A stretch of DNA of 64,000 nucleotides from Oscillospiraceae bacterium (lineage in GTDB: Bacteria > Bacillota > Clostridia > Saccharofermentanales > Saccharofermentanaceae): contig SVJC01000001.1 of the NCBI GenBank assembly GCA_015069215.1, positions 25,896 through 89,895 of the forward strand, in the 5' to 3' direction. Below are positions 1-64,000 of the stretch, one piece after another (within the stretch, counting starts at the first letter, position 1; each line of letters starts with the position of its first letter). Under the pieces are notes generated by a model that did not search any database, had not been told where the DNA came from, and was given only the letters and a program-made list of their open reading frames with translations. The translations under genes and the position numbers were made by a program.

Positions 1-257
1 AAATGCTTCGTTACGAGCTGCATGAGCTTCTCGTCACTAATCTCGTCGTTGCTGTAGCATGTTCCGACGATGGCATCCTCTCCAAGTCCGTCCTTGCCGG
101 CAACGACCGAGCAAAGATCGGGAATGTCAGTGTGGACTTCATCAGGTCCGAAGGATCTTGACGGCTCTGCCGGTGTGCCTGCCTTGCAGCCGCACTGTGC
201 AAAGACCATCGCGAGACCCATGCCCAATGCAAAGATTCTCTCGATGTTTTTCTTCAT
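1..257 (-). CDS. 5' part of a secreted/lipoprotein glycoside hydrolase, probably GH10 xylanase (runs off window start)
   Basis: Not in the ORF track. ATG at 257 with GGAGG RBS (261-266). Manual translation: MKKNIERIFALGMGLAMVFAQCGCKAG...AIVGTCYSNDEISDEKLMQLVTKH(F). It has a signal/lipobox-like N-terminus, and the ending resembles the GH10 strand-1 pattern leading into HFN.xT.ENE.K. Catalytic residues lie outside the window. Confidence 0.55.
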   Translation of the reverse strand, partial: MKKNIERIFALGMGLAMVFAQCGCKAGTPAEPSRSFGPDEVHTDIPDLCSVVAGKDGLGEDAIVGTCYSNDEISDEKLMQLVTKH

Positions 258-374
258 AATTCCTCCAAATAGTCATGAACTTCCGCCCGCTGTAAGGCAG
301 AATAAACTATTATAACTATATAAGGAAATAAGATAAATGAAGACCGACAAAATCTATCTGTTTGGGGGGCTTAT

Positions 375-1745
375 TTAATCTTCGGCGTCATCAACAACGC
401 GTTTGCCGAACCATTTTCGGCGGCGCCAGTGACTCAGGACGATAAGTCCCCTGATGCATTCGTCGGATGCGGTGCCTGCGAAAATACCCGCCACGCCGAA
501 TCCTAAGACGACTCCGTAGACGTATCCTCCGACGGCACCCAAGAGCACCATGGTAATGAGGCCGACGATCAGCGGATAGATATAATCTCCCGCAGCTTTG
601 AGGCTGCTTACGACAGTCATGTTAAGGCATCTGCCGATCTCGAGGAAGATGTCCACTGCCATTATCATAAAGCCGATCTTTATGATGTTCTCGTTTTTCG
701 TGAAGATCCTAAGCGTAAGAGGCGAAAGGGCCCAGTTGGCAGAGGATATGATTATGGTTATGGGAAGCGTGAGCTTGAGCGTCTGGAACACCCTCTTGTA
801 GGCTGCTTCCTCTTTTCCTGCACCGACTAAGTGTCCCGTGATTATCTGGGTCGCCATCGCGCTCGCGTTGGAAAAGACCATCGAGAAAGATATCAGTGAA
901 TTGCAAAAGACACGCGCGTTGACCGAATCGTCGCCCATCGGGTTAACGAAAGACAAGAGCACGAGCTGATACATGCTGTAAGCAAAGTTTTCGCCCGCTG
1001 AAGGCAGACCGATCCTTATCATCTTCCCTAACATCTTGCCGGGGAAAGGCGCCAGGAGCTTTAAGCTGAACTTTCCTATCTTCTTGCGGTAGAAGAACAC
1101 GATAGCGCAGATCAGGGCCACCACCCTTGCGGTCACGGTGGAAATGCCGACGCCTGCGACGCCGAGATCCAGGTATTTCAAAGGTCCGTATAAGAACAGA
1201 TAGTTGCCTCCGATGTTTATCAGGTTTATGGCAACCGAGATAAACATGCCTATCTTCGTATATCCGTTGCAGCGGAGGATCTGGAGCATTACGTTATATC
1301 CGGCCTGAAGGAAAAGTCCGCCGCCGACTATGTTGAGGTATGTGTGGACATCCGGGAGCATGCCTTCCGAGACATTGAGAAATGACGTTATAAGGCCTTT
1401 GCCGATAACGAGCAGAGACGAAAGGACGATTCCGAATACGATGTTTACCAGGAAAGCAAGAGTATATATCTTGTCCATCTCATCGTATTTTTTCGCGCCG
1501 AGGTACTGCGCGACCACTACAGATATTGCGGTCGCGATGATGTTGAACATGATGATGAAAAGAACCATGACCTGATTGGCATTGCCGACCGCTCCGGCCG
1601 AATTCTCGGAATAGTGGCTCAGCATCAGTGTGTCCATGTTATTGAGAAGGATGTTCAGGAGAAGCTCCAGGAACATCGGTCCCGCTATCACGAACAGTGA
1701 AGTCTTTTCATTTATGACCCGGATTCCGCCGGAATTCTTGCTCAT
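375..1745 (-). CDS. MATE family efflux transporter
   Basis: About 12 TM helices with MATE motifs (P..LE.LL..L...DT.M, G.NYLFLYG, LGVAG..IST, RIGLP). Start moved to ATG 1745, which has a GGAGG RBS. Confidence 0.92.
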   Translation of the reverse strand: MSKNSGGIRVINEKTSLFVIAGPMFLELLLNILLNNMDTLMLSHYSENSAGAVGNANQVMVLFIIMFNIIATAISVVVAQYLGAKKYDEMDKIYTLAFLVNIVFGIVLSSLLVIGKGLITSFLNVSEGMLPDVHTYLNIVGGGLFLQAGYNVMLQILRCNGYTKIGMFISVAINLINIGGNYLFLYGPLKYLDLGVAGVGISTVTARVVALICAIVFFYRKKIGKFSLKLLAPFPGKMLGKMIRIGLPSAGENFAYSMYQLVLLSFVNPMGDDSVNARVFCNSLISFSMVFSNASAMATQIITGHLVGAGKEEAAYKRVFQTLKLTLPITIIISSANWALSPLTLRIFTKNENIIKIGFMIMAVDIFLEIGRCLNMTVVSSLKAAGDYIYPLIVGLITMVLLGAVGGYVYGVVLGFGVAGIFAGTASDECIRGLIVLSHWRRRKWFGKRVVDDAED

Positions 1746-1873
1746 AATATTCCTCCAAAGCAATTTCGAGATTATACACTCAGAGAAAATATAGAAAAGC
1801 AAAATATGCAAAATCCCCCGATAAAGTAAAAATATCAGAGGATTATGCTACTTTCAGATTGTAAGTCCCTTAT

Positions 1874-2701
1874 TCAGAACTTCTGGATGATTACCTTGAT
1901 CGAAGGATCCGCATCCTGAATGATATATCTCATGACATCTTCGGGGATCGCAACGCAGCCGCCGGTATAAGGCTTGGTCCCCATGCAGTGGATAAAGATA
2001 GCTGAGCCCTTGCCGGGCTCGTTATTGGGATTGTAATCAGTGGCAAGACCGTAATTGTACTCAGGTGAGTAGTAGTACATCTGCTCGCCTTCAGAGCACT
2101 TATGGCCTGTCGTCTTTGCGTCGATGATGCGGTTATAGTACTTCTCACATCCGCAGGCATAAGTATCAGGCGTAACCTTCGTATAAACGAGCTTTGTGCC
2201 GGGATTGCTCTTGATCCCGAACGCGCCCCTTACACTGAAGACTCCGAGAGGCGTCATCGTATCGCCTTCCTTTGTCTTTCCGGGGCCGTTTAATCCGATG
2301 TAAGCATCGCATTCACGGGTGATCTTCCAGTTGACGTTTCCGTCTTCCGTAGTTTCCTTGACAAGATACTGTGCATGGGCCTTGGTGCCCTCCTCGCAGC
2401 GTACGAAAAGGACCTGCTTTACGGTCTCGTCAGAACGGAGCTTGAAGAGTTCCTCACGTACATCGAAATCCTGTCCGGGAAGCTTGCCGGATTCTGTTTC
2501 CTTGGTAGTCTCAACGGCAGCCGTGGTCTCAGAAACCGTCACCTCAGTCTCAGAAGTGGTCACAGTGACTGTCTCCGATACTGAAGGTGTCTCCATCGCA
2601 ACCGTCTCTTTACTCTCTTCCGGAGTCTGGGGTCTGCATGCCGTAGTCATGATGGTAACCGCCATTAAAGCAGCAAGTGCCATAACCTTAAATTCTTTCA
2701 T
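1874..2701 (-). CDS. L,D-transpeptidase (YkuD-like) lipoprotein
   Basis: Lipobox TTAC, T/E-rich linker, EGD..TP.G motif and catalytic IFIHC...YTGGCVAI. Confidence 0.85.
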   Translation of the reverse strand: MKEFKVMALAALMAVTIMTTACRPQTPEESKETVAMETPSVSETVTVTTSETEVTVSETTAAVETTKETESGKLPGQDFDVREELFKLRSDETVKQVLFVRCEEGTKAHAQYLVKETTEDGNVNWKITRECDAYIGLNGPGKTKEGDTMTPLGVFSVRGAFGIKSNPGTKLVYTKVTPDTYACGCEKYYNRIIDAKTTGHKCSEGEQMYYYSPEYNYGLATDYNPNNEPGKGSAIFIHCMGTKPYTGGCVAIPEDVMRYIIQDADPSIKVIIQKF

Positions 2702-2729
2702 GATGTTCTCCTTTGATATGTCAGGGTGA

Positions 2730-4508
2730 TCAGCGCTCGCGTCCGTTTATGCCGTCGCGTGCATGTATCTTCTGTTTTTCTTCGTACATCAGTTCATCTG
2801 CTCTCTCAAAGACTTCCTGATAGGACTTGTCCTTTTCGCGGTCAAACATGGCGCATCCGACTGAGAAAGAGACCCTTTCCTCGAGGACTTTGGAAGCCTC
2901 CCTCTCTTCTTCGAGCATCAGTCTCAGGTTATCGAGATGGTATTCAAGCCTTGCGTATTCAATACCGGAAGGCAATACCACAAACTCGTCTCCGCCGATC
3001 CTGAAAACGGCACTCATCGGGAACGCCTGACAAAGGAGATGGGCGGCTCTTCTCAAGACTTCATCGCCGGCCTTGTGACCCCTCGTGTCGTTGATTATCT
3101 TCAGGTAGTTAAGATCGCACATGATGACGGCAAATTCAGCGGTTCCGGCCTTTATCTGCTCGTCGATGTAACCGGTTGTGTCGTCGTACGCGGTCTTATT
3201 CTTAACATTCGTAAGTGAATCAGAATAAGCAAGGTTCTTCATGACAACGAGGTCACTTTGCTGCTGCTTCATCTTCTCTGCGGCCTTCTCGATACGGAGG
3301 TCCTGGGCAGCGGCGCGCGCCTTGTTGTCTTCCTCTCTGGCACGGATCTTGTCTATTGCCAGACGGAATGCTTTTGATAATTCACCAACCTCGTTATTTT
3401 TCTCAGGCGGCAATAAGACATCGTAGTCGCCATTACTTATCTCATGAGCAGCGGCAGTGATCTTTCTGAGAGGATCCGTAATGCGGTTGGCCATTATGGC
3501 TGCAACGGCTGCAAAAATAACTGCCAGGGCAAACGTTACGATGATCATAATGTTTACCAGTTGGTTCCTTTCATCGAAAATGCTTTCATAGCTGTCACAA
3601 AGAACGAGCTTCATCCCGTTTCTGAGCGTCGTAAAAGCCATGACACGGTCACCGTCTTTGAAATTATAACGGATCAGCTTATCTCCGGTCACACTTGCCT
3701 TCATAAGCTCACCGTTCTCGACCAGTTCATCCATTTCGTCACCATGAATGTTCTCATTTTTGAGGAAAGCCGGATGATAATGAACGCTTCCGTCCGCTTC
3801 TTTCAGATACACGTAGCCGGTCTCGTTATATCTTATCGTGTCGAGTTTACTAAGAAGCCTTTCAAAGCTTATATCGATACCGATGACCGCAACCGGAGTA
3901 CCGTCAATAAAGACAGGCTGGACGTACGAGATCAGATACATGCCGATGCTGTCGTCAAAATAAGGCTTCGTCCAGGTGGCTTTCTTGTTTCTTATCGGTC
4001 CGTAATACCAATAATCCGCAGACGAATCCTCAGGTATCTCTGCCTGAGTAAAGGGTATTTTCTTATATTTTCCGTTCGCATCACGGCTGTAATATACTCC
4101 TTCTTCGCGGTCCACGGCGCCGGTGATGTCGATGGAGTAATGGATATAGACACTTTCGATAACGTCATTTTCCTCAGTCATGAACGTGAGCAGATTGTCC
4201 ACGTCATCGATCACGGCATCACGTGTCTTAACATCATCTTTGAATGAGTTAAGATCGGGGATCTTACTGTAAGTCCATTTCGAGAGCGAGCCTACTGCAT
4301 CTTCTATCCTGATAAGCTCCTTATTGATGTCATCACCTTTTTCACTGCAAAACAGATTCATGTGGGAAGATGCATCCTTGGTGAGCGTGTTGCTCATGAG
4401 GATCGCGCTGAGGGTAACGAGAACGGTGGCAAGGCAAAAGATCCCGATGATTATCAGGAGCATCAGTCTTCTGCTTATGGATGAAAAGAATCCTTTTTTA
4501 TTCTTCAT
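2730..4508 (-). CDS. Cache-HAMP-GGDEF diguanylate cyclase
   Basis: Two TMs flanking a Cache-like region (WT.PYFD, ISYV.P, GIDI), a HAMP domain (NEVGEL) and intact RIGGDEF. Confidence 0.9.
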   Translation of the reverse strand: MKNKKGFFSSISRRLMLLIIIGIFCLATVLVTLSAILMSNTLTKDASSHMNLFCSEKGDDINKELIRIEDAVGSLSKWTYSKIPDLNSFKDDVKTRDAVIDDVDNLLTFMTEENDVIESVYIHYSIDITGAVDREEGVYYSRDANGKYKKIPFTQAEIPEDSSADYWYYGPIRNKKATWTKPYFDDSIGMYLISYVQPVFIDGTPVAVIGIDISFERLLSKLDTIRYNETGYVYLKEADGSVHYHPAFLKNENIHGDEMDELVENGELMKASVTGDKLIRYNFKDGDRVMAFTTLRNGMKLVLCDSYESIFDERNQLVNIMIIVTFALAVIFAAVAAIMANRITDPLRKITAAAHEISNGDYDVLLPPEKNNEVGELSKAFRLAIDKIRAREEDNKARAAAQDLRIEKAAEKMKQQQSDLVVMKNLAYSDSLTNVKNKTAYDDTTGYIDEQIKAGTAEFAVIMCDLNYLKIINDTRGHKAGDEVLRRAAHLLCQAFPMSAVFRIGGDEFVVLPSGIEYARLEYHLDNLRLMLEEEREASKVLEERVSFSVGCAMFDREKDKSYQEVFERADELMYEEKQKIHARDGINGRER

Positions 4509-4577
4509 TACTTCTTGCCTTAATCAAAAATTATTAAGAACACCCTTATGCCTTATTATAATACTTTATTCGGGCAA

Positions 4578-4611
4578 GAAAAACCCCGGACGCCGATACG
4601 GCATCCAGGGT
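4578..4611 (-). terminator. Rho-independent terminator of trpB2
   Basis: Minus strand CCCTGGATGCCG-tat-CGGCGTCCGGGG followed by TTTTTCTT, just after the trpB2 stop. Confidence 0.8.
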
Positions 4612-4634
4612 GAAAACACACAATTAATCAATGA

Positions 4635-6002
4635 TCATTCAACGTTAGGAAGCGTTGCGAATCCCTTTTCGAGATCCTCGTCGGTAGGGATGAAGTCGTT
4701 CATCTTACCGTCGTGGTATGCCTGATATGCAGTCATGTCGAAGTAGCCTGTACCGGTGAGGTTGAACAGGATCGTCTTAGCTTCGCCGGATTCCTTGCAC
4801 TTGAGAGCCTCGTCGATCGCAGCACGGATGGCGTGTGAAGACTCAGGCGCAGGAAGGATCGTCTCTGTTCTCGCAAAGAGCGTAGCAGCCTCGAAAACCT
4901 TTGTCTGCTCGACAGCGACAGCCCTCATGTAACCGTCGTGATAGAGCTGTGAAACAATGGGAGACATACCGTGATATCTCAGGCCGCCTGCGTGTGAAGG
5001 TGAAGGCATGAACTCGGAACCCAGTGTGTACATCTTGCCGAGAGGGCAAACGTGACCTGTGTCGCAGAAATCGTATGCAAATCTTCCCCTTGTAAGTGAA
5101 GGGCAGGAAGCAGGCTCAACGGCGATGATCTCGGGATCCTTCTTGCCTGTGAGCTTGTCTCTCATGAATGCTGACATGATGCCGCCAAGGTTGGATCCGC
5201 CGCCTGCGCAGCCGATTACGATGTCAGGATACTCGCCGGCCTTCTCCATCTGGAGATAAGCCTCTTCACCGATGATGGACTGGTGAAGGAGGACCTGGTT
5301 AAGAACTGAACCCAGTACGTATCTGCTGTTGGGAGTATGTGTAGCCTTCTCGACAGCCTCGGAGATAGCGCATCCCAGGGATCCGCCTGTTCCGGGGAAC
5401 TTTGCGAGGATCCGGCGTCCAACTTCAGTCGTATCGGAAGGTGAAGGAATGATGTCAGCTCCGAATGACTGGATAACGGACTTTCTGAAAGGCTTCTGCT
5501 CGTAGGAGCACTTAACCATGTAAACCGTGAGCGGGATATGGAAGAATGCGCTTGCCATTGCAAGAGCCGTTCCCCACTGGCCTGCACCGGTCTCAGTCGT
5601 GATCGAATCAAGACCCTGCTTCTTGGCATAGTAAACCTGTGCTGCTGCAGAGTTGAGCTTGTGGGAACCTGATGTGTTGTTACCCTCGAATTTGTAGTAG
5701 ATGTGGGCGGGCGTGCCGAGCTCCTTCTCGAGCTGGTAAGCACGGATCAAAGGTGAAGGTCTGAAGATCTTGTAGAACTCGATAACTTCCTCAGGAATGT
5801 CAATGTAGCGTGTATCGTTGTCCAGTTCCTGCTTGCAGAGCTCTTCGCAGAAGATGGGTGACATCTGCTCAACAGTAAGAGGCTCATGCGTAGCGGGATG
5901 GATCAGAGGTGCGGGTTTGTTCTTCATGTCCGCACGGACGTTATACCATTGCTTCGGCATCTCATCTTCCGTCAGAAAAATTCTCTTTGCTTTGTCTGCC
6001 AT
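4635..6002 (-). CDS. trpB2: TrpB-like PLP enzyme (tryptophan synthase beta, TrpB2 type)
   Basis: SGSHKLN (PLP Lys), TETGAGQWG, GCAGGGSN, HAGGLRYHG, PAPESSHA and the long N-terminus typical of TrpB2. No trpA is adjacent. Confidence 0.93.
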   Translation of the reverse strand: MADKAKRIFLTEDEMPKQWYNVRADMKNKPAPLIHPATHEPLTVEQMSPIFCEELCKQELDNDTRYIDIPEEVIEFYKIFRPSPLIRAYQLEKELGTPAHIYYKFEGNNTSGSHKLNSAAAQVYYAKKQGLDSITTETGAGQWGTALAMASAFFHIPLTVYMVKCSYEQKPFRKSVIQSFGADIIPSPSDTTEVGRRILAKFPGTGGSLGCAISEAVEKATHTPNSRYVLGSVLNQVLLHQSIIGEEAYLQMEKAGEYPDIVIGCAGGGSNLGGIMSAFMRDKLTGKKDPEIIAVEPASCPSLTRGRFAYDFCDTGHVCPLGKMYTLGSEFMPSPSHAGGLRYHGMSPIVSQLYHDGYMRAVAVEQTKVFEAATLFARTETILPAPESSHAIRAAIDEALKCKESGEAKTILFNLTGTGYFDMTAYQAYHDGKMNDFIPTDEDLEKGFATLPNVE

Positions 6003-6081
6003 AATGGGCTCCTTTCATCCTGGCGGCAAGATGTTGGCCTTACGGAAAGCATGGTGTTTGTTATTTACTTTCCGTCGCAAT

Positions 6082-6350
6082 AAAAAAGTCCTGTGCCTAA
6101 AAAGACACAGGACAGAATATACTGCGGTACCACCTGTTTTGACTGCCGGGTTCTATGAGGTTGGCAGTCCACTCCGGTTCACGTTCCAACAAACGTGCTC
6201 TGCGGATAACGGGAGAGTTCCCGTCGGGCCATTTCCTGCCCGCCCGTCATCGGATCCATTCTCCGGCACCTCAGATCCGCAATCCCACCATCTGCGGCTC
6301 TCTCGTTCTTCGGTGTTCCCCGGGTACTATTTCCGAGTCATTCGGTTTAA
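6082..6350 (-). ncRNA. Trp-specific T-box riboswitch with terminator
   Basis: Minus strand: GA motif GGAAATAGTACC, AGAGAGC and GATGGTGGGA boxes, specifier GAA-TGG-A (UGG at 6256-6258), T-box AAACAGGTGGTACCGC (GGTGGTACCGC core 6124-6134), terminator GTCCTGTGTC/GGCACAGGAC plus T6 (6082-6113). Confidence 0.92.
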
Positions 6351-6358
6351 CAATGACA

Positions 6359-6388
6359 AATATACCGCCTGTCGGCAATACTTGTCAA
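6359..6388 (-). promoter_or_regulatory. sigma-A type promoter of the T-box-trpB2 unit
   Basis: TTGACA (6388-6383), 18-nt spacer, TATATT (6364-6359). Confidence 0.7.
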
Positions 6389-6402
6389 TATGTTTTGCGG
6401 TG

Positions 6403-7422
6403 TCAGATGCTCTCCTTGGCTTTTTCGAGGGCTTCTATCACGCGGTCGCACCAGCGGTCGAATTCGGGATCTTCCTCGCGGCACTCCGGATGGTCAAGAA
6501 CGTACTTGAGCGCGATCCTGACGCCTTTGTGGAAAGGAACCGTCGTCTTCATGTCAGGCGCAAGGCGCTTAAGCTTGCTGTTATCGAAAACGACTGACAC
6601 GGACTTGTCTCCGGTCAGGCTTCCCTCGAAATCGAAGCCGTACTTGTCGCCTGCATCAGACAGGAACTTCGATGAAACATAGTACGGATTGAGCGTTACT
6701 CCGAGAGCATCCGCGATCGTCTGATAGATCTGATCCCATGTAAGGACCTCGTCGCCCGTGATCTGGAAAGCCTCGCCGATCGCGTGGCGGTTGCCGATCA
6801 GGGCGGTAAATCCTACTGCGAAATCCTCATTGAAGGTAAGGTGCCAGAGTGATGAACCGTCACCCTGGATGATGACCGGCTTGCCGTCCATCATGCGCTT
6901 GATGACCTGCCAGAAGCCCTTCTTTCCGTGGACTCCCAGAGGGATGTGCTTTTCATCGTAGGTGTGGCTGGGTCTTACGATCGTTACGGGGAATCCCTCT
7001 TCCCTGTACTTCTTCATAAGGAACTCCTCGCAGGCGATCTTGTCCCTGGAATACTGCCAGTGGGGATTTGCAAGAGCCGTTCCCTCAGTGATCACATAGC
7101 CGGCTGCGGGTTTATGGTAAGCGGAAGCAGAGCTGATGTAGATATACTGTCTTGTCTTTTCCTTGAAGAGCCTGTAGTCTCTTTCAACCTGTTCAGGGAC
7201 AAAACCGATGAACTCGCATACCGTATCAAAGGTGTAATCCTTGACCGCTTCAGCTACGGCAGCCTCATCATTAACGTCAACGGTGATCTGGTGAACTCCT
7301 TCGGGAGCCGGGTTATTGCCGCGGTTTAAGAGCCAGACTTCGTAATTCTCGTCTGACGCGAGTCTCCTGACGATCGCGCTGCTTATCTGTCCTGTTCCGC
7401 CTATGAATAATACTTTCAACAT
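6403..7422 (-). CDS. NAD-dependent epimerase/dehydratase (extended SDR)
   Basis: MLKVLFIGGTGQIS Rossmann motif, YIYISSAS and YSRDK (YxxxK). Start at ATG 7422 after an AAGGGGG RBS. Confidence 0.88.
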   Translation of the reverse strand: MLKVLFIGGTGQISSAIVRRLASDENYEVWLLNRGNNPAPEGVHQITVDVNDEAAVAEAVKDYTFDTVCEFIGFVPEQVERDYRLFKEKTRQYIYISSASAYHKPAAGYVITEGTALANPHWQYSRDKIACEEFLMKKYREEGFPVTIVRPSHTYDEKHIPLGVHGKKGFWQVIKRMMDGKPVIIQGDGSSLWHLTFNEDFAVGFTALIGNRHAIGEAFQITGDEVLTWDQIYQTIADALGVTLNPYYVSSKFLSDAGDKYGFDFEGSLTGDKSVSVVFDNSKLKRLAPDMKTTVPFHKGVRIALKYVLDHPECREEDPEFDRWCDRVIEALEKAKESI

Positions 7423-7540
7423 GGCCAAATCCCCCTTTTTTGAAAAGAATACAACTGCCGCCGCAGAGGTGTAAACCAAATCAGGAGCATTGCACCGATT
7501 TTTCACACTTTTTCGGGAAATAGGGTACACTTGTAACGTT

Positions 7541-8107
7541 ATGATCTACATATTGAGACACGGAAAAACCGAATGGAACATCCTCCGCAAGCTTCAGGGA
7601 AAGACTGACATCCCGCTTTGCGATGAGGGAAGGAAGATGGCCGAAGACGCTGCTAAGAAATATGCAGACGTCCATTTTGACATCTGTTACTCTTCCCCGC
7701 TCATCAGAGCCAAGGAAACCGCGGAGATAATCCTCAAGGGCCGCGATGTCCCGATCCTGACCGATGACAGACTTCAGGAAATGGGCTTCGGCGAATATGA
7801 GGGAATCGAAAGAAGCTTCGAGATCCCTGATTGTCCCATCAATGTTCTTTTCCAGCATCCCGAAAAATACATCGAGCCGGTTGGCGGTGCAGAAAGCCTT
7901 GATGAACTCTATGAACGCACCGGAAGCTTTATCAATGAGGTAATAATTCCCCTTCACAAAGCCGGCAAAGATGTCCTAATCGTAGGCCACGGCGCCTTGA
8001 ATTCATGTATCCTGACCCAGGTAAAAGGCCTTCCCCGCAAGGATTTCTGGAGTCACGGACTAGTGCAGTGCAAACTTATGACATTGTTTGAGGAACCCCA
8101 AGATTAA
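7541..8107 (+). CDS. Histidine phosphatase (phosphoglycerate mutase superfamily)
   Basis: LRHGKTEWN, YSSPLIRAKETA, GGAES and VLIVGHG. Confidence 0.9.
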   Translation: MIYILRHGKTEWNILRKLQGKTDIPLCDEGRKMAEDAAKKYADVHFDICYSSPLIRAKETAEIILKGRDVPILTDDRLQEMGFGEYEGIERSFEIPDCPINVLFQHPEKYIEPVGGAESLDELYERTGSFINEVIIPLHKAGKDVLIVGHGALNSCILTQVKGLPRKDFWSHGLVQCKLMTLFEEPQD

Positions 8108-8171
8108 GCGCTTTTCTCGCGGACTTCCGCACAAGCGAAGCGCGGAGGACTGTAGCGAGGAAAACGCTTAA
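8104..8171. terminator. Long branched hairpin between convergent genes (bidirectional terminator or REP-like)
   Basis: Outer arms TTAAGCG(C)TTTTCTCGC / GCGAGGAAAACGCTTAA enclose inner arms CTTCCGC / GCGGAGG. Confidence 0.55.
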
Positions 8172-9550
8172 TTGGCTTTGACTAAATTCTTTACCCACAT
8201 TCCAGATCTAACAAATAAGAACGCAATAAAGCACTTGATGACTTCAAGTCCATTGACGACCGCAAGCATCCAGGTAACGCTGAGATCCGTATAACGGCTC
8301 ATGAAGAATGCGGCGGAGACTGCGATGGCCCATGTGTAGATACTGTCGAAAAGCACTGTGATGAGCGTGTTTCCGCCTGATCTTATGATGAAGTATGAAG
8401 CATGCGTATATGCCACGAAAGGCATCGCGCAGGCTGCGATCAGGATGAAGCCCGAAGCAAGGGATCTGATCTCGTCAGACGTGTTGTAAAGCAGCGGAAA
8501 GAACGGCGAGATGGCAGCCATTATCGCAGCGAAGAACACGCCGCAGGCAACTGTGAACCAGCGCATCGTATCAGCTTTCTGCCTTGCGGTATCAAGTTCA
8601 CCCGAACCCAGGATGTGGCCCATCATGATGCCGACTGCCTCACCCATTGCAAGGAAAGACACGCCCATGACGTTCCAGATGGTCGACTGTATGTTCATCG
8701 CAGCAACCGCATCCAGACTTCTGTATGAATAACTCTGGTTGATGACGGTCATTCCGAGTGACCAGAGTGTCTCATTTAACATAAGGGGCAGTGACTTAAG
8801 GATAAACTTTCCGACAAGATCGACCGGTACCTTGAAGTTTTTGAAGGCACCCTTGATGAACGGGAACATCTTTGAATGTCTGCCTGTATAAATGATCAGG
8901 ATCGCCAATTCAACAAATCTTGAGATTACGGTCGCAATGGCGGCACCGTCTGCGCCAAGAGCCGGAAGACCCAGCTTTCCATAGATCAAAAGCCAGTTGC
9001 CGACAAGGTTTACAAGGATCGCGCATATCGATGCGTACATGGGAACTCTGGTCGATCCGAGGTCACGGAGCGTACCCGCATATGCCTGTGTGAGCCCGAC
9101 CGGGACAAGGCTGATGAGGATAATACGCATGTAGCTGATGCCGATCTTAAGCGTCTCGGCTGCATCGGCAGGATCACCCTCTCCCAAAAGGAAAAGGTTG
9201 ATGAGAGTAGGCGCGAGCATCAATAATACGCATGTGCATACGGCCGCAAGGAGCGTGTTGAATACTATCTTGAAACGGAAGGTGTAACGGATGCCTTCGT
9301 TATCGCCGTTACCCTTGTACTGTGCCGTAAAGATACCGGCACCGGCAGTGGCGCCGAAAATGACAAGAAAGAATACGAACATCAGCTGGTTTGCAATCGC
9401 AACGCCTGAAAGCGCATTAGTACCGACCTTCCCGATCATGAGATTGTCGAGGAGGTTAACGAAATTGGATATTCCGTTCTGCACCATCATGGGTATTGCG
9501 ATGGCGAGGAGCATCCTGATATAAGATCTTTCGTTCTTAGCTTTAGTCAT
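8168..9550 (-). CDS. MATE family efflux transporter
   Basis: IAIPMMVQN, LDNLMIG, GNWLLIYG and LGADGAAIATVISR motifs; about 12 TMs. Confidence 0.92.
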   Translation of the reverse strand: MTKAKNERSYIRMLLAIAIPMMVQNGISNFVNLLDNLMIGKVGTNALSGVAIANQLMFVFFLVIFGATAGAGIFTAQYKGNGDNEGIRYTFRFKIVFNTLLAAVCTCVLLMLAPTLINLFLLGEGDPADAAETLKIGISYMRIILISLVPVGLTQAYAGTLRDLGSTRVPMYASICAILVNLVGNWLLIYGKLGLPALGADGAAIATVISRFVELAILIIYTGRHSKMFPFIKGAFKNFKVPVDLVGKFILKSLPLMLNETLWSLGMTVINQSYSYRSLDAVAAMNIQSTIWNVMGVSFLAMGEAVGIMMGHILGSGELDTARQKADTMRWFTVACGVFFAAIMAAISPFFPLLYNTSDEIRSLASGFILIAACAMPFVAYTHASYFIIRSGGNTLITVLFDSIYTWAIAVSAAFFMSRYTDLSVTWMLAVVNGLEVIKCFIAFLFVRSGMWVKNLVKAN

Positions 9551-9657
9551 GTTTTTCTTTCTTATCTGAAGTCAGTTCGAGCATTGTATCAAAAGCCGTG
9601 ATGGTTAACAACATCATTTTATGCTCAGCTTTTCGGGGCAGAGCGGCTTCAGATGGC

Positions 9658-9781
9658 GGAACACAATTCGGGACACGTATTTATCAGATTACGTGTCCCG
9701 TTTCGTGAATATCTCTTTGAATTCACATTTTGGAACACGGATCTGGTCATTTTCGTGTCCCATTTCGTGAATATTAAAATA
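9658..9781. repeat. Two tandem 62-nt palindromic units (element A)
   Basis: CGGGACACGTA/TACGTGTCCCG inverted repeat (9669-9700). CGTGTCCCRTTTCGTGAATAT occurs at 9692 and 9754 with 1 mismatch in 21. Half-sites are spaced 12 nt apart. Confidence 0.8.
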
Positions 9782-9788
9782 GGCTGGA

Positions 9789-10331
9789 TCATTCCATGTT
9801 CTGTCCGCAGAATTCGCAGACTCTGCTGGAGGAATTATTCTGTGAACCGCAATGGCTGCAATAACGGACTCCGGGGACCGCTCCTGCGGGATGCTGCGGC
9901 ACAAACGGTGAAGCAGGCTGTACCGGCCGGGCGCCTGCGGGCTGCTGCGGAGCAGACTGATACATATTGGGATTATACATGTACGCCGGCTGATTAGCAG
10001 GAACCTGCGCAGCATTCGGATTGACGTAATTGGGGGCACCGTAATTATTGTAGCCGGGCTTTGCGACCGGTTCAACGTAGCTGCCCTCAGGAATGAATCT
10101 CGCGACCAGGAATGAGATGAGTCCGCCAAATCCCGCACACGCAAGTCCGATAAACATCGATGCATAACGGTTGCCGTCGGTCATGATGTAAGCAGCAATA
10201 AGTCCTATGGTCTCAAATACTATCCACAAAACGATTGTAAGAGCAATGAACCCGCCGGGTCTTCTGCCTCTTGCGATGGCATTTCTCCTGTTCAGTCTGC
10301 ATAACGAAAAAACGGCAAAGAACTCAAGCAT
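9789..10331 (-). CDS. Membrane protein with P/Q/N-rich tail and C-terminal zinc ribbon
   Basis: Two TMs, a low-complexity PAGA/QP region and YCSHCGSQNNSSSRVCEFCG. Confidence 0.8.
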   Translation of the reverse strand: MLEFFAVFSLCRLNRRNAIARGRRPGGFIALTIVLWIVFETIGLIAAYIMTDGNRYASMFIGLACAGFGGLISFLVARFIPEGSYVEPVAKPGYNNYGAPNYVNPNAAQVPANQPAYMYNPNMYQSAPQQPAGARPVQPASPFVPQHPAGAVPGVRYCSHCGSQNNSSSRVCEFCGQNME

Positions 10332-10334
10332 AGA

Positions 10335-11501
10335 TCACCTCTCCTTAACATGGTCTTTGTAATAGTCACCTTTATCTTTATACATTAACGTATCGATAAC
10401 CACAACAAGGTCCTGTGTATCCTCTTTGCCGAAGTCGAATACCTTTCCTCCGACTGCTGCGGAGAGCTTATAGGGTTTGCCTGAATTTGCGTTGTGTTTA
10501 TCAACTGCTTCCATCGTCTTTTGCTTGTACAGCTCGATATCGGATTCCCGGGCTTTGTACATGAGGACAACGAATTCATCGCCGGCAAACCTGATGACCG
10601 TGCCGACCGAACCGAAAACATCATTCAGGATGCCTGCAAAAGCGATCAGGGCCTGGTCGCCTTCCTCATGGGAATAGTCGTCGTTGATCTTCTTGAAGCC
10701 GTTGAGATCGAGCATATAAGCAACGATCTTGTCTTTGCGTCTCTTCTGCAGGCGCCTCAATTCCCTGTCCATTTCGAATCTGTTATAGACGCCGGTGAGC
10801 TTATCGATGTAGATGCACTCATTCTGGAGCGAAATGACTATTCCCGCAAACGATACCGCAAAGCACGCAGGGATCAGCGATATTCCGTAAATGATGCTCT
10901 GAAGGACCATTCCGAGAAGGAGCGGCAAAAGGAACTCGATAACCGGGAAATATCGCAGTGCCGGATTCTTGAACTTTGATATGAAGTAGTAGACGTAGCC
11001 GTAAAGGAGAAGTACGAATCCCGCTGCGATGAAGAATATGTAGAGCGGTCCTCTGTGGTAAGCGTTGCTGGAATCGATCTCGAAAACGAGCGGATAGAAA
11101 GGATTGACCACCAGCATCAGCATCTGCATTATGACAACGATCCAGAATACGATGAAGTGACGCAGATTAGCTTCGCTGTCAATGTGTTTCACGATCATGT
11201 TGATCAGAAACACACCGACCAGCACATTATATATGTACAGATATGTATTACCCACGTAGAGCAGGCTGTGGAAAAATGCATATCCCTTACCGATCCTTCC
11301 GTCACAGTAAGTAACGACCTGATCGATGATGCAGTTGAATACGGACGCAATGAGCATGCGCAGCATGATGCGGCTCTCTGCTTTACGGCCGGGGAGGTTC
11401 CATCCTCTGGTTACCAGTATGACCAGCAGAATGGCGATGCCGATGAAATCGGCAACCAATACTGCATGAAGATTAATGACCGGCGTAAACAGAGTATTCA
11501 T
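10335..11501 (-). CDS. Multi-TM GGDEF-domain protein (diguanylate cyclase)
   Basis: About 7 TMs, then DKLTGVYNR, DLNGFKKIND.Y.H..GD and RFAGDEF. Confidence 0.88.
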   Translation of the reverse strand: MNTLFTPVINLHAVLVADFIGIAILLVILVTRGWNLPGRKAESRIMLRMLIASVFNCIIDQVVTYCDGRIGKGYAFFHSLLYVGNTYLYIYNVLVGVFLINMIVKHIDSEANLRHFIVFWIVVIMQMLMLVVNPFYPLVFEIDSSNAYHRGPLYIFFIAAGFVLLLYGYVYYFISKFKNPALRYFPVIEFLLPLLLGMVLQSIIYGISLIPACFAVSFAGIVISLQNECIYIDKLTGVYNRFEMDRELRRLQKRRKDKIVAYMLDLNGFKKINDDYSHEEGDQALIAFAGILNDVFGSVGTVIRFAGDEFVVLMYKARESDIELYKQKTMEAVDKHNANSGKPYKLSAAVGGKVFDFGKEDTQDLVVVIDTLMYKDKGDYYKDHVKER

Positions 11502-11554
11502 ACGAATGAATTATACTATTCGACGCCGAAAAATAAACAACTGCTCTCCTCTGA

Positions 11555-12484
11555 TTATGGCAGGTATTTGCCTGATGCAAGATAGAGCGTATACCAGTCG
11601 TGATGTGAAAGCTTAACTTCGCTTGCCTTGCAGATGTCTTCTATGTGCAAAGGATTCATCGTTCCGACTATCGCCTGCATCTTCGCAGGATGTCTTAAGA
11701 TCCATGCGATCGCGACAGCAGCCTTGGAAGCATTCTCTCTTTCGCCTATCTCTGCCAGTGCCTTATTGAGCTCCGGGAAATCGGGATTGTCGATGAACGA
11801 TCCTCCGAACATGCCGAACTGGAGAGGTGACCATGCCTGTATCGTGATGTCGTTAAGCCTGCAGTAATCTAAAGCGTGGCCGTCCCTGTTGACCGAGAAC
11901 TCAGTCTGCTTGTTGTTCATGTAGAGTGCCTGATCGATAAGTTGGGACTGCTCGAGTGAGAGCTGTACCTGGTTGATGACAAGAGGTTGTTTTACGTATT
12001 TTTTCAGGAGTTCGATCTGCATCGGAACCAGGTTGCTCACACCGAAGAAGCATACTTTTCCTGCTTTCTCAAGGATATCGAATGCCTCTGCGACCTCTTC
12101 GGGATCGTAGATGACGTCAGGTCTGTGAAGCAGAAGTGTATCAAGATAGTCGATGTTCAGTCTTCTTAAACTGTCATCAACGCTCGAAAGGATGTTATCT
12201 TTGGACCAGTCGAACTCGTTTCTGTCAAAGCAGAGTCCGCACTTACTCTGGATATAGATATCCTCTCTCTTGATGCCGGTAAGCGGGAAAGCTTCCGCAA
12301 ACTTTGACTCGGCTGCACCGTTCTCACCGTAGCATGTAGCGTGATCGAAAAAATTGATTCCGCAGTCATAGCCGGTCCTGATGACCTTCGCCGCATCCTC
12401 TTTTGAAAGTCCGGGCATTCTCATGCAGCCCTGGATCACTGCGGATACATTCTGAGGTCCGTTTACTATGTTAATGGTCTTCAT
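11555..12484 (-). CDS. Aldo/keto reductase (YdhF-like)
   Basis: GCMRM, FFDHA..YG, IQSKCG, LLLHRPD, GVSN and AWSPL. Confidence 0.92.
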   Translation of the reverse strand: MKTINIVNGPQNVSAVIQGCMRMPGLSKEDAAKVIRTGYDCGINFFDHATCYGENGAAESKFAEAFPLTGIKREDIYIQSKCGLCFDRNEFDWSKDNILSSVDDSLRRLNIDYLDTLLLHRPDVIYDPEEVAEAFDILEKAGKVCFFGVSNLVPMQIELLKKYVKQPLVINQVQLSLEQSQLIDQALYMNNKQTEFSVNRDGHALDYCRLNDITIQAWSPLQFGMFGGSFIDNPDFPELNKALAEIGERENASKAAVAIAWILRHPAKMQAIVGTMNPLHIEDICKASEVKLSHHDWYTLYLASGKYLP

Positions 12485-12903
12485 TACTTGAGGGTCTCCT
12501 TTAACCTTCTGGCAAATTCCCTGGCTGTCTTAAGGTCATTCTCATCGGGCCTGCCTTTGTTCATTCCCTTGAATTCGCCCCTGCAGTGGAATTCCTCATC
12601 TAAGACAGAAATGCCTACTGTGTTTGCGACTTTCCTGACCTTCTTATATGTTGAGTTCATCATTGCGGCCGTACCGAAATTGACGATCTTTCCGACCTTG
12701 TCCTTGCTAAGCAAAGATACGAAAGAAGCTACTTCCGGTGCGATCGAAAACGCATAGTATGAGTTGCCGAGAAGGAGTACATCTACTGCTTCGTCAACGG
12801 GTACCGTTATCGGAAGTGCTTCCACACCGATCTCGTCTGCGATCGCTTCCGCAAGACGCTTTGTGTTGCCTGTCTGTGTGTAATACCTGACTGCAAATCT
12901 CAT
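12484..12903 (-). CDS. Flavodoxin family protein
   Basis: YYTQTGNTKRLAEAIA FMN phosphate loop; translationally coupled to the AKR gene. Confidence 0.8.
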   Translation of the reverse strand: MRFAVRYYTQTGNTKRLAEAIADEIGVEALPITVPVDEAVDVLLLGNSYYAFSIAPEVASFVSLLSKDKVGKIVNFGTAAMMNSTYKKVRKVANTVGISVLDEEFHCRGEFKGMNKGRPDENDLKTAREFARRLKETLK

Positions 12904-12919
12904 TTGTTTTCTCCTCTGA

Positions 12920-13387
12920 TCACTTTGCGAGCAGCTTCTCGATGCTTTCCGTCATAGTCTCGGGCTTTGTCTTGGAAGAAACTCTTTCCACGACATTGCC
13001 TTCCCTGTCGATCAGGAACTTCGCGAAGTTCCATTCGATCCTTCCGGGCTTCTGCTCTTTGAGATAAACATAAAGGGGATCCGCTTCCTTGCCGTTGACC
13101 TTGATCTTTCCGAATCTGGGGAACTTTGTGTTAAACCTCAGTGTGCAGAAGCTGTCGATCTCTTCAACTGTTCCGGGTGCCTGCGCAAGGAACTGGTTGC
13201 AAGGGAAATCGAGTATCTCAAATCCCTGATCGTGATACTTCTCATACAGAGCTTCGAGTGCATCGTACTGAGGTGTCAGACCGCACTTTGTGGCGGTGTT
13301 GACTATCAGGAGCACCTTGCCCTTATATTCGGACAGTGATACATCGTTGCCCTTCTTGTCTTTAACGGTAAAATCGTAAACGTTCAT
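12920..13387 (-). CDS. Glutathione peroxidase family thiol peroxidase (Cys type)
   Basis: VNTATKCGLTPQY, FPCNQF..Q.PG and WNFAKFL. Start at ATG 13387 with a GGAGG RBS. Confidence 0.92.
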   Translation of the reverse strand: MNVYDFTVKDKKGNDVSLSEYKGKVLLIVNTATKCGLTPQYDALEALYEKYHDQGFEILDFPCNQFLAQAPGTVEEIDSFCTLRFNTKFPRFGKIKVNGKEADPLYVYLKEQKPGRIEWNFAKFLIDREGNVVERVSSKTKPETMTESIEKLLAK

Positions 13388-13403
13388 GTTGTTTCCTCCT
13401 GCA

Positions 13404-13943
13404 TTACAGAAGTGCCTTGATGCACTCTTCAACCTTCTTCATGTCAGCCGTGGGCTCAAATCTGGCAACAACGTTGCCTTCCCTGTCGACTACGAACTTC
13501 GTGAAGTTCCACTTGATGTCAGGCTTCTTGTCCCACTCGGGGTCAGCTTTTGAGAACATCTGCTCGAGAAGTGCTTTGAGCTCATGCTCATCGAATCCTT
13601 CAAATCCCTTAACGGACTTGAGATATGTGTAAAGGGGAAGCTCGTTTTCTCCGTTAACGTCTGCCTTCTTCATCTGAGGGAATGTCGTGTTGTAATGAAG
13701 TGTGCAGAATTCATGGATTTCATCATCAGTTCCGGGAGCCTGTCCGCCGAACTGGTTGCAGGGAATGTCTAAGATCTCGAGACCCTGGTCGTGATAGTCC
13801 TTGTAAAGCTTTTCGATCGGTTCATACTGGGGTGTGAAGCCGCAGCCTGTAGCGGTGTTAACAATAAGGATAACCTTTCCCTTTAATTCTGAAAGCTTGA
13901 GCATCTCGCCTGTGCGTGTCTTTAATTCGTAATCGTAGATCAT
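13404..13943 (-). CDS. Glutathione peroxidase family thiol peroxidase (Cys type)
   Basis: VNTATGCGFTPQY, PCNQFGGQAPG and IKWNFTKF. Start at ATG 13943. Confidence 0.92.
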   Translation of the reverse strand: MIYDYELKTRTGEMLKLSELKGKVILIVNTATGCGFTPQYEPIEKLYKDYHDQGLEILDIPCNQFGGQAPGTDDEIHEFCTLHYNTTFPQMKKADVNGENELPLYTYLKSVKGFEGFDEHELKALLEQMFSKADPEWDKKPDIKWNFTKFVVDREGNVVARFEPTADMKKVEECIKALL

Positions 13944-13965
13944 GTTTTGTGCCTCCTTTTCGGCT

Positions 13966-14439
13966 TTAATTCTTTCTTTTGCATTGAGCATTTTCCATGT
14001 TCGCGAGCGCCTTGTAAGTCAGTACGTACAGCGTCTTGAACTCTTCCGGGGTGAGCCCCACGCATCCGGCGATGCAGGGCGGGATCTTGACTGCTTCTTC
14101 CTTCAGCGCATCACCTTTCTTGGTGATCCTGACTATCAGGAGCCTTTCGTCTTGCGGATCTCTTTCCTTGGTTACATAACCGGAACTTTCGAGTCTCTTG
14201 AGGACGGGAGTGAGGGTTCCGTAATCGAGATGGAGCTTGCACGCCAGGTCTCTTGATGAGACGCTCTCATGCTCCCACATCACCATCATTACGATGTACT
14301 GGGTATATGTAAGTCCCAATTTCTTAAGATAAGGATTGTACTGGTTCACCAGCTCTTTCGAACAAGCGTAAAGCGGGAAGCATACCTGATTATCCAGCTT
14401 AAGAGAATCGTATTTTTTCGAATCCTTCATACTGTCCAT
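13966..14439 (-). CDS. MarR family regulator, OhrR-like
   Basis: LKLDNQVCFPLY (position of the OhrR redox Cys), LGLTYTQYIVM, LTPVLKRLE and R...DER. Confidence 0.88.
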   Translation of the reverse strand: MDSMKDSKKYDSLKLDNQVCFPLYACSKELVNQYNPYLKKLGLTYTQYIVMMVMWEHESVSSRDLACKLHLDYGTLTPVLKRLESSGYVTKERDPQDERLLIVRITKKGDALKEEAVKIPPCIAGCVGLTPEEFKTLYVLTYKALANMENAQCKRKN

Positions 14440-14453
14440 CGCCTTTCTTTTGC

Positions 14454-14510
14454 TTTTGCAAAATTCACTTTTGCTAAATTGATTATCCTATGCTAACAGC
14501 CTTGTGTCAA
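14454..14510 (-). promoter_or_regulatory. Promoter and candidate MarR operator of the ohrR-like/gpx operon
   Basis: TTGACA (14510-14505), 17 nt, GATAAT (14487-14482). Downstream are two quasi-palindromes, TTTTGCAAAA (14454-14463) and TTTTGCTAAA (14469-14478). Confidence 0.6.
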
Positions 14511-14565
14511 CCGGAATATCCTGTTTATCTGGCAGATGGAAAGCTTTTATATCAGATTTTTGGCG

Positions 14566-15450
14566 TCACTTCGTGTCTTTATGTGTGACGCTTTCGCAGG
14601 GCACGTTAAGGAGCCTGAATTCATTGATCATGAGATCGGTCTCCTTCTCGTCCCTGAGACCGATCCACAGGAATGCGCCGTCGGTCATGGTGATCCTAAG
14701 CCTGTAGATGGCCATCACTGCTCCCTGCACCTGCTGTGAAACGCACTCTTTGGTGATATGAGCAATGTTGCTTACATCAATAACCTCACAAAGCGACTTG
14801 GCAAAGATGACCATATAGTCCCTTCCGAGTACTACGAGACCATCCTTCAGACAGAAGTGGGATCCGATCATGAAGTCCGCGTTGAGACGTACGGGGTCCG
14901 CGCCTGATCTCGCTATGGCTTTCCTGAAATCGGCCTCACGCGAATAAGTAAATTCCTGTTTGCCTGCAACGGCAAAAGTAAAAAGTAATACCAATATGGA
15001 GATGCCGATGCTGATCCTGTAGTCTAAATGCATCTCGCCCGATATCTTGACCAGGAATATTCCAATGACCAGAAAGCAGCAGAATATTATCGCGCAGACT
15101 CTGGTAGTATGATTCTTTCTCCTGTAGCGCCTGATGACATCGTACATGTCACTGCCGGGAAGTCTCTTATGGATGTCAGCTTCGCGCTTTATGTCGTAAT
15201 CGGTCTTAAGATCATCTGAATACTTTTTCGGCTTAATGTTCTGCTGATAGTACATGTAAATGAACATCACAGCAGTTCCGATACAAAGAAGCGACAAGGC
15301 TGCCGATATCGCGCCGTACAGGATCTTCTCGTTCATCGTCGTCTTCTCGGCGATATCGAAAACAAGGAGTATTCCTGCTCCTGCGAACAGAACAAGTCCG
15401 AAAAGACATAATGCGAGAGTCTTAAATAATTGTTTCTTATCTACCTTCAT
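14566..15450 (-). CDS. Hypothetical membrane protein (about 4 TM)
   Basis: Long ORF with two TM hairpins; no family motif recognised. Confidence 0.7.
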   Translation of the reverse strand: MKVDKKQLFKTLALCLFGLVLFAGAGILLVFDIAEKTTMNEKILYGAISAALSLLCIGTAVMFIYMYYQQNIKPKKYSDDLKTDYDIKREADIHKRLPGSDMYDVIRRYRRKNHTTRVCAIIFCCFLVIGIFLVKISGEMHLDYRISIGISILVLLFTFAVAGKQEFTYSREADFRKAIARSGADPVRLNADFMIGSHFCLKDGLVVLGRDYMVIFAKSLCEVIDVSNIAHITKECVSQQVQGAVMAIYRLRITMTDGAFLWIGLRDEKETDLMINEFRLLNVPCESVTHKDTK

Positions 15451-15489
15451 ACCACATAGTATACGGTAAAAAGAAACAATTAATGCGGA

Positions 15490-16629
15490 TCAGGTTTTGC
15501 TCTCGAATTTCTCAACAGCTTCCTTCATGATCTCGATTATCGGCAGGTGCTGCGGGCATACGCCTTCGCACTGGCCGCATCCGATACACATGGATGCCTT
15601 GCCGTTTCCGTCTCTTTCGACGAGACCGCCGTAGAAAAAGTTCGGTCTGACATCGCCCGGGAATTTGCGCTTGGTATTGACTGCACTGATGACATCGGGA
15701 ATGGCGATGTGCATCGGGCATCCGTCAACACAATATCTGCAGGCCGTGCAACCGACGAGTTCAACGCGGAACATTACTTCCTTGACCTTCTCGATCGCTT
15801 CCTTTTCCTCATCGGAGAGCGGCTCGAAATTCTTGAAGGTGTTCATGTTGTCCTCTAACTGATCCTGCGTGGACATGCCGCTCAAGATGGTCGTAACTCC
15901 AGGAAGGCTTCCTACATATCTGAATGCCCAGGAAGCGACCGACTTGTCGGGACGGACGTTCTTTAAGATAGCCTCGCATTCTTCATCGTGGTTTGCGAGC
16001 TTTCCGCCCTTGCAGGGCTCCATGACGATTATCGGAATGTTTCTCTCTGCGAGGATCTGATAGAGCTCACCGGAGTGAACGATCTTGTTGTCCCAGTCGG
16101 CATAGTTGAGCTGGATCTGAACGAACTCGATCTCCGGATGGCTGTCCACGATCTTTATCAGGAGCTCAGGTGTTCCGTGATATGAGAAACCGAAATGCTT
16201 GATCTTGCCTTCAGCTTTCTTCTGAATGCCCCAGTTGAAGCAGTCGTACTTAACGTAGTTATTGTAGTTGTTGCCGTCTTCGATGCTGTGGAGAAGATAA
16301 AAATCGAAGTAATCAACTCCGCATCTTTCGAGCTGCTCATTGAAGATCTTATCCCTGTCTTCATATGAATGTATGCACCATGCGGGGAGCTTTGTGGCGA
16401 GAGTAAAAGAATCTCTCGGATATCTCTTTACGATCGCTTCCTTGACGGCCTTTTCCGAGTTGCCGCCGTGATAGACATACGCGGTATCGAAATAGGTGAA
16501 TCCCGCATCCATGTATGAATCGACCATCCTGCATACCTTTTCGATGTCGATCTTACCGTCAGTCTCCGGCAATCTCATAAGTCCGAAACCGATCTTCGGC
16601 ATCTTCGTCAGATCAATACTCATGGGCAC
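15490..16629 (-). CDS. Aldo/keto reductase with C-terminal 4Fe-4S dicluster
   Basis: GFGLMRLP, YFDTAYVY, LATKLP and YLLH, with C-terminal CTACRYCVDGCP and CIGCGQCEGVCP. Confidence 0.92.
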   Translation of the reverse strand: MPMSIDLTKMPKIGFGLMRLPETDGKIDIEKVCRMVDSYMDAGFTYFDTAYVYHGGNSEKAVKEAIVKRYPRDSFTLATKLPAWCIHSYEDRDKIFNEQLERCGVDYFDFYLLHSIEDGNNYNNYVKYDCFNWGIQKKAEGKIKHFGFSYHGTPELLIKIVDSHPEIEFVQIQLNYADWDNKIVHSGELYQILAERNIPIIVMEPCKGGKLANHDEECEAILKNVRPDKSVASWAFRYVGSLPGVTTILSGMSTQDQLEDNMNTFKNFEPLSDEEKEAIEKVKEVMFRVELVGCTACRYCVDGCPMHIAIPDVISAVNTKRKFPGDVRPNFFYGGLVERDGNGKASMCIGCGQCEGVCPQHLPIIEIMKEAVEKFESKT

Positions 16630-16736
16630 CTCCTGAAAAGCATAAATGCAAAGGCATAGTTATGCCCACAGTATATCAAAGGGATTTTACCGCATGCTTT
16701 TCGATAACCTTCTTTATTGTCAAATATCGGGGTTAA

Positions 16737-17561
16737 TCAATATTCGTCCATGAAGTTATATGTGACGCCGTCTTTCGTGTAAGAGATGACGCTGTCCAGA
16801 TAGACGTTCTCCATGCTGCTCATTATGTTTGCCTCGACTTCGGGATTCGTCTTGCGGAGTTCTCTTATAAGCTCTTTTGTCTCTTTGCGCTTTGACGTTT
16901 TCTCCCCGTCTTTTCTGCTCGTGACACGGCAGGCACAGTCGGCAAAGACCAGACCATATCTGTCACGCCAGGCTTCAATGTCCTCTTCCCTTATCAGATA
17001 CATCGGACGGATCAGCTCCATGCCTTCGTAGTTCTTGCTCTTGAGCTTGGGCATCATGGTCTCGACGTGTCCGCTCCAGAGCATGCTCATCAGGGTCGTC
17101 TCAATGACATCGTCGAAATGGTGACCCAATGCGATCTTATTGCATCCGAGTTCTTTTGCCTTTGCGTAAAGCGCCCCGCGCCTCATCCTTGCGCAGAGAA
17201 AACATGGCGATTTGTCCTCCCCGGATACCGCTTCAAACAGTCTGTTTTCGAAAATGGTGAGCGGCAGACCGATCTGCTCTGCGACCGATTCAATGTTCTT
17301 TCTGACAAGCTCATCGTAGCCGGGATCCATGACCATAAAGACAAGTTCAAACGGGAACTTGTCATGGCGCTTGAGCTCCTGAAAGAGCTTTCCCATGAGC
17401 ATAGAATCCTTGCCGCCAGAAATACACACGGCGATCTTGTCGCCGGGAGACAGGAGTTCATATTTGACTATTGCTTTGGTAAATCTCGAGAAGAGTCTGT
17501 CGTGTATCGTGCGGTCTTTCCTGAGATCCTGTTCTATCAGGGAAGCGTCCATAAAGATCAC
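16737..17561 (-). CDS. TtcA-family tRNA 2-thiolation PP-loop ATPase
   Basis: CISGGKDS, SPCFLCARMRRG, LGHHFDD, LIRPM and CAC. Confidence 0.88.
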   Translation of the reverse strand: MIFMDASLIEQDLRKDRTIHDRLFSRFTKAIVKYELLSPGDKIAVCISGGKDSMLMGKLFQELKRHDKFPFELVFMVMDPGYDELVRKNIESVAEQIGLPLTIFENRLFEAVSGEDKSPCFLCARMRRGALYAKAKELGCNKIALGHHFDDVIETTLMSMLWSGHVETMMPKLKSKNYEGMELIRPMYLIREEDIEAWRDRYGLVFADCACRVTSRKDGEKTSKRKETKELIRELRKTNPEVEANIMSSMENVYLDSVISYTKDGVTYNFMDEY

Positions 17562-17965
17562 TTCTCCTTCATCAGGTCAGCTATCTTAACACTCTCAAGA
17601 TATTCGTTTATGCGGTCGTTCAGGCCTTTCCAGAGCGGCAGGGTACGGCAGTCTTCGATGTGCTCGCACATCTCGGCACCGTCTTCAAGACATGCCACTG
17701 GAGCGATATCGCCTTCGGAGACCTTCAATACTTCAGCAACCGATATCTTGGCAGGGTCTCTCGAAAGACGGTATCCGCCGCCTTTTCCGTGAACTCCTTC
17801 AACCAGATTGTCTGCAACAAGCTGCGGAAGTATGCGCTCAAGATACTTCAACGAAAGTCCCTGGCGCTCTGCGACTTCACGCATCGGAACATAGCCGTTC
17901 TTTGCGTTTTCGGCAAGATCTATAATTACACGGAGAGCATAACGTCCCCTGGTTGATATCATCAT
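17558..17965 (-). CDS. Rrf2 family transcription regulator with 3 Cys (IscR/CymR-like)
   Basis: ISTRGRYALR, YLERI, G.GGGY.L and ACLEDGAEMCEHIEDC. Confidence 0.92.
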   Translation of the reverse strand: MMISTRGRYALRVIIDLAENAKNGYVPMREVAERQGLSLKYLERILPQLVADNLVEGVHGKGGGYRLSRDPAKISVAEVLKVSEGDIAPVACLEDGAEMCEHIEDCRTLPLWKGLNDRINEYLESVKIADLMKEK

Positions 17966-18023
17966 ATTTGCATACCTTCCTTATATGTAAATCTTGCCAC
18001 AAAGGGGATTTATTTACAAATTC

Positions 18024-18470
18024 TCAGGTATCGCAGGAACCTTCTGCACAGTGTGCGCAGTGTGCCTCATCAGGGAATTCGTTCTTATCGTATTCGATGC
18101 CGTTCTTGTCGAAATAATCCTTCAATGCGAGCTTGATCGCTTCTTCTGCAAGGACGGAGCAGTGGAGCTTATGCGCAGGAAGACCGTCAAGAGCTTCGGT
18201 AACTGCTTTGTTCGTCAGAGCGGCAGCCTCGGATATAGGCTTTCCTTTAATGAGTTCAGTTGCCATGGAGCTTGAAGCGATTGCGCTTCCGCATCCGAAC
18301 GTCTCGAACTTAACATCCGTGATGATATCGTTGTCTATCTTCAGATAGATCTTCATGATGTCGCCGCAGACGGGATTTCCGGCTTCACCTACGCCGTCAG
18401 CGTCCTCGATAACTCCTACGTTTCTGGGATTCCTGAAATGATCCATTACCTTTTCACTATATAAAGCCAT
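18024..18470 (-). CDS. iscU: Fe-S scaffold protein IscU/NifU
   Basis: YSEKVMDHF.NPRN, GNPVCGD, GCGSAIASSS and KLHCS. Confidence 0.95.
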   Translation of the reverse strand: MALYSEKVMDHFRNPRNVGVIEDADGVGEAGNPVCGDIMKIYLKIDNDIITDVKFETFGCGSAIASSSMATELIKGKPISEAAALTNKAVTEALDGLPAHKLHCSVLAEEAIKLALKDYFDKNGIEYDKNEFPDEAHCAHCAEGSCDT

Positions 18471-18485
18471 ATTGATTCTCCTTTC

Positions 18486-19676
18486 TTATTCCGCGAAAAC
18501 GTGCTGGCGCTTGCCGTTTACAAGGTCACGCCAAAACGGTGACATGTTTCTTAAATATGTAACTACTTCAGTAACGGCATCGATCAGATAATCAACATCC
18601 GCTTCTGTTATATCTTCACCGAGTGAGATCCTCAGTGACCCGTGAGCAACCTCGTGAGGTCTTCCGATCGCAAGGAGCACATGGCTCGGATCAAGCGAGC
18701 CGGAAGTGCACGCGCTTCCTGAAGATGCGCATATTCCCTTGTCATCGAGCAATAGCAGGAGTGACTCCCCTTCAATTCCTTCGAAGCAGAAATTGACATT
18801 GCTGGGGAGACGGTTTGTTCTGTCTCCGTTCAGTTCACCGTAGGGGATCTTGTCCAATCCTTCAATAAGGCGGTCTCTGAGCTTTATAAGCTTTTCTGCG
18901 TTCTTGTCGAGGTTTGCGGATGCTTCCTCCAATGCCGCAGCCATCCCCATGATCGCCGGGATATTCTCTGTACCTGCCCTCTTGCCTCTTTCCTGTGCTC
19001 CGCCGTTTATGACGTTTTCGAGCAGGATCCCGCGCTTTGCGTAAAGAACACCGATACCCTTGGGGCCGTGGAACTTGTGAGCCGAGAGCGAGAGCATGTC
19101 AATGTTCTGTTCTTTAACGTTTATATGTAAGTGACCTGCAGCCTGTACTGCATCAGTGTGGAACAGGACCTGCTTTTCCCTGCAGACTTTTCCTATCTCG
19201 GCTATCGGCTGGATCGTTCCTATCTCGTTATTTGCAAACATGATGGTTACAAGGCAGGTATCCTCGCGGATCGCGTCAGCGACCTGTTCTGCGGTTATGA
19301 CACCGTTCTTGTGAACGTCAAGAAGAGTGATCTCAAAGCCCTGCTTCTTGAGCTTTTCGAGCGTATGAAGAACTGCGTGATGCTCGAAAGCCGTTGAGAT
19401 GATGTGTTTCTTGCCCTTCTTCTCGCCCAGTCTGGCAGCTGAGAAGATCGCCTGGTTGTCAGCTTCGCTTCCGCCTGACGTGAAGGTTATCTCTCTGGGT
19501 TCACATCCTAATACAGAAGCGATCCTTTCCCTGGCATTCTCAAGAGCCTCTTTTGCCTCCTGTCCAAAAGAATAAAGACTTGAAGGATTACCATATATTT
19601 CATCCATATATGGAAGCATTGCATCAATGGCCGTACGGCTCATCTTTGTCGTTGCCGCATTGTCAGCGTATATCAT
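18486..19676 (-). CDS. iscS: Cysteine desulfurase IscS/NifS
   Basis: [34 protein letters not shown] and [10 protein letters not shown]. Confidence 0.95.
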
Positions 19677-19734
19677 TATTTCCTCCTCATCAGATCTCTC
19701 TATATATGTAAAGTATCTGATTAATTTTACTATT

Positions 19735-19755
19735 TACCTACCATTTCAGTAGGTA
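19735..19755. promoter_or_regulatory. Palindromic operator 1 (candidate Rrf2 site) at the iscS promoter
   Basis: Perfect TACCTAC-N7-GTAGGTA just downstream of the minus-strand promoter TTGACA(19789-19784)-17-CATATT(19766-19761). Confidence 0.65.
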
Positions 19756-19812
19756 CGAATAATATGAACCATGAGGCCCGTAATGTCAATGGAAAATTTT
19801 TAAAATCCGTGC

Positions 19813-19861
19813 TTGACAACAAATATGCACTCGTGTATATTACCTACTAACCGAGTGGGTT
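19813..19861 (+). promoter_or_regulatory. sigma-A promoter of leader-metY-cysK with overlapping operator 2
   Basis: TTGACA (19813-19818), 17 nt, TATATT (19836-19841), then TACCTAC-N7-GTGGGTT (19841-19861). Confidence 0.75.
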
Positions 19862-19890
19862 ATAGTGTTTTCAGGAAAGGAGGAGCCCCA

Positions 19891-20001
19891 ATGTTAGCAG
19901 CAATTCGCAATTCCATGTGCATGTGTATGATGCCTTGTTGGCGCACTGGGAATACCGAGTGCTTCTCTTGTCATATGGACGACCTGAGCATGCGAATGTG
20001 A
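19891..20001 (+). CDS. Met/Cys-rich leader peptide (36 aa)
   Basis: Very strong RBS AGGAAAGGAGG. Sequence MLAAIRNSMCMCMMPCWRTGNTECFSCHMDDLSMRM contains 8 Met and 5 Cys. It lies directly upstream of metY-cysK. Confidence 0.8.
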   Translation: MLAAIRNSMCMCMMPCWRTGNTECFSCHMDDLSMRM

Positions 20002-20028
20002 TACAGGATACGAAAATAAGATTATGGG

Positions 20029-20058
20029 AAGGGAGCGCTAAGGAAGGCTCCTTTTTTT
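20029..20058 (+). terminator. Attenuator terminator between leader peptide and metY
   Basis: AAGGGAGC-loop-GCTCCTTT followed by a T tract, 80 nt before the metY ATG. Confidence 0.75.
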
Positions 20059-20138
20059 ATTCAAAGATCACAACTTCCTTATCACCGTAAAACGGAAAAC
20101 AAAATCAAGATTTCATTTATCTAAAAGGAGATAACATT

Positions 20139-21425
20139 ATGAGCAACAAAAATTATAAATTCGAAACCCTTCAGCTTCACGTAGGCCAGGAACAGCCGGA
20201 TCCCGCAAGTGACGCAAGAGCAGTACCGATCTACGCAACAACATCTTACGTATTCCGTAATTCAGCACACGCTGAAGCACGTTTCGGACTTGCTGACGCA
20301 GGCAACATCTACGGCAGACTTACAAACTCCACACAGGGTGTTTTCGAAGACAGGATCGCAGCTCTCGAAGGCGGCGTAGCAGGTCTTGCAGTAGCATCAG
20401 GCGCAGCAGCGATCACATATGTAATCGAAGCTCTCGCAGTTAAGGGCGAGCACATCGTAGCACAGAAGACCATCTACGGCGGTTCCGAGAACCTCCTTGC
20501 ACACACACTTCCTCTTTATGGCATCGAGACAACATTCGTCAACATCCATGACCTTGAAGAAGTAAAAGCAGCCATCAGACCCAACACAAAGGCTCTCTAC
20601 ATCGAGACATTGGGCAACCCTTCTTCTGACATCCCGGATATCGAAGCACTCGCCAAGATCGCTCACGAAGCAGGCATCCCGCTCGTTATCGACAATACTT
20701 TCGGTACTCCTTACCTCATCAGACCTATCGAGTACGGTGCAGATATCGTAGTTCATTCCGCTACAAAGTTCATCGGCGGTCACGGCACGACATTGGGCGG
20801 CGTTATCGTTGATTCCGGTAAGTTCGACTGGGCTAAGTCAGGCAAGTATCCCTGGATCTCCGAACCCAACCCCAGCTATCACGGAGTTAAGTTCACAGAG
20901 GCAGCAGGCCCTGCAGCATTCGCAGTTTACATCAGAGCCATCCTGCTCCGTGACACCGGTTCTTCCATCTCGCCTTTCGCGGCATTCCTGCTCCTCCAGG
21001 GCACAGAGACACTTTCTCTCCGCGTAGAGCGTCACATCGAGAATACAAATAAGGTTCTTGTATACCTTAAGAATCATCCGAAGGTTGAGAAGGTCTTCCA
21101 CCCTGCACTCGAAGATCACCCCGATCACGAAGTATACAAGAAGTACTTCCCCAACGGCGGCGGCTCCATCTTCACATTCAACGTTAAGGGCGGAAAGAAG
21201 GAAGCATTCGATTTCATCGATCACCTCGAGATCTTCTCACTCCTCGCCAACGTAGCAGACGTTAAGAGCCTTGTAATCCACCCTGCAAGCACAACACACT
21301 CACAGCTTTCCGAAGAAGAGCTCAACGATGTTGGTATCTACCAGAACACGATCCGTCTCTCCATCGGAACAGAGCACATCGATGACATCATCGCTGACCT
21401 CGAAAAGGGTTTTGCAGCCATCTGA
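20139..21425 (+). CDS. metY: O-acetylhomoserine aminocarboxypropyltransferase / sulfhydrylase
   Basis: FETLQLHVGQE, PIY.TTSYVF, NIYGRL.N, VHSATKFIGGHG, LANVADVKSLVIHPASTTHSQL and IRLSIG.E. Confidence 0.93.
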   Translation: MSNKNYKFETLQLHVGQEQPDPASDARAVPIYATTSYVFRNSAHAEARFGLADAGNIYGRLTNSTQGVFEDRIAALEGGVAGLAVASGAAAITYVIEALAVKGEHIVAQKTIYGGSENLLAHTLPLYGIETTFVNIHDLEEVKAAIRPNTKALYIETLGNPSSDIPDIEALAKIAHEAGIPLVIDNTFGTPYLIRPIEYGADIVVHSATKFIGGHGTTLGGVIVDSGKFDWAKSGKYPWISEPNPSYHGVKFTEAAGPAAFAVYIRAILLRDTGSSISPFAAFLLLQGTETLSLRVERHIENTNKVLVYLKNHPKVEKVFHPALEDHPDHEVYKKYFPNGGGSIFTFNVKGGKKEAFDFIDHLEIFSLLANVADVKSLVIHPASTTHSQLSEEELNDVGIYQNTIRLSIGTEHIDDIIADLEKGFAAI

Positions 21426-21481
21426 ACATAATGGAAAATAACTGATATTATTAGTAAGAAAGAAATTGAAGGAGAATCACC

Positions 21482-22414
21482 ATGACTAAGATCTACACGT
21501 CAGCCGATCAGCTTATCGGAAAGACACCGCTTCTTGAACTCACACACGTTGAAAAGGAATTGGGCCTTGAGGCAAAGCTCGTTGCAAAGCTTGAGTACTT
21601 CAATCCCGCAGGAAGCGTTAAGGACCGTATTGCCAAGGCTATCATCGAGGACGCTGAGGCATCCGGAAGACTTAAGGAAGGCAGCGTCATCATCGAGCCT
21701 ACAAGCGGCAACACCGGTATCGGTCTTGCTTCCGTAGCTGCAGCTAAGGGTTACCGTTTGATCATCACAATGCCAGAGACGATGAGCGTTGAGAGAAGAC
21801 AGCTCATCAAAGCTTACGGTGCAGAGCTCGTTCTCACAGAAGGCGCTAAGGGCATGAAGGGTGCCATCGCAAAGGCCGAGGAGCTCCAGAAAGAGATCCC
21901 GAACAGCATCATTGCCGGCCAGTTCATCAACCCTGCAAATCCTAAGGCACACAGAGAAACGACAGGACCCGAGATCTGGGAAGACACAGACGGCGAAGTT
22001 GATATCTTCGTTGCAGGCGTAGGCACAGGCGGAACAGTCACAGGTGTCGGTGAATTCCTCAAGTCGAAGAAATCATCCGTAAAGGTCGTCGCAGTCGAGC
22101 CCGCTGACTCTCCCGTTTTGAGTAAGGGCACTGCAGGTGCACATAAGATCCAGGGTATCGGTGCCGGCTTCGTACCTGAAGTCCTCAACACAGGCGTTTA
22201 TGACGAAGTCATCCCCGTTACAAACGATGATGCATTCGCAACAGGCAAGCTCTTAGGTCATAGTGAAGGCGTACTTGTAGGTATCTCTTCCGGTGCAGCT
22301 CTCTGGGCAGCCATCGAGCTCGCTAAACGTCCCGAGAACAAGGGCAAGACGATCGTAGCGCTTCTCCCTGATACAGGCGACCGTTACCTCTCCACTCCTC
22401 TTTTCCAGGAATAA
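21482..22414 (+). CDS. cysK: Cysteine synthase A
   Basis: [45 protein letters not shown] and GISSGA. Confidence 0.95.
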
Positions 22415-22441
22415 ACCAGAAGCCAATTGGATTTCCAACAT

Positions 22442-22480
22442 AAAAGGGCCCTTGAAGCAGAAGCTTCAGGGGTCCTTTTC
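22442..22480 (+). terminator. Terminator after cysK (probably bidirectional)
   Basis: AAAAGGGCCCTTGAAGC-AGAA-GCTTCAGGGGTCCTTTT. Confidence 0.8.
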
Positions 22481-22489
22481 AGTTACGGT

Positions 22490-22700
22490 TTATCCTTCCC
22501 GCCTGTAGCTGCCGGGCGTCATTCCCGTTGTCTTGGCGAAATGCCGGTCTTACCTGGTTCATCAGCGGATTGTTCGCTCTCATCAGATACATCGTAAAGA
22601 CGAGAAGCGCCGGCTTCCTTGCACTTGCCTCTTATGGCAGGACCAGTGAATTAAAGGGCAAGGCAAAGGTTACCGCGATCACCGAAAAGGCCTCTTAATA
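22490..22700 (-). pseudogene. Degenerate remnant ending in an AraC-type C-terminus
   Basis: 22546-22490 translates as RHFAKTTGMTPGSYRREG*, the AraC F.K..G.TP..YR signature. The upstream hydrophobic stretch is in another frame and contains a stop. Confidence 0.5.
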
Positions 22701-22740
22701 CTACTACCGAACACATCTCCCCTAGATATACCCATCCCTC

Positions 22741-22773
22741 AAATAAGCACTTTCTTCGCGGAAGTGCTTATTT
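22741..22773. terminator. Perfect 12-bp inverted repeat insulating the kinase locus
   Basis: AAATAAGCACTT-tcttcgcgg-AAGTGCTTATTT. Confidence 0.55.
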
Positions 22774-22774
22774 A

Positions 22775-22950
22775 TTAAATGTCTATTAATTCTGTTAAAT
22801 TTGAGTTTTCTTTCCCCAAACAGGCACTCAAAAAGATTAGTATTAGTGTATATTCTGGCATGCTGCGAGAAGAAACCACATCCAGCCGGCTTTCTGCCAA
22901 ATAACATAGACGAAAGACAGTGTCACACAAGAAATAGGAAGGTGTTAGGA
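22775..22950 (+). promoter_or_regulatory. Conserved 5' leader of kinase 1 (copy 1)
   Basis: The ungapped 71-nt core (22775-22845) matches 26985-27055 at 59/71 by manual count. Stem TTTGAGT/ACTCAAA. Confidence 0.65.
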
Positions 22951-24771
22951 ATGGCAAACGAGAATAAAAGATTTCCGGATATCAGCGTAATCTGGCCAAA
23001 TTGGAAGATAACGGAAATTATCGGAAGGGGATCATTCGGTACCGTATATAAAGCTGTTCACGAAACCGCTGTAGTAGCTGGCGATGCCGCAGCTATAAAA
23101 GTAATCAGTATCCCAAATGAAGACAGCGAAACAGAAAACCGTAAGCTGGACGGGGCTTCCGAGGACGAGATCCGTAAAGAATACGAAGAGATCCGTGATG
23201 AATATGTTAACGAGATCAAATTCATGATGGATTTCAGAGACACCCCTAATGTCGTCAGGATCGAAGACTATGAGGTCGTTCCCAAAAAAGACAGCATCGG
23301 CTGGATCATATATATAAGGATGGAGTTACTGACCGATCTGAGGGTATGGGCAAACGAGCATGGTATTAACGCACATGATGTGATCCGGATCGGAAAAGAT
23401 ATCTGCCGTGCATTGATTACATGCGAAAAAAGGCATCTTTTGCACCGTGATATCAAGCAAAGCAATATCATGGTAAATACTACAACGAACACTTTTAAAC
23501 TTTCTGATTTCGGTATTGCAAAATACAACAATGCCCTTAATTGGAGCCTGTCTTTTAAAGGCACTCCCGATTACATGGCACCGGAAGTCTGTCAATTCAG
23601 TGAATATGACTCGCGGATAGATATCTATTCACTTGGTATGGTCTTGTATTATTACATGAACAAGAAACGTGGCCCGTTCCTTGTTCTAGACAGACTGCCT
23701 ACGGCTAATGAAAGAGAGAATGCCAACCAGAGGAGATATCAGGGCGAGCCTCTCCCTGCTCCTGCAGAAGCAGCACCTGCATTGTCCGAAGTAATACTCC
23801 ATGCCTGTGCGTACGATCCGAATGACCGTTTTCAGTCAGCTAAGGAATTCTACGATGCCCTGTGCCAGGTTGAAGCCGGAACATACAAGGTCGGCACTTA
23901 TGTTGCGTCAAATACAAATCTGCAGGTCGAGAATAAACTTCCGCAAGATGATTATGATTCCGGCACGGTAATGGTCCGACGTGCACCCGGCAGTTCTGTG
24001 CCGGAAATGTCTCAGGCACCTGTTTTTGTCCCGGCACAACCTGTTTCAAACGTGCAAAAGCCAATTACTGAAATGAAGAAAAAGAGATCTTCATTACCAG
24101 TCGTTATCATCGTGATTTTATTATTGATATCTGCTGCATGTGCAGTAGCGGTTTATCTGTTGCAAAACCATAAACCCATCAAAGAAAACAACAGCGAACG
24201 TATTACCGAAGAATCGGAATCTACCACGATAACAACTACAACTGCTACAACAACTACTACTGTTACACAGCCTGAAACAACAAGCCAGGCCACAACCGCC
24301 GAAAGCACTTATGAAACTTCTGGATCTGCACCTTTAGTTAATAAATTCTATGCATTCCCTGGCTGGTATGAGTTGGATAAGACTGTAGTAAAAAACAACA
24401 TGATTGCTGAAACTAGAAGCGATTATTGGTGGGAAAACGCTGACGGCACTAAAAATCCATATATATGGTTATATGTTTTCGATAAAGATGGTCACGCAAT
24501 TTGTGAATACTCTTGGCTTTGTTGTTCTAATGAGGCAAATGCAAAGGCAATGTATAACACTATCATGGGATATTCTTCCGATGAAGAAAAAAAAGATGTC
24601 TATTTAGACGGTAAATACATAGCGTTTAACAAACGCTACGCTGAATTAGATACTATTTTGAAAGTTGCTGGCTATAGTTCTTATGATCAAATTACCATGA
24701 AAGATGTTATTAGATATTTAGATGGATCTTTATGGGGGAAAGAACCTTCTGGCGAGATAGTATACAAATAA
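22951..24771 (+). CDS. Hanks-type Ser/Thr protein kinase with single TM, Thr-rich stalk and extracellular domain
   Basis: GRGSFGTVY, AIK, HRDIKQSN, DFG and GTPDYMAPE; TM PVVIIVILLLISAACAVAVYLL; TTTTATTTTT stalk. ATG 22951 follows an AGGAAGG RBS and aligns with the paralog start. Confidence 0.93.
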   Translation: MANENKRFPDISVIWPNWKITEIIGRGSFGTVYKAVHETAVVAGDAAAIKVISIPNEDSETENRKLDGASEDEIRKEYEEIRDEYVNEIKFMMDFRDTPNVVRIEDYEVVPKKDSIGWIIYIRMELLTDLRVWANEHGINAHDVIRIGKDICRALITCEKRHLLHRDIKQSNIMVNTTTNTFKLSDFGIAKYNNALNWSLSFKGTPDYMAPEVCQFSEYDSRIDIYSLGMVLYYYMNKKRGPFLVLDRLPTANERENANQRRYQGEPLPAPAEAAPALSEVILHACAYDPNDRFQSAKEFYDALCQVEAGTYKVGTYVASNTNLQVENKLPQDDYDSGTVMVRRAPGSSVPEMSQAPVFVPAQPVSNVQKPITEMKKKRSSLPVVIIVILLLISAACAVAVYLLQNHKPIKENNSERITEESESTTITTTTATTTTTVTQPETTSQATTAESTYETSGSAPLVNKFYAFPGWYELDKTVVKNNMIAETRSDYWWENADGTKNPYIWLYVFDKDGHAICEYSWLCCSNEANAKAMYNTIMGYSSDEEKKDVYLDGKYIAFNKRYAELDTILKVAGYSSYDQITMKDVIRYLDGSLWGKEPSGEIVYK

Positions 24772-24806
24772 GCCAAAGCTATAATTTTGTATAAGGAGAC
24801 GTAATT

Positions 24807-26393
24807 ATGCCTATCTGTACTTGGTGCGGTGAAAACAACGAAAACGAAGGACCTATCTGCGTAAAATGCGGAAATCCCCTGCCGGGTTCCCAGCCGTCAG
24901 TTCCGGATAATCAGAATGTTCTTGCCTGCCCAAAGTGCGGAACAAAATACGAAGCCGGTGATCAGTTCTGTACAAGATGCGGTAACACTTTAGATCTCCC
25001 CGTTCCGCCTGAAAGTAAACCTGATCCTGCACCGGCAGATCCCGCGCCGCTTGCTTGTCCAAAATGTGGTAAGGGTTACGAAAAGGGAGATAAGTTTTGC
25101 ACGAAATGCGGTACTTCTTTCGTTCAGCCTGCCAAACCGGTTCAGAACGTTTTTGTGCCCGCACCTGTACCTTCTCCGGCTCCTACCCGGGAACCCGAAC
25201 AGAAAAATATATGTCCGGAGTGCGGCGAGATCAATCCTAAGTCGTTGCGTTTTTGCGCAAATTGCGGCAGCTCGCTTGCCTCATCTGACAGTGTGTTTCA
25301 GAAAACTCAAAATCCGTTCAATAATCTCATAGTCACTCCGGCTCAGGCTCCGCGTCAGGCACAGACATCCGGACAGAAGAACATCTGCCCGACTTGCGGC
25401 GAGATCAATTCAACGAACAGTCATTACTGTGTAAAATGCGGCGGCACGCTCAATCCTGTTAACAAATCAGTAAATGCAACTCAGGTAGCCAGACGTCCGA
25501 CTCAGGCAGGCGTTGATCCTCTGACATTGCTGACGCATTATGACGGCCAGGAAAAGACCTTCAGTCTGGAAGGACACGAATTTACGATCTCAAAAGAAAT
25601 GGACGCATATGTCTATTACAGAAAGATGTTTAAGCAGGCCGCCAAGTTCATGGTTCAGCAAGTAATGCCTGAATATAATGCTCAGGTCCACAATTTGGAC
25701 GATTACTTTGCTAAATTTCCGATCATGTATGTACACTACAGAAGATTTTTGATCGATCAGGCTGTAAAGATCCTGATAAGCTACGATATCTACGACATCT
25801 CTCGCGAAGAATTCGAAGAAGAACTTGGCAACGAATTCAGCAAATGCAACGTAAAATACCAGGAACTCATCGAAGCATTCAATCAAACGATTGAGGATAA
25901 CCAGGCACGCGCAGCAATGCGTGGAAGTCTGTTGCCGACAGTCTTTTTCAGCGGCGGCGTTTTGGGATTTGCCAAGGCAATCGCTTATAATGCCGCTTCA
26001 ACAGCCATAGTTGAAGCAAGCATCAGAAATGCTAATGTAACCCGCGCGCAAAGAAATGAGCTTTTCAGAAGAATAACGCTCTCCGAATTGTTCGAAGATG
26101 TATTTCATGATTATTGGGATGTCCACTACTCGCTGACATACAGATTGCATGAAAGCGGTGCTGATGTATGGTATCCGAGCGTGGAAGGCAACACAAAGGC
26201 TCAGGGCCTTATGAGAAATCTCAACAGCAATCTTATTCCGGAAGACAGGATAGTCACCGTTCTTCTTAAGATATTTGAAACCCGTCCCATGCAGACCGGT
26301 TGTCTTGATTACGTGGTCAGGAAGTTTGGCCGTACCCCGGAAGTTAAGGCGATATGTGATTATTACGGATATGAAGCCGGAATCGGCAACTGA
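24807..26393 (+). CDS. Protein with five zinc-ribbon modules and an unknown helical C-terminal domain
   Basis: Five CxxCG-x(8-9)-CxxCG units separated by P/Q-rich linkers. The C-terminus contains FFSGGVLGFAKAIAYNAAS. Confidence 0.88.
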   Translation: MPICTWCGENNENEGPICVKCGNPLPGSQPSVPDNQNVLACPKCGTKYEAGDQFCTRCGNTLDLPVPPESKPDPAPADPAPLACPKCGKGYEKGDKFCTKCGTSFVQPAKPVQNVFVPAPVPSPAPTREPEQKNICPECGEINPKSLRFCANCGSSLASSDSVFQKTQNPFNNLIVTPAQAPRQAQTSGQKNICPTCGEINSTNSHYCVKCGGTLNPVNKSVNATQVARRPTQAGVDPLTLLTHYDGQEKTFSLEGHEFTISKEMDAYVYYRKMFKQAAKFMVQQVMPEYNAQVHNLDDYFAKFPIMYVHYRRFLIDQAVKILISYDIYDISREEFEEELGNEFSKCNVKYQELIEAFNQTIEDNQARAAMRGSLLPTVFFSGGVLGFAKAIAYNAASTAIVEASIRNANVTRAQRNELFRRITLSELFEDVFHDYWDVHYSLTYRLHESGADVWYPSVEGNTKAQGLMRNLNSNLIPEDRIVTVLLKIFETRPMQTGCLDYVVRKFGRTPEVKAICDYYGYEAGIGN

Positions 26394-26410
26394 TCAAAGG
26401 AAGTATTGAT

Positions 26411-26809
26411 ATGGATAACCGTTACTATCAGCAACCGCAATACACCCCTACTTACCAGCCACCGGATTACGGCCAGTTCGGAAATCCTACAAACCAGGTC
26501 TACAACAATCCTATGACCATGGCTGCCAGCGCTGCGGGTGACAGAAATACCCCTGAACTCAAAACGGCTCACATCTTTGCAATCATAAGCATGATATGCG
26601 GTATCGCCGGATTGGTACTTGCATTATATTACGGTCTTGGCGCCTTCATCGGCGGCGGACCGGGACTTGTATTTGCGATCATTTCGGGCAAACTCGGTAA
26701 TGCCAGCGGAATGAGAAAGACAGGATTGATCCTTTCGATCATATCGCTTGCATTAAGTGCCTTCGTATTTGCGCTGACTTATCTAATTTCGTCTGCATTC
26801 AGCTTTTAA
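26411..26809 (+). CDS. Small membrane protein with Q/P/Y/N-rich N-terminus (DUF4190-like architecture)
   Basis: YYQQPQYTPTYQPP tail, then AIISMICGIAGL...GLVFAIIS...GLILSIISL helices. Confidence 0.8.
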   Translation: MDNRYYQQPQYTPTYQPPDYGQFGNPTNQVYNNPMTMAASAAGDRNTPELKTAHIFAIISMICGIAGLVLALYYGLGAFIGGGPGLVFAIISGKLGNASGMRKTGLILSIISLALSAFVFALTYLISSAFSF

Positions 26810-26845
26810 TGATCTAATCATAAGCAACTGTTTGGAGGGCGTAAT

Positions 26846-26962
26846 ATAATCTATTGCAGAAAATGTGGCAAAAAGCTTGCTAATGATGCCATTGTCATTC
26901 TTTGTATCATTGCTCTTGTCTGTTTTGGCTGCGCGTTATTCATTTATCTCACATTCAGATAA
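26846..26962 (+). pseudogene. Decayed zinc-ribbon + TM mini-gene (ATA in place of ATG)
   Basis: GGAGG RBS (26834-26838), then ATA ATC TAT TGC... = IIYCRKCGKKLANDAIVILCIIALVCFGCALFIYLTFR*. It parallels MIYCNNCGKPLADG of 28884 but lacks the second CxxC. Confidence 0.65.
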
Positions 26963-26984
26963 AACCGGTTCCGCCCCAAAAATA

Positions 26985-27170
26985 TTAATTGTCTATTAAA
27001 TCTGTAAAATTTGGGTGATACCTCTCCAAACAGGCACCCAAAAAGATTAGAATTAACATACGTAACACCGATATTCCGGTACGATGCGAGGGGAAAACGC
27101 AAAGCGCCGGTTTTTCGCCGGATTACATTGGCAAAGACGGTGTTGCGCACGTTACAGGAAGGTGTAGAGA
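26985..27170 (+). promoter_or_regulatory. Conserved 5' leader of kinase 2 (copy 2)
   Basis: Homologous to 22775-22950. Stem TTTGGGTG/CACCCAAA shows a compensatory A-T to G-C change relative to copy 1. Confidence 0.65.
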
Positions 27171-28856
27171 ATGGCAGGCGAGAACAAAGATTTCCCGGAT
27201 ATCAGCGTAATCTGGCCAAACTGGAAGATTACGGAAAAGATCGGGGCAGGTTCATTCGGATTCGTATATAAAGCTGTGCATAAGACCGCAGTTATCGCCG
27301 GTGATGCCGTTGCCATTAAAGTCATCAACATTCCGAAAGAAGAAAGCGAAATAGCAAACCGTAAACTTGACGGAGCTACCGACGAAGAGATCCGCAGAGA
27401 ATTTGACGAGATCCGCACTGAATATGTCAATGAGATCCGTTTTATGATGGATTTCAGGGATTCTCCCAATGTTGCAAGGATCGAAGACTACGAAGTCGTT
27501 CCAAAAAAAGACAGTATCGGCTGGATCATATATATCCGCATGGAATTAATGACCGACTTAAGGTCATGGATAAACAACAACGGCTTTAATGAGCACATAG
27601 CGGTCAAGATCGGGAAAGACATCTGCGATGCTTTAAAGATATGCGAAAGCAAAAATGTATTGCACCGTGATATCAAGCCGAGCAATATCCTTGTAAACAC
27701 TTCTACGAACACGTTTAAGCTTTCTGATTTCGGTGTTGCCAAATACAATGACAGCCTAAGCGGAAGTCTGTCATCTAAAGGCACCCCTGATTTCATGGCG
27801 CCGGAAGTTGCCAGATTCCTCCATTACGATTCACGTATCGATACCTATTCCCTGGGCCTGGTCCTGTATTATTTCATGAACCGCAGGCATGGCCCTTTTC
27901 TCGATCTGAACAGGATGCCCACACCGACAGAAATGGAAGAGGCAAAACAGCGCAGGTTCAACGGCGAACTGATCCCGCCTCCAATTGATGCAGGACCTGC
28001 GTTGGCTGAAGTAATACTTCATGCCTGCGCCTATGACCCGAACGACCGTTTCCAGTCAGCTCAGGAATTCTACGACGCTCTGTGTAAGGTCGAAGCAAGA
28101 ACATACAGGATCGGGACTTATGTCCCGAAGAGACCTGCCGCAAATGCTATTCCTCAGCAGGAATATAATCCCGGGACGATCAGAGTCCGCCGCGCACAAG
28201 GCGCACCCGTACAGGGGCCGGCACAGGTCCCTACCTGGACTCCTGCCCAGACACCGGTTCCCGCGCCCGCACAGGTGCCTACATGGACTCCTGCCCGCGC
28301 TCCTGCACAGGTACCGACCTGGACACCGCCTCCGGTCCCTGCTCAAAACAAGCCTGTAAAGCCTGCAAAAAAGCCCAATAAGGCCGTTCTGCCGGTAGTG
28401 ATCGCGATAATCGCCGTTTTATTGGTTGCCGGATCGATCACATTGGCACTTGTTCTGGCTTCACAGTACAAAAAATCCGTCATGGAAAGCAGCGGTAACT
28501 CGACCGTAAGGACGACGTCTGTAAGATCGACAAAACGTACCGAATCCCAAGAAGAGGATACTGAACCGGATGCCATCGATAAGATCTATGAGATAGACTC
28601 CAGGTTCTGGGTTATAGTATTGTGCGCATCTTTCGTCGGCTTGGGCATAGTAATATTGACAGCTGTCGCTGTGACAAATAAGAAAAACAAGAAGCCGGTC
28701 CAAAAGAACGGCCCGAACAACAAGGCAAAACCTGCACAAAGCAAGCCGGCTCCTGCCCCGGCAGCCTCTAATCAGGTCATATTCTGCAAATACTGCGGGA
28801 ACAAGCAGGACGCATCATCTGCCTTTTGCGATAAGTGCGGAAAACAAATAAAATAG
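27171..28856 (+). CDS. Hanks-type Ser/Thr kinase with Pro-rich repeats, two TMs and C-terminal zinc ribbon
   Basis: GAGSFGFVY, HRDIKPSN, DFG and GTPDFMAPE; PAQVPTWT x3; two hydrophobic helices; FCKYCGNKQDASSAFCDKCG. Confidence 0.93.
   Translation: MAGENKDFPDISVIWPNWKITEKIGAGSFGFVYKAVHKTAVIAGDAVAIKVINIPKEESEIANRKLDGATDEEIRREFDEIRTEYVNEIRFMMDFRDSPNVARIEDYEVVPKKDSIGWIIYIRMELMTDLRSWINNNGFNEHIAVKIGKDICDALKICESKNVLHRDIKPSNILVNTSTNTFKLSDFGVAKYNDSLSGSLSSKGTPDFMAPEVARFLHYDSRIDTYSLGLVLYYFMNRRHGPFLDLNRMPTPTEMEEAKQRRFNGELIPPPIDAGPALAEVILHACAYDPNDRFQSAQEFYDALCKVEARTYRIGTYVPKRPAANAIPQQEYNPGTIRVRRAQGAPVQGPAQVPTWTPAQTPVPAPAQVPTWTPARAPAQVPTWTPPPVPAQNKPVKPAKKPNKAVLPVVIAIIAVLLVAGSITLALVLASQYKKSVMESSGNSTVRTTSVRSTKRTESQEEDTEPDAIDKIYEIDSRFWVIVLCASFVGLGIVILTAVAVTNKKNKKPVQKNGPNNKAKPAQSKPAPAPAASNQVIFCKYCGNKQDASSAFCDKCGKQIK
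28221..28330 (+). repeat. Three coding repeats GCACAGGTNCCNACNTGGAC (AQVPTWT)
   Basis: Copies start at 28221, 28269 and 28305. Confidence 0.85.
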
Positions 28857-28883
28857 ACATAATCTTTTTTTGGGGATCTTTAA

Positions 28884-29603
28884 ATGATATATTGCAATAA
28901 TTGCGGCAAGCCGCTCGCTGACGGTTCAATGTTCTGTGATGGCTGCGGAAGTCCGGTAGCGGGCCCGCAAAATGCGCCCATGGCTCCGAAGAGATCCAAA
29001 AAGGGACCGGTGATCGCCATCATCGCAAGCGCTGTCGGTCTGTCGCTCCTGGGCGGAGGTATCTTTGCGGCCATCAAGTTTGCAGGCAAAGCAAAGGCTC
29101 CCAAGGAAACTGAAGATGAGACCTATTCTTATACCGAAAGTACCGATGACACAGACGAAACCACTGAAACAACAGATGATATCTTAACCACGGACGAGGA
29201 AACGAGCGACACCACAAGCGAAACCACGACTGAAGAAACTGTCGAAAGTTCTATCGGAGAGACCGGCGATGGCGAGACCAAAACACTTGAAAAAGTCATC
29301 TCTCCTGAAGAGCTCCAGAGAACTATCGATAACATGAAGGATAGCGATACCTTCAGGAACAACTATAAAGATGCGACTATCGAAGTACGTGGAAACACCA
29401 TTACTTACAAGTATTACTACAACAAGGAAATGACCGAGGACCAGCGTGCACAGGTGAAGCAAAACCTCGAAGACAGCGGCCTTCGTGAACAGATCGACGG
29501 CATGAAGGATTCATTCGAAAAAATTTACGGGGTCCGTCCTGAAAGGATCGCTTTCGAATACTATACTGCTGACGACATCCTTATAGCCTGCATAGACGCT
29601 TAA
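28884..29603 (+). CDS. Zinc-ribbon + TM + acidic T/E/D stalk + extracellular domain protein
   Basis: MIYCNNCG...FCDGCG, TM PVIAIIASAVGLSLLGGGIFAAI and TDETTETTDD stalk. Confidence 0.88.
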   Translation: MIYCNNCGKPLADGSMFCDGCGSPVAGPQNAPMAPKRSKKGPVIAIIASAVGLSLLGGGIFAAIKFAGKAKAPKETEDETYSYTESTDDTDETTETTDDILTTDEETSDTTSETTTEETVESSIGETGDGETKTLEKVISPEELQRTIDNMKDSDTFRNNYKDATIEVRGNTITYKYYYNKEMTEDQRAQVKQNLEDSGLREQIDGMKDSFEKIYGVRPERIAFEYYTADDILIACIDA

Positions 29604-29652
29604 GGACCTTACCGTTCTTAATATTGCTGTTAACTGTTTCGGCGGTATCCCA

Positions 29653-30687
29653 TCAGGCAAGCTTCGTAACGTCAGTGGCGTAACACCATCTGCCGCCGGT
29701 AAAGTTTCCGAAGACGTATTTCGCAGACGCAGACTCGCACATTATGAGCATCTTGCCGTCAACGAAGACTATCTCCTCCGACATCGGCGGAGCCTTGAAT
29801 CCGCCTTCCAGCGTACTCTTGTACAAGACAAAGAGTTCTGCATTTCCTGCCTTGGGATCAAAGACTCCCGCACTCTTTCCGAAAACATCGTAGCAGGCGA
29901 TCGTGGACTTTTCTGTTCCGTAAGACATCGATATCCACATCTTGTTGTCGTGTATTACAACGCCCTGAGCCTTATCCGGCAATGAATAGACCTCTGAAGC
30001 GACGGTCTCCAGGCCGAACTTTGAAGTGTCCGAATCGCTTACCTCGTAGCTGAACATGAGAGCACGGTTCGTCTCGCCTGAAGGGCAATCGTATCTGTGC
30101 GAATCAGGCGTACGGAAGTTGGGTTCCCTGTAGTACTCGCCGACATAGAACTTGCCGTCAGAGAAGCACATGAAATCGGCACGGAGCTCGTAGTCACCGT
30201 ACTTTGTGTCAAAGGTTCCGAGGGTCTTTACTATCTGCGCGTTGCCTGCGGACAATACGTCAGAAAGCTTGAAAACATATACAAACGGATCCTCGTTGCC
30301 GCCTACATAGAGATAGTCTCCGTTGGCTGCGAGGCCACCCGCGTGGATCGCCATCCCTTTGCCGTCCTGATCTCCGAGAAGAACATAACCTCTTGTCTTC
30401 CCTGTTGCTTTTTCGATCATGTAGACACGTGAAGGCGTGCCGTTCTTCTGATAGCCTCCGACAAGATAGAGTCCCTCTGATTCAAGGTAATCAAGGCCCT
30501 GGGGGATCATTGTCTCCGAAAGTCCCGGTATCACGAACGCCTTTTCGGATGCCCGGTAATAAGATCTCACGGGGACCCTGAAAAAGAGCCTCGCTCCCGT
30601 AAGCACCAAAACTGCCAGCGCCACTAAACAAAAGGCGAAAGTTAAAAGCCCTTTCTTCAGTTTTGAAACGGACTTCTTCTCTGTCAT
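29653..30687 (-). CDS. Hypothetical membrane-anchored exported protein (possible beta-propeller)
   Basis: N-terminal TM and beta-rich repeats (QGLDY, HAGGLA, AQGVV, PPMSEEI). Start overlaps the mgtA stop region. Confidence 0.7.
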   Translation of the reverse strand: MTEKKSVSKLKKGLLTFAFCLVALAVLVLTGARLFFRVPVRSYYRASEKAFVIPGLSETMIPQGLDYLESEGLYLVGGYQKNGTPSRVYMIEKATGKTRGYVLLGDQDGKGMAIHAGGLAANGDYLYVGGNEDPFVYVFKLSDVLSAGNAQIVKTLGTFDTKYGDYELRADFMCFSDGKFYVGEYYREPNFRTPDSHRYDCPSGETNRALMFSYEVSDSDTSKFGLETVASEVYSLPDKAQGVVIHDNKMWISMSYGTEKSTIACYDVFGKSAGVFDPKAGNAELFVLYKSTLEGGFKAPPMSEEIVFVDGKMLIMCESASAKYVFGNFTGGRWCYATDVTKLA

Positions 30688-30688
30688 A

Positions 30689-33313
30689 TCAATACCAATC
30701 CTTGTGTCTCTTGATGTAGATGATCTTCATGATCTGGGCAAAGATCATGTAAACGACCATGAGGAGCGCGAGCCAGAGCATGTAGCTGATTGGCATCGCA
30801 GGCAGGCTGAAAAGCCTGGATACACCTGTAAATCCGATGATCAAAGTAACGGCGATTATCGCAAGAGTTGAGATCGAAAGCTGGATCGAAGCCCTGTCGT
30901 TGATGAACGGGAGCTTCGGCGTCCTGATCGTATGGATAACCATCGTCTGCGAGATAACGCCGAACATAAACCATCCGCACTGGAAGTAGCCGGCCATGTC
31001 GGGATTGTTATATCCGTATATGAACCAGAGAACAAGGAAGCACAGTACGTCAAGCACCGTACTTAAAAGTCCGAAAGACACCATGAATCCCTTGATGCCT
31101 CCGAGGTCCCATTTCTTGGGCTTTTCGATATACTTCGATTCAACATGGTCGAAAGGCATGCCGAGCTGGGCAAAATCGTTCAGGAGGTTCTGGACGAGGA
31201 TATGCACAGGAAGCATAGGCAGGAACGGCAGGAAGATGCTCGCGATAAGAACCGAGAACATGTTTCCGAAGTTACCGGAAACAGACATCTTAAGATACTT
31301 GGACATGTTTGCGAATGTGCTTCTGCCTTCAACAACGCCTTCATCGAGCACGTTGAGATCCTTTTCGAGAAGGATGATGTCAGCGACTTCCTTCGCGATA
31401 TCAACTGCGTTATCAACGGAGATTCCGATATCGGCCTGCTTGAGCGGCAAGCTGTCGTTGATGCCGTCACCCATGTATCCGACTATGTGACCCTTCGACT
31501 GGAACATCTTAACGACGCGCTGCTTCTGATATGGAGAGAGCTTTGAGAAGATATCGCAATGCTCGCAGGCTTCAGCAAGCTGCTCGTCACTCATCGCATC
31601 GATCTTCGCTCCCGTAAGAGTCATCTCAGTCCTGAAGCCGAGCCTGCCGCAGATGTTGATCGCAACGCCTTCGGAATCGCCCGTAAGAACGACCGTACGG
31701 ACGCCGTTCTTTCTCAATGCGTTGATGGCAGTTCCTGCGGACTCCTTCGGCGGGTCGAGGAAGCCAACGAATCCGATGAGGACCATGTCGCTCTCATCCT
31801 GAACGCCGAAAACATCAACGCCGTGAACATTGTTCTTCTGTGCAACGGCAATAACGCGGATGCCTTCAAGGTTATTCTCCTCGGCAAGCTTTTTCGCATT
31901 TGCGATGAGCTCGTCGGATATCTCTTTAACTTCGCCGTCGATCTCGATGAACGAGCAGATCGAAAGGATCTCTTCAACCGCGCCCTTCGTGATGAGCTGG
32001 CGCTTGCCGTTCTTGTCCTTTAACACGACGCTCATCCTGCGGCGCGAAAAGTCGAACGGGATCTCGTCTTCCCTGACATAAGCTTCCTTGAGGAACGATA
32101 GCTCCTCTTTCTCGGCACGGTTGATGATGGCAACGTCCATCAGGTTCTTAAGACCCGTTTGGAAGTAGCTGTTAAGGAATGCATGTCTTAGGATGCGCTT
32201 GTCCTCACGGCCCAGGACGTCCATATATTTTTCAAGTATGATCTCATCCTGCGTAAGCGTTCCGGTCTTGTCAGTGCAGAATACGTCCATCTCACCGAAC
32301 GTCTGGATGGCACCCAAACGCTTAACTATGGTCTTCTTGCGGGACATGTTGATAGCGCCTCTCGCAAGAGAAGAGTTCATGATGACCGGGAGCATCTCAG
32401 GCATGATTCCGACTGCGATCGTGATGCCGAACATCAGTGACTGGAGCCACGCACCCATGCCCTTGGTAAAGAAGTTTGCAATGAAAATAACAGGAACCGT
32501 TACCAGCATGAAACGGATCAGGAGCTTACTTACGGAATCGAGGTTCTTCTCGAATGCGCTCTTCTCCTCGAAAGAGTTGAGGCTCTTGGCCATGCTTCCG
32601 AAATATGTCTCCTCACCTGTCGTGAGTATGATCGCCTTGGCAGATCCCGAAACGATGTTGGATCCCATGAAGCCGATGTTTGCAAGATCGGTAACGCCGC
32701 AGTTTGTCTCAGACGTCGTGAATTTCTCGACAGGGTTGCTCTCGCCTGTAAGCTGCGACTGATCGATGAAGAGGTCCTTCGTCTCGATGAAACGCACGTC
32801 ACCAGGGATCATGTCACCTGAAGCAAGCTTTACGATATCACCCGGAACGAGTTCTTCGATCTCAACTTCCGTCTCAACGCCGTTTCTTAAGACGTCGAGC
32901 TTGTTTGTGATCATGCCCTGGAGCTTTTTGGCTGCGTTATTTGACTTCTCTTCCTGTACAAAAGAGATGACCGCAGAGATGATGATAACCGCAACGAGCA
33001 TTATGAAAGTTGCCAGCGAAGGCTCATCAGAAAGCACTACGTCGGTTACGAATGTTATGGCCGCTACAACCAGAAGCACTATGTTAAACGGGTTTATGAC
33101 CGCATCCTTGATCCTTACGGCAAGGCTTTTCTCCTTGCCGAAATCAATGATGTTCCTTCCGTACTCGTCCAGACGGTCAGCCGCCTGTATGGGGTCTAAG
33201 CCTTCCTCATCCGTCTGGTATTTTTCGAAAAGAGCCTTTTGATCCATGCCGCTTAATTCAAGCAGGATCTTCTCTACTTCACCGCGGCGCTCGTTAGGCT
33301 CTTTTTTCTTCAC
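30689..33313 (-). CDS. mgtA: Magnesium-translocating P-type ATPase
   Basis: TGES, PEMLP, DKTGTLT, DEIPFDFSRRRMSV, DPPKES, GDGIND, SGNFGN and MLPVHILVQNLL.D. Confidence 0.95.
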   Translation of the reverse strand: MKKKEPNERRGEVEKILLELSGMDQKALFEKYQTDEEGLDPIQAADRLDEYGRNIIDFGKEKSLAVRIKDAVINPFNIVLLVVAAITFVTDVVLSDEPSLATFIMLVAVIIISAVISFVQEEKSNNAAKKLQGMITNKLDVLRNGVETEVEIEELVPGDIVKLASGDMIPGDVRFIETKDLFIDQSQLTGESNPVEKFTTSETNCGVTDLANIGFMGSNIVSGSAKAIILTTGEETYFGSMAKSLNSFEEKSAFEKNLDSVSKLLIRFMLVTVPVIFIANFFTKGMGAWLQSLMFGITIAVGIMPEMLPVIMNSSLARGAINMSRKKTIVKRLGAIQTFGEMDVFCTDKTGTLTQDEIILEKYMDVLGREDKRILRHAFLNSYFQTGLKNLMDVAIINRAEKEELSFLKEAYVREDEIPFDFSRRRMSVVLKDKNGKRQLITKGAVEEILSICSFIEIDGEVKEISDELIANAKKLAEENNLEGIRVIAVAQKNNVHGVDVFGVQDESDMVLIGFVGFLDPPKESAGTAINALRKNGVRTVVLTGDSEGVAINICGRLGFRTEMTLTGAKIDAMSDEQLAEACEHCDIFSKLSPYQKQRVVKMFQSKGHIVGYMGDGINDSLPLKQADIGISVDNAVDIAKEVADIILLEKDLNVLDEGVVEGRSTFANMSKYLKMSVSGNFGNMFSVLIASIFLPFLPMLPVHILVQNLLNDFAQLGMPFDHVESKYIEKPKKWDLGGIKGFMVSFGLLSTVLDVLCFLVLWFIYGYNNPDMAGYFQCGWFMFGVISQTMVIHTIRTPKLPFINDRASIQLSISTLAIIAVTLIIGFTGVSRLFSLPAMPISYMLWLALLMVVYMIFAQIMKIIYIKRHKDWY

Positions 33314-33382
33314 AAAAATTCTCCTCCAATTATAAAAAACAAAAATAATTATACATTATCCGCATTGTGCGTGTGAATAAAG

Positions 33383-33391
33383 TGCTATAAT
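33383..33391 (+). promoter_or_regulatory. Extended -10 promoter of the DMT gene
   Basis: TG-C-TATAAT, followed by an AGGAGG RBS at 33401-33406. Confidence 0.55.
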
Positions 33392-33413
33392 GCGCGCGTC
33401 AGGAGGAACTTTC

Positions 33414-34304
33414 GTGGAGAAAAAGAGCGCTTTAGGCGACATTCTGATAATAATAGCAGGGCTGTTCTGGGGAAGCATGGGCATTTTTGTCCGTCACCTC
33501 AACAGCCTTGGTTTTACATCCATTCAGGTCGCATGCTTAAGACTCGTCACGGCAGGGATCCTTTTCGCCCTCATCCTTCTCATCAAAGAACCCCAAGGCT
33601 TCAGGATCAGTCCGAAAGACATTCCGCTGTTCCTGGCGCTGGGCCTTGTGAGCATCCTGTTCTTTACCTGCTGCTACTTCACCGCGATACGCCTCATGAC
33701 AATGTCCACGGCGGCGATCCTCCTCTACACTTCACCCATCTGGGTCATGATCCTTGCGATCATCTTCCTCAAGGAAAAGATCACTGCAGGAAAGATCATC
33801 GCGCTTGTCCTTGCTTTCTCCGGGTGCGTTCTTGTATCGGGATTCGGCGGCAAAGTAACGCCGGCCGGGATCCTAGTAGGACTCGGTTCCGGCCTTGGCT
33901 ACGGCCTTTACAGCATTTTCGGAACATTTGCGCTCAGGAAATATTCACCTCTTATGGTAACCTGCTATACGTTCCTGATCGCAGGACTTGGTTCGGTATT
34001 TGTCTCTGATCCTATGGATCTCATGACGAAGATATCAGCTGCAGAAAACAAGCCCGCACTGTTCGGCTTTGTTCTCCTGACATCTGTGATCACAGCCGTG
34101 ATCCCGTTCCTGCTCTATACACTCGGTCTCGGAAAGACCACGGCAGGAAGGGCAGCAGTCCTTGCGACCGTTGAACCTGCCGCAGCAACGCTTTTCGGTT
34201 TTTTCGTCATGAAAGAGACCATAGGACCTGTTGCGATCCTTGGTATGCTTTTGGTATTCGCTGCGATCATCGTCTTAAGCATAAAAAACGCTGATAAGCA
34301 GTAA
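33414..34304 (+). CDS. EamA/DMT family transporter
   Basis: Ten TMs in two repeats (FWGSMG, LLYTSPIWV, LATVEPAAA). GTG start at 33414. Confidence 0.9.
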   Translation: MEKKSALGDILIIIAGLFWGSMGIFVRHLNSLGFTSIQVACLRLVTAGILFALILLIKEPQGFRISPKDIPLFLALGLVSILFFTCCYFTAIRLMTMSTAAILLYTSPIWVMILAIIFLKEKITAGKIIALVLAFSGCVLVSGFGGKVTPAGILVGLGSGLGYGLYSIFGTFALRKYSPLMVTCYTFLIAGLGSVFVSDPMDLMTKISAAENKPALFGFVLLTSVITAVIPFLLYTLGLGKTTAGRAAVLATVEPAAATLFGFFVMKETIGPVAILGMLLVFAAIIVLSIKNADKQ

Positions 34305-34323
34305 CTTAAGCTTATCAGCGTTT
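34286..34323. terminator. Bidirectional terminator between the DMT and TIR genes
   Basis: AAACGCTGATAAGC-10nt-GCTTATCAGCGTTT. Confidence 0.7.
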
Positions 34324-34330
34324 GGAAGAA

Positions 34331-37030
34331 CTATTTCTTAGTTTCGACCCACTTTTTCACGTATTTGTCGTAAGTCTCCTGACTTAAGAGCTTTTTCTCA
34401 TTCAGTTTCTTCAGAGTGCCAACGAGATCATCCTTTCCGCTGTAACCCCTATCCAAAGCCGCACTGTAACAAACTGCGGCTTTGTTATATTCTTTTGCAT
34501 TTTCATAAGCCACGCCTGCATGTCTTGCATACATTGCATTGCTGGTATCAACATCTGCAGCTTTCACAAAGTATTTTCCTGCAGCACTATAATCCTTTTC
34601 ATTAAAGAAACAATAACCTAATCCGCCATATATTTTTTCCATTATATCCTTGTCATCAAATTCAAACTCGGCGGCTTTTAAGAAATATATCTTCGCTTTG
34701 GCATGATCTTTGGCGATAACTCCTTTATCGACTGAATCATCATAATACATCAGGCCAAGTCGGTATGCGGCATATGCGTTTACTTCCCAACCGGATTTAT
34801 CTTCATAGTATTCTCTTGCCTTTACATAATCTCCATCTTTGTAATAAAAGTTGCCGAGATTACCTGCACCGTATTTATTTCCTACAGCTGCAGCTTTTTC
34901 ATAATAATGTTTTGCAGTGTTATCGTCTTCGGTGCCCAACAAACCGTCATCATATATTACTCCAACTTCAACCATGGCATCTGAATCACCCAGATCAGCT
35001 GCTTTCTTGTAATGCTTTAGTGCATTCTCATAATCCGGTTTGTTATCATCAGACAAATTTCCCTCTTTGTACAATGCTCCGAGCTGATAGCTTGCATTGG
35101 CATACCCCTCGTTTTCAGCCATTCTAAAAAATCTTGCGGCTTCGTTATAGTCCTTATCAACCGCCCAACCGTTAGCATAGTATAATCCCACGTTATACAT
35201 CGCAACTTCATCACCGGCATTTACGGCTTTCATATACCATTTAAATGCTTCGTTATTATCCCGTTCTTCTTTTAGAACACCATAGTAATATCCCATCTGG
35301 ATCATACAGCTAGTGCTTCCCAGATCAATACCTTTTTGATAATACTCAAGAGCTTTATCGACATTCTTTTCCTCGCCATACCCATCAAGGTAAATATCGC
35401 CAAGACTGGAATAAGCATCAACATACCCGTTTTCAGCAGCTTTCTCATACCATTGTCTGGCCGCTTTATAGTCATTCTCATCGCCATTTTTGCCATATTC
35501 TCCATTAAGATACATGTTGCCGATTATATTCATGGCATACCCGTCACCGGCATCGGCTGCTTTCTTGTACCAGTTATAGGCCTCGTCGATGTTCTCCTGG
35601 AGAGGATCTTTGCCGTATCTGTATAGTCTGCCTATGTTTCTCATGGCAGTGACATTTCCGGAGTCTGCAGCTTTTCTATAATAATCATAAGCAGTCTGTC
35701 CGTTATGCTCACGCCCGTATCCACTCTCATATGAAACACCCACAGCGTTAAGTGCCGAGATATTTCCAAGCTCAGCAGCCTTATCAAAGTATTTCATTGC
35801 TTCCCTGTAATAATCCTGAGCATGTACATCTTCGCCGCGCGCTGCATATAATCTTGCAATACTGTAATTGGCATCTCCTCTATATGCAGGATAATTTGTC
35901 ATTGCAAGGTTGTAATTCTCGATGGCTTTATCGTAGTCCCTTTCAACACCGGCAAATCCGTTCTTATAAACGTCTCCGATCTTTATGTAAGAAGCAGCAA
36001 CTATTTCTTTATCTGATGAGCCAAGTGCAGCGTTAAAATATTCAAGTGCTTGTTTTGCATCCGCATCTTCTCCGGAAAAGCGACCTGACATTTTCAGGAG
36101 TCCGGCATAGAGTTTTGCTTCTATACAGCCTTGTTTATTTGCCTTATCGATCAATTCGTTTGATTTTTCCAGATCTATCTTTACGCCGTTTCCCGTAAGA
36201 TACAGATAACCCAGTCTTGCAGTTGCACGGTCGCTGCCCTTTTCCATGCCGGTCTCGTATTGTTTCTTGGCTTCTTCATCTTTGTCATCTCTCTCAAGGA
36301 GACGGCCAAGGTAATAATATGCGTCAGGATTCTTCTTGGAAGCCTTCTCGAAATATTCACGGGCCCGTGCATTATCTTCTGTACCACGATATTCGGAATT
36401 ATATGCTTCAATACCAAGAGCCATGTATTTAGACGGATTACCCGCAAACAAGAATGCAAACAGTACTCCGAGCAGTACGAGTAATGCAGCAACTGCCGGA
36501 ATGATTATCTTTAACGGGTTGGTTTTCTTTTTGGGAGCTTTCTTAACCTTGGCGGGGACATCATTCTTCTCAGCCTGAAGATCTCCTGGAGGAGCGATCT
36601 GAAGTATGTTCATGACATACTTTCTCAAGGACTCGATGTTTTGATTTAAAGGGGGCGTGAGAGCATCAAGCCAGTGAACCCTGGAAAGGTAATAACCGAA
36701 TTCGGCATTCATGGTATCTTTGGTCAGTCTGAACGGAACTATTGTCTTTCCCGCATTGAAAGCCACTGCGACTTCATTCATGACCTGCTTGGATTGATTG
36801 GAATCTTCCGTATAAATGAGTATGAATATGTTTGTTTCCTTGATCGCTTCCGTAAGCGCGGTGACCCATCTTGCACCGGGAACTATGTCTCTTGGGGCAT
36901 ACCAGCACTTGATGCCGTGCTGTTCGAAATCAGCAACGATCGCATCTGCGACATTCTTATTCTTGGTTGAATAACTTATGAAAACATCATGCTTATGATT
37001 GCTGATCTTGTTCGCAACGTTCTCTGACAT
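34331..37030 (-). CDS. TIR domain - TM - Sel1-like repeat protein
   Basis: HDVFISYS, CWYAPRDI.PG..W and SNQSKQVMNEV (TIR with conserved Glu), basic KVKKAPKKK, one TM, then roughly 15 or more Sel1-like repeats (A...LG..Y..G.G...D...A..WY.KAA..G). Confidence 0.92.
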   Translation of the reverse strand: MSENVANKISNHKHDVFISYSTKNKNVADAIVADFEQHGIKCWYAPRDIVPGARWVTALTEAIKETNIFILIYTEDSNQSKQVMNEVAVAFNAGKTIVPFRLTKDTMNAEFGYYLSRVHWLDALTPPLNQNIESLRKYVMNILQIAPPGDLQAEKNDVPAKVKKAPKKKTNPLKIIIPAVAALLVLLGVLFAFLFAGNPSKYMALGIEAYNSEYRGTEDNARAREYFEKASKKNPDAYYYLGRLLERDDKDEEAKKQYETGMEKGSDRATARLGYLYLTGNGVKIDLEKSNELIDKANKQGCIEAKLYAGLLKMSGRFSGEDADAKQALEYFNAALGSSDKEIVAASYIKIGDVYKNGFAGVERDYDKAIENYNLAMTNYPAYRGDANYSIARLYAARGEDVHAQDYYREAMKYFDKAAELGNISALNAVGVSYESGYGREHNGQTAYDYYRKAADSGNVTAMRNIGRLYRYGKDPLQENIDEAYNWYKKAADAGDGYAMNIIGNMYLNGEYGKNGDENDYKAARQWYEKAAENGYVDAYSSLGDIYLDGYGEEKNVDKALEYYQKGIDLGSTSCMIQMGYYYGVLKEERDNNEAFKWYMKAVNAGDEVAMYNVGLYYANGWAVDKDYNEAARFFRMAENEGYANASYQLGALYKEGNLSDDNKPDYENALKHYKKAADLGDSDAMVEVGVIYDDGLLGTEDDNTAKHYYEKAAAVGNKYGAGNLGNFYYKDGDYVKAREYYEDKSGWEVNAYAAYRLGLMYYDDSVDKGVIAKDHAKAKIYFLKAAEFEFDDKDIMEKIYGGLGYCFFNEKDYSAAGKYFVKAADVDTSNAMYARHAGVAYENAKEYNKAAVCYSAALDRGYSGKDDLVGTLKKLNEKKLLSQETYDKYVKKWVETKK

Positions 37031-37109
37031 ACATACCCTCCTGCTCCGCCACCCAAGGCCGTCTGAAAAAGAAACTCAGACAAGGGTATTATACCACTCG
37101 GCTAAATTA

Positions 37110-38864
37110 TTATTGAGGATTCACAGGCTGACCGGCATCGACAGATTCCATGAGCTTGCTCACCTTCTCGGGCGACATGGGCTTGCCCCAGATATAACCT
37201 TGGATGTAATCGCACCCGATGGCCTTCAGTTCGTCGAGCTGTTCCTGCGATTCAACGCCTTCGGATATGACCTTCAGGCCAAGGATATGTCCGAGCGAAA
37301 TGATCATGGAAACATACTGCTTTGAAGAATCGCTGTCATCCATCTTGTCTATGAAGGCCTTGTCGATCTTAAGCAGATCGGAAGGAATGCTGTTCAGATA
37401 ACTGAGCGATGAGTAGCCTGTTCCGAAATCGTCGATTGCGATCTTCATGCCCATCTTCTTGATCTCTTCGATGCGCCACAGAGCCTTTTCCGCAGAGTCG
37501 ATCATGATGGATTCGGTAATCTCGATCTCGATCCTGTGCGGAGGAAAACCCGTTTCGGAGATTACCCTTCTGATCTCTTCCATGAAATTGTTCTTCATGA
37601 GGTGCCTGACGGAGACATTGATGCTGAGCAGAAAGTCGTGATTTTCGGCATTCGGAAGAGAAGCCAGCAAAGACGCTGCCATTTCAAACACGCCGAGATC
37701 GATACGGTCAATAAGGCCTGTCTTCTCCGCGACGGGAATGAACTCAACGGGGCTGATATATGAACCGTCATCGTCCTTCATGCGGGCCAGCGCTTCAAAG
37801 CCGCGGAGATTATGCTCGAGGTCATATTGTGGCTGAAGATTGAAAAGGAGCTTGCCTGAGCTCAAGCAAGAACGGATCTTACGCTCGATCTCCAGATCTT
37901 TTTCGGAATTCAGTACGGAATGATTGAATCTCAGGATCCTGCTTCCGCTTCCCTTTTTCTTGACTTCGTGAAGAGCGGAATCCGAGAAAAGATAAAGGTT
38001 CTCTATGACGTCACTGTCATCCGGGCATGTGGTATATCCGAAGCACGCCGTCAGATAGTAATCGCAGTCATCGATCGTGATCTTTCTCTCGAGTTCATCC
38101 TTGTAAGCATCAATGGTCTTCTTATAGGCTTCAGACGAACCTGTTCCGGTGATTATCAGGTAGAATTCGTCACCGCTGGTCCTTCCGACAAAATCCGTAG
38201 TTCCGGTCTTGTGAGAATCCGCAAGGGTTCTCCATCTGTCAGCTATCTCTCTTAAGACGTTGTCACCTGTCTCATGACCCATTGTGTCGTTTATGCTCTT
38301 GAAGTTGTTGATGTCGATGGAGACAAGGGCAAACTTCTCGGAATTCTTAATGAGGTCCTGCATGAGCTCGCCGCCGGCGAACCTGTTGGGGAGCCCCGTG
38401 ATCCTGTCTGTTACGGCCTGCTCGCGGATGCTGTTCTGATATAAAGTGATCCTACGGCTTCCAAGATAGATGATCGTTACGGAGATCGTGACAAGTATAT
38501 TGGAAAATATGCCCGGAATGTTCCTGTAATTGCGCAGTCTGATTATGTTCATGAGTATTCCGGGGAACTGTATCGAAAGCAATGCCAGGGCAAGAATAAA
38601 GCCCGCTTTGCGGAACAGCAGGACCATACAGATCAGGCAGATGTTCGAAAGCGAGGAAAAGACACCCGTGAAAGAACTGATATCAAGAGTTACGCCAAAC
38701 AAAACGACGGTCCCGTGCGCCTTGGCCGTAATTACGACCATGTAATATGAGATCGCGTACAAAAGAGCGAGCAAGATAAAAGCACTCTTCGGGGTTTCTC
38801 TTTTCAAAGAGATCTTCCGAAGAGTGTTTTTAATGTTACCCTTGTCGGTTTTGGTCTTTACCAC
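37110..38864 (-). CDS. Membrane GGDEF-EAL protein
   Basis: About 4 TMs, DRITGLPNR, RTSGDEF, GFEALAR, EITES, IDDFGTGYSSLSYL, LKIDK, EGVE and QGY. Confidence 0.92.
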   Translation of the reverse strand: MVKTKTDKGNIKNTLRKISLKRETPKSAFILLALLYAISYYMVVITAKAHGTVVLFGVTLDISSFTGVFSSLSNICLICMVLLFRKAGFILALALLSIQFPGILMNIIRLRNYRNIPGIFSNILVTISVTIIYLGSRRITLYQNSIREQAVTDRITGLPNRFAGGELMQDLIKNSEKFALVSIDINNFKSINDTMGHETGDNVLREIADRWRTLADSHKTGTTDFVGRTSGDEFYLIITGTGSSEAYKKTIDAYKDELERKITIDDCDYYLTACFGYTTCPDDSDVIENLYLFSDSALHEVKKKGSGSRILRFNHSVLNSEKDLEIERKIRSCLSSGKLLFNLQPQYDLEHNLRGFEALARMKDDDGSYISPVEFIPVAEKTGLIDRIDLGVFEMAASLLASLPNAENHDFLLSINVSVRHLMKNNFMEEIRRVISETGFPPHRIEIEITESIMIDSAEKALWRIEEIKKMGMKIAIDDFGTGYSSLSYLNSIPSDLLKIDKAFIDKMDDSDSSKQYVSMIISLGHILGLKVISEGVESQEQLDELKAIGCDYIQGYIWGKPMSPEKVSKLMESVDAGQPVNPQ

Positions 38865-38986
38865 GGGGTTTCCTCACACACATCAAAAGGATTGATTCCA
38901 TTATATATGTGAGATTTTTGAAAAGGTGTTAATAAACACTTCAGAAGTTTCGGAAGTGATTATAAACTGTTAATAATCCGTGACTG

Positions 38987-39634
38987 TCAGACCTTAAAGC
39001 ACTTAAAGACCGCTTTTTCCGAACCGAGAACCAATACCGATGTGTCCGGCTCGAAAACCGTATCAGGCGAGATCATCATGTTCAGCTTTTCATTCTTCAT
39101 TATTCCGAGGATGTTTATGCCGAATCTTCTTCTGATATCAACCTCAATGACCGTGCTGCCATACCATTCTGCAGGAACTGCCATCTCATAGATCGCATAT
39201 TCGCTGTTGATCGCTATGTAATCCATAATGGCGTCTGAAGTGCATGTGATGGCAGTCCATCCCGCTATCTTCTTTTCGGGATATACGACTTCGTCAGCAC
39301 CGTTTCTTAAAAGTATCTTTTCCTGTGTACCTTTGGAAGCACGCGCAATGACCTTCTTGGCTCCGAGTTCCTTCAGGAGGAACGCTGTCTCGAGTGAGTT
39401 CTGGAAATCATCGCCGATCGCTACGATGCAGGCATCATAGTTATCAACTCCGAGCGAACGCATGAACTCCTCGTTGGTGCTGTCGCCTATCTGCGCGTTG
39501 GTAACGTAAGGCAGTATGGCATTGACGCGCTCCTCGTCGTTGTCTATGGCCATGACCTCGTGGTGCATGCTGTTGAGCTTCAATGCAATATACTTGCCGA
39601 AACGTCCGAGTCCGATCAATAAGATTGATTTCAT
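38987..39634 (-). CDS. ktrA: K+ uptake regulatory subunit (TrkA/KtrA, RCK)
   Basis: LIGLGRFG, GDST, VAIGDD, ARA and VVYPE. Confidence 0.9.
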   Translation of the reverse strand: MKSILLIGLGRFGKYIALKLNSMHHEVMAIDNDEERVNAILPYVTNAQIGDSTNEEFMRSLGVDNYDACIVAIGDDFQNSLETAFLLKELGAKKVIARASKGTQEKILLRNGADEVVYPEKKIAGWTAITCTSDAIMDYIAINSEYAIYEMAVPAEWYGSTVIEVDIRRRFGINILGIMKNEKLNMMISPDTVFEPDTSVLVLGSEKAVFKCFKV

Positions 39635-39644
39635 AATCTCCTCC

Positions 39645-40970
39645 TTATCCTACAGTCAGTTTTTCCTGGGGTAATTTGGACAGATTGCCCTGACTTGTCA
39701 CAGCAGAGAAGATCAAGGTAAGTCCGCCAACTCTTCCTATGTACATGAGAATTATCAGTATCACACGTGAGAATATGGAAAGGCCCGGCGTGATGCCCAA
39801 TGTGAGACCAACCGTGCCTACCGCAGATGCGGTCTCAAACAGACAGGTCATCAACGGAAGACCTTCAACGGCGCTGATGGCTACGCCGCCCGTAACGAAA
39901 AGGATGAGGTACATCGTCACGATCGCGATCGCGTTGCGGAGAACGCTGTCCGGTATGGTCCTGCCGCCGAAAACAGTATGCTCCTTACGTCTGAAGACCG
40001 AGAATGCAGTCAGGACCACCACTGCAAATGTGGTCGTCTTCATACCGCCGGCCGTAGATCCCGGAGAACCTCCGATGAGCATGAGCACGATCATGAAAGT
40101 AAGACCGCCTGATTTGAGCTTCGTCAGATCAAGGGTGTTAAAGCCTGCCGTTCTTGTGGTTACGGACTGGAAGATGGCACCCCAGATCCTTGTGCCCACA
40201 GCCGTATCCTTAAACTCGAAAAAGAAGAAATACAGTGCAGGAACGGTGATCAGAACCAGTGTCGTAAGCAGTACGAGCTTGGACTGCATGCGGTATTTGT
40301 GAAGATGGAACTTGTTTGTCTTAACGTCTTCCCAGACAAGGAAACCTATACCGCCGATTATGATCAGGAGCATAATGACCACATTGACAAGCGGGTGACC
40401 GGGGAAATAAGTCAGTGACGAGAATTTCTCTTTGGCGCCCATCAGGTCAAATCCCGCATTGCAGAATGCGGAGACTGAATGGAAGACTGAATACCAGATG
40501 CCCTTGCCTACGCCGAATTCCTTGATGAACACAGGTGCAAGGAGCATTGCTCCGGTCAGTTCGATGATGCCCGTGATCTTTAAGATAAATCCCGTGAGCT
40601 TGACGATGCCGCCCATCTGCGGAGCTGAGATCGCTTCCTGCATGGTGCTGCGCTGCATGAGTCCGATCTTTCTTCCGGAAATGACCGATATCGCGACTGC
40701 CATCGTAACAACGCCCATGCCGCCGATCTGGATAAGCGTCAGGATTATCGCCTGTCCGAATCCTGACCAATAGGTTGCGGTATCCTGGACTATCAGTCCC
40801 GTAACGCAGACGGCAGATGTTGCGGTGAAGATCGCGTCGGCAAAAGTTGCGCCCTGTCCGTCCGCAGTCGCGAACGGCAGCATAAGAAGCAAAGCTCCGA
40901 GAAGGATCGCTCCCAGGAAGCCTAAGATTATTATTTGCGATGATGTAAGCTTTTTAGGAGCCCACGCCAT
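39645..40970 (-). CDS. ktrB: K+ uptake membrane subunit (TrkH/KtrB)
   Basis: FTATSAVCVTGL, SAFCNAGF, TTRTAGF, GGSPGSTAGGMK and ETASAVGTVGL. Confidence 0.92.
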   Translation of the reverse strand: MAWAPKKLTSSQIIILGFLGAILLGALLLMLPFATADGQGATFADAIFTATSAVCVTGLIVQDTATYWSGFGQAIILTLIQIGGMGVVTMAVAISVISGRKIGLMQRSTMQEAISAPQMGGIVKLTGFILKITGIIELTGAMLLAPVFIKEFGVGKGIWYSVFHSVSAFCNAGFDLMGAKEKFSSLTYFPGHPLVNVVIMLLIIIGGIGFLVWEDVKTNKFHLHKYRMQSKLVLLTTLVLITVPALYFFFFEFKDTAVGTRIWGAIFQSVTTRTAGFNTLDLTKLKSGGLTFMIVLMLIGGSPGSTAGGMKTTTFAVVVLTAFSVFRRKEHTVFGGRTIPDSVLRNAIAIVTMYLILFVTGGVAISAVEGLPLMTCLFETASAVGTVGLTLGITPGLSIFSRVILIILMYIGRVGGLTLIFSAVTSQGNLSKLPQEKLTVG

Positions 40971-41074
40971 ATATTTTCCTCCAGGGGGACACCCGGATAT
41001 CCGAATTAGAAGAGTCCCTTAATCTACTTGTGAAGTATAACACTAAATAATAAATTCAGAGAAAACCCTCCGGG

Positions 41075-41992
41075 TCAGAGCCATTTCTTCCGTTTGAAGA
41101 AGATAAGGCTGATTATGACGATCATTACGGATACGCCGATTACGATCGGATAAGCGATCGGAGACTGGAATTCGGGCATGTAGACAAAGTTCATTCCGTA
41201 CCAGCCCGCAATGAGCGTAAGCGGCATGAAGATACTCGTAATTACCGTGAGGATCGTCATTATCTTGTTCTGCTTGAGGTCGATCTGCGCCTGGCTAAGA
41301 TCCCTTATCTGAGCCGTATAGTCTGCAAGCGATGTCGTCATGTCGTAAAGCGTCCTGACGCGCTGGGCAACCAGGTGGAAATATCTTTCGTTGTCTTCTT
41401 TGAAGAACTCGTTCTCGTTTTCTTCCAGCTCCTGGCTGAGATCCAGAAGCTGCGCATAGTGGATCCTGAGATCTCTGATCTGGCTCCTGATGTCACTGAG
41501 TTCGATTATCGATTCCTCCGCCTCACCCTTCAGGATGTCGTCTTCCATTGCATCGAGCTTTATCTCGAACTTCTCGAGGATCTTATAGTCCCTGTGGATT
41601 ATGCTCTCCAGAAAATCGTATAAGAACTTCTCAAGGCAGGGGTTGATGTATTTCTTGGTTTTAGCGATCCTCTCGATTATCTTTGACGCGAAGCCCTCAT
41701 CGTCAATGAAGACGATACCCTTCTCGTCCAGAGCGAACGCGAAATTGTGGTAGACCTCGTTGATCTTGTCACGGCTCGGGATGCAGAATGTTCCGGTAAG
41801 CGAATCGATGTTCACTTCACAGCCGGTATTTGAGATATCGTCAAGATTGATATCCCACTCGATACCCATGTCGAACTTGCGGTTGGAATTGATCCACTCC
41901 TCGGATCCGATGACGGCAACATACTGAAACGGGATGTTGTCAAACGTTTTAGGCTCGAAAGGCTCGATCCTCTCCCCTATCTTGTAGTACAT
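41075..41992 (-). CDS. corA: CorA family Mg2+/Co2+ transporter
   Basis: MTILTVITSIFMPLTLIAGWYGMNF signature with two C-terminal TMs. Start at ATG 41992. Confidence 0.9.
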   Translation of the reverse strand: MYYKIGERIEPFEPKTFDNIPFQYVAVIGSEEWINSNRKFDMGIEWDINLDDISNTGCEVNIDSLTGTFCIPSRDKINEVYHNFAFALDEKGIVFIDDEGFASKIIERIAKTKKYINPCLEKFLYDFLESIIHRDYKILEKFEIKLDAMEDDILKGEAEESIIELSDIRSQIRDLRIHYAQLLDLSQELEENENEFFKEDNERYFHLVAQRVRTLYDMTTSLADYTAQIRDLSQAQIDLKQNKIMTILTVITSIFMPLTLIAGWYGMNFVYMPEFQSPIAYPIVIGVSVMIVIISLIFFKRKKWL

Positions 41993-42060
41993 AAAGCTCT
42001 CCAGTCCGGTTACTCTCCGGTTACTCTTTATTAAATATAAAGAGTTTACCACAGAGGGCA

Positions 42061-42492
42061 TTATCTGTTATCTGTTTTCTGTTTTTCGATCATCTGTGCC
42101 ATCGAAAGGAAGTACTCAGGCTTCAAAATGGCCAGTCCCTGACCTTCATCACCGACTATGACGAGCTGGTCACCCGCATTTATCTCGAAAAGCTTGCGGG
42201 CCTTGGCAGGGATCACGATCTGGCCCTTGTCGCCGACCGTGACCAGTCCGAACATGTGCTTTCCTTTGGGAGGCACTTCCATTCCCAGATTCTCGTCAGG
42301 TTCATAGTTCGCCAGATCGTCCAAAGATACGCCGAAAAGCTCCGCCAGAAGCCTGCATTTCTCCAGATCGGGAACTGTCTCGCCCGATTCCCATTTTGCC
42401 ACGGACTGCCTGGTGACTCCGATCTTGTCGGCAACGTCTTCCTGCGTAAGCTGTTTTATCTTGCGCAGATGGATAATATTATCTTTGAACAT
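42061..42492 (-). CDS. XRE HTH - AbrB/SpoVT fusion regulator
   Basis: LTQEDVADKIGVTRQSVAKWE.G...PD, then FGLVTVGDKGQIVIPAKAR. Confidence 0.9.
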   Translation of the reverse strand: MFKDNIIHLRKIKQLTQEDVADKIGVTRQSVAKWESGETVPDLEKCRLLAELFGVSLDDLANYEPDENLGMEVPPKGKHMFGLVTVGDKGQIVIPAKARKLFEINAGDQLVIVGDEGQGLAILKPEYFLSMAQMIEKQKTDNR

Positions 42493-43585
42493 TCTTTTTC
42501 TCCTTCTTGATGCCCAGCAGCGCCCAGCGGAAGAACGGGATCCTCGAAAAGATCTCATAGAGGCCGTAACCGAACGCGAATCCTGCTATCAAGCTGATGA
42601 TATAGCAAAGAGGCGCAGGCAACAACATGTGCTTGGCAAAGATAAGCGCCATCGACGAGATGCCGAGATAGTGGAAGACATAGAGCCCGAAGCTCCTCTT
42701 GTTCATCCATCCGGTGAGCCTGTTGCTGATGTCGCCAAACTTTGCAAAGCCGGCGATCATGGCAAGGGAACCGAAATAAGCGCATGCCACATATAAAGGT
42801 CCCACGTTGACGGGCTTGTCCGCATAGTTCATTCCGCCCTTTACCCAGAAGTAGATGACCGTGAATGCGATGCATAAAGCTGCACCTGCCGCTATGAACC
42901 ATACCGCATATTTCTTAAGCTTTTCGATGACCTGATCATTTGAGAATACGTAATATCCGATCAGGTAGAAAGCCAGATAAAATCCGAATCTATAGACCGA
43001 GACTATCGGCGCGTTAAGGATCTGCGCAGCTCCCCACAGCGGGAAGAAGAGCAGGATGATGAGCCAGATTGGCGTTTTTGCTCCAAGATCCAACAGACGG
43101 CCTTTCTCGATCTTGCGGATCAATACCAGGATAAGGCTGTAGATCCACAGAAGATGGCAGAACCAGAGCACTCCGCTTCCCGAAGCGACCATTATCATGA
43201 ATATGACAGGAGCCGGAACATTCGCCTTTGCCAGCTCTGTGAACGCATCGCCAAATGACATGCTGACATAACCCTGTACAACGTGAAAAACAAGAACACC
43301 GATCGTCGAAGGGACCAGGAGCTTTCTCGTCCTGCTCCTTATGAATTCCTTTGCGGTATGCTTATCGAGCACGATCCTCGAGCTGATTCCCGCAACGATA
43401 TAGAGCACGGGCATTATCCACGGATAAACGAGATACATAAAAGCGTCGTAGTGCTGCACACTTAAGTTTGTGATCTTTCCGGCGCCGCCCAATATGCCTT
43501 CCGCGTTGTACATGTAAAGGACGTGATAGAGCACGACCACAACGACCGTCACCCATCTGATGTTGTCTAAATAGTGTTTTCTCAT
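42479..43585 (-). CDS. Acyltransferase-3 family membrane protein
   Basis: HYLDNIRW..V..VV.YH, FIRSRTRKLLVP, LWF and SFGLYVFH; multi-TM. Confidence 0.88.
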   Translation of the reverse strand: MRKHYLDNIRWVTVVVVVLYHVLYMYNAEGILGGAGKITNLSVQHYDAFMYLVYPWIMPVLYIVAGISSRIVLDKHTAKEFIRSRTRKLLVPSTIGVLVFHVVQGYVSMSFGDAFTELAKANVPAPVIFMIMVASGSGVLWFCHLLWIYSLILVLIRKIEKGRLLDLGAKTPIWLIILLFFPLWGAAQILNAPIVSVYRFGFYLAFYLIGYYVFSNDQVIEKLKKYAVWFIAAGAALCIAFTVIYFWVKGGMNYADKPVNVGPLYVACAYFGSLAMIAGFAKFGDISNRLTGWMNKRSFGLYVFHYLGISSMALIFAKHMLLPAPLCYIISLIAGFAFGYGLYEIFSRIPFFRWALLGIKKEKKNVQR

Positions 43586-43594
43586 ACTATTCCC

Positions 43595-43693
43595 ACCTTT
43601 GCAAATATTCCTGACATAAGTCTAAACGCAAAGGTATGGGCAGTCCACCAACCAAAACTTACATTCCGATGAGATCCGGGTAAGTTTTAGTTG
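43595..43693. repeat. Two inverted repeats upstream of the acyltransferase-XRE operon
   Basis: ACCTTTGC-N25-GCAAAGGT (43595-43635, one arm overlaps the RBS) and CAACCAAAACTTAC-N17-GTAAGTTTTAGTTG (43649-43693). Confidence 0.6.
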
Positions 43694-43698
43694 CGGGG

Positions 43699-44820
43699 TC
43701 AGACTATGAGCTTTTTGGAAGTAGCGTCAAATACCCTGTAACCCTTTTCGGCTCCGCCGTAATAGCTGACATAGCCTAAGAAGCAAAGATGTCCGTTCTT
43801 GTTTACATACGGGGTGAGATATTTGTAAGATACCCTCTTAAGATTCTGCTTCTGCGCGCTCTTGGCAAACGAAGCAGGCGCGCCGGACCCGCCGCCGAAT
43901 TTCTTGTATGTGGCCTTGACCTTGGCAAAGAACTTCTTCGTCGAGCTCCCTGCAAGCTTGACCGCGGTGCTGTCTCTGACGATCTTTCCTGAACTTACGG
44001 CGATGTTATAGACCTTGTATGTATCGACGGTGGTGCTGTCGTTGTCCGAAATGTGGACCAGGATCGAGATCAGCTTGGGGCTTGTGTGATAGGAATACGT
44101 TATGCTCCTTGCGCTGCTGCCCTTGAGATCGTATTTGCCGAGCTCAGACTTCATCTTCTTGTTCGCGGAATCGGTATTCTTTCCCGTGATGGAAACTTTC
44201 GGGATCTTATAAGGCAGCTTTGCGCCTCCGACCGTAGCAGTCTTACTGACAGCATTCGATATCTTGACCTTGGGCCTTGCGGCGGTTTCAGCCGTCGTAT
44301 TGCCGGACGGCTTTATCGCATACGGGGTAGGAGTCGGTTTCTTATCTAAGTAGTCCCTGATGTTCAGGGTCTCTTTGGTCCTGAAATAGTCGTTATACTC
44401 GACCGAATAACTCGTAACGTAGGTTTTTCCGCTGTTGCGGTTGACGTGATAACGGAGCAAAGATCCCGTGTGCGATTTGAACATGATCATTACTTCGTTT
44501 TTATCACTCGAAGCTATACCCCAGGTACAGGGCTTCTTTCCTTCATCAAGGATCGCTTCGAGGTCTTTGATCTTGAAATGCAGATAGTTTTCGAATCCTT
44601 CGAGCACCTCTTCATCTTCAAGAGGTCCCTTATCGTCTTCGGACTCCCCGGCCGAGGTCGTAGCAGATGCGGCTGTCAGGACGATGGCAGTCGAGCTTTC
44701 GGTTGTCGCGCTCGTCTCGAACGGGTTGCCAATGCCTTTAAGCCTGACCCATACAACGGAGCAGGCACAAACAATGGAAGCACCAAGCACAACCACTAAT
44801 GCTATTTCCGAACGCTTCAT
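43699..44820 (-). CDS. Hypothetical exported protein with basic C-terminal domain
   Basis: N-terminal hydrophobic anchor, S/T/A linker, KPTPTP hinge and Lys-rich C-terminus; family not recognised. Confidence 0.7.
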   Translation of the reverse strand: MKRSEIALVVVLGASIVCACSVVWVRLKGIGNPFETSATTESSTAIVLTAASATTSAGESEDDKGPLEDEEVLEGFENYLHFKIKDLEAILDEGKKPCTWGIASSDKNEVMIMFKSHTGSLLRYHVNRNSGKTYVTSYSVEYNDYFRTKETLNIRDYLDKKPTPTPYAIKPSGNTTAETAARPKVKISNAVSKTATVGGAKLPYKIPKVSITGKNTDSANKKMKSELGKYDLKGSSARSITYSYHTSPKLISILVHISDNDSTTVDTYKVYNIAVSSGKIVRDSTAVKLAGSSTKKFFAKVKATYKKFGGGSGAPASFAKSAQKQNLKRVSYKYLTPYVNKNGHLCFLGYVSYYGGAEKGYRVFDATSKKLIV

Positions 44821-44956
44821 TCTCTCCCGTCTCCCAAAAATCCCTTTAAAAAGCAAATAAAATTATATATTCCGCCTGCGGGACTTTCAATCTTACAGAA
44901 GAATCACGGCTGATTTCGGGCTTTTTTGGTGCGAAAAAATGACATTTCCATAAAAT

Positions 44957-44977
44957 AACGGCACCTCAAGTGCCGTT
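44957..44977 (-). terminator. Terminator of the XRE-desulfoferrodoxin gene
   Basis: AACGGCAC-N5-GTGCCGTT followed by ATTTT on the minus strand. Confidence 0.55.
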
Positions 44978-44980
44978 CAT

Positions 44981-45565
44981 TCATTTCGTTATACGGAACA
45001 AGCCGTGGCGGTTGCAGTATGCGTATATCTTTTTCACGCAGGATCTCTTGAATCTCGCTTCAGCATTTCCTTCCGGATACAGCTTAACGAACTGTACCCT
45101 TGAATCAGACACCGCCGCAAGGAACGTTATATAGTGATCCTTTTCCATCGGGTGATCCACCGTGACATAGTATTCGTCCTCAACATTTTCGACGTTTATG
45201 CAATGCTCTTCATCAGATCCTTCCGGTTCAAACGGGGGAAGCGTTATTCCGCAGCAGCTGATCACTGCCTCTCCCGTTGTCCTAATAACGTTGCCGCAGA
45301 CCGGGCATACATAAAACCTGCCCTTGAGCATGTTTGACGAGCGGTTGCTGTTCTTTATGTCCGCACCCGACAGGAGCTCAATTACCGAAATGTCCAGTGC
45401 TTTTGCAAGCGGTTCGATCAGGCTGATGTCAGGAAATCCCTGGCCGGTCTCCCATTTGCTCACGGCTTTGCTGCTGACATATAAAGTCTCTGCAAGTTCT
45501 TCCTGTGTCATCTTTTTACTATCACGGAGCTTCCTGATAACGGCTCCGGTAACATATTTGTCCAT
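44981..45565 (-). CDS. XRE HTH fused to desulfoferrodoxin/superoxide-reductase-like domain
   Basis: MTQEELAE..VS..AVSKWETG..FPD, then FYVCPVCGN...CCG, EEH, HPM...HY and YCNRHGL. ATG 45565 has a GGAGG RBS. Confidence 0.88.
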   Translation of the reverse strand: MDKYVTGAVIRKLRDSKKMTQEELAETLYVSSKAVSKWETGQGFPDISLIEPLAKALDISVIELLSGADIKNSNRSSNMLKGRFYVCPVCGNVIRTTGEAVISCCGITLPPFEPEGSDEEHCINVENVEDEYYVTVDHPMEKDHYITFLAAVSDSRVQFVKLYPEGNAEARFKRSCVKKIYAYCNRHGLFRITK

Positions 45566-45685
45566 AAGTCTTACCTCCATGTGCCCAAAGCGTAACACGC
45601 GCTCATAAGGAAGGCTACCCACGCATCGTGGAGATGGTATAATTACTTAGTTTCAAGAATTAAAGGAGTTATCCGTCAATCAATT

Positions 45686-47242
45686 ATGGTGCTTAAAAAA
45701 ACGGCAGGTAAGAGCAAACTTTCGAAGATGGAACTTGTCTTCCTTATTCTCACGGCCACGCTCACCATCACCATCGTTTCCACCAGCTCCCCTTTATATC
45801 CGTTCAATCCCTGGGATGACGCGAATTGCTTCTTTACGGTCGGCAGAGGCATAATCCACGGACGTGTTCCATACAGGGACCTGTACGAACAGAAAGGTCC
45901 GCTTCTTTATTTCATATATGCTTTTGCGGCGCTTATCAGTGAGAAGTCTTTCATCGGCGGATGGATAGCCGAATGCATAATGGCCTCCCTGTTCGCCATA
46001 TTCTCATGGAAAACAGTCAAGCTCTTCACTGAACCTTCGAAATTTGCCATGGCATTTATGCCGCTTTTGCTTGGTCTGACCTATACATCAAGGCTCTTCA
46101 ACTTCGGCGGAAACGCAGAAGAGCTGTGCTTCCCTCTTCTCACGATTGCGCTTTATTTCGGACTCAGATCGATAGTCGAAGACGATGGTCTCCCGAACGA
46201 CACCGAGGCTGTCCTTTGCGGCGTGATCACGGCAGCGTTGTTCTGGATCAAATACACGTTTATAGGATTCATGGCGGGATTCATCATCTACATCCTGGTC
46301 CTTACAATAAAGCGCAAGAGCTTTGCAAGGCTCTGGTCTCTTGTCTGGAGATTCCTTGCGGGATTCATTGCGTTAACCGTTCCGATCCTTATCTATTTCC
46401 TCGCCAACGGAGCATTAAAGTTCCTTTGGGAAGGATATTTCTATAACAACATTTTCCTTTACCACGCAGGCAAACCCATCGCGGGACCTGCTTCCACCCC
46501 GGTGGTAAAGCTCTTCTACATCCCGTTCTACTGCAACCGCGCGATCTGCCAGAAATATCCGCTTTTCGGAACCATGCTGATCCTTTCACTGATCTCAATG
46601 TTCTCGTTTTTCTTTTTTGACAAGGCACACCGCAAAAAGATACTGTTCTTCCTCGTGCTGACTTTCGCTTTTACTACAGGAGTCATATTCACGAGGAACT
46701 CTTTCATCTACTACTATGCATATCTTGAAGCATATTGTTTCTGCCTGGTGCTGATCCCTGCAGTCAAGGGAATGGAGAGTCTCGGCAATGTCTTCAAGCA
46801 GAATCCTTCGCTCCTGAAAGCTCTTGTTTCGGGACTTCTCGTGGTCGTTTATGCGGTAGTCCTCCTGCTGAACAAGAACTCTTACCTCTTCCTGCAGAAG
46901 AAGGATTTCCTTGCACAGTACCGCTATGCCGAGATAATCAACCAGACTCCCAATGCAAAGATCCTTACCTACGACGTAATGGATTCCGGGTTCTACAACG
47001 CGTCAGGCCTGCTTCCCCAAAACAGGTTCTTCTGCTTCCTCAACATCGAGACCAACTATCCGGCCATTCTTGAGGAACAGAACAGGCTTATCAGAGAAGG
47101 TTATTTCGATTACATCATCACGACTTACTTCTGTGAAGAAGAATGGGATAACTACGAGCTGATCCGTGAGGAAGCCGATCCCTATGTTGACTATACCGGC
47201 GAAAAAGCGCTTGACGGATACAGGCTCTATAAGAGGATCTAA
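45686..47242 (+). CDS. Multi-TM GT-C fold glycosyltransferase-like protein
   Basis: DDANCFF.VGR.I..G.VPYRDLYEQKGP loop and FWIKYT; about 11 TMs. Confidence 0.72.
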   Translation: MVLKKTAGKSKLSKMELVFLILTATLTITIVSTSSPLYPFNPWDDANCFFTVGRGIIHGRVPYRDLYEQKGPLLYFIYAFAALISEKSFIGGWIAECIMASLFAIFSWKTVKLFTEPSKFAMAFMPLLLGLTYTSRLFNFGGNAEELCFPLLTIALYFGLRSIVEDDGLPNDTEAVLCGVITAALFWIKYTFIGFMAGFIIYILVLTIKRKSFARLWSLVWRFLAGFIALTVPILIYFLANGALKFLWEGYFYNNIFLYHAGKPIAGPASTPVVKLFYIPFYCNRAICQKYPLFGTMLILSLISMFSFFFFDKAHRKKILFFLVLTFAFTTGVIFTRNSFIYYYAYLEAYCFCLVLIPAVKGMESLGNVFKQNPSLLKALVSGLLVVVYAVVLLLNKNSYLFLQKKDFLAQYRYAEIINQTPNAKILTYDVMDSGFYNASGLLPQNRFFCFLNIETNYPAILEEQNRLIREGYFDYIITTYFCEEEWDNYELIREEADPYVDYTGEKALDGYRLYKRI

Positions 47243-47604
47243 ACTACCTCATATCCTTCTTTTTCCAGCACTTCCAAAGCCCTTTCAAAATTCTCTTCTT
47301 TTACGAGAATGTAGTCAGTGTTGTATGTTGACACGGCGAAAATTCCGATGCCGTTATCTGCGAGTATTCCGGATATCTTTGACAAAATCCCGATAAGAGA
47401 GAAATCCAGTATTCCCTGAATGCGGAAGCCTCTCCAGCCGTCATCTCTTTCGACAGTGACTGCCGGTACGGAACTTGTCGGGCAGACAACAGAGATCTCT
47501 TCATCAGTCTTTCCGATGAACAGGATATCCAATTTCAGGTCAATGTCATTGACGGATGCCACTTTGCATACCGAAAGATGCTGCTCAAGTTTTTTAAGTT
47601 CCAT
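47239..47604 (-). CDS. ACT domain protein (tandem ACT, CASTOR-like)
   Basis: TDEEISVVC, W..FRI.G.LDFSLIGIL..IS..LA..GI.IFAVSTYNTDYILVK. Confidence 0.88.
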   Translation of the reverse strand: MELKKLEQHLSVCKVASVNDIDLKLDILFIGKTDEEISVVCPTSSVPAVTVERDDGWRGFRIQGILDFSLIGILSKISGILADNGIGIFAVSTYNTDYILVKEENFERALEVLEKEGYEVV

Positions 47605-47625
47605 ATGTCATCTGCCTTTCTTGTC

Positions 47626-48516
47626 TTAATGTGATCCCTTGTATCCTGCCCCGTACGACGTAGTGTAATAGTCCACCCTCTTGGAGTCTTCGCCGTACAA
47701 AGGCTCGTATAGATTTTCTTTCGGATCGATCCCCGCTAAAGCGCATACAGCTTCGTGGCTGCGGATAGTAAGATCCTTTTCCCTTTCCTTTGGGCCCAGT
47801 TCATTGTTCGGGAACAGCGGCTCTCCGATGTGAAGCGTGAACGTGGCTATCTGGCGGAAGATGTGTTTCCTGATCGGGCCGGGTTCACGGTACGAAAATG
47901 CCAGGGGAAGGATCGGTTTGCCGCAGTCGCAGGCTATGTGTGAAGCACCGCGCTTGAAAGGACGTATGGGACGGTAGTATTCCCACATGCTGCCCTCTGA
48001 ATAGATGTGAAGCCATCCGTGATCCTCCGTCAGGAGTTTGCGCATTACTTTCAGATAAGTCTTGGTGGCAGCGGTATTTCCCTCGGGGATCGGAATGCCT
48101 CCTACCATGCGGATCAGCGTGCCGTTCTCTCCGTTTATGTTAGGTGCCCAGGCAAGAAGGTTTGACTTAAACGGCCGTATCGCTTTCATCACGGCTATGT
48201 AGTCCCACATGTGCACATGGTTTGCCACCGAAACGACGCCGTTCTTTAATACATCCTTGTGCTTTTTAATGTTCTCTCTTCCTTCGATCTTAAGTCCCAT
48301 GCGGACTGTTGCAACATGGAAAACGAAAATGTTCAGCAGAAAACGCACCACACCCTGTCTGAAGCGGAACCACTTCGAACGGTCAATGTATGGATAATTC
48401 GTATCGAAAACATACCCACGGTCCATGTGGATTTCAAGATAGTGTTTATCGGTTTCCAAAGGATACGGGAACTTGTCGGTCTTAGGGTCAAACATAATGC
48501 CTACATTATCCACCAA
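47626..48516 (-). CDS. Lysophospholipid acyltransferase (PlsC-like)
   Basis: VANHVHMWD (HxxxxD), IYSEGS and FKRGA. Confidence 0.85.
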   Translation of the reverse strand: MVDNVGIMFDPKTDKFPYPLETDKHYLEIHMDRGYVFDTNYPYIDRSKWFRFRQGVVRFLLNIFVFHVATVRMGLKIEGRENIKKHKDVLKNGVVSVANHVHMWDYIAVMKAIRPFKSNLLAWAPNINGENGTLIRMVGGIPIPEGNTAATKTYLKVMRKLLTEDHGWLHIYSEGSMWEYYRPIRPFKRGASHIACDCGKPILPLAFSYREPGPIRKHIFRQIATFTLHIGEPLFPNNELGPKEREKDLTIRSHEAVCALAGIDPKENLYEPLYGEDSKRVDYYTTSYGAGYKGSH

Positions 48517-48524
48517 AAAGACAG

Positions 48525-49397
48525 CTATTCCAAATCGAATATGCTGAGCTGCTTATCGGGAAGATCGTTCATGTACTTAAAGCATTCATCGTCGATCAGC
48601 ATTCCGTTCGATCTGCACGTGTCAGTCAGGATCTTCCGGAGCTTTGCGGCATTGGGACTCGGCACTTCATAAGAATCGCCGTAAGTCTTGATGTATCTTT
48701 CCTTGAGGCCGGGAAAATGCCTGTCTAAAGCGGCATAGAAATACTCCCTGTCACCTTCGCGGAGCGTCACTCCCATGCCCATGTTGATCATGCCCTTTAC
48801 GCCGCATCTCACGCACTCATCCAATATCTTAGTGATGTTTTCTTCCGTGTCGTTTATGAAAGGCAGTATCGGCGTCATCCACACGATCGTGGGTATGCCT
48901 CTTTTATGCATTTCCTCAAGAACTTCGATGCGTCTTTTTGTGTTGCAGACATTGGGCTCCAATATGCTGCAGAGTTCATCGTCGTATGTGGTGAGGGTGA
49001 TCTCCACTACGCACTTTGCTTTTTTGTTAATCTCATCGAGCAGATCGATGTCTTCAAGTATCCTGTCAGACTTGGTCTGTATCGCAAGACCGAATCCATA
49101 TTTTTTTATTATCTCCAGGCACTTTCTGGTCATGCGAAGTTCGGTCTCACAGTGCATGTAAGGATCTGACATCGAGCCGGTGCCGATCATGCACTTGCTG
49201 CGCTTTGACCTGAGTTCCTTTTCCAAAAGCCCGGGTGCGTTCTGCTTGACTTCGATGTCTTCGAAAGCGTGCGTGAACTGATAACAGGTGCTCCTGCTGT
49301 CACAGTAGATGCAGCCGTGCGTACAGCCGCGGTATATGTTCATGCCGTGGTATCCGCCCTTGTTATGTACGAGTCCTTTCGCTTCTACAAAATGCAT
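48525..49397 (-). CDS. Radical SAM protein (spore photoproduct lyase-like clade)
   Basis: NIYRGCTHGCIYCDSRS, GSMSDPY, TKSD and EPNV. Confidence 0.88.
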   Translation of the reverse strand: MHFVEAKGLVHNKGGYHGMNIYRGCTHGCIYCDSRSTCYQFTHAFEDIEVKQNAPGLLEKELRSKRSKCMIGTGSMSDPYMHCETELRMTRKCLEIIKKYGFGLAIQTKSDRILEDIDLLDEINKKAKCVVEITLTTYDDELCSILEPNVCNTKRRIEVLEEMHKRGIPTIVWMTPILPFINDTEENITKILDECVRCGVKGMINMGMGVTLREGDREYFYAALDRHFPGLKERYIKTYGDSYEVPSPNAAKLRKILTDTCRSNGMLIDDECFKYMNDLPDKQLSIFDLE

Positions 49398-49403
49398 ATC
49401 AGA

Positions 49404-51131
49404 TCACGCGTTCCACTTGTAAAGTCCGGCATAAATGCCGTTTTTTGCCATGAGCTCGTCGTGCGTTCCGCTTTCTTCGATCCCGTTCTCGGTAAGGACA
49501 AGAATACGCTCGGCATTCCTGACGGTTGAAAGACGGTGCGCGATGACCAGCGTCGTTCTGTTCTTCGCGAGCTTTTCCAAAGACTCTTTTACGATGTTCT
49601 CGCTCTCGTTATCGAGTGCGCTCGTCGCCTCATCGAAAATGAGTATCGGCGGGTTCTTGAGGAACACTCTCGCGATCGAGAGCCTCTGCTTCTGGCCGCC
49701 GGAGAGCTTGATTCCGCGCTGTCCGATGTCGGTATCGTAGCCGTTCGGAAGCTCCATGATGAAGTCATGCGCATTCGCAAGCTTTGCCGCTTCGATTATC
49801 TCTTCTCTCGTTGAACCGGGCTTACCGTAACTGATGTTTTCAATAACGGTTCCCGCGAAAAGATATACGTCCTGCTGGACGATACCGATGTGATCACGGA
49901 GGCTCTTGAGCTTGATGTCACGGATATCCTTGCCGTCGATCCTGATGGCTCCTCCGGTAACATCGTAGAACCTCGGAATGAGGCTGCAGAGAGTCGTCTT
50001 GCCGCCGCCTGAAGAACCTACGAGAGCGACATAAGAACCCGCTTCGATATCGAGATTGATGTGGCGCAGGACTCTGTGTGCGCCTTCCTTGTATTTGAAC
50101 GAGACATCATCAAAAACGATGTCGCCTTTGACGTCGCTCATCTCGACAGCGCCTTCTTTATCCTTGATGTCAGGCTCTATGTTCATGATCTCCATGAATC
50201 TCTCAAAGCCCGTGTAGCCGTTCTGGAACTGCTCGGTGAAATCAACGATTACCCTTATCGGTTCGGTGAACGTGTTGATGTAAAGGATGAATGCGATGAA
50301 ATCAGGAATCTGAACGAGTCCGTCGGATATCAGTATCGCGCCTGCAATGATGACTGCAATGTTGATGAGCAGTATGAAAGCAGTCATGCCTGACTGGAAC
50401 AATCCGAGATACAGATAACTGTTCTTTTTCGATCTCAGGAAAGCATCGTTGCCTTCCCTGAACTTTTCCATCTCGATGTCTTCATTTGCAAAAGACTTTA
50501 CGACCCTGATCCCGGAGAGGTTATCTTCAGCTCTGGAATTGATCTCAGCTACCTTCTGTCTGTTGGCTTTAAACGCTCTCCTCATCTTTTTGTTGAGAAG
50601 GAAGACAAACAGGAACATGAACGGAAGCAGAATAAACGCAGCCGCCGTCAGATACTTGCTGATGCCCATCAGGATGACGAACGCACCGACTATCTTGATA
50701 AGCGATATCACGATGTTCTCAGGTCCGTGATGCAGGAGCTCCGTTATCTCAAACAGGTCGTTCGTGATTCTGCTCATGAGCTGACCTGTCTTCTGGTCAT
50801 CGTAGAACGAGAATGAAAGCTTCTGCAGATGCGAGAAGATCTCGGCGCGCATGTTGTATTCCATTTTCGCACCCATGACGTGACCAACGTTCGTAATGTA
50901 GTAATTCGAGAAAAACTGGATGATGACAAGACCTATAAGGATCAGTCCGAGATGGACGATCCTCTCCCTTGCACCTGTCTCAAGATAGATGACCTCAGAA
51001 GTGATGTAGCGTACGATAAGCGGAACAACGAGCGCGATAGCCGAAGCCACAACGGCAAAGAACATATCCAGAAGGAATGTTCCCATGTAAGGCTTATAGT
51101 AGCTGATCAGCTTTCTAAGATTCTTTCCCAT
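49404..51131 (-). CDS. ABC transporter permease/ATP-binding fusion
   Basis: Six-TM domain, GSSGGGKTT, LSGGQKQR and ILIFDEATSALD. Confidence 0.95.
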   Translation of the reverse strand: MGKNLRKLISYYKPYMGTFLLDMFFAVVASAIALVVPLIVRYITSEVIYLETGARERIVHLGLILIGLVIIQFFSNYYITNVGHVMGAKMEYNMRAEIFSHLQKLSFSFYDDQKTGQLMSRITNDLFEITELLHHGPENIVISLIKIVGAFVILMGISKYLTAAAFILLPFMFLFVFLLNKKMRRAFKANRQKVAEINSRAEDNLSGIRVVKSFANEDIEMEKFREGNDAFLRSKKNSYLYLGLFQSGMTAFILLINIAVIIAGAILISDGLVQIPDFIAFILYINTFTEPIRVIVDFTEQFQNGYTGFERFMEIMNIEPDIKDKEGAVEMSDVKGDIVFDDVSFKYKEGAHRVLRHINLDIEAGSYVALVGSSGGGKTTLCSLIPRFYDVTGGAIRIDGKDIRDIKLKSLRDHIGIVQQDVYLFAGTVIENISYGKPGSTREEIIEAAKLANAHDFIMELPNGYDTDIGQRGIKLSGGQKQRLSIARVFLKNPPILIFDEATSALDNESENIVKESLEKLAKNRTTLVIAHRLSTVRNAERILVLTENGIEESGTHDELMAKNGIYAGLYKWNA

Positions 51132-51572
51132 TTACTCGATGATCCCGCCGTGAAAATAGCACTCGTAGATCTGTTCTCCCTTGTAGCTTATGGTCTCATA
51201 ACCCTGAAACCATTCGAATTCCCCGGCAACTTTGCAGTTGAACTCATAGTCACCGTTCTTATAATTTTCAGGTCCTCTGAAAGGCTTGTCAAAAGGCACT
51301 TCCAGCAGTGCTTCCTTCAGGAAATCGCCGCTGAAGTTATCGCCTGTCACGCGGCCTGCATAGTTCATGCTCCAGTAAGGCTTGCCTGAGATCCACAGAG
51401 CTTCTTCGCCTGCGAACTTGCCGCCTCCAAGGTACGTGTCCAGATACATCAGATCGTCTTCGCGGTAGATGAGGTCATGAGACTCTGGTCTTGACGACTC
51501 AGTCTCTGCGCCCTTTCCCGCATATGTTGCCTTCTTGGCTCTTATCAGAAATTCAACGATTCTTCTATCCAT
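51132..51572 (-). CDS. Conserved hypothetical protein (DUF5680-like)
   Basis: FL..AKKATYAG, Y.D.Y.GG..F.GEE, W.MNY.G, PFRGP and FHGG.I. Confidence 0.75.
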   Translation of the reverse strand: MDRRIVEFLIRAKKATYAGKGAETESSRPESHDLIYREDDLMYLDTYLGGGKFAGEEALWISGKPYWSMNYAGRVTGDNFSGDFLKEALLEVPFDKPFRGPENYKNGDYEFNCKVAGEFEWFQGYETISYKGEQIYECYFHGGIIE

Positions 51573-51717
51573 TTTTCACCCCCTATAAATATAAAAGCTA
51601 TTCTATCACAAGCATATCAGGTTTTAGGGGACAGGATATTCATGCTGACATATCAGTTAAAGGGATCTGCAAAATGAATATCAAAAAGCCGGAGAAAAAG
51701 AATAAGAAAAAAGACGC

Positions 51718-51841
51718 GTAAACTTTTCCGTAAACAATTCGGCCCGAAAAGTTTACGTTTGAGTTTACTTTTTCGAAGAGTAAACAAAAGCGTAAACATT
51801 TTGCTTGAAAATGTTTACGCCTGAGTTTACGTTATTATTTT
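51718..51841. repeat. Two tandem 62-nt palindromic units (element B)
   Basis: GTAAAC at 51718, 51730, 51780 and 51792; GTTTAC at 51751, 51763, 51813 and 51825. Confidence 0.9.
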
Positions 51842-51857
51842 GTTGTTTCCGGAAAGC

Positions 51858-52535
51858 TTAAGTGAGCGGTTTGCCACACCTGGGGCAGAACTTTCCGTTG
51901 CCTCTGGGAGCACCACAGTTGGTGCAGAACCTGCTCTTAGGTGCTGCGGCTGCCAACGGAGCAGCTGCTGCGGCAGATCCTGCTGCGTCACCCCTCATCT
52001 GATTGACCTGTTCCATGATGCGCTGCATGTCAGCAGCCTGTGCAGCCATTATCTTTTGGGCCTGATCTTCAGCCTGGCGGCGCTGATTCAACGACATTTG
52101 GCTCAGTTCCTGCTGTGCCCTTTTGTTGGCTTCTTCCATTGCCTTCATCTGATCTGCGGTAGACTGGGCAGTGAAAGAGCTCATCTTTTCCATGCTTGAG
52201 ATCCTGCTCATTGAGTCGGCATCAGGAGCAATCTCCGTAATGGAGAATGAGTCGATCGTGATATTCTTCGCACCGAGTGCAGATGCGACTTCCTGACCTA
52301 TGACATGACCCCTGGAAGGAAGATCCTTGTAAGAGATCATCCCACATTCCAGTTTAAAGAGCTGTTCCTGGATGACCGATAAGATCAATGACTGAACAAA
52401 TTCAACGTCAGTCTCATTACCTCCGCGGTCAGGGCATGACACTTCCGCCTCGCCCTTGACATCAAGACCGACAGATCTGTAATCAGGATCACCGTAAGGC
52501 ATTCTCTTTGAAAAAGCGACAGTAAAGTTTCCCAT
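51858..52535 (-). CDS. SPFH/band-7-like domain + coiled coil + zinc ribbon
   Basis: V.G...V, L..K..SY..LP and I.IDSFSI.EI.P pattern; Q/M/A-rich helix; FCTNCGAPRGNGKFCPRCG. Confidence 0.65.
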   Translation of the reverse strand: MGNFTVAFSKRMPYGDPDYRSVGLDVKGEAEVSCPDRGGNETDVEFVQSLILSVIQEQLFKLECGMISYKDLPSRGHVIGQEVASALGAKNITIDSFSITEIAPDADSMSRISSMEKMSSFTAQSTADQMKAMEEANKRAQQELSQMSLNQRRQAEDQAQKIMAAQAADMQRIMEQVNQMRGDAAGSAAAAAPLAAAAPKSRFCTNCGAPRGNGKFCPRCGKPLT

Positions 52536-52574
52536 GTTAATCTCTCCCTTCTGATTTATTCCAGATAAATCTTA

Positions 52575-53123
52575 TCACAATTCTTTATACATCAGTATCT
52601 CATCGTGAAGGGTTCCGTCATCAAATCTTAAGGCGTGATGACGTACTCCGGTCTCGATGAATCCGCACTTCTTATAGGCCGCAAGAGCCCTGTCGTTTCC
52701 TGAAACGACTTCGAGATCAATCTGTTTCCAGCCAACCTGTCTTGCAAGCTCGGTAAGGTATTCGAGCATGGCTGTTCCGATGCCCAAACCCCAGTATTCT
52801 TTGTAAAGCGCGATCGCAAGTGAACAGCGGTGCCAGAGCTTCCTCTGGTAGCCGATCCCGTTCACACCCGCGTTACCTGCAACCTTGCCGTCAACTACCG
52901 CAACCATCATGATCGCATAAGGATTTTCAAGAAAATCATCAAGGATCTTCTGTTCCTCCTCAAGCGTCCATTTGACTTCATCCGGGTATCTCAAAAGGAA
53001 ATCCGTCTCGTCAGGCGTCTTCTTCAGATACTCGAGCATCTGCTCCGCATATTCTGATGAGTTCGGCTTAAGTATGCACTGTCTTCCGTCTTTGAGAGTG
53101 ATCTCTCTTTCTTCAAATCTCAT
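52575..53123 (-). CDS. GNAT family N-acetyltransferase (RimJ/RimL-like)
   Basis: EYWGLGIG and LEV...N.RA...YKKCGF. Confidence 0.9.
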   Translation of the reverse strand: MRFEEREITLKDGRQCILKPNSSEYAEQMLEYLKKTPDETDFLLRYPDEVKWTLEEEQKILDDFLENPYAIMMVAVVDGKVAGNAGVNGIGYQRKLWHRCSLAIALYKEYWGLGIGTAMLEYLTELARQVGWKQIDLEVVSGNDRALAAYKKCGFIETGVRHHALRFDDGTLHDEILMYKEL

Positions 53124-54262
53124 GGTTGTTAATCCTCCGGAACGAATATCGCTTTGTAGAAATATGCCTTCAGACGCACGAGATCACCGTCAAGGCTCTT
53201 TTCTTCCTCCGTTACGAGAAGGCCGTGACTGTCATAGATATATGTCATGACATAGCCGGTATTTTTCTCTTCTCCCTTATAGGTCTTTCTCCAGGTCTTC
53301 ACTGTCTTGGAAGTCATGTGCCCGTTGCTGTCATAGGTATATGCGGTCTCAGTCTTGCGCTCGATTTCACCCTTGCTCTTAAAAGTTGAAAGGACCTCGT
53401 CGCCGTGCTCGTTATAGGTATATTCATCTATCGAGCCGGTGCTTTTTGATTCGCTCTTGAGCTTCTTGTTTTCGGCATCATAAGTGGTAATTGTATATCC
53501 GTTATCGACACTGTAGCCGGTCATCTTCCCGCTGCTGTATTCATATGTGGTGGTCTTGTTTCCGATGGTCTCAGTCTTTACCTCGCCGTTCTCATCGTAC
53601 GTTATCTTAATGATCTCGGGTTCCGGGATATCGAAGGATTGATTAAGCTTCAGGCACGTTTTAGTGCCGGGCGGATCTGCCGGATACTTTGTCGTTTTGT
53701 CAGCCGAACTGTCGTAGCTTGAGACAAGGTGGCCTTCTTCATTGTATTCATAATCGTATTCCCGGACTTTTTCTTTCTGCTTTATCCTATAGCAAACGAG
53801 ATACCCTTTACCGTTGTATTCGTATTCACATTCGTATTCGAATACCGGTTCGGCGGAACTGAAAAAATGACCCGAACTTTTCTGCTTTTTGGCAATTAAA
53901 AGCCCGCCGTCGTTATAAGTCTGCTCGCGCCGGAGAGTCTCGCCGTCAAGAACTTTATCCAGGATCAAGGTCATATTTCCGTTGCTGTCATATTCATAAA
54001 TATGCTCAGTCTTGTTGCGGCCCATGCCGGAGATCCATTCCCTGACGGGAACATACTTGACCTTCATGCTTTCCGGAATGTCACCGGCCAGCTCTTCGAC
54101 GAAATCACCTTTGGCGATCGCAGCTTTAAGTTCGTTGAGATATACGCTCTTATTGAAAGTACCTTTAAGATGAATGCAGCCGGTCATCGAAAAAGCGGTC
54201 ACGACAGCACTGACAGCGCAGAGCGCCTTCTTAAGACAGTTGAGCATCTGCTCCGCATATTC
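53034..54262. repeat. 21-bp perfect direct repeat (53034-53054 and 54242-54262) inside a diverged 105-bp duplication
   Basis: GAGCATCTGCTCCGCATATTC in both places. Codons 1-35 of the two ORFs are 29/35 identical in protein, with 10 synonymous differences. Confidence 0.9.
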
Positions 54263-54331
54263 GGATGAATTGGGTTTCAGAATGCACTTTCTGCCGTCTT
54301 TAAGAATGATCTCTCTTTCCGCGAATTTCAT
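53129..54331 (-). CDS. YD-repeat-like lipoprotein carrying a GNAT-derived N-terminal 35 aa (alternative start 54247)
   Basis: MKFAEREIILKDGRKCILKPNSSEYAEQMLNCLKK, then signal-like ALCAVSAVVTAFSMTGC, and repeated YEYDSNGN, YEYNEEG, YTYNEHGD and YTYDSNGH. Confidence 0.8.
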   Translation of the reverse strand: MKFAEREIILKDGRKCILKPNSSEYAEQMLNCLKKALCAVSAVVTAFSMTGCIHLKGTFNKSVYLNELKAAIAKGDFVEELAGDIPESMKVKYVPVREWISGMGRNKTEHIYEYDSNGNMTLILDKVLDGETLRREQTYNDGGLLIAKKQKSSGHFFSSAEPVFEYECEYEYNGKGYLVCYRIKQKEKVREYDYEYNEEGHLVSSYDSSADKTTKYPADPPGTKTCLKLNQSFDIPEPEIIKITYDENGEVKTETIGNKTTTYEYSSGKMTGYSVDNGYTITTYDAENKKLKSESKSTGSIDEYTYNEHGDEVLSTFKSKGEIERKTETAYTYDSNGHMTSKTVKTWRKTYKGEEKNTGYVMTYIYDSHGLLVTEEEKSLDGDLVRLKAYFYKAIFVPED

Positions 54332-54342
54332 TTCTTCCCCTT

Positions 54343-55212
54343 TCAGTCGTTTAAAAGATAATCCCTTATCTCTTTCATCGTCTTGATGTTTTCTTCCCTG
54401 TACGGGTAGAAGATGATCCCCGTGTGCCCGTCTTTTCCTCCGTCATACAGGCGGTGCGGAACGCCGTTATCCTTAAGCACGCCGTCAAAGAAATAAGTCA
54501 TCTTCCTCAGGACGTCTTTCCTGTTGGTTATGAGCGCAACCTTAGGCAGGGCCGTCAGATAACCATTTCCCGTAACCGTCAGATACTTATACCTTTTATC
54601 CTGCTTATAACCCTTGGGAAATACCATCTTCCTCATTCCCCAATACGCGATGCTGCTCTTGTAAAAATGCATAAGTCCGCAGTCGGTGATCAGTCCCTTG
54701 TATCTGTAATCACGCTCTTTCAAACCGAAATCTTTCAGCATCTCAGGTGACAGGCTCAGCATGCATTCTGCAAATGCCTGAACGCCTCCCGATGAGTGCC
54801 CTGCTATGTAAAGTTCATTCCTGTCGCATTCATACTGATCTGCGATCTCAAGAACATATCTGACGCCTTTGTCTATGTCTTCGATCTGATCGAAAACGGT
54901 TACCTCCGGGTATGCGAGTCTGAAGTTCAGCTCGAATACCACAAAGCCCAGGTCAGCCATGTAGTTTCCCCAGAGCCTTGTCATGGCTTTATCCTCGGTG
55001 ATGAAGCCACCGCCGTGGATATCTATCAGTATCGGCTTTATCTTTCCGTCTTTTTTGATGTAGATATCAATCTTATGCCCGGGATCGTTGTCATCAGCAT
55101 AACTTATGTCGTTGATCTCAGTAACGTCTTTTACAAGGCGCGTAAGATCCAGTCTTCCGACGTCACTCTTAATGGCACTATTACCGATCTTTTTAACTAT
55201 CCGGTTGATCAT
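54343..55212 (-). CDS. Alpha/beta hydrolase (esterase/lipase, HSL family)
   Basis: DIHGGG and AGHSSGG nucleophile elbow, with C-terminal D and H. Start is uncertain (55212 or 55230). Confidence 0.85.
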   Translation of the reverse strand: MINRIVKKIGNSAIKSDVGRLDLTRLVKDVTEINDISYADDNDPGHKIDIYIKKDGKIKPILIDIHGGGFITEDKAMTRLWGNYMADLGFVVFELNFRLAYPEVTVFDQIEDIDKGVRYVLEIADQYECDRNELYIAGHSSGGVQAFAECMLSLSPEMLKDFGLKERDYRYKGLITDCGLMHFYKSSIAYWGMRKMVFPKGYKQDKRYKYLTVTGNGYLTALPKVALITNRKDVLRKMTYFFDGVLKDNGVPHRLYDGGKDGHTGIIFYPYREENIKTMKEIRDYLLND

Positions 55213-55622
55213 GAAGGGATTGCTTTGCAAAGAAAATACTTGCTCAATTTCGGGTCCTTGTTTTCGCGGACGTATTCGACCTGAAACCCGAGTTTCTTGT
55301 AGAATTCAGGCGCCTGAAAACCGAATGTCGTGAGCGTGATCTTGGCGTATCCCCTGTTTTTGTATGTCTCTTCGACAATGGAAACAAGCCTGCTCCCAAG
55401 TCCGGATCTTCTGCAGCTCCTGTCTACGATCAGATCGTTGACGTGGACTTCATCATAATATGCACGCCCGTTTATCACGCCTAAGATCTTTCCGTCCTCT
55501 TCTTCGATGAAGCAGAAATCATCGTAGTTCAGAACGACATCATTCTTCGATGCATAATCCGAAAACTCTTTGTTTATGAATTCTCCGGCCTTCGGATCAT
55601 CAACTTCAACTCTTTTTATCAT
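55209..55622 (-). CDS. GNAT family N-acetyltransferase
   Basis: RRSGLGSRL and TFGFQAPEFYKKLGF. Confidence 0.88.
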   Translation of the reverse strand: MIKRVEVDDPKAGEFINKEFSDYASKNDVVLNYDDFCFIEEEDGKILGVINGRAYYDEVHVNDLIVDRSCRRSGLGSRLVSIVEETYKNRGYAKITLTTFGFQAPEFYKKLGFQVEYVRENKDPKLSKYFLCKAIPS

Positions 55623-55626
55623 GCAT

Positions 55627-56907
55627 TCATTCAGCCTTCTCAGATGAGGCTTTTCCTTTCGATAATTTGTACAGTTCTTCGGCGGCGATCCTTGTCTTGG
55701 CAACGACGTCACCCTCCTTCGTGAAACAGAAATAGAGACAGTCATTCGTACCGATGGACACGATGTCTCCTATCTCGTACCAGAAGTAATCCGAGTTAAC
55801 GCTGTAGGAAACTTCAGGCGCCTGTTCATAGTGAAGCTTGCCGTCACATCCGTCCAGGACAAAACCGTTTACGTCGTGATGGAGCTTTCCGGTCCCTACC
55901 ATGTAGAGAGCCTTTGAATCCTTGAGTATCGCTATGTCACAGGGCACGTCAAGCTTATAGCTTCCGTCCTCGAGTTCTTTGTTAAGCTCCTGTCTTTCCC
56001 AGGCAAACCAGTCAGGAACATGTGTGAACTTCGGTTCAACGTTTATGCCCTTTAAATACCCGAAAACATCAAGTTCATACGTTGCACCGCACTCATTGCA
56101 CTTAAGCGTGATGCCCTTGCCTTCCGTCTTTCCTTCAGTCAGACAGTGAGGGCACTTGTATAAGATCCTGTTAAGGCCGTCTGCCCTGAAAGGTTCGTCT
56201 ATCTCGATCCTGTTGTCCTGCTGCCACTTGAAGTAGTCGAACGTAAACTCCTGATCAAGGACTTCATCTATCTGCCTGACTTTTGTATTGGCCAGCTCCT
56301 CGGGAGTGAAAAGGCACTTCATCCTGCACGAGACCTTTACGTCTCTTTTCTGCAGATTGTTGTAGAGCGGATCCCTTGTAAACGCACCGTAAGTTGTGAT
56401 CATGACGACGGGATGCTTGAGCTTCTTGAGAAGGACTCCAAGCCTTCTGGGGATCCTGGTGCCCGTTCCGTCAAGTGAATAGCCCGCTTCCGGATACATC
56501 AGAACGCTTGCATTGTTTTTGTTCATCGCATAATCCATGTCCGAGATAAGCGACATGTCGGAGACGAACTTTCTTGTCGGAATGCATCCCAGAGATCTCA
56601 TGAGACCTTCCTTGCCGACAAGCGCGTCAGATGTGCAGACGATGCTGAAAGGGCGTCCTTTAAGCACTTCGAAAGCTATTGCGAGATCAGTAAAACTGCA
56701 GTGGTTCATGAGGATCATCCACGGTCCGTCGCCGGCTTTTTCCATGTCGACCTTCTCGCACGTGAAACTGACTTTTTTGAGCTCACCGCCAAGCAGCAGA
56801 CGTGCGACTCCCGCGAGCATCTTTGAAGGCTTTTTGGGTTTCTTGTGCTCCCAGGAAGGAAGACTCATTGCTTCATCGTAGCTTATTCTTTTGGTCTTGA
56901 TCTTCAT
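55627..56907 (-). CDS. Lysophospholipid acyltransferase with C-terminal Zn-finger/PH-like extension
   Basis: LMNHCSFTD, MYPEAG..DG and YKCPHC...CNECG. Confidence 0.82.
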   Translation of the reverse strand: MKIKTKRISYDEAMSLPSWEHKKPKKPSKMLAGVARLLLGGELKKVSFTCEKVDMEKAGDGPWMILMNHCSFTDLAIAFEVLKGRPFSIVCTSDALVGKEGLMRSLGCIPTRKFVSDMSLISDMDYAMNKNNASVLMYPEAGYSLDGTGTRIPRRLGVLLKKLKHPVVMITTYGAFTRDPLYNNLQKRDVKVSCRMKCLFTPEELANTKVRQIDEVLDQEFTFDYFKWQQDNRIEIDEPFRADGLNRILYKCPHCLTEGKTEGKGITLKCNECGATYELDVFGYLKGINVEPKFTHVPDWFAWERQELNKELEDGSYKLDVPCDIAILKDSKALYMVGTGKLHHDVNGFVLDGCDGKLHYEQAPEVSYSVNSDYFWYEIGDIVSIGTNDCLYFCFTKEGDVVAKTRIAAEELYKLSKGKASSEKAE

Positions 56908-56910
56908 TTG

Positions 56911-57225
56911 TCATTTCCTTTTCTTCGGAGCGGGGAGCTCATCGTACATTGCATCGAAGAGTTCTCTCAAAAACGATCTGTTGTCCACGTTATCCACCAT
57001 GAGCATCTCCTTTGCGCCTTCGTAAGGGAGCTCGCTTTCTGCATCAGGCATCATGGAAACAGCAGCTTCTACAGGCTTTACGAGGAAACGGTCATCATAG
57101 ATCCCTCCGACGATCTTGCCGCGGTAATAGATGATGTATTCACCCATCATCGCCTTGTAGGTGATATCATCCAGATCTGATAACTGTTCCAGGATAAAAT
57201 CGAGATACTCTTTGCTCGAAGCCAT
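56911..57225 (-). CDS. TfoX N-terminal domain protein
   Basis: Y..F.LEQL...I.YKAMMGEY..YY.GK..GGIYDDRFLVK. Confidence 0.85.
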   Translation of the reverse strand: MASSKEYLDFILEQLSDLDDITYKAMMGEYIIYYRGKIVGGIYDDRFLVKPVEAAVSMMPDAESELPYEGAKEMLMVDNVDNRSFLRELFDAMYDELPAPKKRK

Positions 57226-57236
57226 GACGTGTCTCC

Positions 57237-58088
57237 TTATGCTTTGTCTTTACCTGATTCTATCATTATTCCGTAGCGTTCAGGATGACGGTATTTATCT
57301 CCCATCACATCGTTTTCCCTGTAGGATCTCAGCATGTCCATATCGATCTCTGCAGTGTAAACACCTTCGGCGCCGGGAGCCTCGAGAATGCACATATCTC
57401 TGACTCCGGGCTCGTCCCTCAGCCATGCGACACCGTCGAAAACGGTTGAATGGCCGTTGCAGTCAGGCTGTCCCTCAGGGTAGTTGCATGTGGCTACGGC
57501 GAGCATGTTCTCATACGCTCTGGTCCTTAATGCCGACAGTCTGTTTATCTCCATCGGGCATGCGTTGGGGGCAAGGATGACCTCCGCGCCTTTGAGCATG
57601 AGGATCCTTGCGCTTTCGGGAAACTCCCTGTCAAAGCAGATCATGGAACCTATCTTAACAGTTCCTCTTCCTGTATCCAGATCGGCCACATAAAAATCCT
57701 CACCGGAAGAAAGCATCTTCTCATCATCGAAATCACATGTGTGGACCTTTGAGTAGTGCAGTATGGCATCACCGTTCCTGTCGAAAAAGATCACCGAATT
57801 CAAAGGCTTGGGATCATGCTTTTCAAGAAATGTTATGCCTATTGCGATCTTCAGTTCTTTTGCAAGGTTCCTGAAGCTCTGCACAAACTCACCGTCGGAA
57901 GGTATTGCGAGAGCCTTGATCTTTTCCTCATCCTGAGGCAGGTAATATCCGTCACTCCACATCTCAGGGAACAGTGCAATATCCGCTCCCGTTTCAGAAG
58001 CTTTCCTGCATGCTTCGATCCCTTTGTTAAGCTGCTCTTCTAACGTCTTTCCGGGCAGCAGCTGAAGCAGCGCTATCTTAAATTTCAT
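57237..58088 (-). CDS. Carbon-nitrogen hydrolase (nitrilase superfamily)
   Basis: Catalytic E-K-C in LFPEM, YSKVH and ICFDREFPE. Confidence 0.9.
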   Translation of the reverse strand: MKFKIALLQLLPGKTLEEQLNKGIEACRKASETGADIALFPEMWSDGYYLPQDEEKIKALAIPSDGEFVQSFRNLAKELKIAIGITFLEKHDPKPLNSVIFFDRNGDAILHYSKVHTCDFDDEKMLSSGEDFYVADLDTGRGTVKIGSMICFDREFPESARILMLKGAEVILAPNACPMEINRLSALRTRAYENMLAVATCNYPEGQPDCNGHSTVFDGVAWLRDEPGVRDMCILEAPGAEGVYTAEIDMDMLRSYRENDVMGDKYRHPERYGIMIESGKDKA

Positions 58089-58101
58089 GTTGAAGATCTC
58101 C

Positions 58102-58773
58102 TTACCAAATGAAAGGTATTATCCTGTACTTAACTTTTCTCATGTACTCTTCGTAGCCGGGAAGGCCTTTGGCCAATACCTTTTCCTCGTTCCTGATACG
58201 CATCACGATGATCGGAATGTATATCAGCATGACCGCAAAAGATATGACCGAACCTAATACCAAAGGCATTGCAAGAAACAGGAACAAAGTACTCATGTAC
58301 ATCGGATGACGTACTACTCCGTACAGTCCCGTATCAATGACTTTCTGGCCTTCCTGAACCTCGATCGTGCGCGAAAGATATTCGTTTTCACGCAGGACCT
58401 CCGCATATAAGATGTAAGCCGCGACGAAAACGCCGGCAAACACATATATGACCCATGAAGGCATCGTTATCCAGCCGAAACGGAAGTTAAGTCCCGCTAT
58501 TACGAACGCTGCGAGGAACATGATCCCGCTTAGCAGAACGACGAGCTTTTGTTCCTTCTCCTCTTCCTTTGCGTTCAGTCTTTTGCGGAGCAATTCGGGA
58601 TTCTTTATCATCAGGATGATGCCGGCAACAAACATCGGGACAAAGAGAAGCCCGATCAGGAGCCATCCCTGCCAATATGCAAAGCTTCCCGCAGGAAGGA
58701 AAATAATTAGTCCCATGATGATAAGTCCGCAGAAGAACTTAACTATTGCCTGAACAAATAACTTAGCACTCAT
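58102..58773 (-). CDS. Isoprenylcysteine carboxyl methyltransferase family protein
   Basis: VIDTGLYGVVRHPMY, R..NEE..L and Y.EY...VKYR.IPFIW. Confidence 0.88.
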   Translation of the reverse strand: MSAKLFVQAIVKFFCGLIIMGLIIFLPAGSFAYWQGWLLIGLLFVPMFVAGIILMIKNPELLRKRLNAKEEEKEQKLVVLLSGIMFLAAFVIAGLNFRFGWITMPSWVIYVFAGVFVAAYILYAEVLRENEYLSRTIEVQEGQKVIDTGLYGVVRHPMYMSTLFLFLAMPLVLGSVISFAVMLIYIPIIVMRIRNEEKVLAKGLPGYEEYMRKVKYRIIPFIW

Positions 58774-58774
58774 T

Positions 58775-58993
58775 TCAAATATCTCCTCTGTATATTACCG
58801 ATACGTGTGTGATCCCGTTTGCCTCATCGGGATATTCCTTTTCGAAATGAAGACCGCGAAAAGAACCGCGCTCTTTTTTTGCTTCCAGATGTGCTGCCGT
58901 CATTCCGGTAAGCGAATAGATGAAGAGCACTCCCGCTGCCATCAGGAGAAAGGAAGATCCTATGGAACTGATGTCTCTCTTTTTTTCTTCCAT
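58775..58993 (-). CDS. Small single-TM hypothetical protein
   Basis: Fills the gap exactly between two co-oriented genes; one hydrophobic helix; weak RBS. Confidence 0.45.
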   Translation of the reverse strand: MEEKKRDISSIGSSFLLMAAGVLFIYSLTGMTAAHLEAKKERGSFRGLHFEKEYPDEANGITHVSVIYRGDI

Positions 58994-58996
58994 GGC

Positions 58997-60544
58997 TTAA
59001 CCGGTCACATAGATCCAGAGGATCGAATAGTAAACAACCGACATTACAAAGAACCCTGCACAGAAGATGTTAAGACATTTGTCGGGTATGCGCTGCGCGG
59101 GTTTTGAGCGGGACATGTTCGCGATGAAAAACACACCTGCGAGGAGAGCTGGAAAATCGTATCTGAAATCCTGCGAGCACACATAAGGGAAATTGAACGA
59201 GAAATAAATGATGGATACTATCTCCGTCACGAACAGGATTATGAGCGCAAAGTCTTCGAAAGGCCTGCCGTGCTTTTTAATGGTGACTGCCGTATAGATA
59301 AGTCCTATAAAGGATGCAAGGATCAGCACCAGCGCTATCAGGAGCAGGACATATCCGGTATGGGACAAGATCATGTTGTCACGGCAGTTCGCATAACCGA
59401 AGAGCATGGTCTTGACCTGCGCAATGAAAATGTTGTAATCCTTCTCGCCGTATACGCCCATATTGATGTAGAAATCCTCTATCGGAAAACCGTAAAAACC
59501 GAAAAGGCGCTCGAACGGAGAATGATCGCTGACCTCCATGTAAGTCAGGTCTTCGAGCTTTAACACATAGCCGATCGGCGTCTGATATCTTACATAGTTC
59601 CAGATCGAATACCATGTTCCGAGAGGAGCCGCTATTACTGCAAAACACGCAAGCTGCACGAACGACTTAAGGCCTCTTTTCTCACGTATGTCCTTTATGA
59701 ACCTGACGATGAATATGAAGCCCATCGGGAACGCGATCAGTCCGACGGAGATCTTGGTCATCATGCCGAAACCGGTGCAGAGAGCGGAGATCAGGATGTC
59801 CTTTGTCTTTCCTTTGCGGTGCCACCTTATGCCGTAGTAAAATGCTGCGAAGAACAGCATCAGCGCCAGTATATCGTTGTTGATGGAACCGGCGAAAATG
59901 GTCATAGAAGGGAATGCCGCAATGATGAGTGCACCGTTGACGAGGCCTTTGTCCTTGATCCCAAGCTGCCTTAAGATCTTAAACATGTAGTACGCTGCGC
60001 CCTGCGAATAGATGAGCGTCAAAGTCTGCAGGCTCTCATAGTTATGGGTTCCCTTGGGCAGAAACAGTTCATAGACCTTGAGGAACATCGCGCAGACAAA
60101 ATGGTGGAACGGAGGATGATAAAACTGTCCGTGCTTCGTGACATCGTAATCGGGGAGCCTTAGAAAATCCCTGATGTAAAGGATGTAATCGGCGTGACTG
60201 TGGTGGTAGTTATTTTCGATGAACGACTCGACGTCGCACTGGCGGGTCATAACGTCAGTGTAAAGAACATAGCAGAGCTTTATCCAGAATCCCGCTGCAA
60301 ATAAGAGCTGTATCAGGACTTCATCCGTCAGCCTGCCCTTTGCGCGCATATAGATCCCGGCAGCAAGTATCGCAATGCAGCCGGTTATTATGATGACAAA
60401 TGACACATGAGGATCTTTGATCTGATTGCCCGTTGCAATAAGTGCGATCAATGAGACAGCGATGACGGGGATGAACGGAAAACGGCTGAAAAAGCGCGCG
60501 ACCGGGCTTTCTGCTGAAGAAGCCTTTATTTCCTTTCCTCTCAT
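58997..60544 (-). CDS. Multi-TM GT-C (PMT/ArnT-like) glycosyltransferase
   Basis: RQCDVE, H..YI.YI, FYHPPFHH, NNDIL and GMMTKIS; about 12 TMs. Confidence 0.75.
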   Translation of the reverse strand: MRGKEIKASSAESPVARFFSRFPFIPVIAVSLIALIATGNQIKDPHVSFVIIITGCIAILAAGIYMRAKGRLTDEVLIQLLFAAGFWIKLCYVLYTDVMTRQCDVESFIENNYHHSHADYILYIRDFLRLPDYDVTKHGQFYHPPFHHFVCAMFLKVYELFLPKGTHNYESLQTLTLIYSQGAAYYMFKILRQLGIKDKGLVNGALIIAAFPSMTIFAGSINNDILALMLFFAAFYYGIRWHRKGKTKDILISALCTGFGMMTKISVGLIAFPMGFIFIVRFIKDIREKRGLKSFVQLACFAVIAAPLGTWYSIWNYVRYQTPIGYVLKLEDLTYMEVSDHSPFERLFGFYGFPIEDFYINMGVYGEKDYNIFIAQVKTMLFGYANCRDNMILSHTGYVLLLIALVLILASFIGLIYTAVTIKKHGRPFEDFALIILFVTEIVSIIYFSFNFPYVCSQDFRYDFPALLAGVFFIANMSRSKPAQRIPDKCLNIFCAGFFVMSVVYYSILWIYVTG

Positions 60545-60615
60545 AATTCCACCCTTTCCGCACCAATAAATAATAGACTTGCTTTCAGCTGTTTTCAATA
60601 TGCCACAAAGCAGGC

Positions 60616-61224
60616 CTATTCCAGGCTATCTTTGTATTCCTCTAAAAGCTCATGAGAATACTCTTTCTTTTTATCAGATTCTCTTACGGTTTTCCACAAG
60701 GCAGCAGCAGCCTTCAAGCGGTCTTTAAAGACCTTTGTCGCTTCATCGGCGCAGAAATCCTTTACGAACCTGTTCCACTGAAGCGCTGACTTATCGTATT
60801 TCGCATAAGTCTTTTTGCCGTAATAGATGTCAAGGAGATCTCCGAGCGTGAAGGATTCATCGCCTGATTCCTTGACCTTTTTGGCAGTCGCGACCATATC
60901 GACGTTGAACTTGAAATGCTCTTCGCCGGTCTGTTTGGAAAAGAACTCCCTGAAGCGGTTCCCGAATGTAAAACCGCATGCGATCAGGCCGGTATCAAGC
61001 GTAAGTTCGGTGACAGCAGCCTTCTTTTTGCTGCGGCCGGTCTTCTTCTCGGGCAGTATCTTCTCACCTGAAAAGTAAGCTTCGATCACCTTGTAAAGTT
61101 CTATCTTTCCGCTCGGTGATTTAATCCCATGCGCTTTGCAGATACCTATCAGTTCATCCCTGTACCAATAATATCTGCTAAACTCCGCAAAATCCTTGAT
61201 GCTGTCAAAATCAGGTCTTTCCAT
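60616..61224 (-). CDS. Conserved hypothetical protein (SAP-like N-terminus, DUF6434-like)
   Basis: F..YYWYRDEL..IC...G and QWN.FVKDFCAD patterns. Confidence 0.7.
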   Translation of the reverse strand: MERPDFDSIKDFAEFSRYYWYRDELIGICKAHGIKSPSGKIELYKVIEAYFSGEKILPEKKTGRSKKKAAVTELTLDTGLIACGFTFGNRFREFFSKQTGEEHFKFNVDMVATAKKVKESGDESFTLGDLLDIYYGKKTYAKYDKSALQWNRFVKDFCADEATKVFKDRLKAAAALWKTVRESDKKKEYSHELLEEYKDSLE

Positions 61225-61239
61225 ATGAACATTCCGCCG

Positions 61240-62115
61240 TCATGCATGAGAAAGATCAGGGAAATAAAGCCTGTCTTTTTCGATCGCCAAAAGCTCTTCT
61301 CCCCTGTAGAAAAGCCTGTAATCGTCAGCACCGTCGTAAAGTTCGGCGACGCATTTATCATTGTCTTCATCGAGCGGAGTAAAGCCCAGTCTGCACTTTG
61401 CTCCGTTCAAGTCGATTCGCTTCAGGACATCAGATAGAGCTGTCTTTTCCTTACTCAATTCAGACTGCAGGACAATGCCGTCATCTTCTTCGAGAACGAT
61501 AAAACAGCCGATGTCTTCAGCATAAAAAACATTATCAAGACCTGACGTATAGAACAGCTGAAGGCCGTATTTGTTTATCTGTTCAAAGGGAGAATGAGGC
61601 GCACTGTTCCTGACAAGATCGAGATATTTTTCCCTTATCTCACCGCCCATTTCAGAGACCGGCTTAAATGGTTCCTTACCGTTATCGCGGATACAGAATT
61701 CCTCTTTTACCGTGTACCTGTACTGGTTCAGGATCTGAAAGCCGTTCTTCTGATAGAACCCGTATGCGCTCAATGCTCCGAACAGATAAATGCCGTCACA
61801 TTCCTTCTCGTAAATGCCGGTAACGTGCTTCATCAGTTCAGCTGCAAGCCCTTGTTTTCTGCGGCTTTCATCGGTCATGACCGTGCCGATCTGAATGTAG
61901 TTTTTTACTTTCCCGTTCTGCATGAACCTCATGCGGTTTGCAGAAACATTAGAGATCATCTTTCCGTCTTCCACCAGAGAATACGGGATGTAATCTCCTT
62001 CGAAATATCCGCCTTTGACCCAGCCGTCGAAATCAAATCCGAACGTTTTGCGGGTCAGTTCGTTTAGCAACCGGAGGGATCTTTCGTCCCTCATGTAATC
62101 ACTTATCAATTGCAT
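61240..62115 (-). CDS. GNAT family N-acetyltransferase
   Basis: IQIGTVMT.E..RKQGLA and FYQK.GF. Confidence 0.85.
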   Translation of the reverse strand: MQLISDYMRDERSLRLLNELTRKTFGFDFDGWVKGGYFEGDYIPYSLVEDGKMISNVSANRMRFMQNGKVKNYIQIGTVMTDESRRKQGLAAELMKHVTGIYEKECDGIYLFGALSAYGFYQKNGFQILNQYRYTVKEEFCIRDNGKEPFKPVSEMGGEIREKYLDLVRNSAPHSPFEQINKYGLQLFYTSGLDNVFYAEDIGCFIVLEEDDGIVLQSELSKEKTALSDVLKRIDLNGAKCRLGFTPLDEDNDKCVAELYDGADDYRLFYRGEELLAIEKDRLYFPDLSHA

Positions 62116-62229
62116 ATTAATATCTCCAAATAATCGGTTATTTTGTCAGGCCGAAAACCTTTTCGACCATTTTCAGAGTCTGTTCCACACTCCGGTTTTC
62201 ATCTCTCAGGATCACGGGAAATCCTGCGT

Positions 62230-62739
62230 TCAAAGACCTTTCAGAAGGTCAATTGAAGCTATCTCCCTTTTCGGCTGGAACTCACAAAGATGAAGCCTCG
62301 TAACCTTTCCCGGAAGCGGCTTAAAAGACTTCACCACCAAAGGCATCGCTTTCTGGATCGTCTCAGGCTCATCTATGATCAGCGTCGCATGAGGGGTCCA
62401 CGGGTGCTCCTGAGGCACAGAGAATTCAAGTGCTTCATGGAATTCGTTCAGCCTCGGATCTCTCTCGGTTGCTGCGAAAAGAACTCTTCCTCCCGCAAAC
62501 ATTCCGATATGGCTCAGGTGGACAGGAAATTCCGGAAATTCTGCTGCAACCTTCTGCATCCTTGAAACCGCTTCGCCTTCCATATCCAAGGGAAGTATCG
62601 CCATCGTGATGTGATACGGAAGATCAGGCGTCTGAACGCCTTTAAAACCGGCCTCCTGCAAGGAAGCGTACCAGGAAGACATCTGCTTCTGCGTGCCTTC
62701 GTCAAGATCTGCCATTACTGCCAAAAACTTTCCTGCCAT
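62230..62739 (-). CDS. 2H phosphoesterase (2'-5' RNA ligase family)
   Basis: Two HxT motifs: PYHITM and TPHATL. Confidence 0.85.
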   Translation of the reverse strand: MAGKFLAVMADLDEGTQKQMSSWYASLQEAGFKGVQTPDLPYHITMAILPLDMEGEAVSRMQKVAAEFPEFPVHLSHIGMFAGGRVLFAATERDPRLNEFHEALEFSVPQEHPWTPHATLIIDEPETIQKAMPLVVKSFKPLPGKVTRLHLCEFQPKREIASIDLLKGL

Positions 62740-62741
62740 AT

Positions 62742-62963
62742 CTAACCTGCAAACTTCCTTACTATGAAGCAGACCACTCCGATTACCAAAAGTACTATTC
62801 CGATGATCAGGGATGCCCGCATGTCGAAGCGCATGTTGGCATAAAAACTTGGTGAGGCATCAAGAGTACCGCGGTATGCAAAACGGCACAGCGCAGAAAA
62901 CAAAAGCGAGATCACGCCCAGGACCAAAACGATTATTCCTATGATCAATAAGGCTTTCTTCAT
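62742..62963 (-). CDS. Small two-TM hypothetical protein
   Basis: GGAGG RBS; two hydrophobic helices. Confidence 0.7.
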   Translation of the reverse strand: MKKALLIIGIIVLVLGVISLLFSALCRFAYRGTLDASPSFYANMRFDMRASLIIGIVLLVIGVVCFIVRKFAG

Positions 62964-62978
62964 CTTATCCTCCTGACT

Positions 62979-64000
62979 TCACTTAAAATCCGGATGGTCT
63001 CCCCTGCTTTCAGCCACATGATAGCCTATGCGCTCAACCCTTCTTCTAAGGCACTGATTGCACTCTGCAGCCTCTTCTCCCGTGCATATCTTCCCGTCGT
63101 AAAGAAGATACTTTTTGCGGACACCCGAAGGCGACAGATTGGGCATCATGACATTTGCTCCCGCAAGGATCCCCTTCTCTCTTCCCAATGAATCCGCCGT
63201 TCCGAGTGCTGTCGTCGCAGGCAGCAAAACCTTGGGGAACAAGAGCCTTAAGACTGAAAGAAGCCTTAACGTGATCTCAACGCTTCCCTCGGGCTCGTCC
63301 CTGAAAGGCGTATCCTTATGAGGAATGAACGGTCCTATGCCGATCATGTGCGGTTCCAGCTTCTGCATGAAGACAATGTCTTCATAAATGTGCTTCATCG
63401 TCTGTCCCTGTGTTCCGATCATTATTCCGCAGCCTACCTGGAATCCGATGTCCTTGAGGTCAAACAGGCATTGCTTGCGTTCAGCTCCAGACATGTTTTC
63501 CGGATGGAGCATCGAATAATGCTCTTCATTTGCAGTCTCGTGACGGAGAAGATATCTGTCAGCGCCTGCATCGTAGAACTTCTTATAGCTTTCATAAGAC
63601 TTCTCGCCGATCGAGAGCGTAACGGCACACGAAGGATGAGCTGCCTTGATCTTTCTCACGAGCTCACAGATCCTGTCATCGGTAAAATAAGGATCCTCAC
63701 CGCCCTGAAGAACGAAAGTCTTAAAGCCTATCTTATCTCCGATATCACAACAGGAGAGTATCTCTTCTTCGGTAAGCCTGTATCTTTCCGCATTGGAATT
63801 GCCGCAGCGGATACCGCAGTAATAGCAGTTATTCCTGCAGTAGTTGGTGAATTCTATGAGGCCGCGGAGATATATCTCCTTATGAAATACCTGATCAGCT
63901 GCGTTTCTTGCAGCTTCGAAAAGATATTCCCTTTCAGATTCTCCGCCTGATTCCAATACATACGCAAGATCCTCTTCGGATATCTTACGTGTATCTTTCA
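62979..64000 (-). CDS. hydE: [FeFe]-hydrogenase maturase HydE-type radical SAM (5' end beyond window)
   Basis: LRGLIEFTNYCRNNCYYCGIR, YLLRHETA, GIGPFIPH.DTP, LLPATTALG and GANV.MPNLSP...Y.LYDGK. The frame stays open to the window edge. Confidence 0.82.
   Translation of the reverse strand, partial: KDTRKISEEDLAYVLESGGESEREYLFEAARNAADQVFHKEIYLRGLIEFTNYCRNNCYYCGIRCGNSNAERYRLTEEEILSCCDIGDKIGFKTFVLQGGEDPYFTDDRICELVRKIKAAHPSCAVTLSIGEKSYESYKKFYDAGADRYLLRHETANEEHYSMLHPENMSGAERKQCLFDLKDIGFQVGCGIMIGTQGQTMKHIYEDIVFMQKLEPHMIGIGPFIPHKDTPFRDEPEGSVEITLRLLSVLRLLFPKVLLPATTALGTADSLGREKGILAGANVMMPNLSPSGVRKKYLLYDGKICTGEEAAECNQCLRRRVERIGYHVAESRGDHPDFK

Follow-up and report, generated by a model that had tools for sequence, protein, structure and literature searches.

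Bacterial TIR domains are often NAD+-cleaving enzymes that are activated by oligomerisation, as in the Thoeris and CBASS effectors, and to our knowledge the known bacterial TIR systems sense infection inside the cell. SARM1, another TIR enzyme, forms soluble octamers under the control of ARM and SAM domains and has neither a transmembrane (TM) segment nor an ectodomain. Sel1 repeats, for their part, are protein-binding solenoids.

Two described systems, E. coli TIR-II and B. subtilis SpbK, have a stand-alone gene that joins a TIR domain to a repeat or sensor domain, and defence by both depends on the TIR active site (PMC11350192; PMC12847820). According to PMC11350192, bacterial TIR systems seem to lack the TM and LRR features of Toll-like receptors. 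Sel1 modules preceded by a TM segment have been described as peptidoglycan-associating in the iSTAND/vWA-MoxR conflict systems (PMC7159879), and Sel1-like sensors are found in Avs5 (PMC12931631).

The gene considered here lies in a 64-kb stretch of DNA, analysed as a whole and called the window below, and encodes a TIR-TM-Sel1 protein. Compared by description, it shares with TIR-II and SpbK the stand-alone gene and the fusion of a TIR to a repeat or sensor domain; neither of the two, however, is described as a single-pass protein with its repeats outside, the layout predicted here (PMC12847820; PMC11350192). With the iSTAND/vWA-MoxR and Avs5 systems it has in common the use of Sel1 as a sensor or cell-wall-associating module, but it contains no vWA, MoxR or STAND NTPase domain.

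The comparison with metazoan Toll-like receptors concerns the layout. In both cases a single-pass protein is predicted to couple a solenoid repeat ectodomain to a cytoplasmic TIR domain of homologous fold. The differences are that the TIR of the window protein is N-terminal, which inverts the order and goes with a type II topology and no signal peptide, that the ectodomain is built of Sel1 repeats and not of LRRs, that no MyD88-type adaptor is evident, and that the TIR looks enzymatic. The Toll-like receptor architecture proposed in the sequence-only reading holds for the single pass and for the predicted placing of the repeats outside and the TIR inside, whereas the domain order and the type of repeat depart from it. 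The likeness is one of convergent architecture, not of orthology, and is used here as an analogy.

The gene and the domains of its product

The coding sequence occupies 34331..37030 on the minus strand, stop codon included, starts with ATG and specifies 899 aa; these boundaries are as originally given. An extended -10 promoter-like element, TGGTATAAT (37088..37096, minus strand), is present inside the 79-nt gap that follows the stop codon of the upstream GGDEF-EAL gene. A consensus promoter scan was silent on this element because it has no good -35. The sequence also shows a small hairpin where the transcript is predicted to begin (GTCTGA ... TCAGAC; 37061..37081, minus strand) and a ribosome-binding site AGGAGG located 6 nt before the ATG (37037..37042, minus strand). 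At the other end, an intrinsic terminator (34283..34323, minus strand) is formed by a 14-bp stem and a 10-nt loop followed by the U-run UUUUUUAU. Its hairpin folds with -21.4 kcal/mol (z = -5.9, none of 200 shuffles being equally stable), and the terminator extends into the 3' end of EamA, which is convergent. A consensus terminator scan called nothing downstream of the gene, because it allows only loops of 3–8 nt. The sole Rfam match over the window is a T-box leader at 6105–6350, and no riboswitch was found near the gene.

The gene has a GC content of 0.421, compared to 0.487 ± 0.021 for the other 55 ORFs of the window, and a GC3 of 0.399 compared to 0.582 ± 0.052 (z = -3.5). The atypical composition sits in the Sel1 part (GC3 0.369), the TIR part being near normal (0.518). 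The gene is accordingly a monocistronic, stand-alone unit with low GC3 and its own terminator, and it has no conserved neighbour, which agrees with the earlier description of an AT-rich gene that stands alone. Contigs of 211–223 nt from two bovine metatranscriptomes match it with 0–1 mismatches, a weak sign of transcription in which DNA carry-over is possible.

The TIR domain (aa 13–145; 36596..36994, minus strand), predicted to be cytoplasmic, is identified by Pfam, AF2 and Foldseek alike. Pfam TIR_2 (PF13676) matches aa 16–124 with an E value of 4.6e-21 (76 bits, cut-off 28), and blocks over aa 21–140 of the AF2 model adopt a TIR fold at pLDDT 94–98. A Foldseek search with this model returns RPP1, MyD88, SPARTA TIR-APAZ and SARM1 at E ~1e-7 and probability 1.0, the TM-scores of the TIR matches being 0.7–0.8 relative to the target. 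Having both the sequence match and the flavodoxin-like fold, the protein belongs to the TIR domain superfamily. When the family profile is compared to the PDB, the best matches are TIR-1 (1.2e-10) and SARM1 (1e-8), well ahead of TLR1/2/6 and MyD88 at ~1e-5.

The candidate catalytic residue is Glu86 (codon 36773..36775, minus strand), the Glu of VMNEV in the motif S-K-Q-V-M-N-E-V, which the sequence-only reading had singled out. The residue shows no variation among 29 full-length relatives, among 49 of greater diversity or, taking alignments A1, A2, A4 and A6 and others together, across hundreds of relatives. In alignments with known TIR NADases it coincides with the Glu of DWVHKE(I/L) in SARM1/TIR-1 and with that of SRWCLDEL in RPV1 (RUN1/RPV1). 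These Glu are the established catalytic residues (SARM1 E642, RUN1 E100), and with a Glu of catalytic type at this position the TIR is probably an NAD-cleaving domain. The identity to SARM1 is only ~17–20%, and the Trp that precedes the Glu in the common WxxxE motif is replaced in the window protein by an invariant Gln, Gln82.

It can also be envisaged that the TIR is a non-catalytic assembly module, like those of Toll-like receptors and MyD88, through which a clustered receptor would bring in a partner from the cytoplasm, such as a second TIR protein. The Gln at the Trp position of WxxxE would be in line with such a role, as would the MyD88 and MAL filaments that Foldseek ranks alongside the NADase TIRs and the many surface positions that are invariant beyond the active site. 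Possible partners exist in the same TIR subfamily in the form of soluble proteins with 2–5 tandem TIR domains, which make up ~31 of the 125 new representatives among the best 150 matches. However, the one tandem-TIR protein whose context was examined lies at a locus unrelated to any TIR-Sel1 locus, and no TIR partner gene was found near 79 loci of the family, apart from one tandem duplicate (L021). Moreover, the profile scores favour NADases over adaptor TIRs by ~4–5 orders of magnitude, and the invariance of Glu86, in register with the SARM1 catalytic Glu, speaks against a purely structural domain. An assembly role is therefore considered unlikely.

The remainder of the protein is a Sel1-type alpha/alpha solenoid (aa 201–899; 34334..36430, minus strand), predicted to be extracellular. 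Pfam Sel1 (PF08238) is matched with an E value of 8.9e-63 (206.9 bits against a cut-off of 30.7), 10 stretches passing singly, and the AF2 model has ~36 helices from aa 199 to 895, with pLDDT mostly above 90. The structures retrieved by Foldseek with this part are Oxalobacter Sel1 (6ok3), E. coli c5321 (4bwr), SEL1L, LceB, LpnE and HcpC, the E values to solved Sel1 proteins ranging from 1e-16 to 1e-9. The protein thus belongs to the Sel1-like repeat family, and the earlier estimate of about 700 aa of repeats, predicted outside, is upheld. No other TIR or Sel1 gene is present in the 64-kb window.

Between the two parts are a Lys-rich juxtamembrane stretch, AKVKKAPKKKTNPLK (aa 160–174; 36509..36553, minus strand; 6 K/R per 15 residues), and a single TM helix (aa 175–200; 36431..36508, minus strand). 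The latter has a Kyte-Doolittle peak of 2.94 and is the sole segment of the protein above 1.6. Only 1 K/R is found in the 15 residues after the TM, and there is no N-terminal hydrophobic signal. In the full-length AF2 model (mean pLDDT 88), aa 148–196 form a disordered or membrane stretch. The same arrangement is seen in the family, where a TM, and no more than one, comes after the TIR in 75 of 78 ORFs, the remaining three being truncated. Of the 75 members, 59 have more K/R on the TIR side than after the TM, 10 have equal numbers and 6 have fewer, the means being 5.2 on the TIR side and 2.9 after the TM. These features support a type II topology (N-in, C-out), with the TIR inside, one TM and the repeats outside, as had been proposed from the basic stretch and the single TM. 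Such a prediction is favoured also because most of the sister domains fused to the TIR+TM unit are usually extracytoplasmic.

A reverse arrangement would place the Sel1 repeats in the cytoplasm and leave the TM as a simple tether, with nothing outside being sensed. It has some precedent in the kinase-Sel1 and GTPase-Sel1 relatives (P0089, P0097), which carry a C-terminal tail anchor and cytoplasmic Sel1 repeats; in addition, a bias of K/R to the TIR side is lacking in 16 of the 75 members of the family. However, a single TM puts the TIR and the Sel1 repeats on opposite sides, and the export of a folded 170-aa N-terminal domain with no signal peptide is improbable. Outside the cell, moreover, a TIR would find no NAD+. 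The basic stretch lies between the TIR and the TM, and the position of the repeats is taken in sister proteins by solute-binding, lectin and BspA-LRR domains and by the Ser/Thr/Pro-rich stalks that often follow the TM in relatives. This arrangement is thus judged very improbable.

The predicted location of the TIR also bears on a host-directed effector of the Tcp/TirS kind, which would disturb animal TLR signalling. The source organism lives in the ruminant gut, and TIR proteins of pathogenic bacteria have been proposed to act on host TLR signalling (PMC7075850). In the window protein, however, the N-terminal TIR lacks a signal peptide and is predicted to stay in the cytoplasm, and the context contains no secretion system. 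Commensal rumen Lachnospiraceae, moreover, have an expanded set of these genes, with many paralogues and several per genome; culturable carriers of homologues are Lachnospiraceae bacterium AC2028, G41, P6A3, XPB1003 and AB2028. We consider such a function extremely unlikely.

One TIR module with many ectodomains

The window protein has the layout that we use to define a TIR-TM-X class, i.e., a TIR of this subfamily, ~30–60 aa, one TM preceded by basic residues, and a variable C-terminal domain. The layout recurs in 75 of the 125 new representatives among the best 150 matches, and 72 of these 75 have a single TM. The K/R distribution around it favours the N side in 59 of them and the C side in 5, and is equal in 11. 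The domains fused to the TIR+TM unit are Sel1 (17), DUF285 (8), DUF5050 (7), LRR_4 (6), BspA LRR_5 (5) and Trypsin_2 (2), together with one each of Bmp, FGE-sulfatase and Lectin_C; beta-propeller domains are also fused to it in relatives. Bmp/PnrA solute-binding proteins, BspA-type and other LRRs, Trypsin_2 and C-type lectin domains are typically extracytoplasmic in bacteria. LRR ectodomains are thus present on sister proteins of the same bacterial TIR subfamily (P0151, P0167).

Within the family, TIR domains have a median pairwise identity of 71% and ectodomains one of only 36%, a pattern that reads as a conserved effector combined with a variable sensor. The layout is the same as that of bacterial Hanks-type receptor kinases with extracellular repeats, such as the kinase-TM-Sel1 protein P0102, in which a cytoplasmic catalytic domain is followed by a basic stretch, one TM, a stalk and a Sel1 or other ectodomain; their output is a kinase, whereas that of the window protein is a TIR. 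Two Ser/Thr kinases encoded in the window share this layout, with a K-rich stretch, a TM, a T-rich stalk and an ectodomain.

Judged from its sequence, the TIR-TM-Sel1 protein is part of a large modular bacterial class laid out like Toll-like receptors, and its interpretation as a receptor is well supported. Within the library searched, no paper describing a bacterial TIR-TM-Sel1 or TIR-TM-LRR receptor was found.

Genomic context and strain variation

The gene is flanked by the convergent EamA gene and, upstream on the same strand, by the GGDEF-EAL gene, with TrkA, TrkH, CorA and a P-type ATPase also nearby, so that the housekeeping surroundings reported earlier are confirmed. A universal partner was sought by clustering ~1,100 ORFs from 79 loci, and the commonest neighbour occurs in only 9 loci, which share ancestry. 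When the 132 immediate neighbours at the 79 loci were searched with PADLOC and Pfam, at most 8 matched any PADLOC model and no enrichment of defence genes was seen; nor is there a defence-island context across the 79 loci. A check by PADLOC and neighbourhood survey had been suggested together with the defence hypothesis, and its outcome gives that hypothesis no help.

PADLOC matches to the protein itself are those to SAVED_TIR (1.5e-9, aa 13–92) and ThsB (1e-5), both at the level of the TIR and confined to aa 5–100; relatives give faint CAP12-PCTIR_TIR matches. Thoeris ThsB, CBASS TIR-SAVED (Cap12) and Pycsar PycTIR therefore resemble the protein weakly and in the TIR domain only, and no ThsA, CD-NTase, cyclase or SAVED partner is found in the window or at the 79 loci. 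The absence of a partner effector from the window, noted at the outset, thus holds. A known PADLOC system was rejected since the protein matches at the TIR domain only; Thoeris, in view of the weak ThsB match and the lack of a ThsA-like neighbour in the window or among the PADLOC families of the 132 neighbours; and a CBASS or Pycsar effector, as only the TIR part of SAVED_TIR is matched and no CD-NTase or cyclase is nearby. A STAND/Avs or iSTAND system was likewise discarded, there being no P-loop NTPase or vWA domain in the protein or the flanking genes.

Between near-identical strains the flanks are 97–100% identical and the gene only 88–94%. The intergenic stretch upstream of it is 100% identical in strains L082 and L088, and another allele is mosaic and longer by two repeats. 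The gene is a hot spot of divergence and recombination between strains, as seen in metagenome contigs, which can be chimeric. The dN/dS values against two close alleles are 0.09–0.42 over all segments, which indicates that the gene is kept under purifying selection; positive selection was not detected at this resolution, dN/dS being below 1 in every segment. Since dS is high (0.2 against P0001), the strain divergence looks like allele import or recombination and not like fast change in place. No empty-site or deletion allele was found, as none of the joints listed for contigs of four ruminant metagenomes over 32300–41500, a noisy data set, skipped the gene.

The gene is stably syntenic in related species and has no flanking mobile-element genes, and recent horizontal transfer is on these grounds not supported as the origin of its low GC. 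Family genes elsewhere also have a slightly low GC3 (median -0.028; z below -2 in 10 of 55), which, together with the synteny, suggests that the anomaly is partly intrinsic to the family or old. The defence interpretation is thus only partly supported: the divergence hot spot between strains speaks for it, whereas the context (at most 8 of 132 neighbours with PADLOC matches, no conserved neighbour) gives it no support.

Part of this evidence could instead point to physiological signalling by the same receptor layout. Here the TIR output, either the local NAD+ level or products of the ADPR/cADPR type, would act on ion channels or transporters that bind nucleotides, or on second-messenger enzymes, and the outside cue would be, for example, the state of the wall, a nutrient, or a polymer from the host or from plants. 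The housekeeping context and the stable synteny are in line with this, as is the TIR identity of 71%, unusually high and expected for a fixed downstream target. The range of ectodomains (Bmp, FGE-sulfatase, LRR, Sel1, propellers) is like that of bacterial receptor kinases. In the window, TrkA, with its nucleotide-binding KTN domain, and TrkH lie two genes upstream. In seven genomes of the nearest sub-clade, the TIR gene adjoins, on the same strand, the gene of a 620-aa membrane protein with a Rossmann motif and an RyR-like tail, which is often accompanied by a 525-aa KcsA-like K+ channel with an RyR domain; at least 4 arrangements of these genes occur. Conversely, a TIR-family gene is present at 8 of 80 metagenome loci of the 620-aa protein, and at 5 of the 23 whose sequence extends 3 kb or more to each side. 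However, the putative channel pair is absent from most TIR-Sel1 loci, that of the window included. A GGDEF-EAL homologue adjoins the family gene in two different arrangements, but GGDEF proteins are abundant in these genomes and the adjacency may therefore be due to chance. The allelic hypervariability between strains fits conflict better, and we know of no non-immune TIR signalling pathway in bacteria. Physiological signalling is thus a possible but rather doubtful explanation.

Proposed mechanism and its implications

The best explanation, to which we assign a rough probability of 0.45, is that the protein is a type II single-pass receptor of ruminant-gut Clostridia/Lachnospiraceae in which an outside ligand clusters the TIR domains and triggers NAD+ cleavage. 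The Sel1 solenoid, outside the membrane in the cell-wall zone, would bind a protein or cell-envelope ligand, and the binding would alter the oligomeric state of the receptor. Clustering would then join the cytoplasmic TIR domains into composite active sites, by analogy with SARM1, plant TIRs and bacterial TIR effectors. The clustered TIRs would cleave NAD+, leading either to NAD+ depletion, with growth arrest or abortive infection, or to an ADP-ribose-derived signal. Most likely, the biological trigger is encountered at the cell surface during conflict, a phage, a competitor or an enzyme that degrades the wall being examples. The grounds for this are that variation is concentrated in the ectodomain and that the locus forms an allelic hot spot when strains are compared. 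Single-gene TIR defence proteins provide a precedent, namely E. coli TIR-II (TIR+TPR; PMC11350192) and SpbK (PMC12847820).

Several observations do not fit well with this mechanism. The WxxxE motif has Gln82 in place of Trp, and dN/dS is below 1 in every segment. The loci lie outside defence islands, with ion-transport and c-di-GMP genes as the neighbours in the window, and the stable synteny across related species is unlike that of many mobile defence genes. Sensing outside the cell is also unusual for known abortive-infection systems.

A broader proposal, which we regard as quite unlikely, is that rumen Lachnospiraceae, and probably other bacteria, have a repertoire of TLR-like single-pass receptors (TIR-TM-LRR, -Sel1, -solute-binding protein, -lectin and -propeller) that sense outside ligands and signal by NAD+-derived nucleotides, in one sub-clade to an adjacent nucleotide-gated RyR-domain K+ channel pair. 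If true, prokaryotes would have a counterpart both of the surface receptors for pattern recognition and of the link proposed between cADPR and the ryanodine receptor, and a functional link to the RyR-domain K+ channel would represent a new effector type for NAD-derived signals.

By its predicted layout, the TIR-TM-Sel1 protein is a real new variant among bacterial TIR proteins, its immune role being a proposal. A TIR enzyme wired to an outside sensor by one membrane helix would follow a different logic, that of surface detection, and would come closer to the layout of Toll-like receptors than any bacterial analogue so far. As the ectodomain can be replaced by an inducible oligomeriser, activation by clustering is tractable to test. 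One TIR+TM unit combined with many ectodomains, LRRs included, could show how bacteria build modular surface receptors, and the class could reveal what rumen bacteria monitor outside the cell.

Domain architecture and the candidate catalytic residue

The minus-strand ORF, found at its stated position of 34331..37030, encodes an 899-aa protein that belongs to both the TIR and the Sel1 family. Pfam confirms both the N-terminal TIR and the long Sel1-repeat region of the sequence-only reading, with a TIR_2 match at aa 16-124 (E 4.6e-21) and a Sel1 match (E 8.9e-63) in which ten stretches each pass alone. The NCBIfam matches were all partial and scored far below their cut-offs; most were to other Sel1/TPR-repeat proteins. 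In the AlphaFold2 models, for which family alignments served as input, blocks over aa 21-140 of the TIR model reach pLDDT 94-98, and the full-length model (mean pLDDT 88) consists of the TIR, an unstructured/membrane region at 148-196, and about 36 helices extending to residue 895. The TIR model matches RPP1, MyD88, the SPARTA TIR-APAZ, and SARM1 in Foldseek (E about 1e-7), and the remainder matches the solved Sel1 proteins Oxalobacter 6ok3, E. coli c5321, SEL1L, LceB, LpnE, and HcpC.

The candidate catalytic residue, Glu86, lies in the motif S-K-Q-V-M-N-E-V. It does not vary across 29 full-length relatives, 49 relatives of wider diversity, or 75 sister proteins whose ectodomains are of other kinds, which bears out the conserved Glu read from VMNEV. 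In the RPV1/RUN1 TIR of grapevine, the residue aligned to it by a pairwise search is the Glu of SRWCLDEL. The best solved relatives of the family TIR profile are C. elegans TIR-1 (1.2e-10), an oyster TIR-STING, and human SARM1 (1e-8), with TLR1/2/6 and MyD88 at about 1e-5; in the TIR-1/SARM1 profile alignment Glu86 is placed opposite the Glu of DWVHKE(I/L). TIR-1, the TIR-STING, and SARM1 are NAD+ hydrolases, and the aligned Glu residues are established as the catalytic ones (SARM1 E642, RUN1 E100). A Trp often occupies the position four residues before the TIR Glu; here this position is an invariant Gln. A TIR acting purely as a scaffold is less likely, because the Glu is invariant and the profile prefers NADases.

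Family, sister proteins, and membrane topology

A word-indexed search retrieved 459 relatives, many of them about 900 or about 550 aa long and laid out alike, which the databases call 'TIR domain-containing protein' or 'SEL1-like repeat protein' and whose named sources are Lachnospiraceae, Butyrivibrio, Acetatifactor, and Saccharofermentans MAGs. Scanning one genome per species gave 79 family loci, all from rumen or ruminant-gut Lachnospiraceae/Clostridia, the isolates AB2028, AC2028, G41, XPB1003, and P6A3 included. Two or three family copies occur in at least 10 assemblies, and locus L021 holds a tandem pair of full-length TIR-TM-Sel1 genes (9980-16023; 995 and 1006 aa). In some members (such as proteins P0013 and P0023) a DZR zinc-ribbon domain is fused N-terminally to the TIR. 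The window sequence is present in bovine, goat, and sheep gut metagenomes; that the protein is an effector directed at the host is considered unlikely. The median pairwise identity within the family is 71% for the TIR vs 36% for the ectodomain.

A filter-free search of 1.84 billion representatives with the TIR+TM region (aa 1-200) as the query yielded 26,756 matches, of which 837 reach E <= 1e-30. The best 150 of the 26,756 matches include 125 new representatives: 75 contain a single TIR with one or more TMs behind it (exactly one in 72) and at least 100 aa beyond, 7 are TIR+TM proteins with a short tail, and about 31 are soluble with 2-5 tandem TIR domains. The C-terminal parts of the 75 TIR-TM-X proteins carry repeats (Sel1 17, LRR_4 6, LRR_EndoS 6, BspA-type LRR_5 5, LRR_8 5) or other domains (DUF285 8, DUF5050 propeller 7, Trypsin_2 2, DUF6273 2), with single cases of FGE-sulfatase, a Bmp/PnrA solute-binding protein, a C-type lectin, and YARHG. 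Representative proteins are P0151 (TIR-TM-LRR), P0167 (TIR-TM-BspA LRR), P0215 (TIR-TM-Bmp), P0233 (TIR-TM-FGE-sulfatase), and P0195 (TIR-TM-trypsin). The soluble tandem-TIR proteins without a TM belong to the same TIR subfamily (P0121-P0127 and about 25 further representatives; loci L083-L085). One of them, P0246 (876 aa), has numerous small ORFs without annotation around it and a weak PycTM match close by; its locus is not related to any of the TIR-Sel1 loci.

These sister proteins with other ectodomains provide the strongest argument on topology, as solute-binding proteins, BspA LRRs, lectins, and trypsin-like proteases reside outside the cytoplasm in bacteria. In many of the sister proteins a Ser/Thr/Pro/Glu-rich stalk opens the C-terminal part. 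The sole hydrophobic segment of the window protein in a Kyte-Doolittle scan is aa 175-200, with six K/R in the 15 residues before it and one in the 15 after, in line with the basic stretch and single TM proposed earlier. Of 78 family ORFs, 75 have exactly one TM after the TIR, and the remaining three are cut by contig ends or short. When the hydrophobic core is properly delimited, 59 of these 75 have more K/R on the TIR side, 10 have equal numbers on the two sides, and 6 have fewer on the TIR side (means 5.2 vs 2.9). Finally, the order of cytoplasmic domain, basic stretch, TM, Thr-rich stalk, and ectodomain also occurs in two Ser/Thr kinases and a zinc-ribbon protein of the same window. From the single TM, the K/R bias, the sister-protein ectodomains, the stalks, and the kinases of like layout, the predicted arrangement with the TIR inside and the repeats outside is therefore well supported by inference, and the reverse topology, with the repeats in the cytoplasm, is unlikely. 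Arrays resembling this ectodomain are joined in other bacteria to kinases, AAA ATPases, a dynamin-like GTPase, and a caspase-like peptidase (P0089, P0091, P0097, P0102, P0113, P0114); some of these proteins have C-terminal tail anchors, so that a Sel1 array need not always be extracellular.

The kinases lie at 22801-29603 (+), where the paralogous genes 22801-24771 and 27171-28856 alternate with zinc-ribbon proteins at 24807-26393 and 28884-29603; both have a kinase domain, a K-rich stretch, a TM, a Thr-rich stalk, and an ectodomain. The listed TTG start of the first is probably too far upstream, its paralogue beginning at the equivalent of MANENKRFPDISV.

Gene neighbourhood and strain-level variation

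The TIR-Sel1 gene is more AT-rich than the other ORFs of the window, as had been suspected of its neighbours, with a GC of 0.421 vs 0.487 ± 0.021 and a GC3 of 0.399 vs 0.582 ± 0.052 (z = -3.5), and the anomaly resides in the Sel1 part. The only other window gene with such a low GC3 is the kinase 22801-24771 (0.402). The terminator of its own ascribed to the gene was found downstream at 34323..34283, a 14-bp hairpin followed by a U-run (-21.4 kcal/mol, z = -5.9), which a consensus scan overlooked because of its 10-nt loop. Upstream, the 79-nt gap to the GGDEF-EAL gene contains an extended -10, TGGTATAAT, read from the sequence, and a ribosome-binding site, AGGAGG. A small hairpin with a 6-bp stem (37061-37081, minus strand) directly follows the predicted -10, likely at the 5' end of the mRNA. 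The only Rfam match over the window is a T-box leader (RF00230, 95.1 bits) at 6105-6350 (-), consistent with a Firmicutes origin.

As described before, the gene stands alone among housekeeping genes; the neighbours are EamA, GGDEF-EAL, TrkA, TrkH, CorA, and a P-type ATPase. Clustering the ORFs of the 79 family loci gave no neighbour family in more than 9 loci, those 9 being related by ancestry, and at most about 8 of 132 immediate neighbours match any PADLOC model (WYL, Cas3c-like, one CARF-PDDEXK, mad3/8, DolB). The commonest Pfam families among the 132 are glycosyltransferase (7), double zinc ribbons (6, as separate DZR genes, such as L001 8070-9947 and L066 12175-13233), GGDEF (5), and LRR_4 (4). 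The family is therefore a stand-alone gene outside defence islands. Arguments for physiological signalling, and against a role in conflict, are that defence neighbours are absent, that the setting is housekeeping with stable synteny, and that the set of ectodomains parallels the one found on receptor kinases.

A GGDEF-EAL protein 50% identical to the membrane protein encoded directly upstream in the window (37110-38864, minus strand) lies downstream of the TIR gene in loci L014, L015, L018, and L034 of another sub-clade, with a WYL-domain protein between the two genes in L018 and L034. GGDEF genes abound in these bacteria, so the adjacency may be due to chance. In seven genomes (L002, L004, L009, L010, L021, L035, L086) from the sub-clade closest to the window protein, a 620-aa membrane protein with a GFGxxGQ Rossmann motif, an RyR-like C-terminus, and no Pfam match above threshold adjoins the TIR gene on the same strand, often accompanied by a 525-aa KcsA-like K+ channel with an RyR domain, in at least four gene orders. 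In the reverse test on 80 metagenome loci of the 620-aa protein (L089-L168), 8 loci have a TIR-family gene in their flanks (5 among the 23 that extend 3 kb or more on each side), and in 35 the channel lies beside the 620-aa protein. Both proteins are absent from the window, whose own K+ genes, TrkA and TrkH, are unrelated in sequence, and we regard the pair as a lead for the family rather than a finding on the window gene.

Between strains, the TIR-Sel1 gene is a hot spot of divergence and mosaicism within flanks of 97-100% identity, with the caveat that the alleles come from metagenome contigs. The 89%-identical allele P0001 lies on contig L082, where the flanks (P-type ATPase, EamA, GGDEF-EAL, TrkA, TrkH, CorA) are 97.3-99.7% identical to the window in nucleotides and the intergenic stretch upstream 100%, the gene itself being 88-94% by segment. 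The mosaic allele P0002 on L088 is 99.3% identical in the TIR, 84% in the linker and TM, 99.2% over aa 201-450, 89.6% over aa 451-664, where a 234-nt insertion adds two Sel1 repeats, and 72.5% over aa 665-899. With dN/dS of 0.09-0.42 and dS vs P0001 of about 0.2, the variation on these contigs resembles an exchange between diverged alleles that are under purifying selection. In the more distant genome L080 the protein is 83% identical vs 85-96% for its neighbours. Genes for surface-exposed proteins and conflict genes typically show hot spots of this kind. A role in conflict is favoured by this hot spot, by the joining of a variable sensor to a conserved effector, by paralogue expansion, and by precedents of single-gene TIR defence proteins (PMC11350192, PMC12847820).

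Relation to known systems and proposed mechanism

The Toll-like receptor architecture first proposed is an analogy in the layout of solenoid, TM, and TIR; the domain order is inverted and the ectodomain is Sel1, and the protein was rejected as a TLR on these grounds. Thoeris, CBASS/Pycsar, and STAND systems were also rejected, their defining partners or domains having been looked for and found absent. According to a recent survey, bacterial TIR systems seem to lack the TM and LRR features of TLRs (PMC11350192), and an earlier comparative study describes Sel1 modules preceded by a TM as parts of other conflict systems that associate with the cell wall (PMC7159879). A full-text literature search found no paper describing the membrane-spanning TIR-TM class. 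The protein's mode of action may match that of the single-gene TIR defence proteins, except that its sensor would be outside the cell.

Both the architecture and the breadth of its occurrence are solid. Of the readings, the best supported is that of a type II receptor spanning the membrane, with a cytoplasmic TIR that would be switched on by clustering of the external ectodomain; oligomerisation activates SARM1, plant TIRs, and bacterial TIR effectors. The protein would resemble a receptor kinase in layout and in operation, with the TIR in place of the kinase, and the activated TIR would cleave NAD+, the outcome being either NAD+ depletion or a signal.

What the first reader, a model, noticed from the sequence alone, without database searches (positions are those of the whole stretch)
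51718..51841. Element B: eight GTAAAC/GTTTAC boxes in an exact 12-21-12 / 62-nt lattice behind another zinc-ribbon gene
Seen: GTAAAC at 51718 and 51730, GTTTAC at 51751 and 51763, and the same four boxes exactly 62 nt later. Spacers differ between units while box positions are fixed. It lies 28 nt past the stop of the SPFH-zinc-ribbon gene. The period, 12-nt spacing and genomic context are the same as in element A, 42 kb away, with a different core word. Inference: a family of sequence-variable, geometry-conserved elements, such as REP/REPIN-like mobile palindromes, multimeric protein-binding arrays or 3' UTR RNA structures. It is not a CRISPR array.
Basis: partly seen in the sequence, partly recalled or inferred. 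Interest (0 to 1): 0.62.

Follow-up and report, generated by a model that had tools for sequence, protein, structure and literature searches.

The report
Dispersed tandem palindromes tied to a nuclease gene
The eight-box lattice is real. It is one copy of a repeated intergenic palindrome family in rumen Clostridia whose copies always sit beside a conserved, unnamed nuclease-like gene, much like the REP/RAYT partnership of Proteobacteria but built from different parts.

Summary
Observation confirmed. Eight GTAAAC/GTTTAC boxes lie at offsets 0/12/33/45, repeated 62 nt on (51718-51830). That makes two 51-nt imperfect palindromes joined by an 11-nt T/A linker.

It is not unique. The same 51-nt unit, nearly always as a 62-nt tandem pair, occurs at 13 intergenic loci in four rumen Clostridiales MAGs. 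Boxes are conserved and spacers vary. Element A (9660-9771, TTCACG/GACACG boxes) is a second dispersed family with the same period.

The zinc-ribbon context is coincidence: 0 of about 17 other copies have it.

Main new result: a conserved ~260-aa orphan protein family (here "p267") has a 62-nt-period hairpin pair next to its gene in 10 of 10 loci. It has no Pfam or NCBIfam name and a C-terminal PD-(D/E)xK nuclease-like fold. In 6 of the 10 loci the pair flanks the gene on both sides as 72-97% identical direct repeats. The box word follows the protein clade (GTAAAC, GACACG, GTAC and others).

Metagenome depth suggests the window's organism carries one p267 gene and about 7-15 element copies.

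Best reading: a REP/RAYT-like nuclease-repeat partnership, with element B as a dispersed copy at the 3' end of a gene. Whether it acts as DNA or RNA, and whether it is mobile, is inferred, not shown.

The parts
51718..51768 (.). Unit 1 of element B: a 51-nt imperfect palindrome, GTAAAC(51718) N6 GTAAAC(51730) N15 GTTTAC(51751) N6 GTTTAC(51763). In minus-strand transcripts it is the second hairpin.
   Evidence: This unit alone is present at the orthologous site of MAG RUG12081.
51769..51779 (.). 11-nt linker TTTTTCGAAGA. The family consensus is TTTT-NNN-AAAA, itself a small dyad. With its two neighbouring boxes it can form an alternative hairpin.
   Evidence: The junction region has 7-15x single-copy depth in metagenome contigs.
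51780..51830 (.). Unit 2 of element B: GTAAAC(51780) N6 GTAAAC(51792) N15 GTTTAC(51813) N6 GTTTAC(51825). The inner stem is a perfect 13-bp hairpin (CGTAAACATTTTG / AAAATGTTTACG region). It is absent, together with the linker, from RUG12081 as an exact 62-nt indel.
51688..51717 (-). T-rich tract after the second hairpin on the transcribed (minus) strand (GCGTCTTTTTTCTTATTCTTTTTCTCC). It may serve as a terminator tail for the upstream gene.
   Evidence: sequence reading. Function is inferred.
51858..52535 (-). Upstream gene, 225 aa, with a C-terminal CxxC...CxxC zinc ribbon. The element lies in its 3' region, 27 nt after the stop.
   Evidence: Metatranscriptome contigs covering this gene run into the first hairpin and stop at 51806 or 51785 (weak).
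51573..51665 (-). Promoter and leader region of the downstream DUF5680 gene. It is conserved in orthologous loci that lack the element or carry one unit, so the element lies upstream of this promoter and not inside it.
   Evidence: window compared with L011 and L070.
51132..51572 (-). Downstream gene, a DUF5680 protein (146 aa), followed by an ABC exporter (49404-51131).
9660..9771 (.). Element A: two 50-nt imperfect palindromes (9660-9709 and 9722-9771) with boxes TTCACG/GACACG...CGTGTC/CGTGAA and period 62. It belongs to a second dispersed family with the same architecture.

Best explanation
Element B is one dispersed copy of a family of non-coding tandem palindromes found in rumen and gut Clostridia.

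Each 51-bp unit carries four copies of one short word, two direct and two inverted. As a hairpin or cruciform arm, a unit presents two identical 6-7 bp duplex boxes 12 nt apart, separated by a mismatched internal loop. Units are phased 62 bp apart.

The elements are the cognate sites of a conserved, single-copy, ~260-aa protein ('p267' family). It has an N-terminal alpha-beta3-alpha domain and a C-terminal PD-(D/E)xK nuclease-like domain. Its own gene is bracketed by the same element type, and the box word changes with the protein clade.

I propose the pair works like a REP/RAYT (REPtron) partnership. The protein recognises the boxes on the folded or duplex element and nicks or cuts there. Repair or replication then copies elements to other intergenic sites and changes unit number (1-3).

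At this site the element sits just past the stop of the Zn-ribbon gene and before the next promoter. As a side effect it probably gives that mRNA two stable 3' hairpins followed by a U-rich tail.

Shown: the family, its geometry, its multicopy state, unit-number polymorphism, the gene-element association, box/protein co-variation and the nuclease-like fold. Inferred: binding, cleavage, mobility and any RNA role.
For: 1. Family and rigid geometry. There are 24 B units at 13 loci in 4 MAGs, all 51 nt with a 15-nt centre. Eleven of the 13 are two-unit elements with period 62 (63 once). About 0.02 chance hits are expected in 596 Gb. Boxes are 90-100% conserved while spacers pair only 20-60% of the time.

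2. A second family (A) has the same period, with up to 3 units.

3. Multicopy in one genome. There are 8 elements on 5 contigs of MAG RGIG8128. In DNA runs holding the window's organism, element-junction contigs sit at 6.7x, 8.6x and 15x the single-copy depth. Many loose ends with other flanks start at 51716/7 and end at 51768 or 51831.

4. Unit-number polymorphism at orthologous sites. The window has 2 units and RUG12081 has 1, an exact 62-nt indel in ~97% identical flanks. L012 has 2 and L018 has 1.

5. Partner gene. p267 homologues have a 62-period hairpin pair within 300 nt in 10 of 10 loci, from different lineages and different genomic neighbourhoods. In 6 of the 10 the pair lies on both flanks as direct repeats, 88-97% identical in five loci and 72% in L061. 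A strict detector over 115.5 kb of these loci found 12 clusters. Eleven lie next to p267 and one is a false hit in coding DNA.

6. Box follows clade. The >=65%-identity clade (L026, L061, L076) has GTAAAC. L034/L073 (61%) have GACACG. L048/L051 (71%) have GTACG.

7. Nuclease-like protein. Invariant S..E, YEP, PDF and E...CK motifs. PHROG hits to Holliday-junction resolvase and endonucleases, and a PADLOC hit to the PDC-S68 C-terminal domain. AF2 pLDDT 87.8. BFVD Foldseek hits to restriction enzymes, TnsA_N, endonuclease I and resolvases.

8. p267 is single-copy and syntenic within lineages, as RAYTs are described (abstracts).

9. The window's organism probably has p267. A homologous contig has depth 19.1/17.4/2.1/3.4 against 18.7/20.6/3.9/3.3 for the window contig in the same four runs.

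10. Copies on one contig share private variants, such as CTTTAC in box 4 (L023, L026a, L026b). This points to local copying or gene conversion.
Against: No empty orthologous site, target duplication or excision joint was found, so mobility is unproven. The one more distant orthologous locus (L070) has a different gene in that gap.

Copy number is modest, around 8-15, not hundreds.

Boxes are much better conserved than spacers. That looks more like purifying selection on binding sites than like recent transposition.

The flanking copies are direct repeats, not inverted as in REPtrons.

The 62-bp period is kept even where hairpins are only 31 nt long (L048, L051, L073). This fits a duplex-DNA spacing constraint better than a two-adjacent-hairpin model.

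No PDB match reached significance (best E 5e-3).

No p267 gene lies in the window itself. Its presence in this genome rests on depth correlation only.
Confidence: 0.55

Rival explanations
1. Fixed genomic binding sites, not mobile DNA. p267 is a sequence-specific DNA-binding (or nicking) protein. The lattices are host-selected duplex-DNA sites where a p267 oligomer assembles, for example as a bidirectional transcription roadblock or insulator at gene ends, or as a chromosome-structuring site. The copies flanking the p267 gene would insulate or autoregulate it.
For: Boxes are near-invariant while spacers drift. The 62-bp phasing is kept whatever the hairpin length. All eight boxes fall within about +/-2 bp of one helical face, with dyad centres 31 bp apart (arithmetic coordinates). 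Copies lie mostly just past stop codons, 6 of 19 between convergent genes. No target duplications were seen.
Against: True intrinsic terminators often sit right beside the elements (L025, L033, L035, L037), so a termination role would be redundant. The catalytic-type residues are invariant, which is unexpected for a pure binder. Private variants are shared by copies on one contig. Unit number varies between orthologous sites. In the A family the two spacers of a unit carry A4 opposite A4 (or T4 opposite T4). A symmetric duplex site has no need for that.
Confidence: 0.2
2. RNA element. The two hairpins act in the transcript as 3'-UTR stabilisers or terminators, or as substrates of p267 acting as a structure-specific RNase or RNA-binding protein. 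DNA copies are kept for that reason.
For: The element folds into two tandem hairpins with z = -6.0 (B) and -4.4 (A) as RNA. Most copies lie 0-90 nt after a stop codon. Transition mismatches in the stems are G.U rather than A.C on the sense strand of the upstream gene, 14 versus 5. The p267 N-domain has the alpha-beta3-alpha order of a dsRBD, with only low-probability Foldseek hits. Hairpin 1 is flagged terminator-like. Metatranscriptome contigs end in it.
Against: Copies upstream of the p267 promoter and in divergent promoter regions are not obviously transcribed. The elements are near-symmetric and occur in both orientations relative to the upstream gene. No compensatory change was seen in B boxes; single variants are uncompensated. 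The structural matches are all to DNases. The 14:5 count comes from related copies and is not significant. Contig ends at palindromes may be assembly artefacts.
Confidence: 0.15
3. Attachment sites of a tiny integrative cassette. The p267 gene plus one element would be a circularisable cassette that integrates by recombination between its element and a chromosomal one (integron attC-like or att-like). That would leave direct repeats on both flanks. The dispersed elements would be potential target sites.
For: The flanking copies are direct repeats and 72-97% identical in 6 loci. p267 sits in a different neighbourhood in each lineage, once next to tRNA-Glu. A folded unit resembles a folded attC: two boxes, an unpaired central spacer and a variable loop.
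Against: No tyrosine or serine recombinase is associated. p267 is single-copy and syntenic within lineages, and none of the other elements seen is occupied. The boxes are direct repeats on each arm with no extrahelical-base asymmetry. The RYYYAAC/GTTRRRY consensus is matched only at AAC/GTT. One DNA contig in run X12 joins L026 positions 282 and 1325 (skipping 1042 nt), but this could simply be another locus.
Confidence: 0.06
4. Ordinary, locus-specific tandem intrinsic terminator of the Zn-ribbon gene with no wider meaning.
For: Position after a stop codon, followed by a T-rich tail. One hairpin matches a terminator-like pattern.
Against: The same boxes in the same lattice occur at 13 loci in four genomes, with about 0.02 hits expected by chance. 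A second family has the same period. There is a constant association with one gene family. Stems are A+T-rich with internal loops.
Confidence: 0.02

Closest known systems
REP/BIME elements with their RAYT gene (REPtrons) and REPIN-RAYT systems of Proteobacteria
   Same: Short extragenic imperfect palindromes, multicopy, regularly spaced in composite arrays, and mostly at gene 3' ends. Several sequence families can coexist in one genome. Each family is tied to a single-copy, vertically inherited nuclease gene that is itself flanked by the repeats. The repeat sequence co-varies with the enzyme.
   Different: The partner protein is not an HUH/Y1 transposase but a PD-(D/E)xK-like protein with no Pfam family. 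There is no 5' GTAG or CGTC tag. Units are 50-51 nt four-box palindromes in tandem direct order with a fixed 62-nt period, not two inverted REPs forming one long hairpin. The flanking copies are direct repeats. Copy number is tens, not hundreds. The host is Clostridia. Mobility is not shown.
Integron attC sites
   Same: Sequence-variable, structure-conserved imperfect palindromes. When folded they show two protein-binding boxes separated by an unpaired spacer, plus a variable loop. They are found right after gene ends.
   Different: No integron integrase and no cassette array. The boxes are identical direct repeats on each arm. There is no extrahelical-base asymmetry. They occur as tandem pairs. 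Firmicutes context.
Inverted pairs of DNA uptake sequences (DUS/USS) in Neisseria and Haemophilus that double as terminators
   Same: A short conserved word is kept exact while the sequence between copies drifts. Inverted copies form hairpins after genes.
   Different: The word is not over-represented outside the elements (24 versus about 17 expected elsewhere in the window). The four-box lattice and 62-nt phasing are rigid. There is an association with a nuclease-like gene.
Structure-specific PD-(D/E)xK nucleases (TnsA N-domain, T7 endonuclease I, Hjc/RecU-type resolvases)
   Same: The p267 C-domain shares the motif order (S..E, YEP, PDF, E..CK) and fold-level matches. Palindromes that can extrude as cruciforms are natural substrates for such enzymes.
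   Different: No significant sequence or PDB match. There is an extra N-terminal domain. Apparent sequence specificity is inferred from box co-variation. Activity is untested.

Membership tests
REP / BIME (classical repetitive extragenic palindromes) | Short imperfect palindromes, extragenic, many copies per genome | tested here: met
   51-nt palindromes, all intergenic. 8 elements in one MAG. 7-15x depth of junction contigs. Copy number is lower than the >100 typical of REPs.
REP / BIME (classical repetitive extragenic palindromes) | Conserved GTAG or CGTC tetranucleotide at one end of the palindrome (PMC3733652) | tested here: not met
   Units start with (C)GTAAAC in B and TTCACG in A. There is no GTAG or CGTC tag.
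REP / BIME (classical repetitive extragenic palindromes) | Associated RAYT (Y1 HUH transposase, IS200/IS605-like) flanked by the REPs | tested here: not met
   The flanked gene has no Pfam or NCBIfam hit. It resembles PD-(D/E)xK nucleases instead. Whether a RAYT exists elsewhere in these genomes could not be checked.
REPIN | [quoted passage not shown] | tested here: not met
   The two units are tandem direct copies. A-family spacer polarity is the same in all units of an element. Each unit is its own palindrome.
Rho-independent terminator | G+C-rich stem-loop immediately followed by a U tract, with transcripts ending there | tested here: inconclusive
   One hairpin passes a lax pattern scan with 4 G-C pairs out of 15. 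Stems are A+T-rich. Genuine terminators often lie beside elements. RNA contigs are too sparse to map 3' ends.
Integron attC | R''-L''...L'-R' boxes with RYYYAAC/GTTRRRY, extrahelical bases, a nearby IntI and a cassette array | tested here: not met
   Only the AAC/GTT triplets fit. Spacing is a symmetric 12/12 with no bulged bases. There is no integrase among the neighbours.
MITE (miniature inverted-repeat transposable element) | Terminal inverted repeats plus target-site duplication, with presence/absence polymorphism | tested here: inconclusive
   No consistent duplication at the 13 B loci. Only unit-number polymorphism was seen. No clean empty site was found.
CRISPR array | Identical 24-48 nt repeats alternating with unique spacers of similar length; cas genes | tested here: not met
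   Only 6-7 nt boxes are conserved. There are at most 3 units and no cas genes nearby.
Known RNA families (Rfam 15) | Match to a curated covariance model | tested here: not met
   The only gathering-level hit in the window is a T-box at 6105-6350. In the E-value scan of 51600-51900 the best hits are at E about 1.

The most novel reading that the evidence does not exclude
A previously unrecognised nuclease-repeat partnership in Clostridia. An unnamed PD-(D/E)xK-type protein family co-evolves with, is bracketed by, and acts on tandem four-box palindromes phased at exactly 62 bp. It would either spread them through the genome by a mechanism unrelated to HUH, DDE or recombinase transposition, or use them as genome-wide structural or transcriptional punctuation.
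Probability: 0.4. Interest if true: 0.85.

Novelty: new variant of a known kind. Interest (0 to 1): 0.74.

Why it matters
REP-like repeats tied to a dedicated enzyme are well studied only for HUH/RAYT systems in Proteobacteria. For Firmicutes I found no comparable system in the papers and libraries searched here. This work gives three things:

1. Two or more repeat families in uncultured rumen Clostridia, defined by geometry rather than by sequence.
2. A candidate cognate protein family with no name in Pfam, NCBIfam or PDB, but with a confident predicted structure and nuclease-type invariant residues.
3. A cultured carrier (Butyrivibrio sp. AE2032) in which binding, cleavage, 3'-end formation and element dynamics can be tested directly.

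If the protein does mobilise or read these sites, it is a second, independent origin of the repeat-plus-domesticated-nuclease lifestyle, and a new sequence-programmable recognition module.

On the practical side, these elements break metagenome assemblies. p267 contigs are typically 1-2 kb.

Tried and rejected
Zinc-ribbon link: rejected.

p267 as a multicopy IS transposase: rejected, because it is single-copy and syntenic within lineages.

Homologue of p267 in the window: none by tblastn.

Same-species contigs (L001-L008) were 100% identical and therefore uninformative.

Empty-site search through DUF5680 orthologues: L070 has another gene in the gap and L072 has a different context. No clean empty site was found.

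Rfam, at gathering and at E-value thresholds: nothing.

Sequence search of the p267 profile against PDB: no hit. Foldseek against PDB: only weak nuclease hits.

Viral contigs: one B-pattern hit (L027), a plain perfect palindrome with complementary spacers and not this family. No A-pattern hit.

The 48-nt GTAAAC/GTTTAC hits in Bacteroidales and other MAGs (L015-17, L019, L024) and those in Dehalococcoidales and Kofleriaceae (L009, L010) are unrelated. GC-rich A-pattern hits inside coding DNA (L029, L030, L032, L038, L043, L044, L047) are chance matches.

Metatranscriptome contigs are too sparse to map 3' ends.

Orientation bias of A-type spacer polarity relative to the upstream gene: I first counted 7 of 8. 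After re-reading L035 it is about 6 of 8, which is not significant.

LacI-, CodY-, Rex-, parS-, RTP/Ter- and WalR-type sites were considered from memory. They were set aside because box spacing or orientation does not fit and because the copies sit at gene 3' ends.

Literature searches found no description of these elements or of the protein family.

Full report
OBSERVATION

The sequence at 51718-51830 reads GTAAAC-N6-GTAAAC-N15-GTTTAC-N6-GTTTAC, then TTTTTCGAAGA, then the same four boxes again exactly 62 nt later. GTAAAC-N6-GTAAAC occurs four times in the 64-kb window, all here, and never in 100 shuffles. A score over the eight lattice positions is 48/48, against at most 33 in shuffled sequence.

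Outside the element, the hexamer occurs 24 times on both strands, against about 17 expected over the whole window. So the word itself is not spread through the genome.

The element lies between two minus-strand genes. It starts 27 nt after the stop of a 225-aa protein with a C-terminal zinc ribbon (51858-52535). No SPFH domain was detected in that protein. It ends 145 nt before the start of a DUF5680 gene, which is followed by an ABC exporter.

Element A (9660-9771) is built the same way from other words (TTCACG/GACACG...CGTGTC/CGTGAA), with 12-nt box spacing and a 62-nt period. It sits 17 nt after a TM/zinc-ribbon gene.

As RNA or single-stranded DNA, both elements fold far better than shuffles (z -6.0, -4.4, -6.2, -5.4). 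Each folds into two hairpins with an outer stem, an internal loop and an inner stem. Because all boxes are alike, alternative folds exist, including a hairpin across the linker.

IT IS A DISPERSED FAMILY

A scan of one genome per species (596 Gb) for the four-box unit should give about 0.02 chance hits. It gave 18 stretches. Twelve of them, covering 13 element loci, come from four rumen Clostridiales/Ruminococcaceae MAGs, with 8 elements on five contigs of MAG RGIG8128 alone.

Re-scanning those loci with mismatches allowed gave 24 units:
- Every unit is 51 nt with a 15-nt centre.
- 11 of 13 elements have two units, at period 62 (63 once).
- Two elements have a single unit.

Boxes are 90-100% conserved. 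The inner box is really CGTAAAC, the centre reads wTTTT-N5-AAAAw, and the linker reads TTTT-N3-AAAA. The 5-6 nt spacers between boxes vary and pair only 20-60% of the time.

A metagenome scan with element A's pattern showed that A is a second dispersed family. It has 50-nt units and a 12-nt linker, period 62 again, and up to three units. In family A the 4-nt A/T part of the two spacers of a unit is A4 opposite A4 or T4 opposite T4, with 10% pairing. So the internal loop is systematically open and the unit has a polarity, which all units of an element share.

In DNA runs that contain the window's organism, the main contig spans both units. Extra short contigs of the box-linker-box junction have 6.7x, 8.6x and 15x the single-copy depth. 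Many contigs with other flanks join at 51716/7, 51768 and 51831. These points mark the element's borders and show it is multicopy in those samples.

CONTEXT

Among 23 elements, 6 lie between convergent genes, 9 between co-directional genes and 4 between divergent genes; 4 could not be classed. Two of the four divergent cases are the copies upstream of the partner gene described below. Most begin 0-90 nt after a stop codon.

Only the two window copies follow a zinc-ribbon protein, so that link is coincidental.

Proper G+C-rich terminators often stand right next to the elements (L025, L033, L035, L037). The elements are therefore probably not the main terminators.

In the window, the stretch 51573-51665 upstream of DUF5680 is conserved in relatives that have one unit (RUG12081) or no element (L070). 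Element B therefore lies upstream of that gene's promoter region and belongs to the 3' end of the zinc-ribbon gene.

The orthologous site in RUG12081 has ~97% identical flanks and exactly one unit. The difference is a clean 62-nt indel of unit 2 plus the linker. L012 (two units) and L018 (one unit) repeat this pattern in another orthologous gap.

I found no target duplication and no clean empty site.

THE PARTNER GENE

In RGIG8128, two 96% identical B elements bracket a 267-aa orphan gene next to tRNA-Glu (L026). The gene has no Pfam or NCBIfam hit. Its relatives are ~260-aa hypothetical proteins of Clostridiales, Lachnospiraceae, Butyrivibrio and Saccharofermentans. They often lie on 1-2 kb contigs.

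Within a lineage the gene is single-copy and syntenic. I examined ten loci from different lineages and neighbourhoods. All ten have a 62-nt-period hairpin pair within 300 nt of the gene.

Box type and position of the hairpin pair at each locus:
- L026, L061, L076: GTAAAC, both flanks.
- L034: TTCACG/GACACG, both flanks (2 and 3 units).
- L073: (A/G)TGACACG, both flanks.
- L064: TGAC-type ~95-nt repeat, both flanks. Its geometry is less clean (61 nt between GTGACTG boxes).
- L050: CGTACC/TGTACAC, downstream.
- L051: TCGTAC-T6..A6-GTACGA, downstream.
- L048 (cultured Butyrivibrio sp. AE2032): GAGTACG, downstream.
- L067: GACACG-like, upstream.

A strict detector run over all 115.5 kb of these loci found 12 clusters. 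Eleven lie beside the gene and one is a false hit in low-complexity coding DNA. It found none in shuffles. It missed the degenerate copies in L061 and L064, which were found by eye.

The two flanking copies are direct repeats. In five loci they are 88-97% identical read direct, against 68-75% read inverted. In L061 the figures are 72% direct against 70% inverted.

The box word follows protein relatedness. The >=65%-identity clade has GTAAAC, the 61% pair has GACACG and the 71% pair has GTACG.

The 62-nt period holds even where the hairpins are only 31 nt long with 31-nt linkers (L048, L051, L073).

WHAT THE PROTEIN LOOKS LIKE

Across 44 homologues the invariant residues form four motifs: YRS.AE, FKYEP, PDF and E...CK..EH.G. 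This is the order of a PD-(D/E)xK (TnsA-N/Vsr-like) active site; that reading rests on my own knowledge.

- PHROGs gives a Holliday-junction resolvase family (E 1e-5) and endonuclease families.
- PADLOC gives the C-terminal ~120 residues of PDC-S68, E 5e-13.
- AlphaFold2 with the alignment gives pLDDT 87.8 and pTM 0.81. The model has an N-terminal alpha-beta-beta-beta-alpha domain and a C-terminal alpha/beta domain.
- Foldseek against PDB gives only weak hits, all nucleases (Bax1, DrdV, MunI, OkrAI, Can2), with best E 5e-3.
- Foldseek against predicted viral structures gives restriction enzymes, endonucleases, DUF2726, TnsA_N, endonuclease I and resolvases at E 5e-5 to 5e-2.
- Sequence search against PDB finds nothing.

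The C-domain is therefore very likely a PD-(D/E)xK nuclease fold. The N-domain is unassigned.

DOES THE WINDOW'S ORGANISM HAVE IT?

No p267 gene lies in the 64 kb. In four DNA runs, a p267-homologous contig (~81% nt identity to L026's gene, 990-1194 nt, broken at both flanks) has depths 19.1, 17.4, 2.1 and 3.4. The window's contig has 18.7, 20.6, 3.9 and 3.3 in the same runs. This is good circumstantial evidence for a single-copy p267 in this organism.

INTERPRETATION

The shown facts are these:
- Multicopy extragenic palindromes in regular composite arrays.
- Several sequence families with one architecture.
- A single-copy, vertically inherited, nuclease-like gene bracketed by its own repeat type.
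- Co-variation of repeat and protein.
- Unit-number polymorphism.
- Private variants shared by nearby copies.

Together they match the logic of REP/BIME-RAYT (REPtron, REPIN-RAYT) systems, as summarised in the abstracts listed. The defining molecular features of those systems are not met, however. There is no HUH/Y1 transposase, no GTAG or CGTC tag, and the units are direct rather than inverted.

I therefore file it as something that works like a REP/RAYT partnership but is not a member of that family.

How it acts is inferred. I propose that the protein recognises the repeated boxes, two per arm and one helical turn apart, and cuts or nicks, perhaps on an extruded cruciform or hairpin. Repair or replication then spreads elements and changes unit number.

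Rivals remain open:
- A non-mobile set of duplex binding sites, acting as a roadblock, insulator or structural site. This is favoured by box-only conservation and by the hairpin-independent 62-bp phasing. All eight boxes fall within about +/-2 bp of one helical face, and dyad centres are 31 bp apart.
- An RNA-level role. This is favoured weakly by 14 G.U against 5 A.C mismatches on the sense strand and by position after stop codons.
- A cassette/att-site model, suggested by the direct flanking repeats.

A plain unique terminator is excluded.

At this locus the practical consequence is probably modest: two stable 3' hairpins and a U-rich tail on the zinc-ribbon gene's mRNA. Two metatranscriptome contigs run from the gene into the first hairpin and stop at 51806 and 51785. 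Contig ends at palindromes are unreliable evidence.

NOVELTY

Rfam has no match. Four literature searches found nothing on these elements or on this protein family. The protein has no curated family.

I rate it a new variant of a known kind (dispersed palindromic repeats with a dedicated nuclease gene). I give about a 40% chance that it is a mechanistically new nuclease-repeat system.

Noticed in passing
L026:1140-1170, L034:9105-9135, L050:2428-2460, L051:2440-2480, L061:9940-9975, L073:2940-2970, L076:2850-2880: Upstream of every p267-family gene examined there are 2-3 direct repeats of TTGTCGG (period 10-11 nt; CCGACAA on the other strand). They are conserved whatever box type the flanking elements have. 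This looks like a family-wide operator or promoter element distinct from the lattice boxes.
   Followed up: partly
window 6105-6350 (minus strand): T-box leader (Rfam RF00230, 95.1 bits, just above the gathering score). It is the only curated RNA family hit in the window.
   Followed up: no
window 53129-54331 and 52575-53123 (minus strand): The 400-aa RHS-repeat ORF begins with ~30 residues nearly identical to the N-terminus of the neighbouring GNAT acetyltransferase (MKFAEREIILKDGRKCILKPNSSEYAEQML versus MRFEEREITLKDGRQCILKPNSSEYAEQML). The orthologue in RUG12081 starts later (MKKGLKKALCAVSA...). This suggests a partial duplication of the GNAT 5' end fused in frame, or a miscalled start.
   Followed up: no
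L015:5976-6023, L016:5039-5086, L017:336-383, L019:5815-5862, L024:3466-3513: A nearly identical ~200-nt region occurs in MAGs of different orders (Scatosoma, Clostridia, Alloprevotella, Paludibacteraceae, Rikenellaceae). It holds many GTAAAC/GTTTAC words, (CAA/CGAA)n tracts and CTATATAGCTATATAG. It looks like part of a widely shared mobile element (iterons or an origin) and is unrelated to the lattice family.
   Followed up: no
L040:514-563 versus L045:3796-3845: The same locus in two assemblies is identical except for a cluster of 5 substitutions within 8 nt in the loop of unit 2 (GATCAGGG versus TTTTAAGG). This suggests patchy gene conversion between element copies.
   Followed up: no
L070:1678-2400: In a relative (DUF5680 90% identical), the gap that holds element B in the window is occupied by a 240-aa predicted membrane protein on the opposite strand, with no Pfam hit. 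A NUDIX gene is also inserted after the ABC exporter.
   Followed up: partly
L076:3924-6696: One p267 locus lies next to a 1073-aa TIR/ThsB-like protein with a beta-propeller, a possible defence-gene neighbourhood. p267's C-domain also matches the C-terminus of the PADLOC candidate PDC-S68.
   Followed up: no
L026:282 to 1325, run X12: One DNA contig (depth 17.2) joins the first and second flanking elements of the p267 gene, skipping 1042 nt with 5 odd letters in between. It could be a p267-less allele or circle junction, or just another element locus.
   Followed up: no
L027:1504-1554 (IMG/VR contig): A phage contig carries a perfect 51-nt palindrome with five GTAAAC/GTTTAC words whose spacers are fully complementary. 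It is an ordinary long hairpin, not a lattice element.
   Followed up: partly
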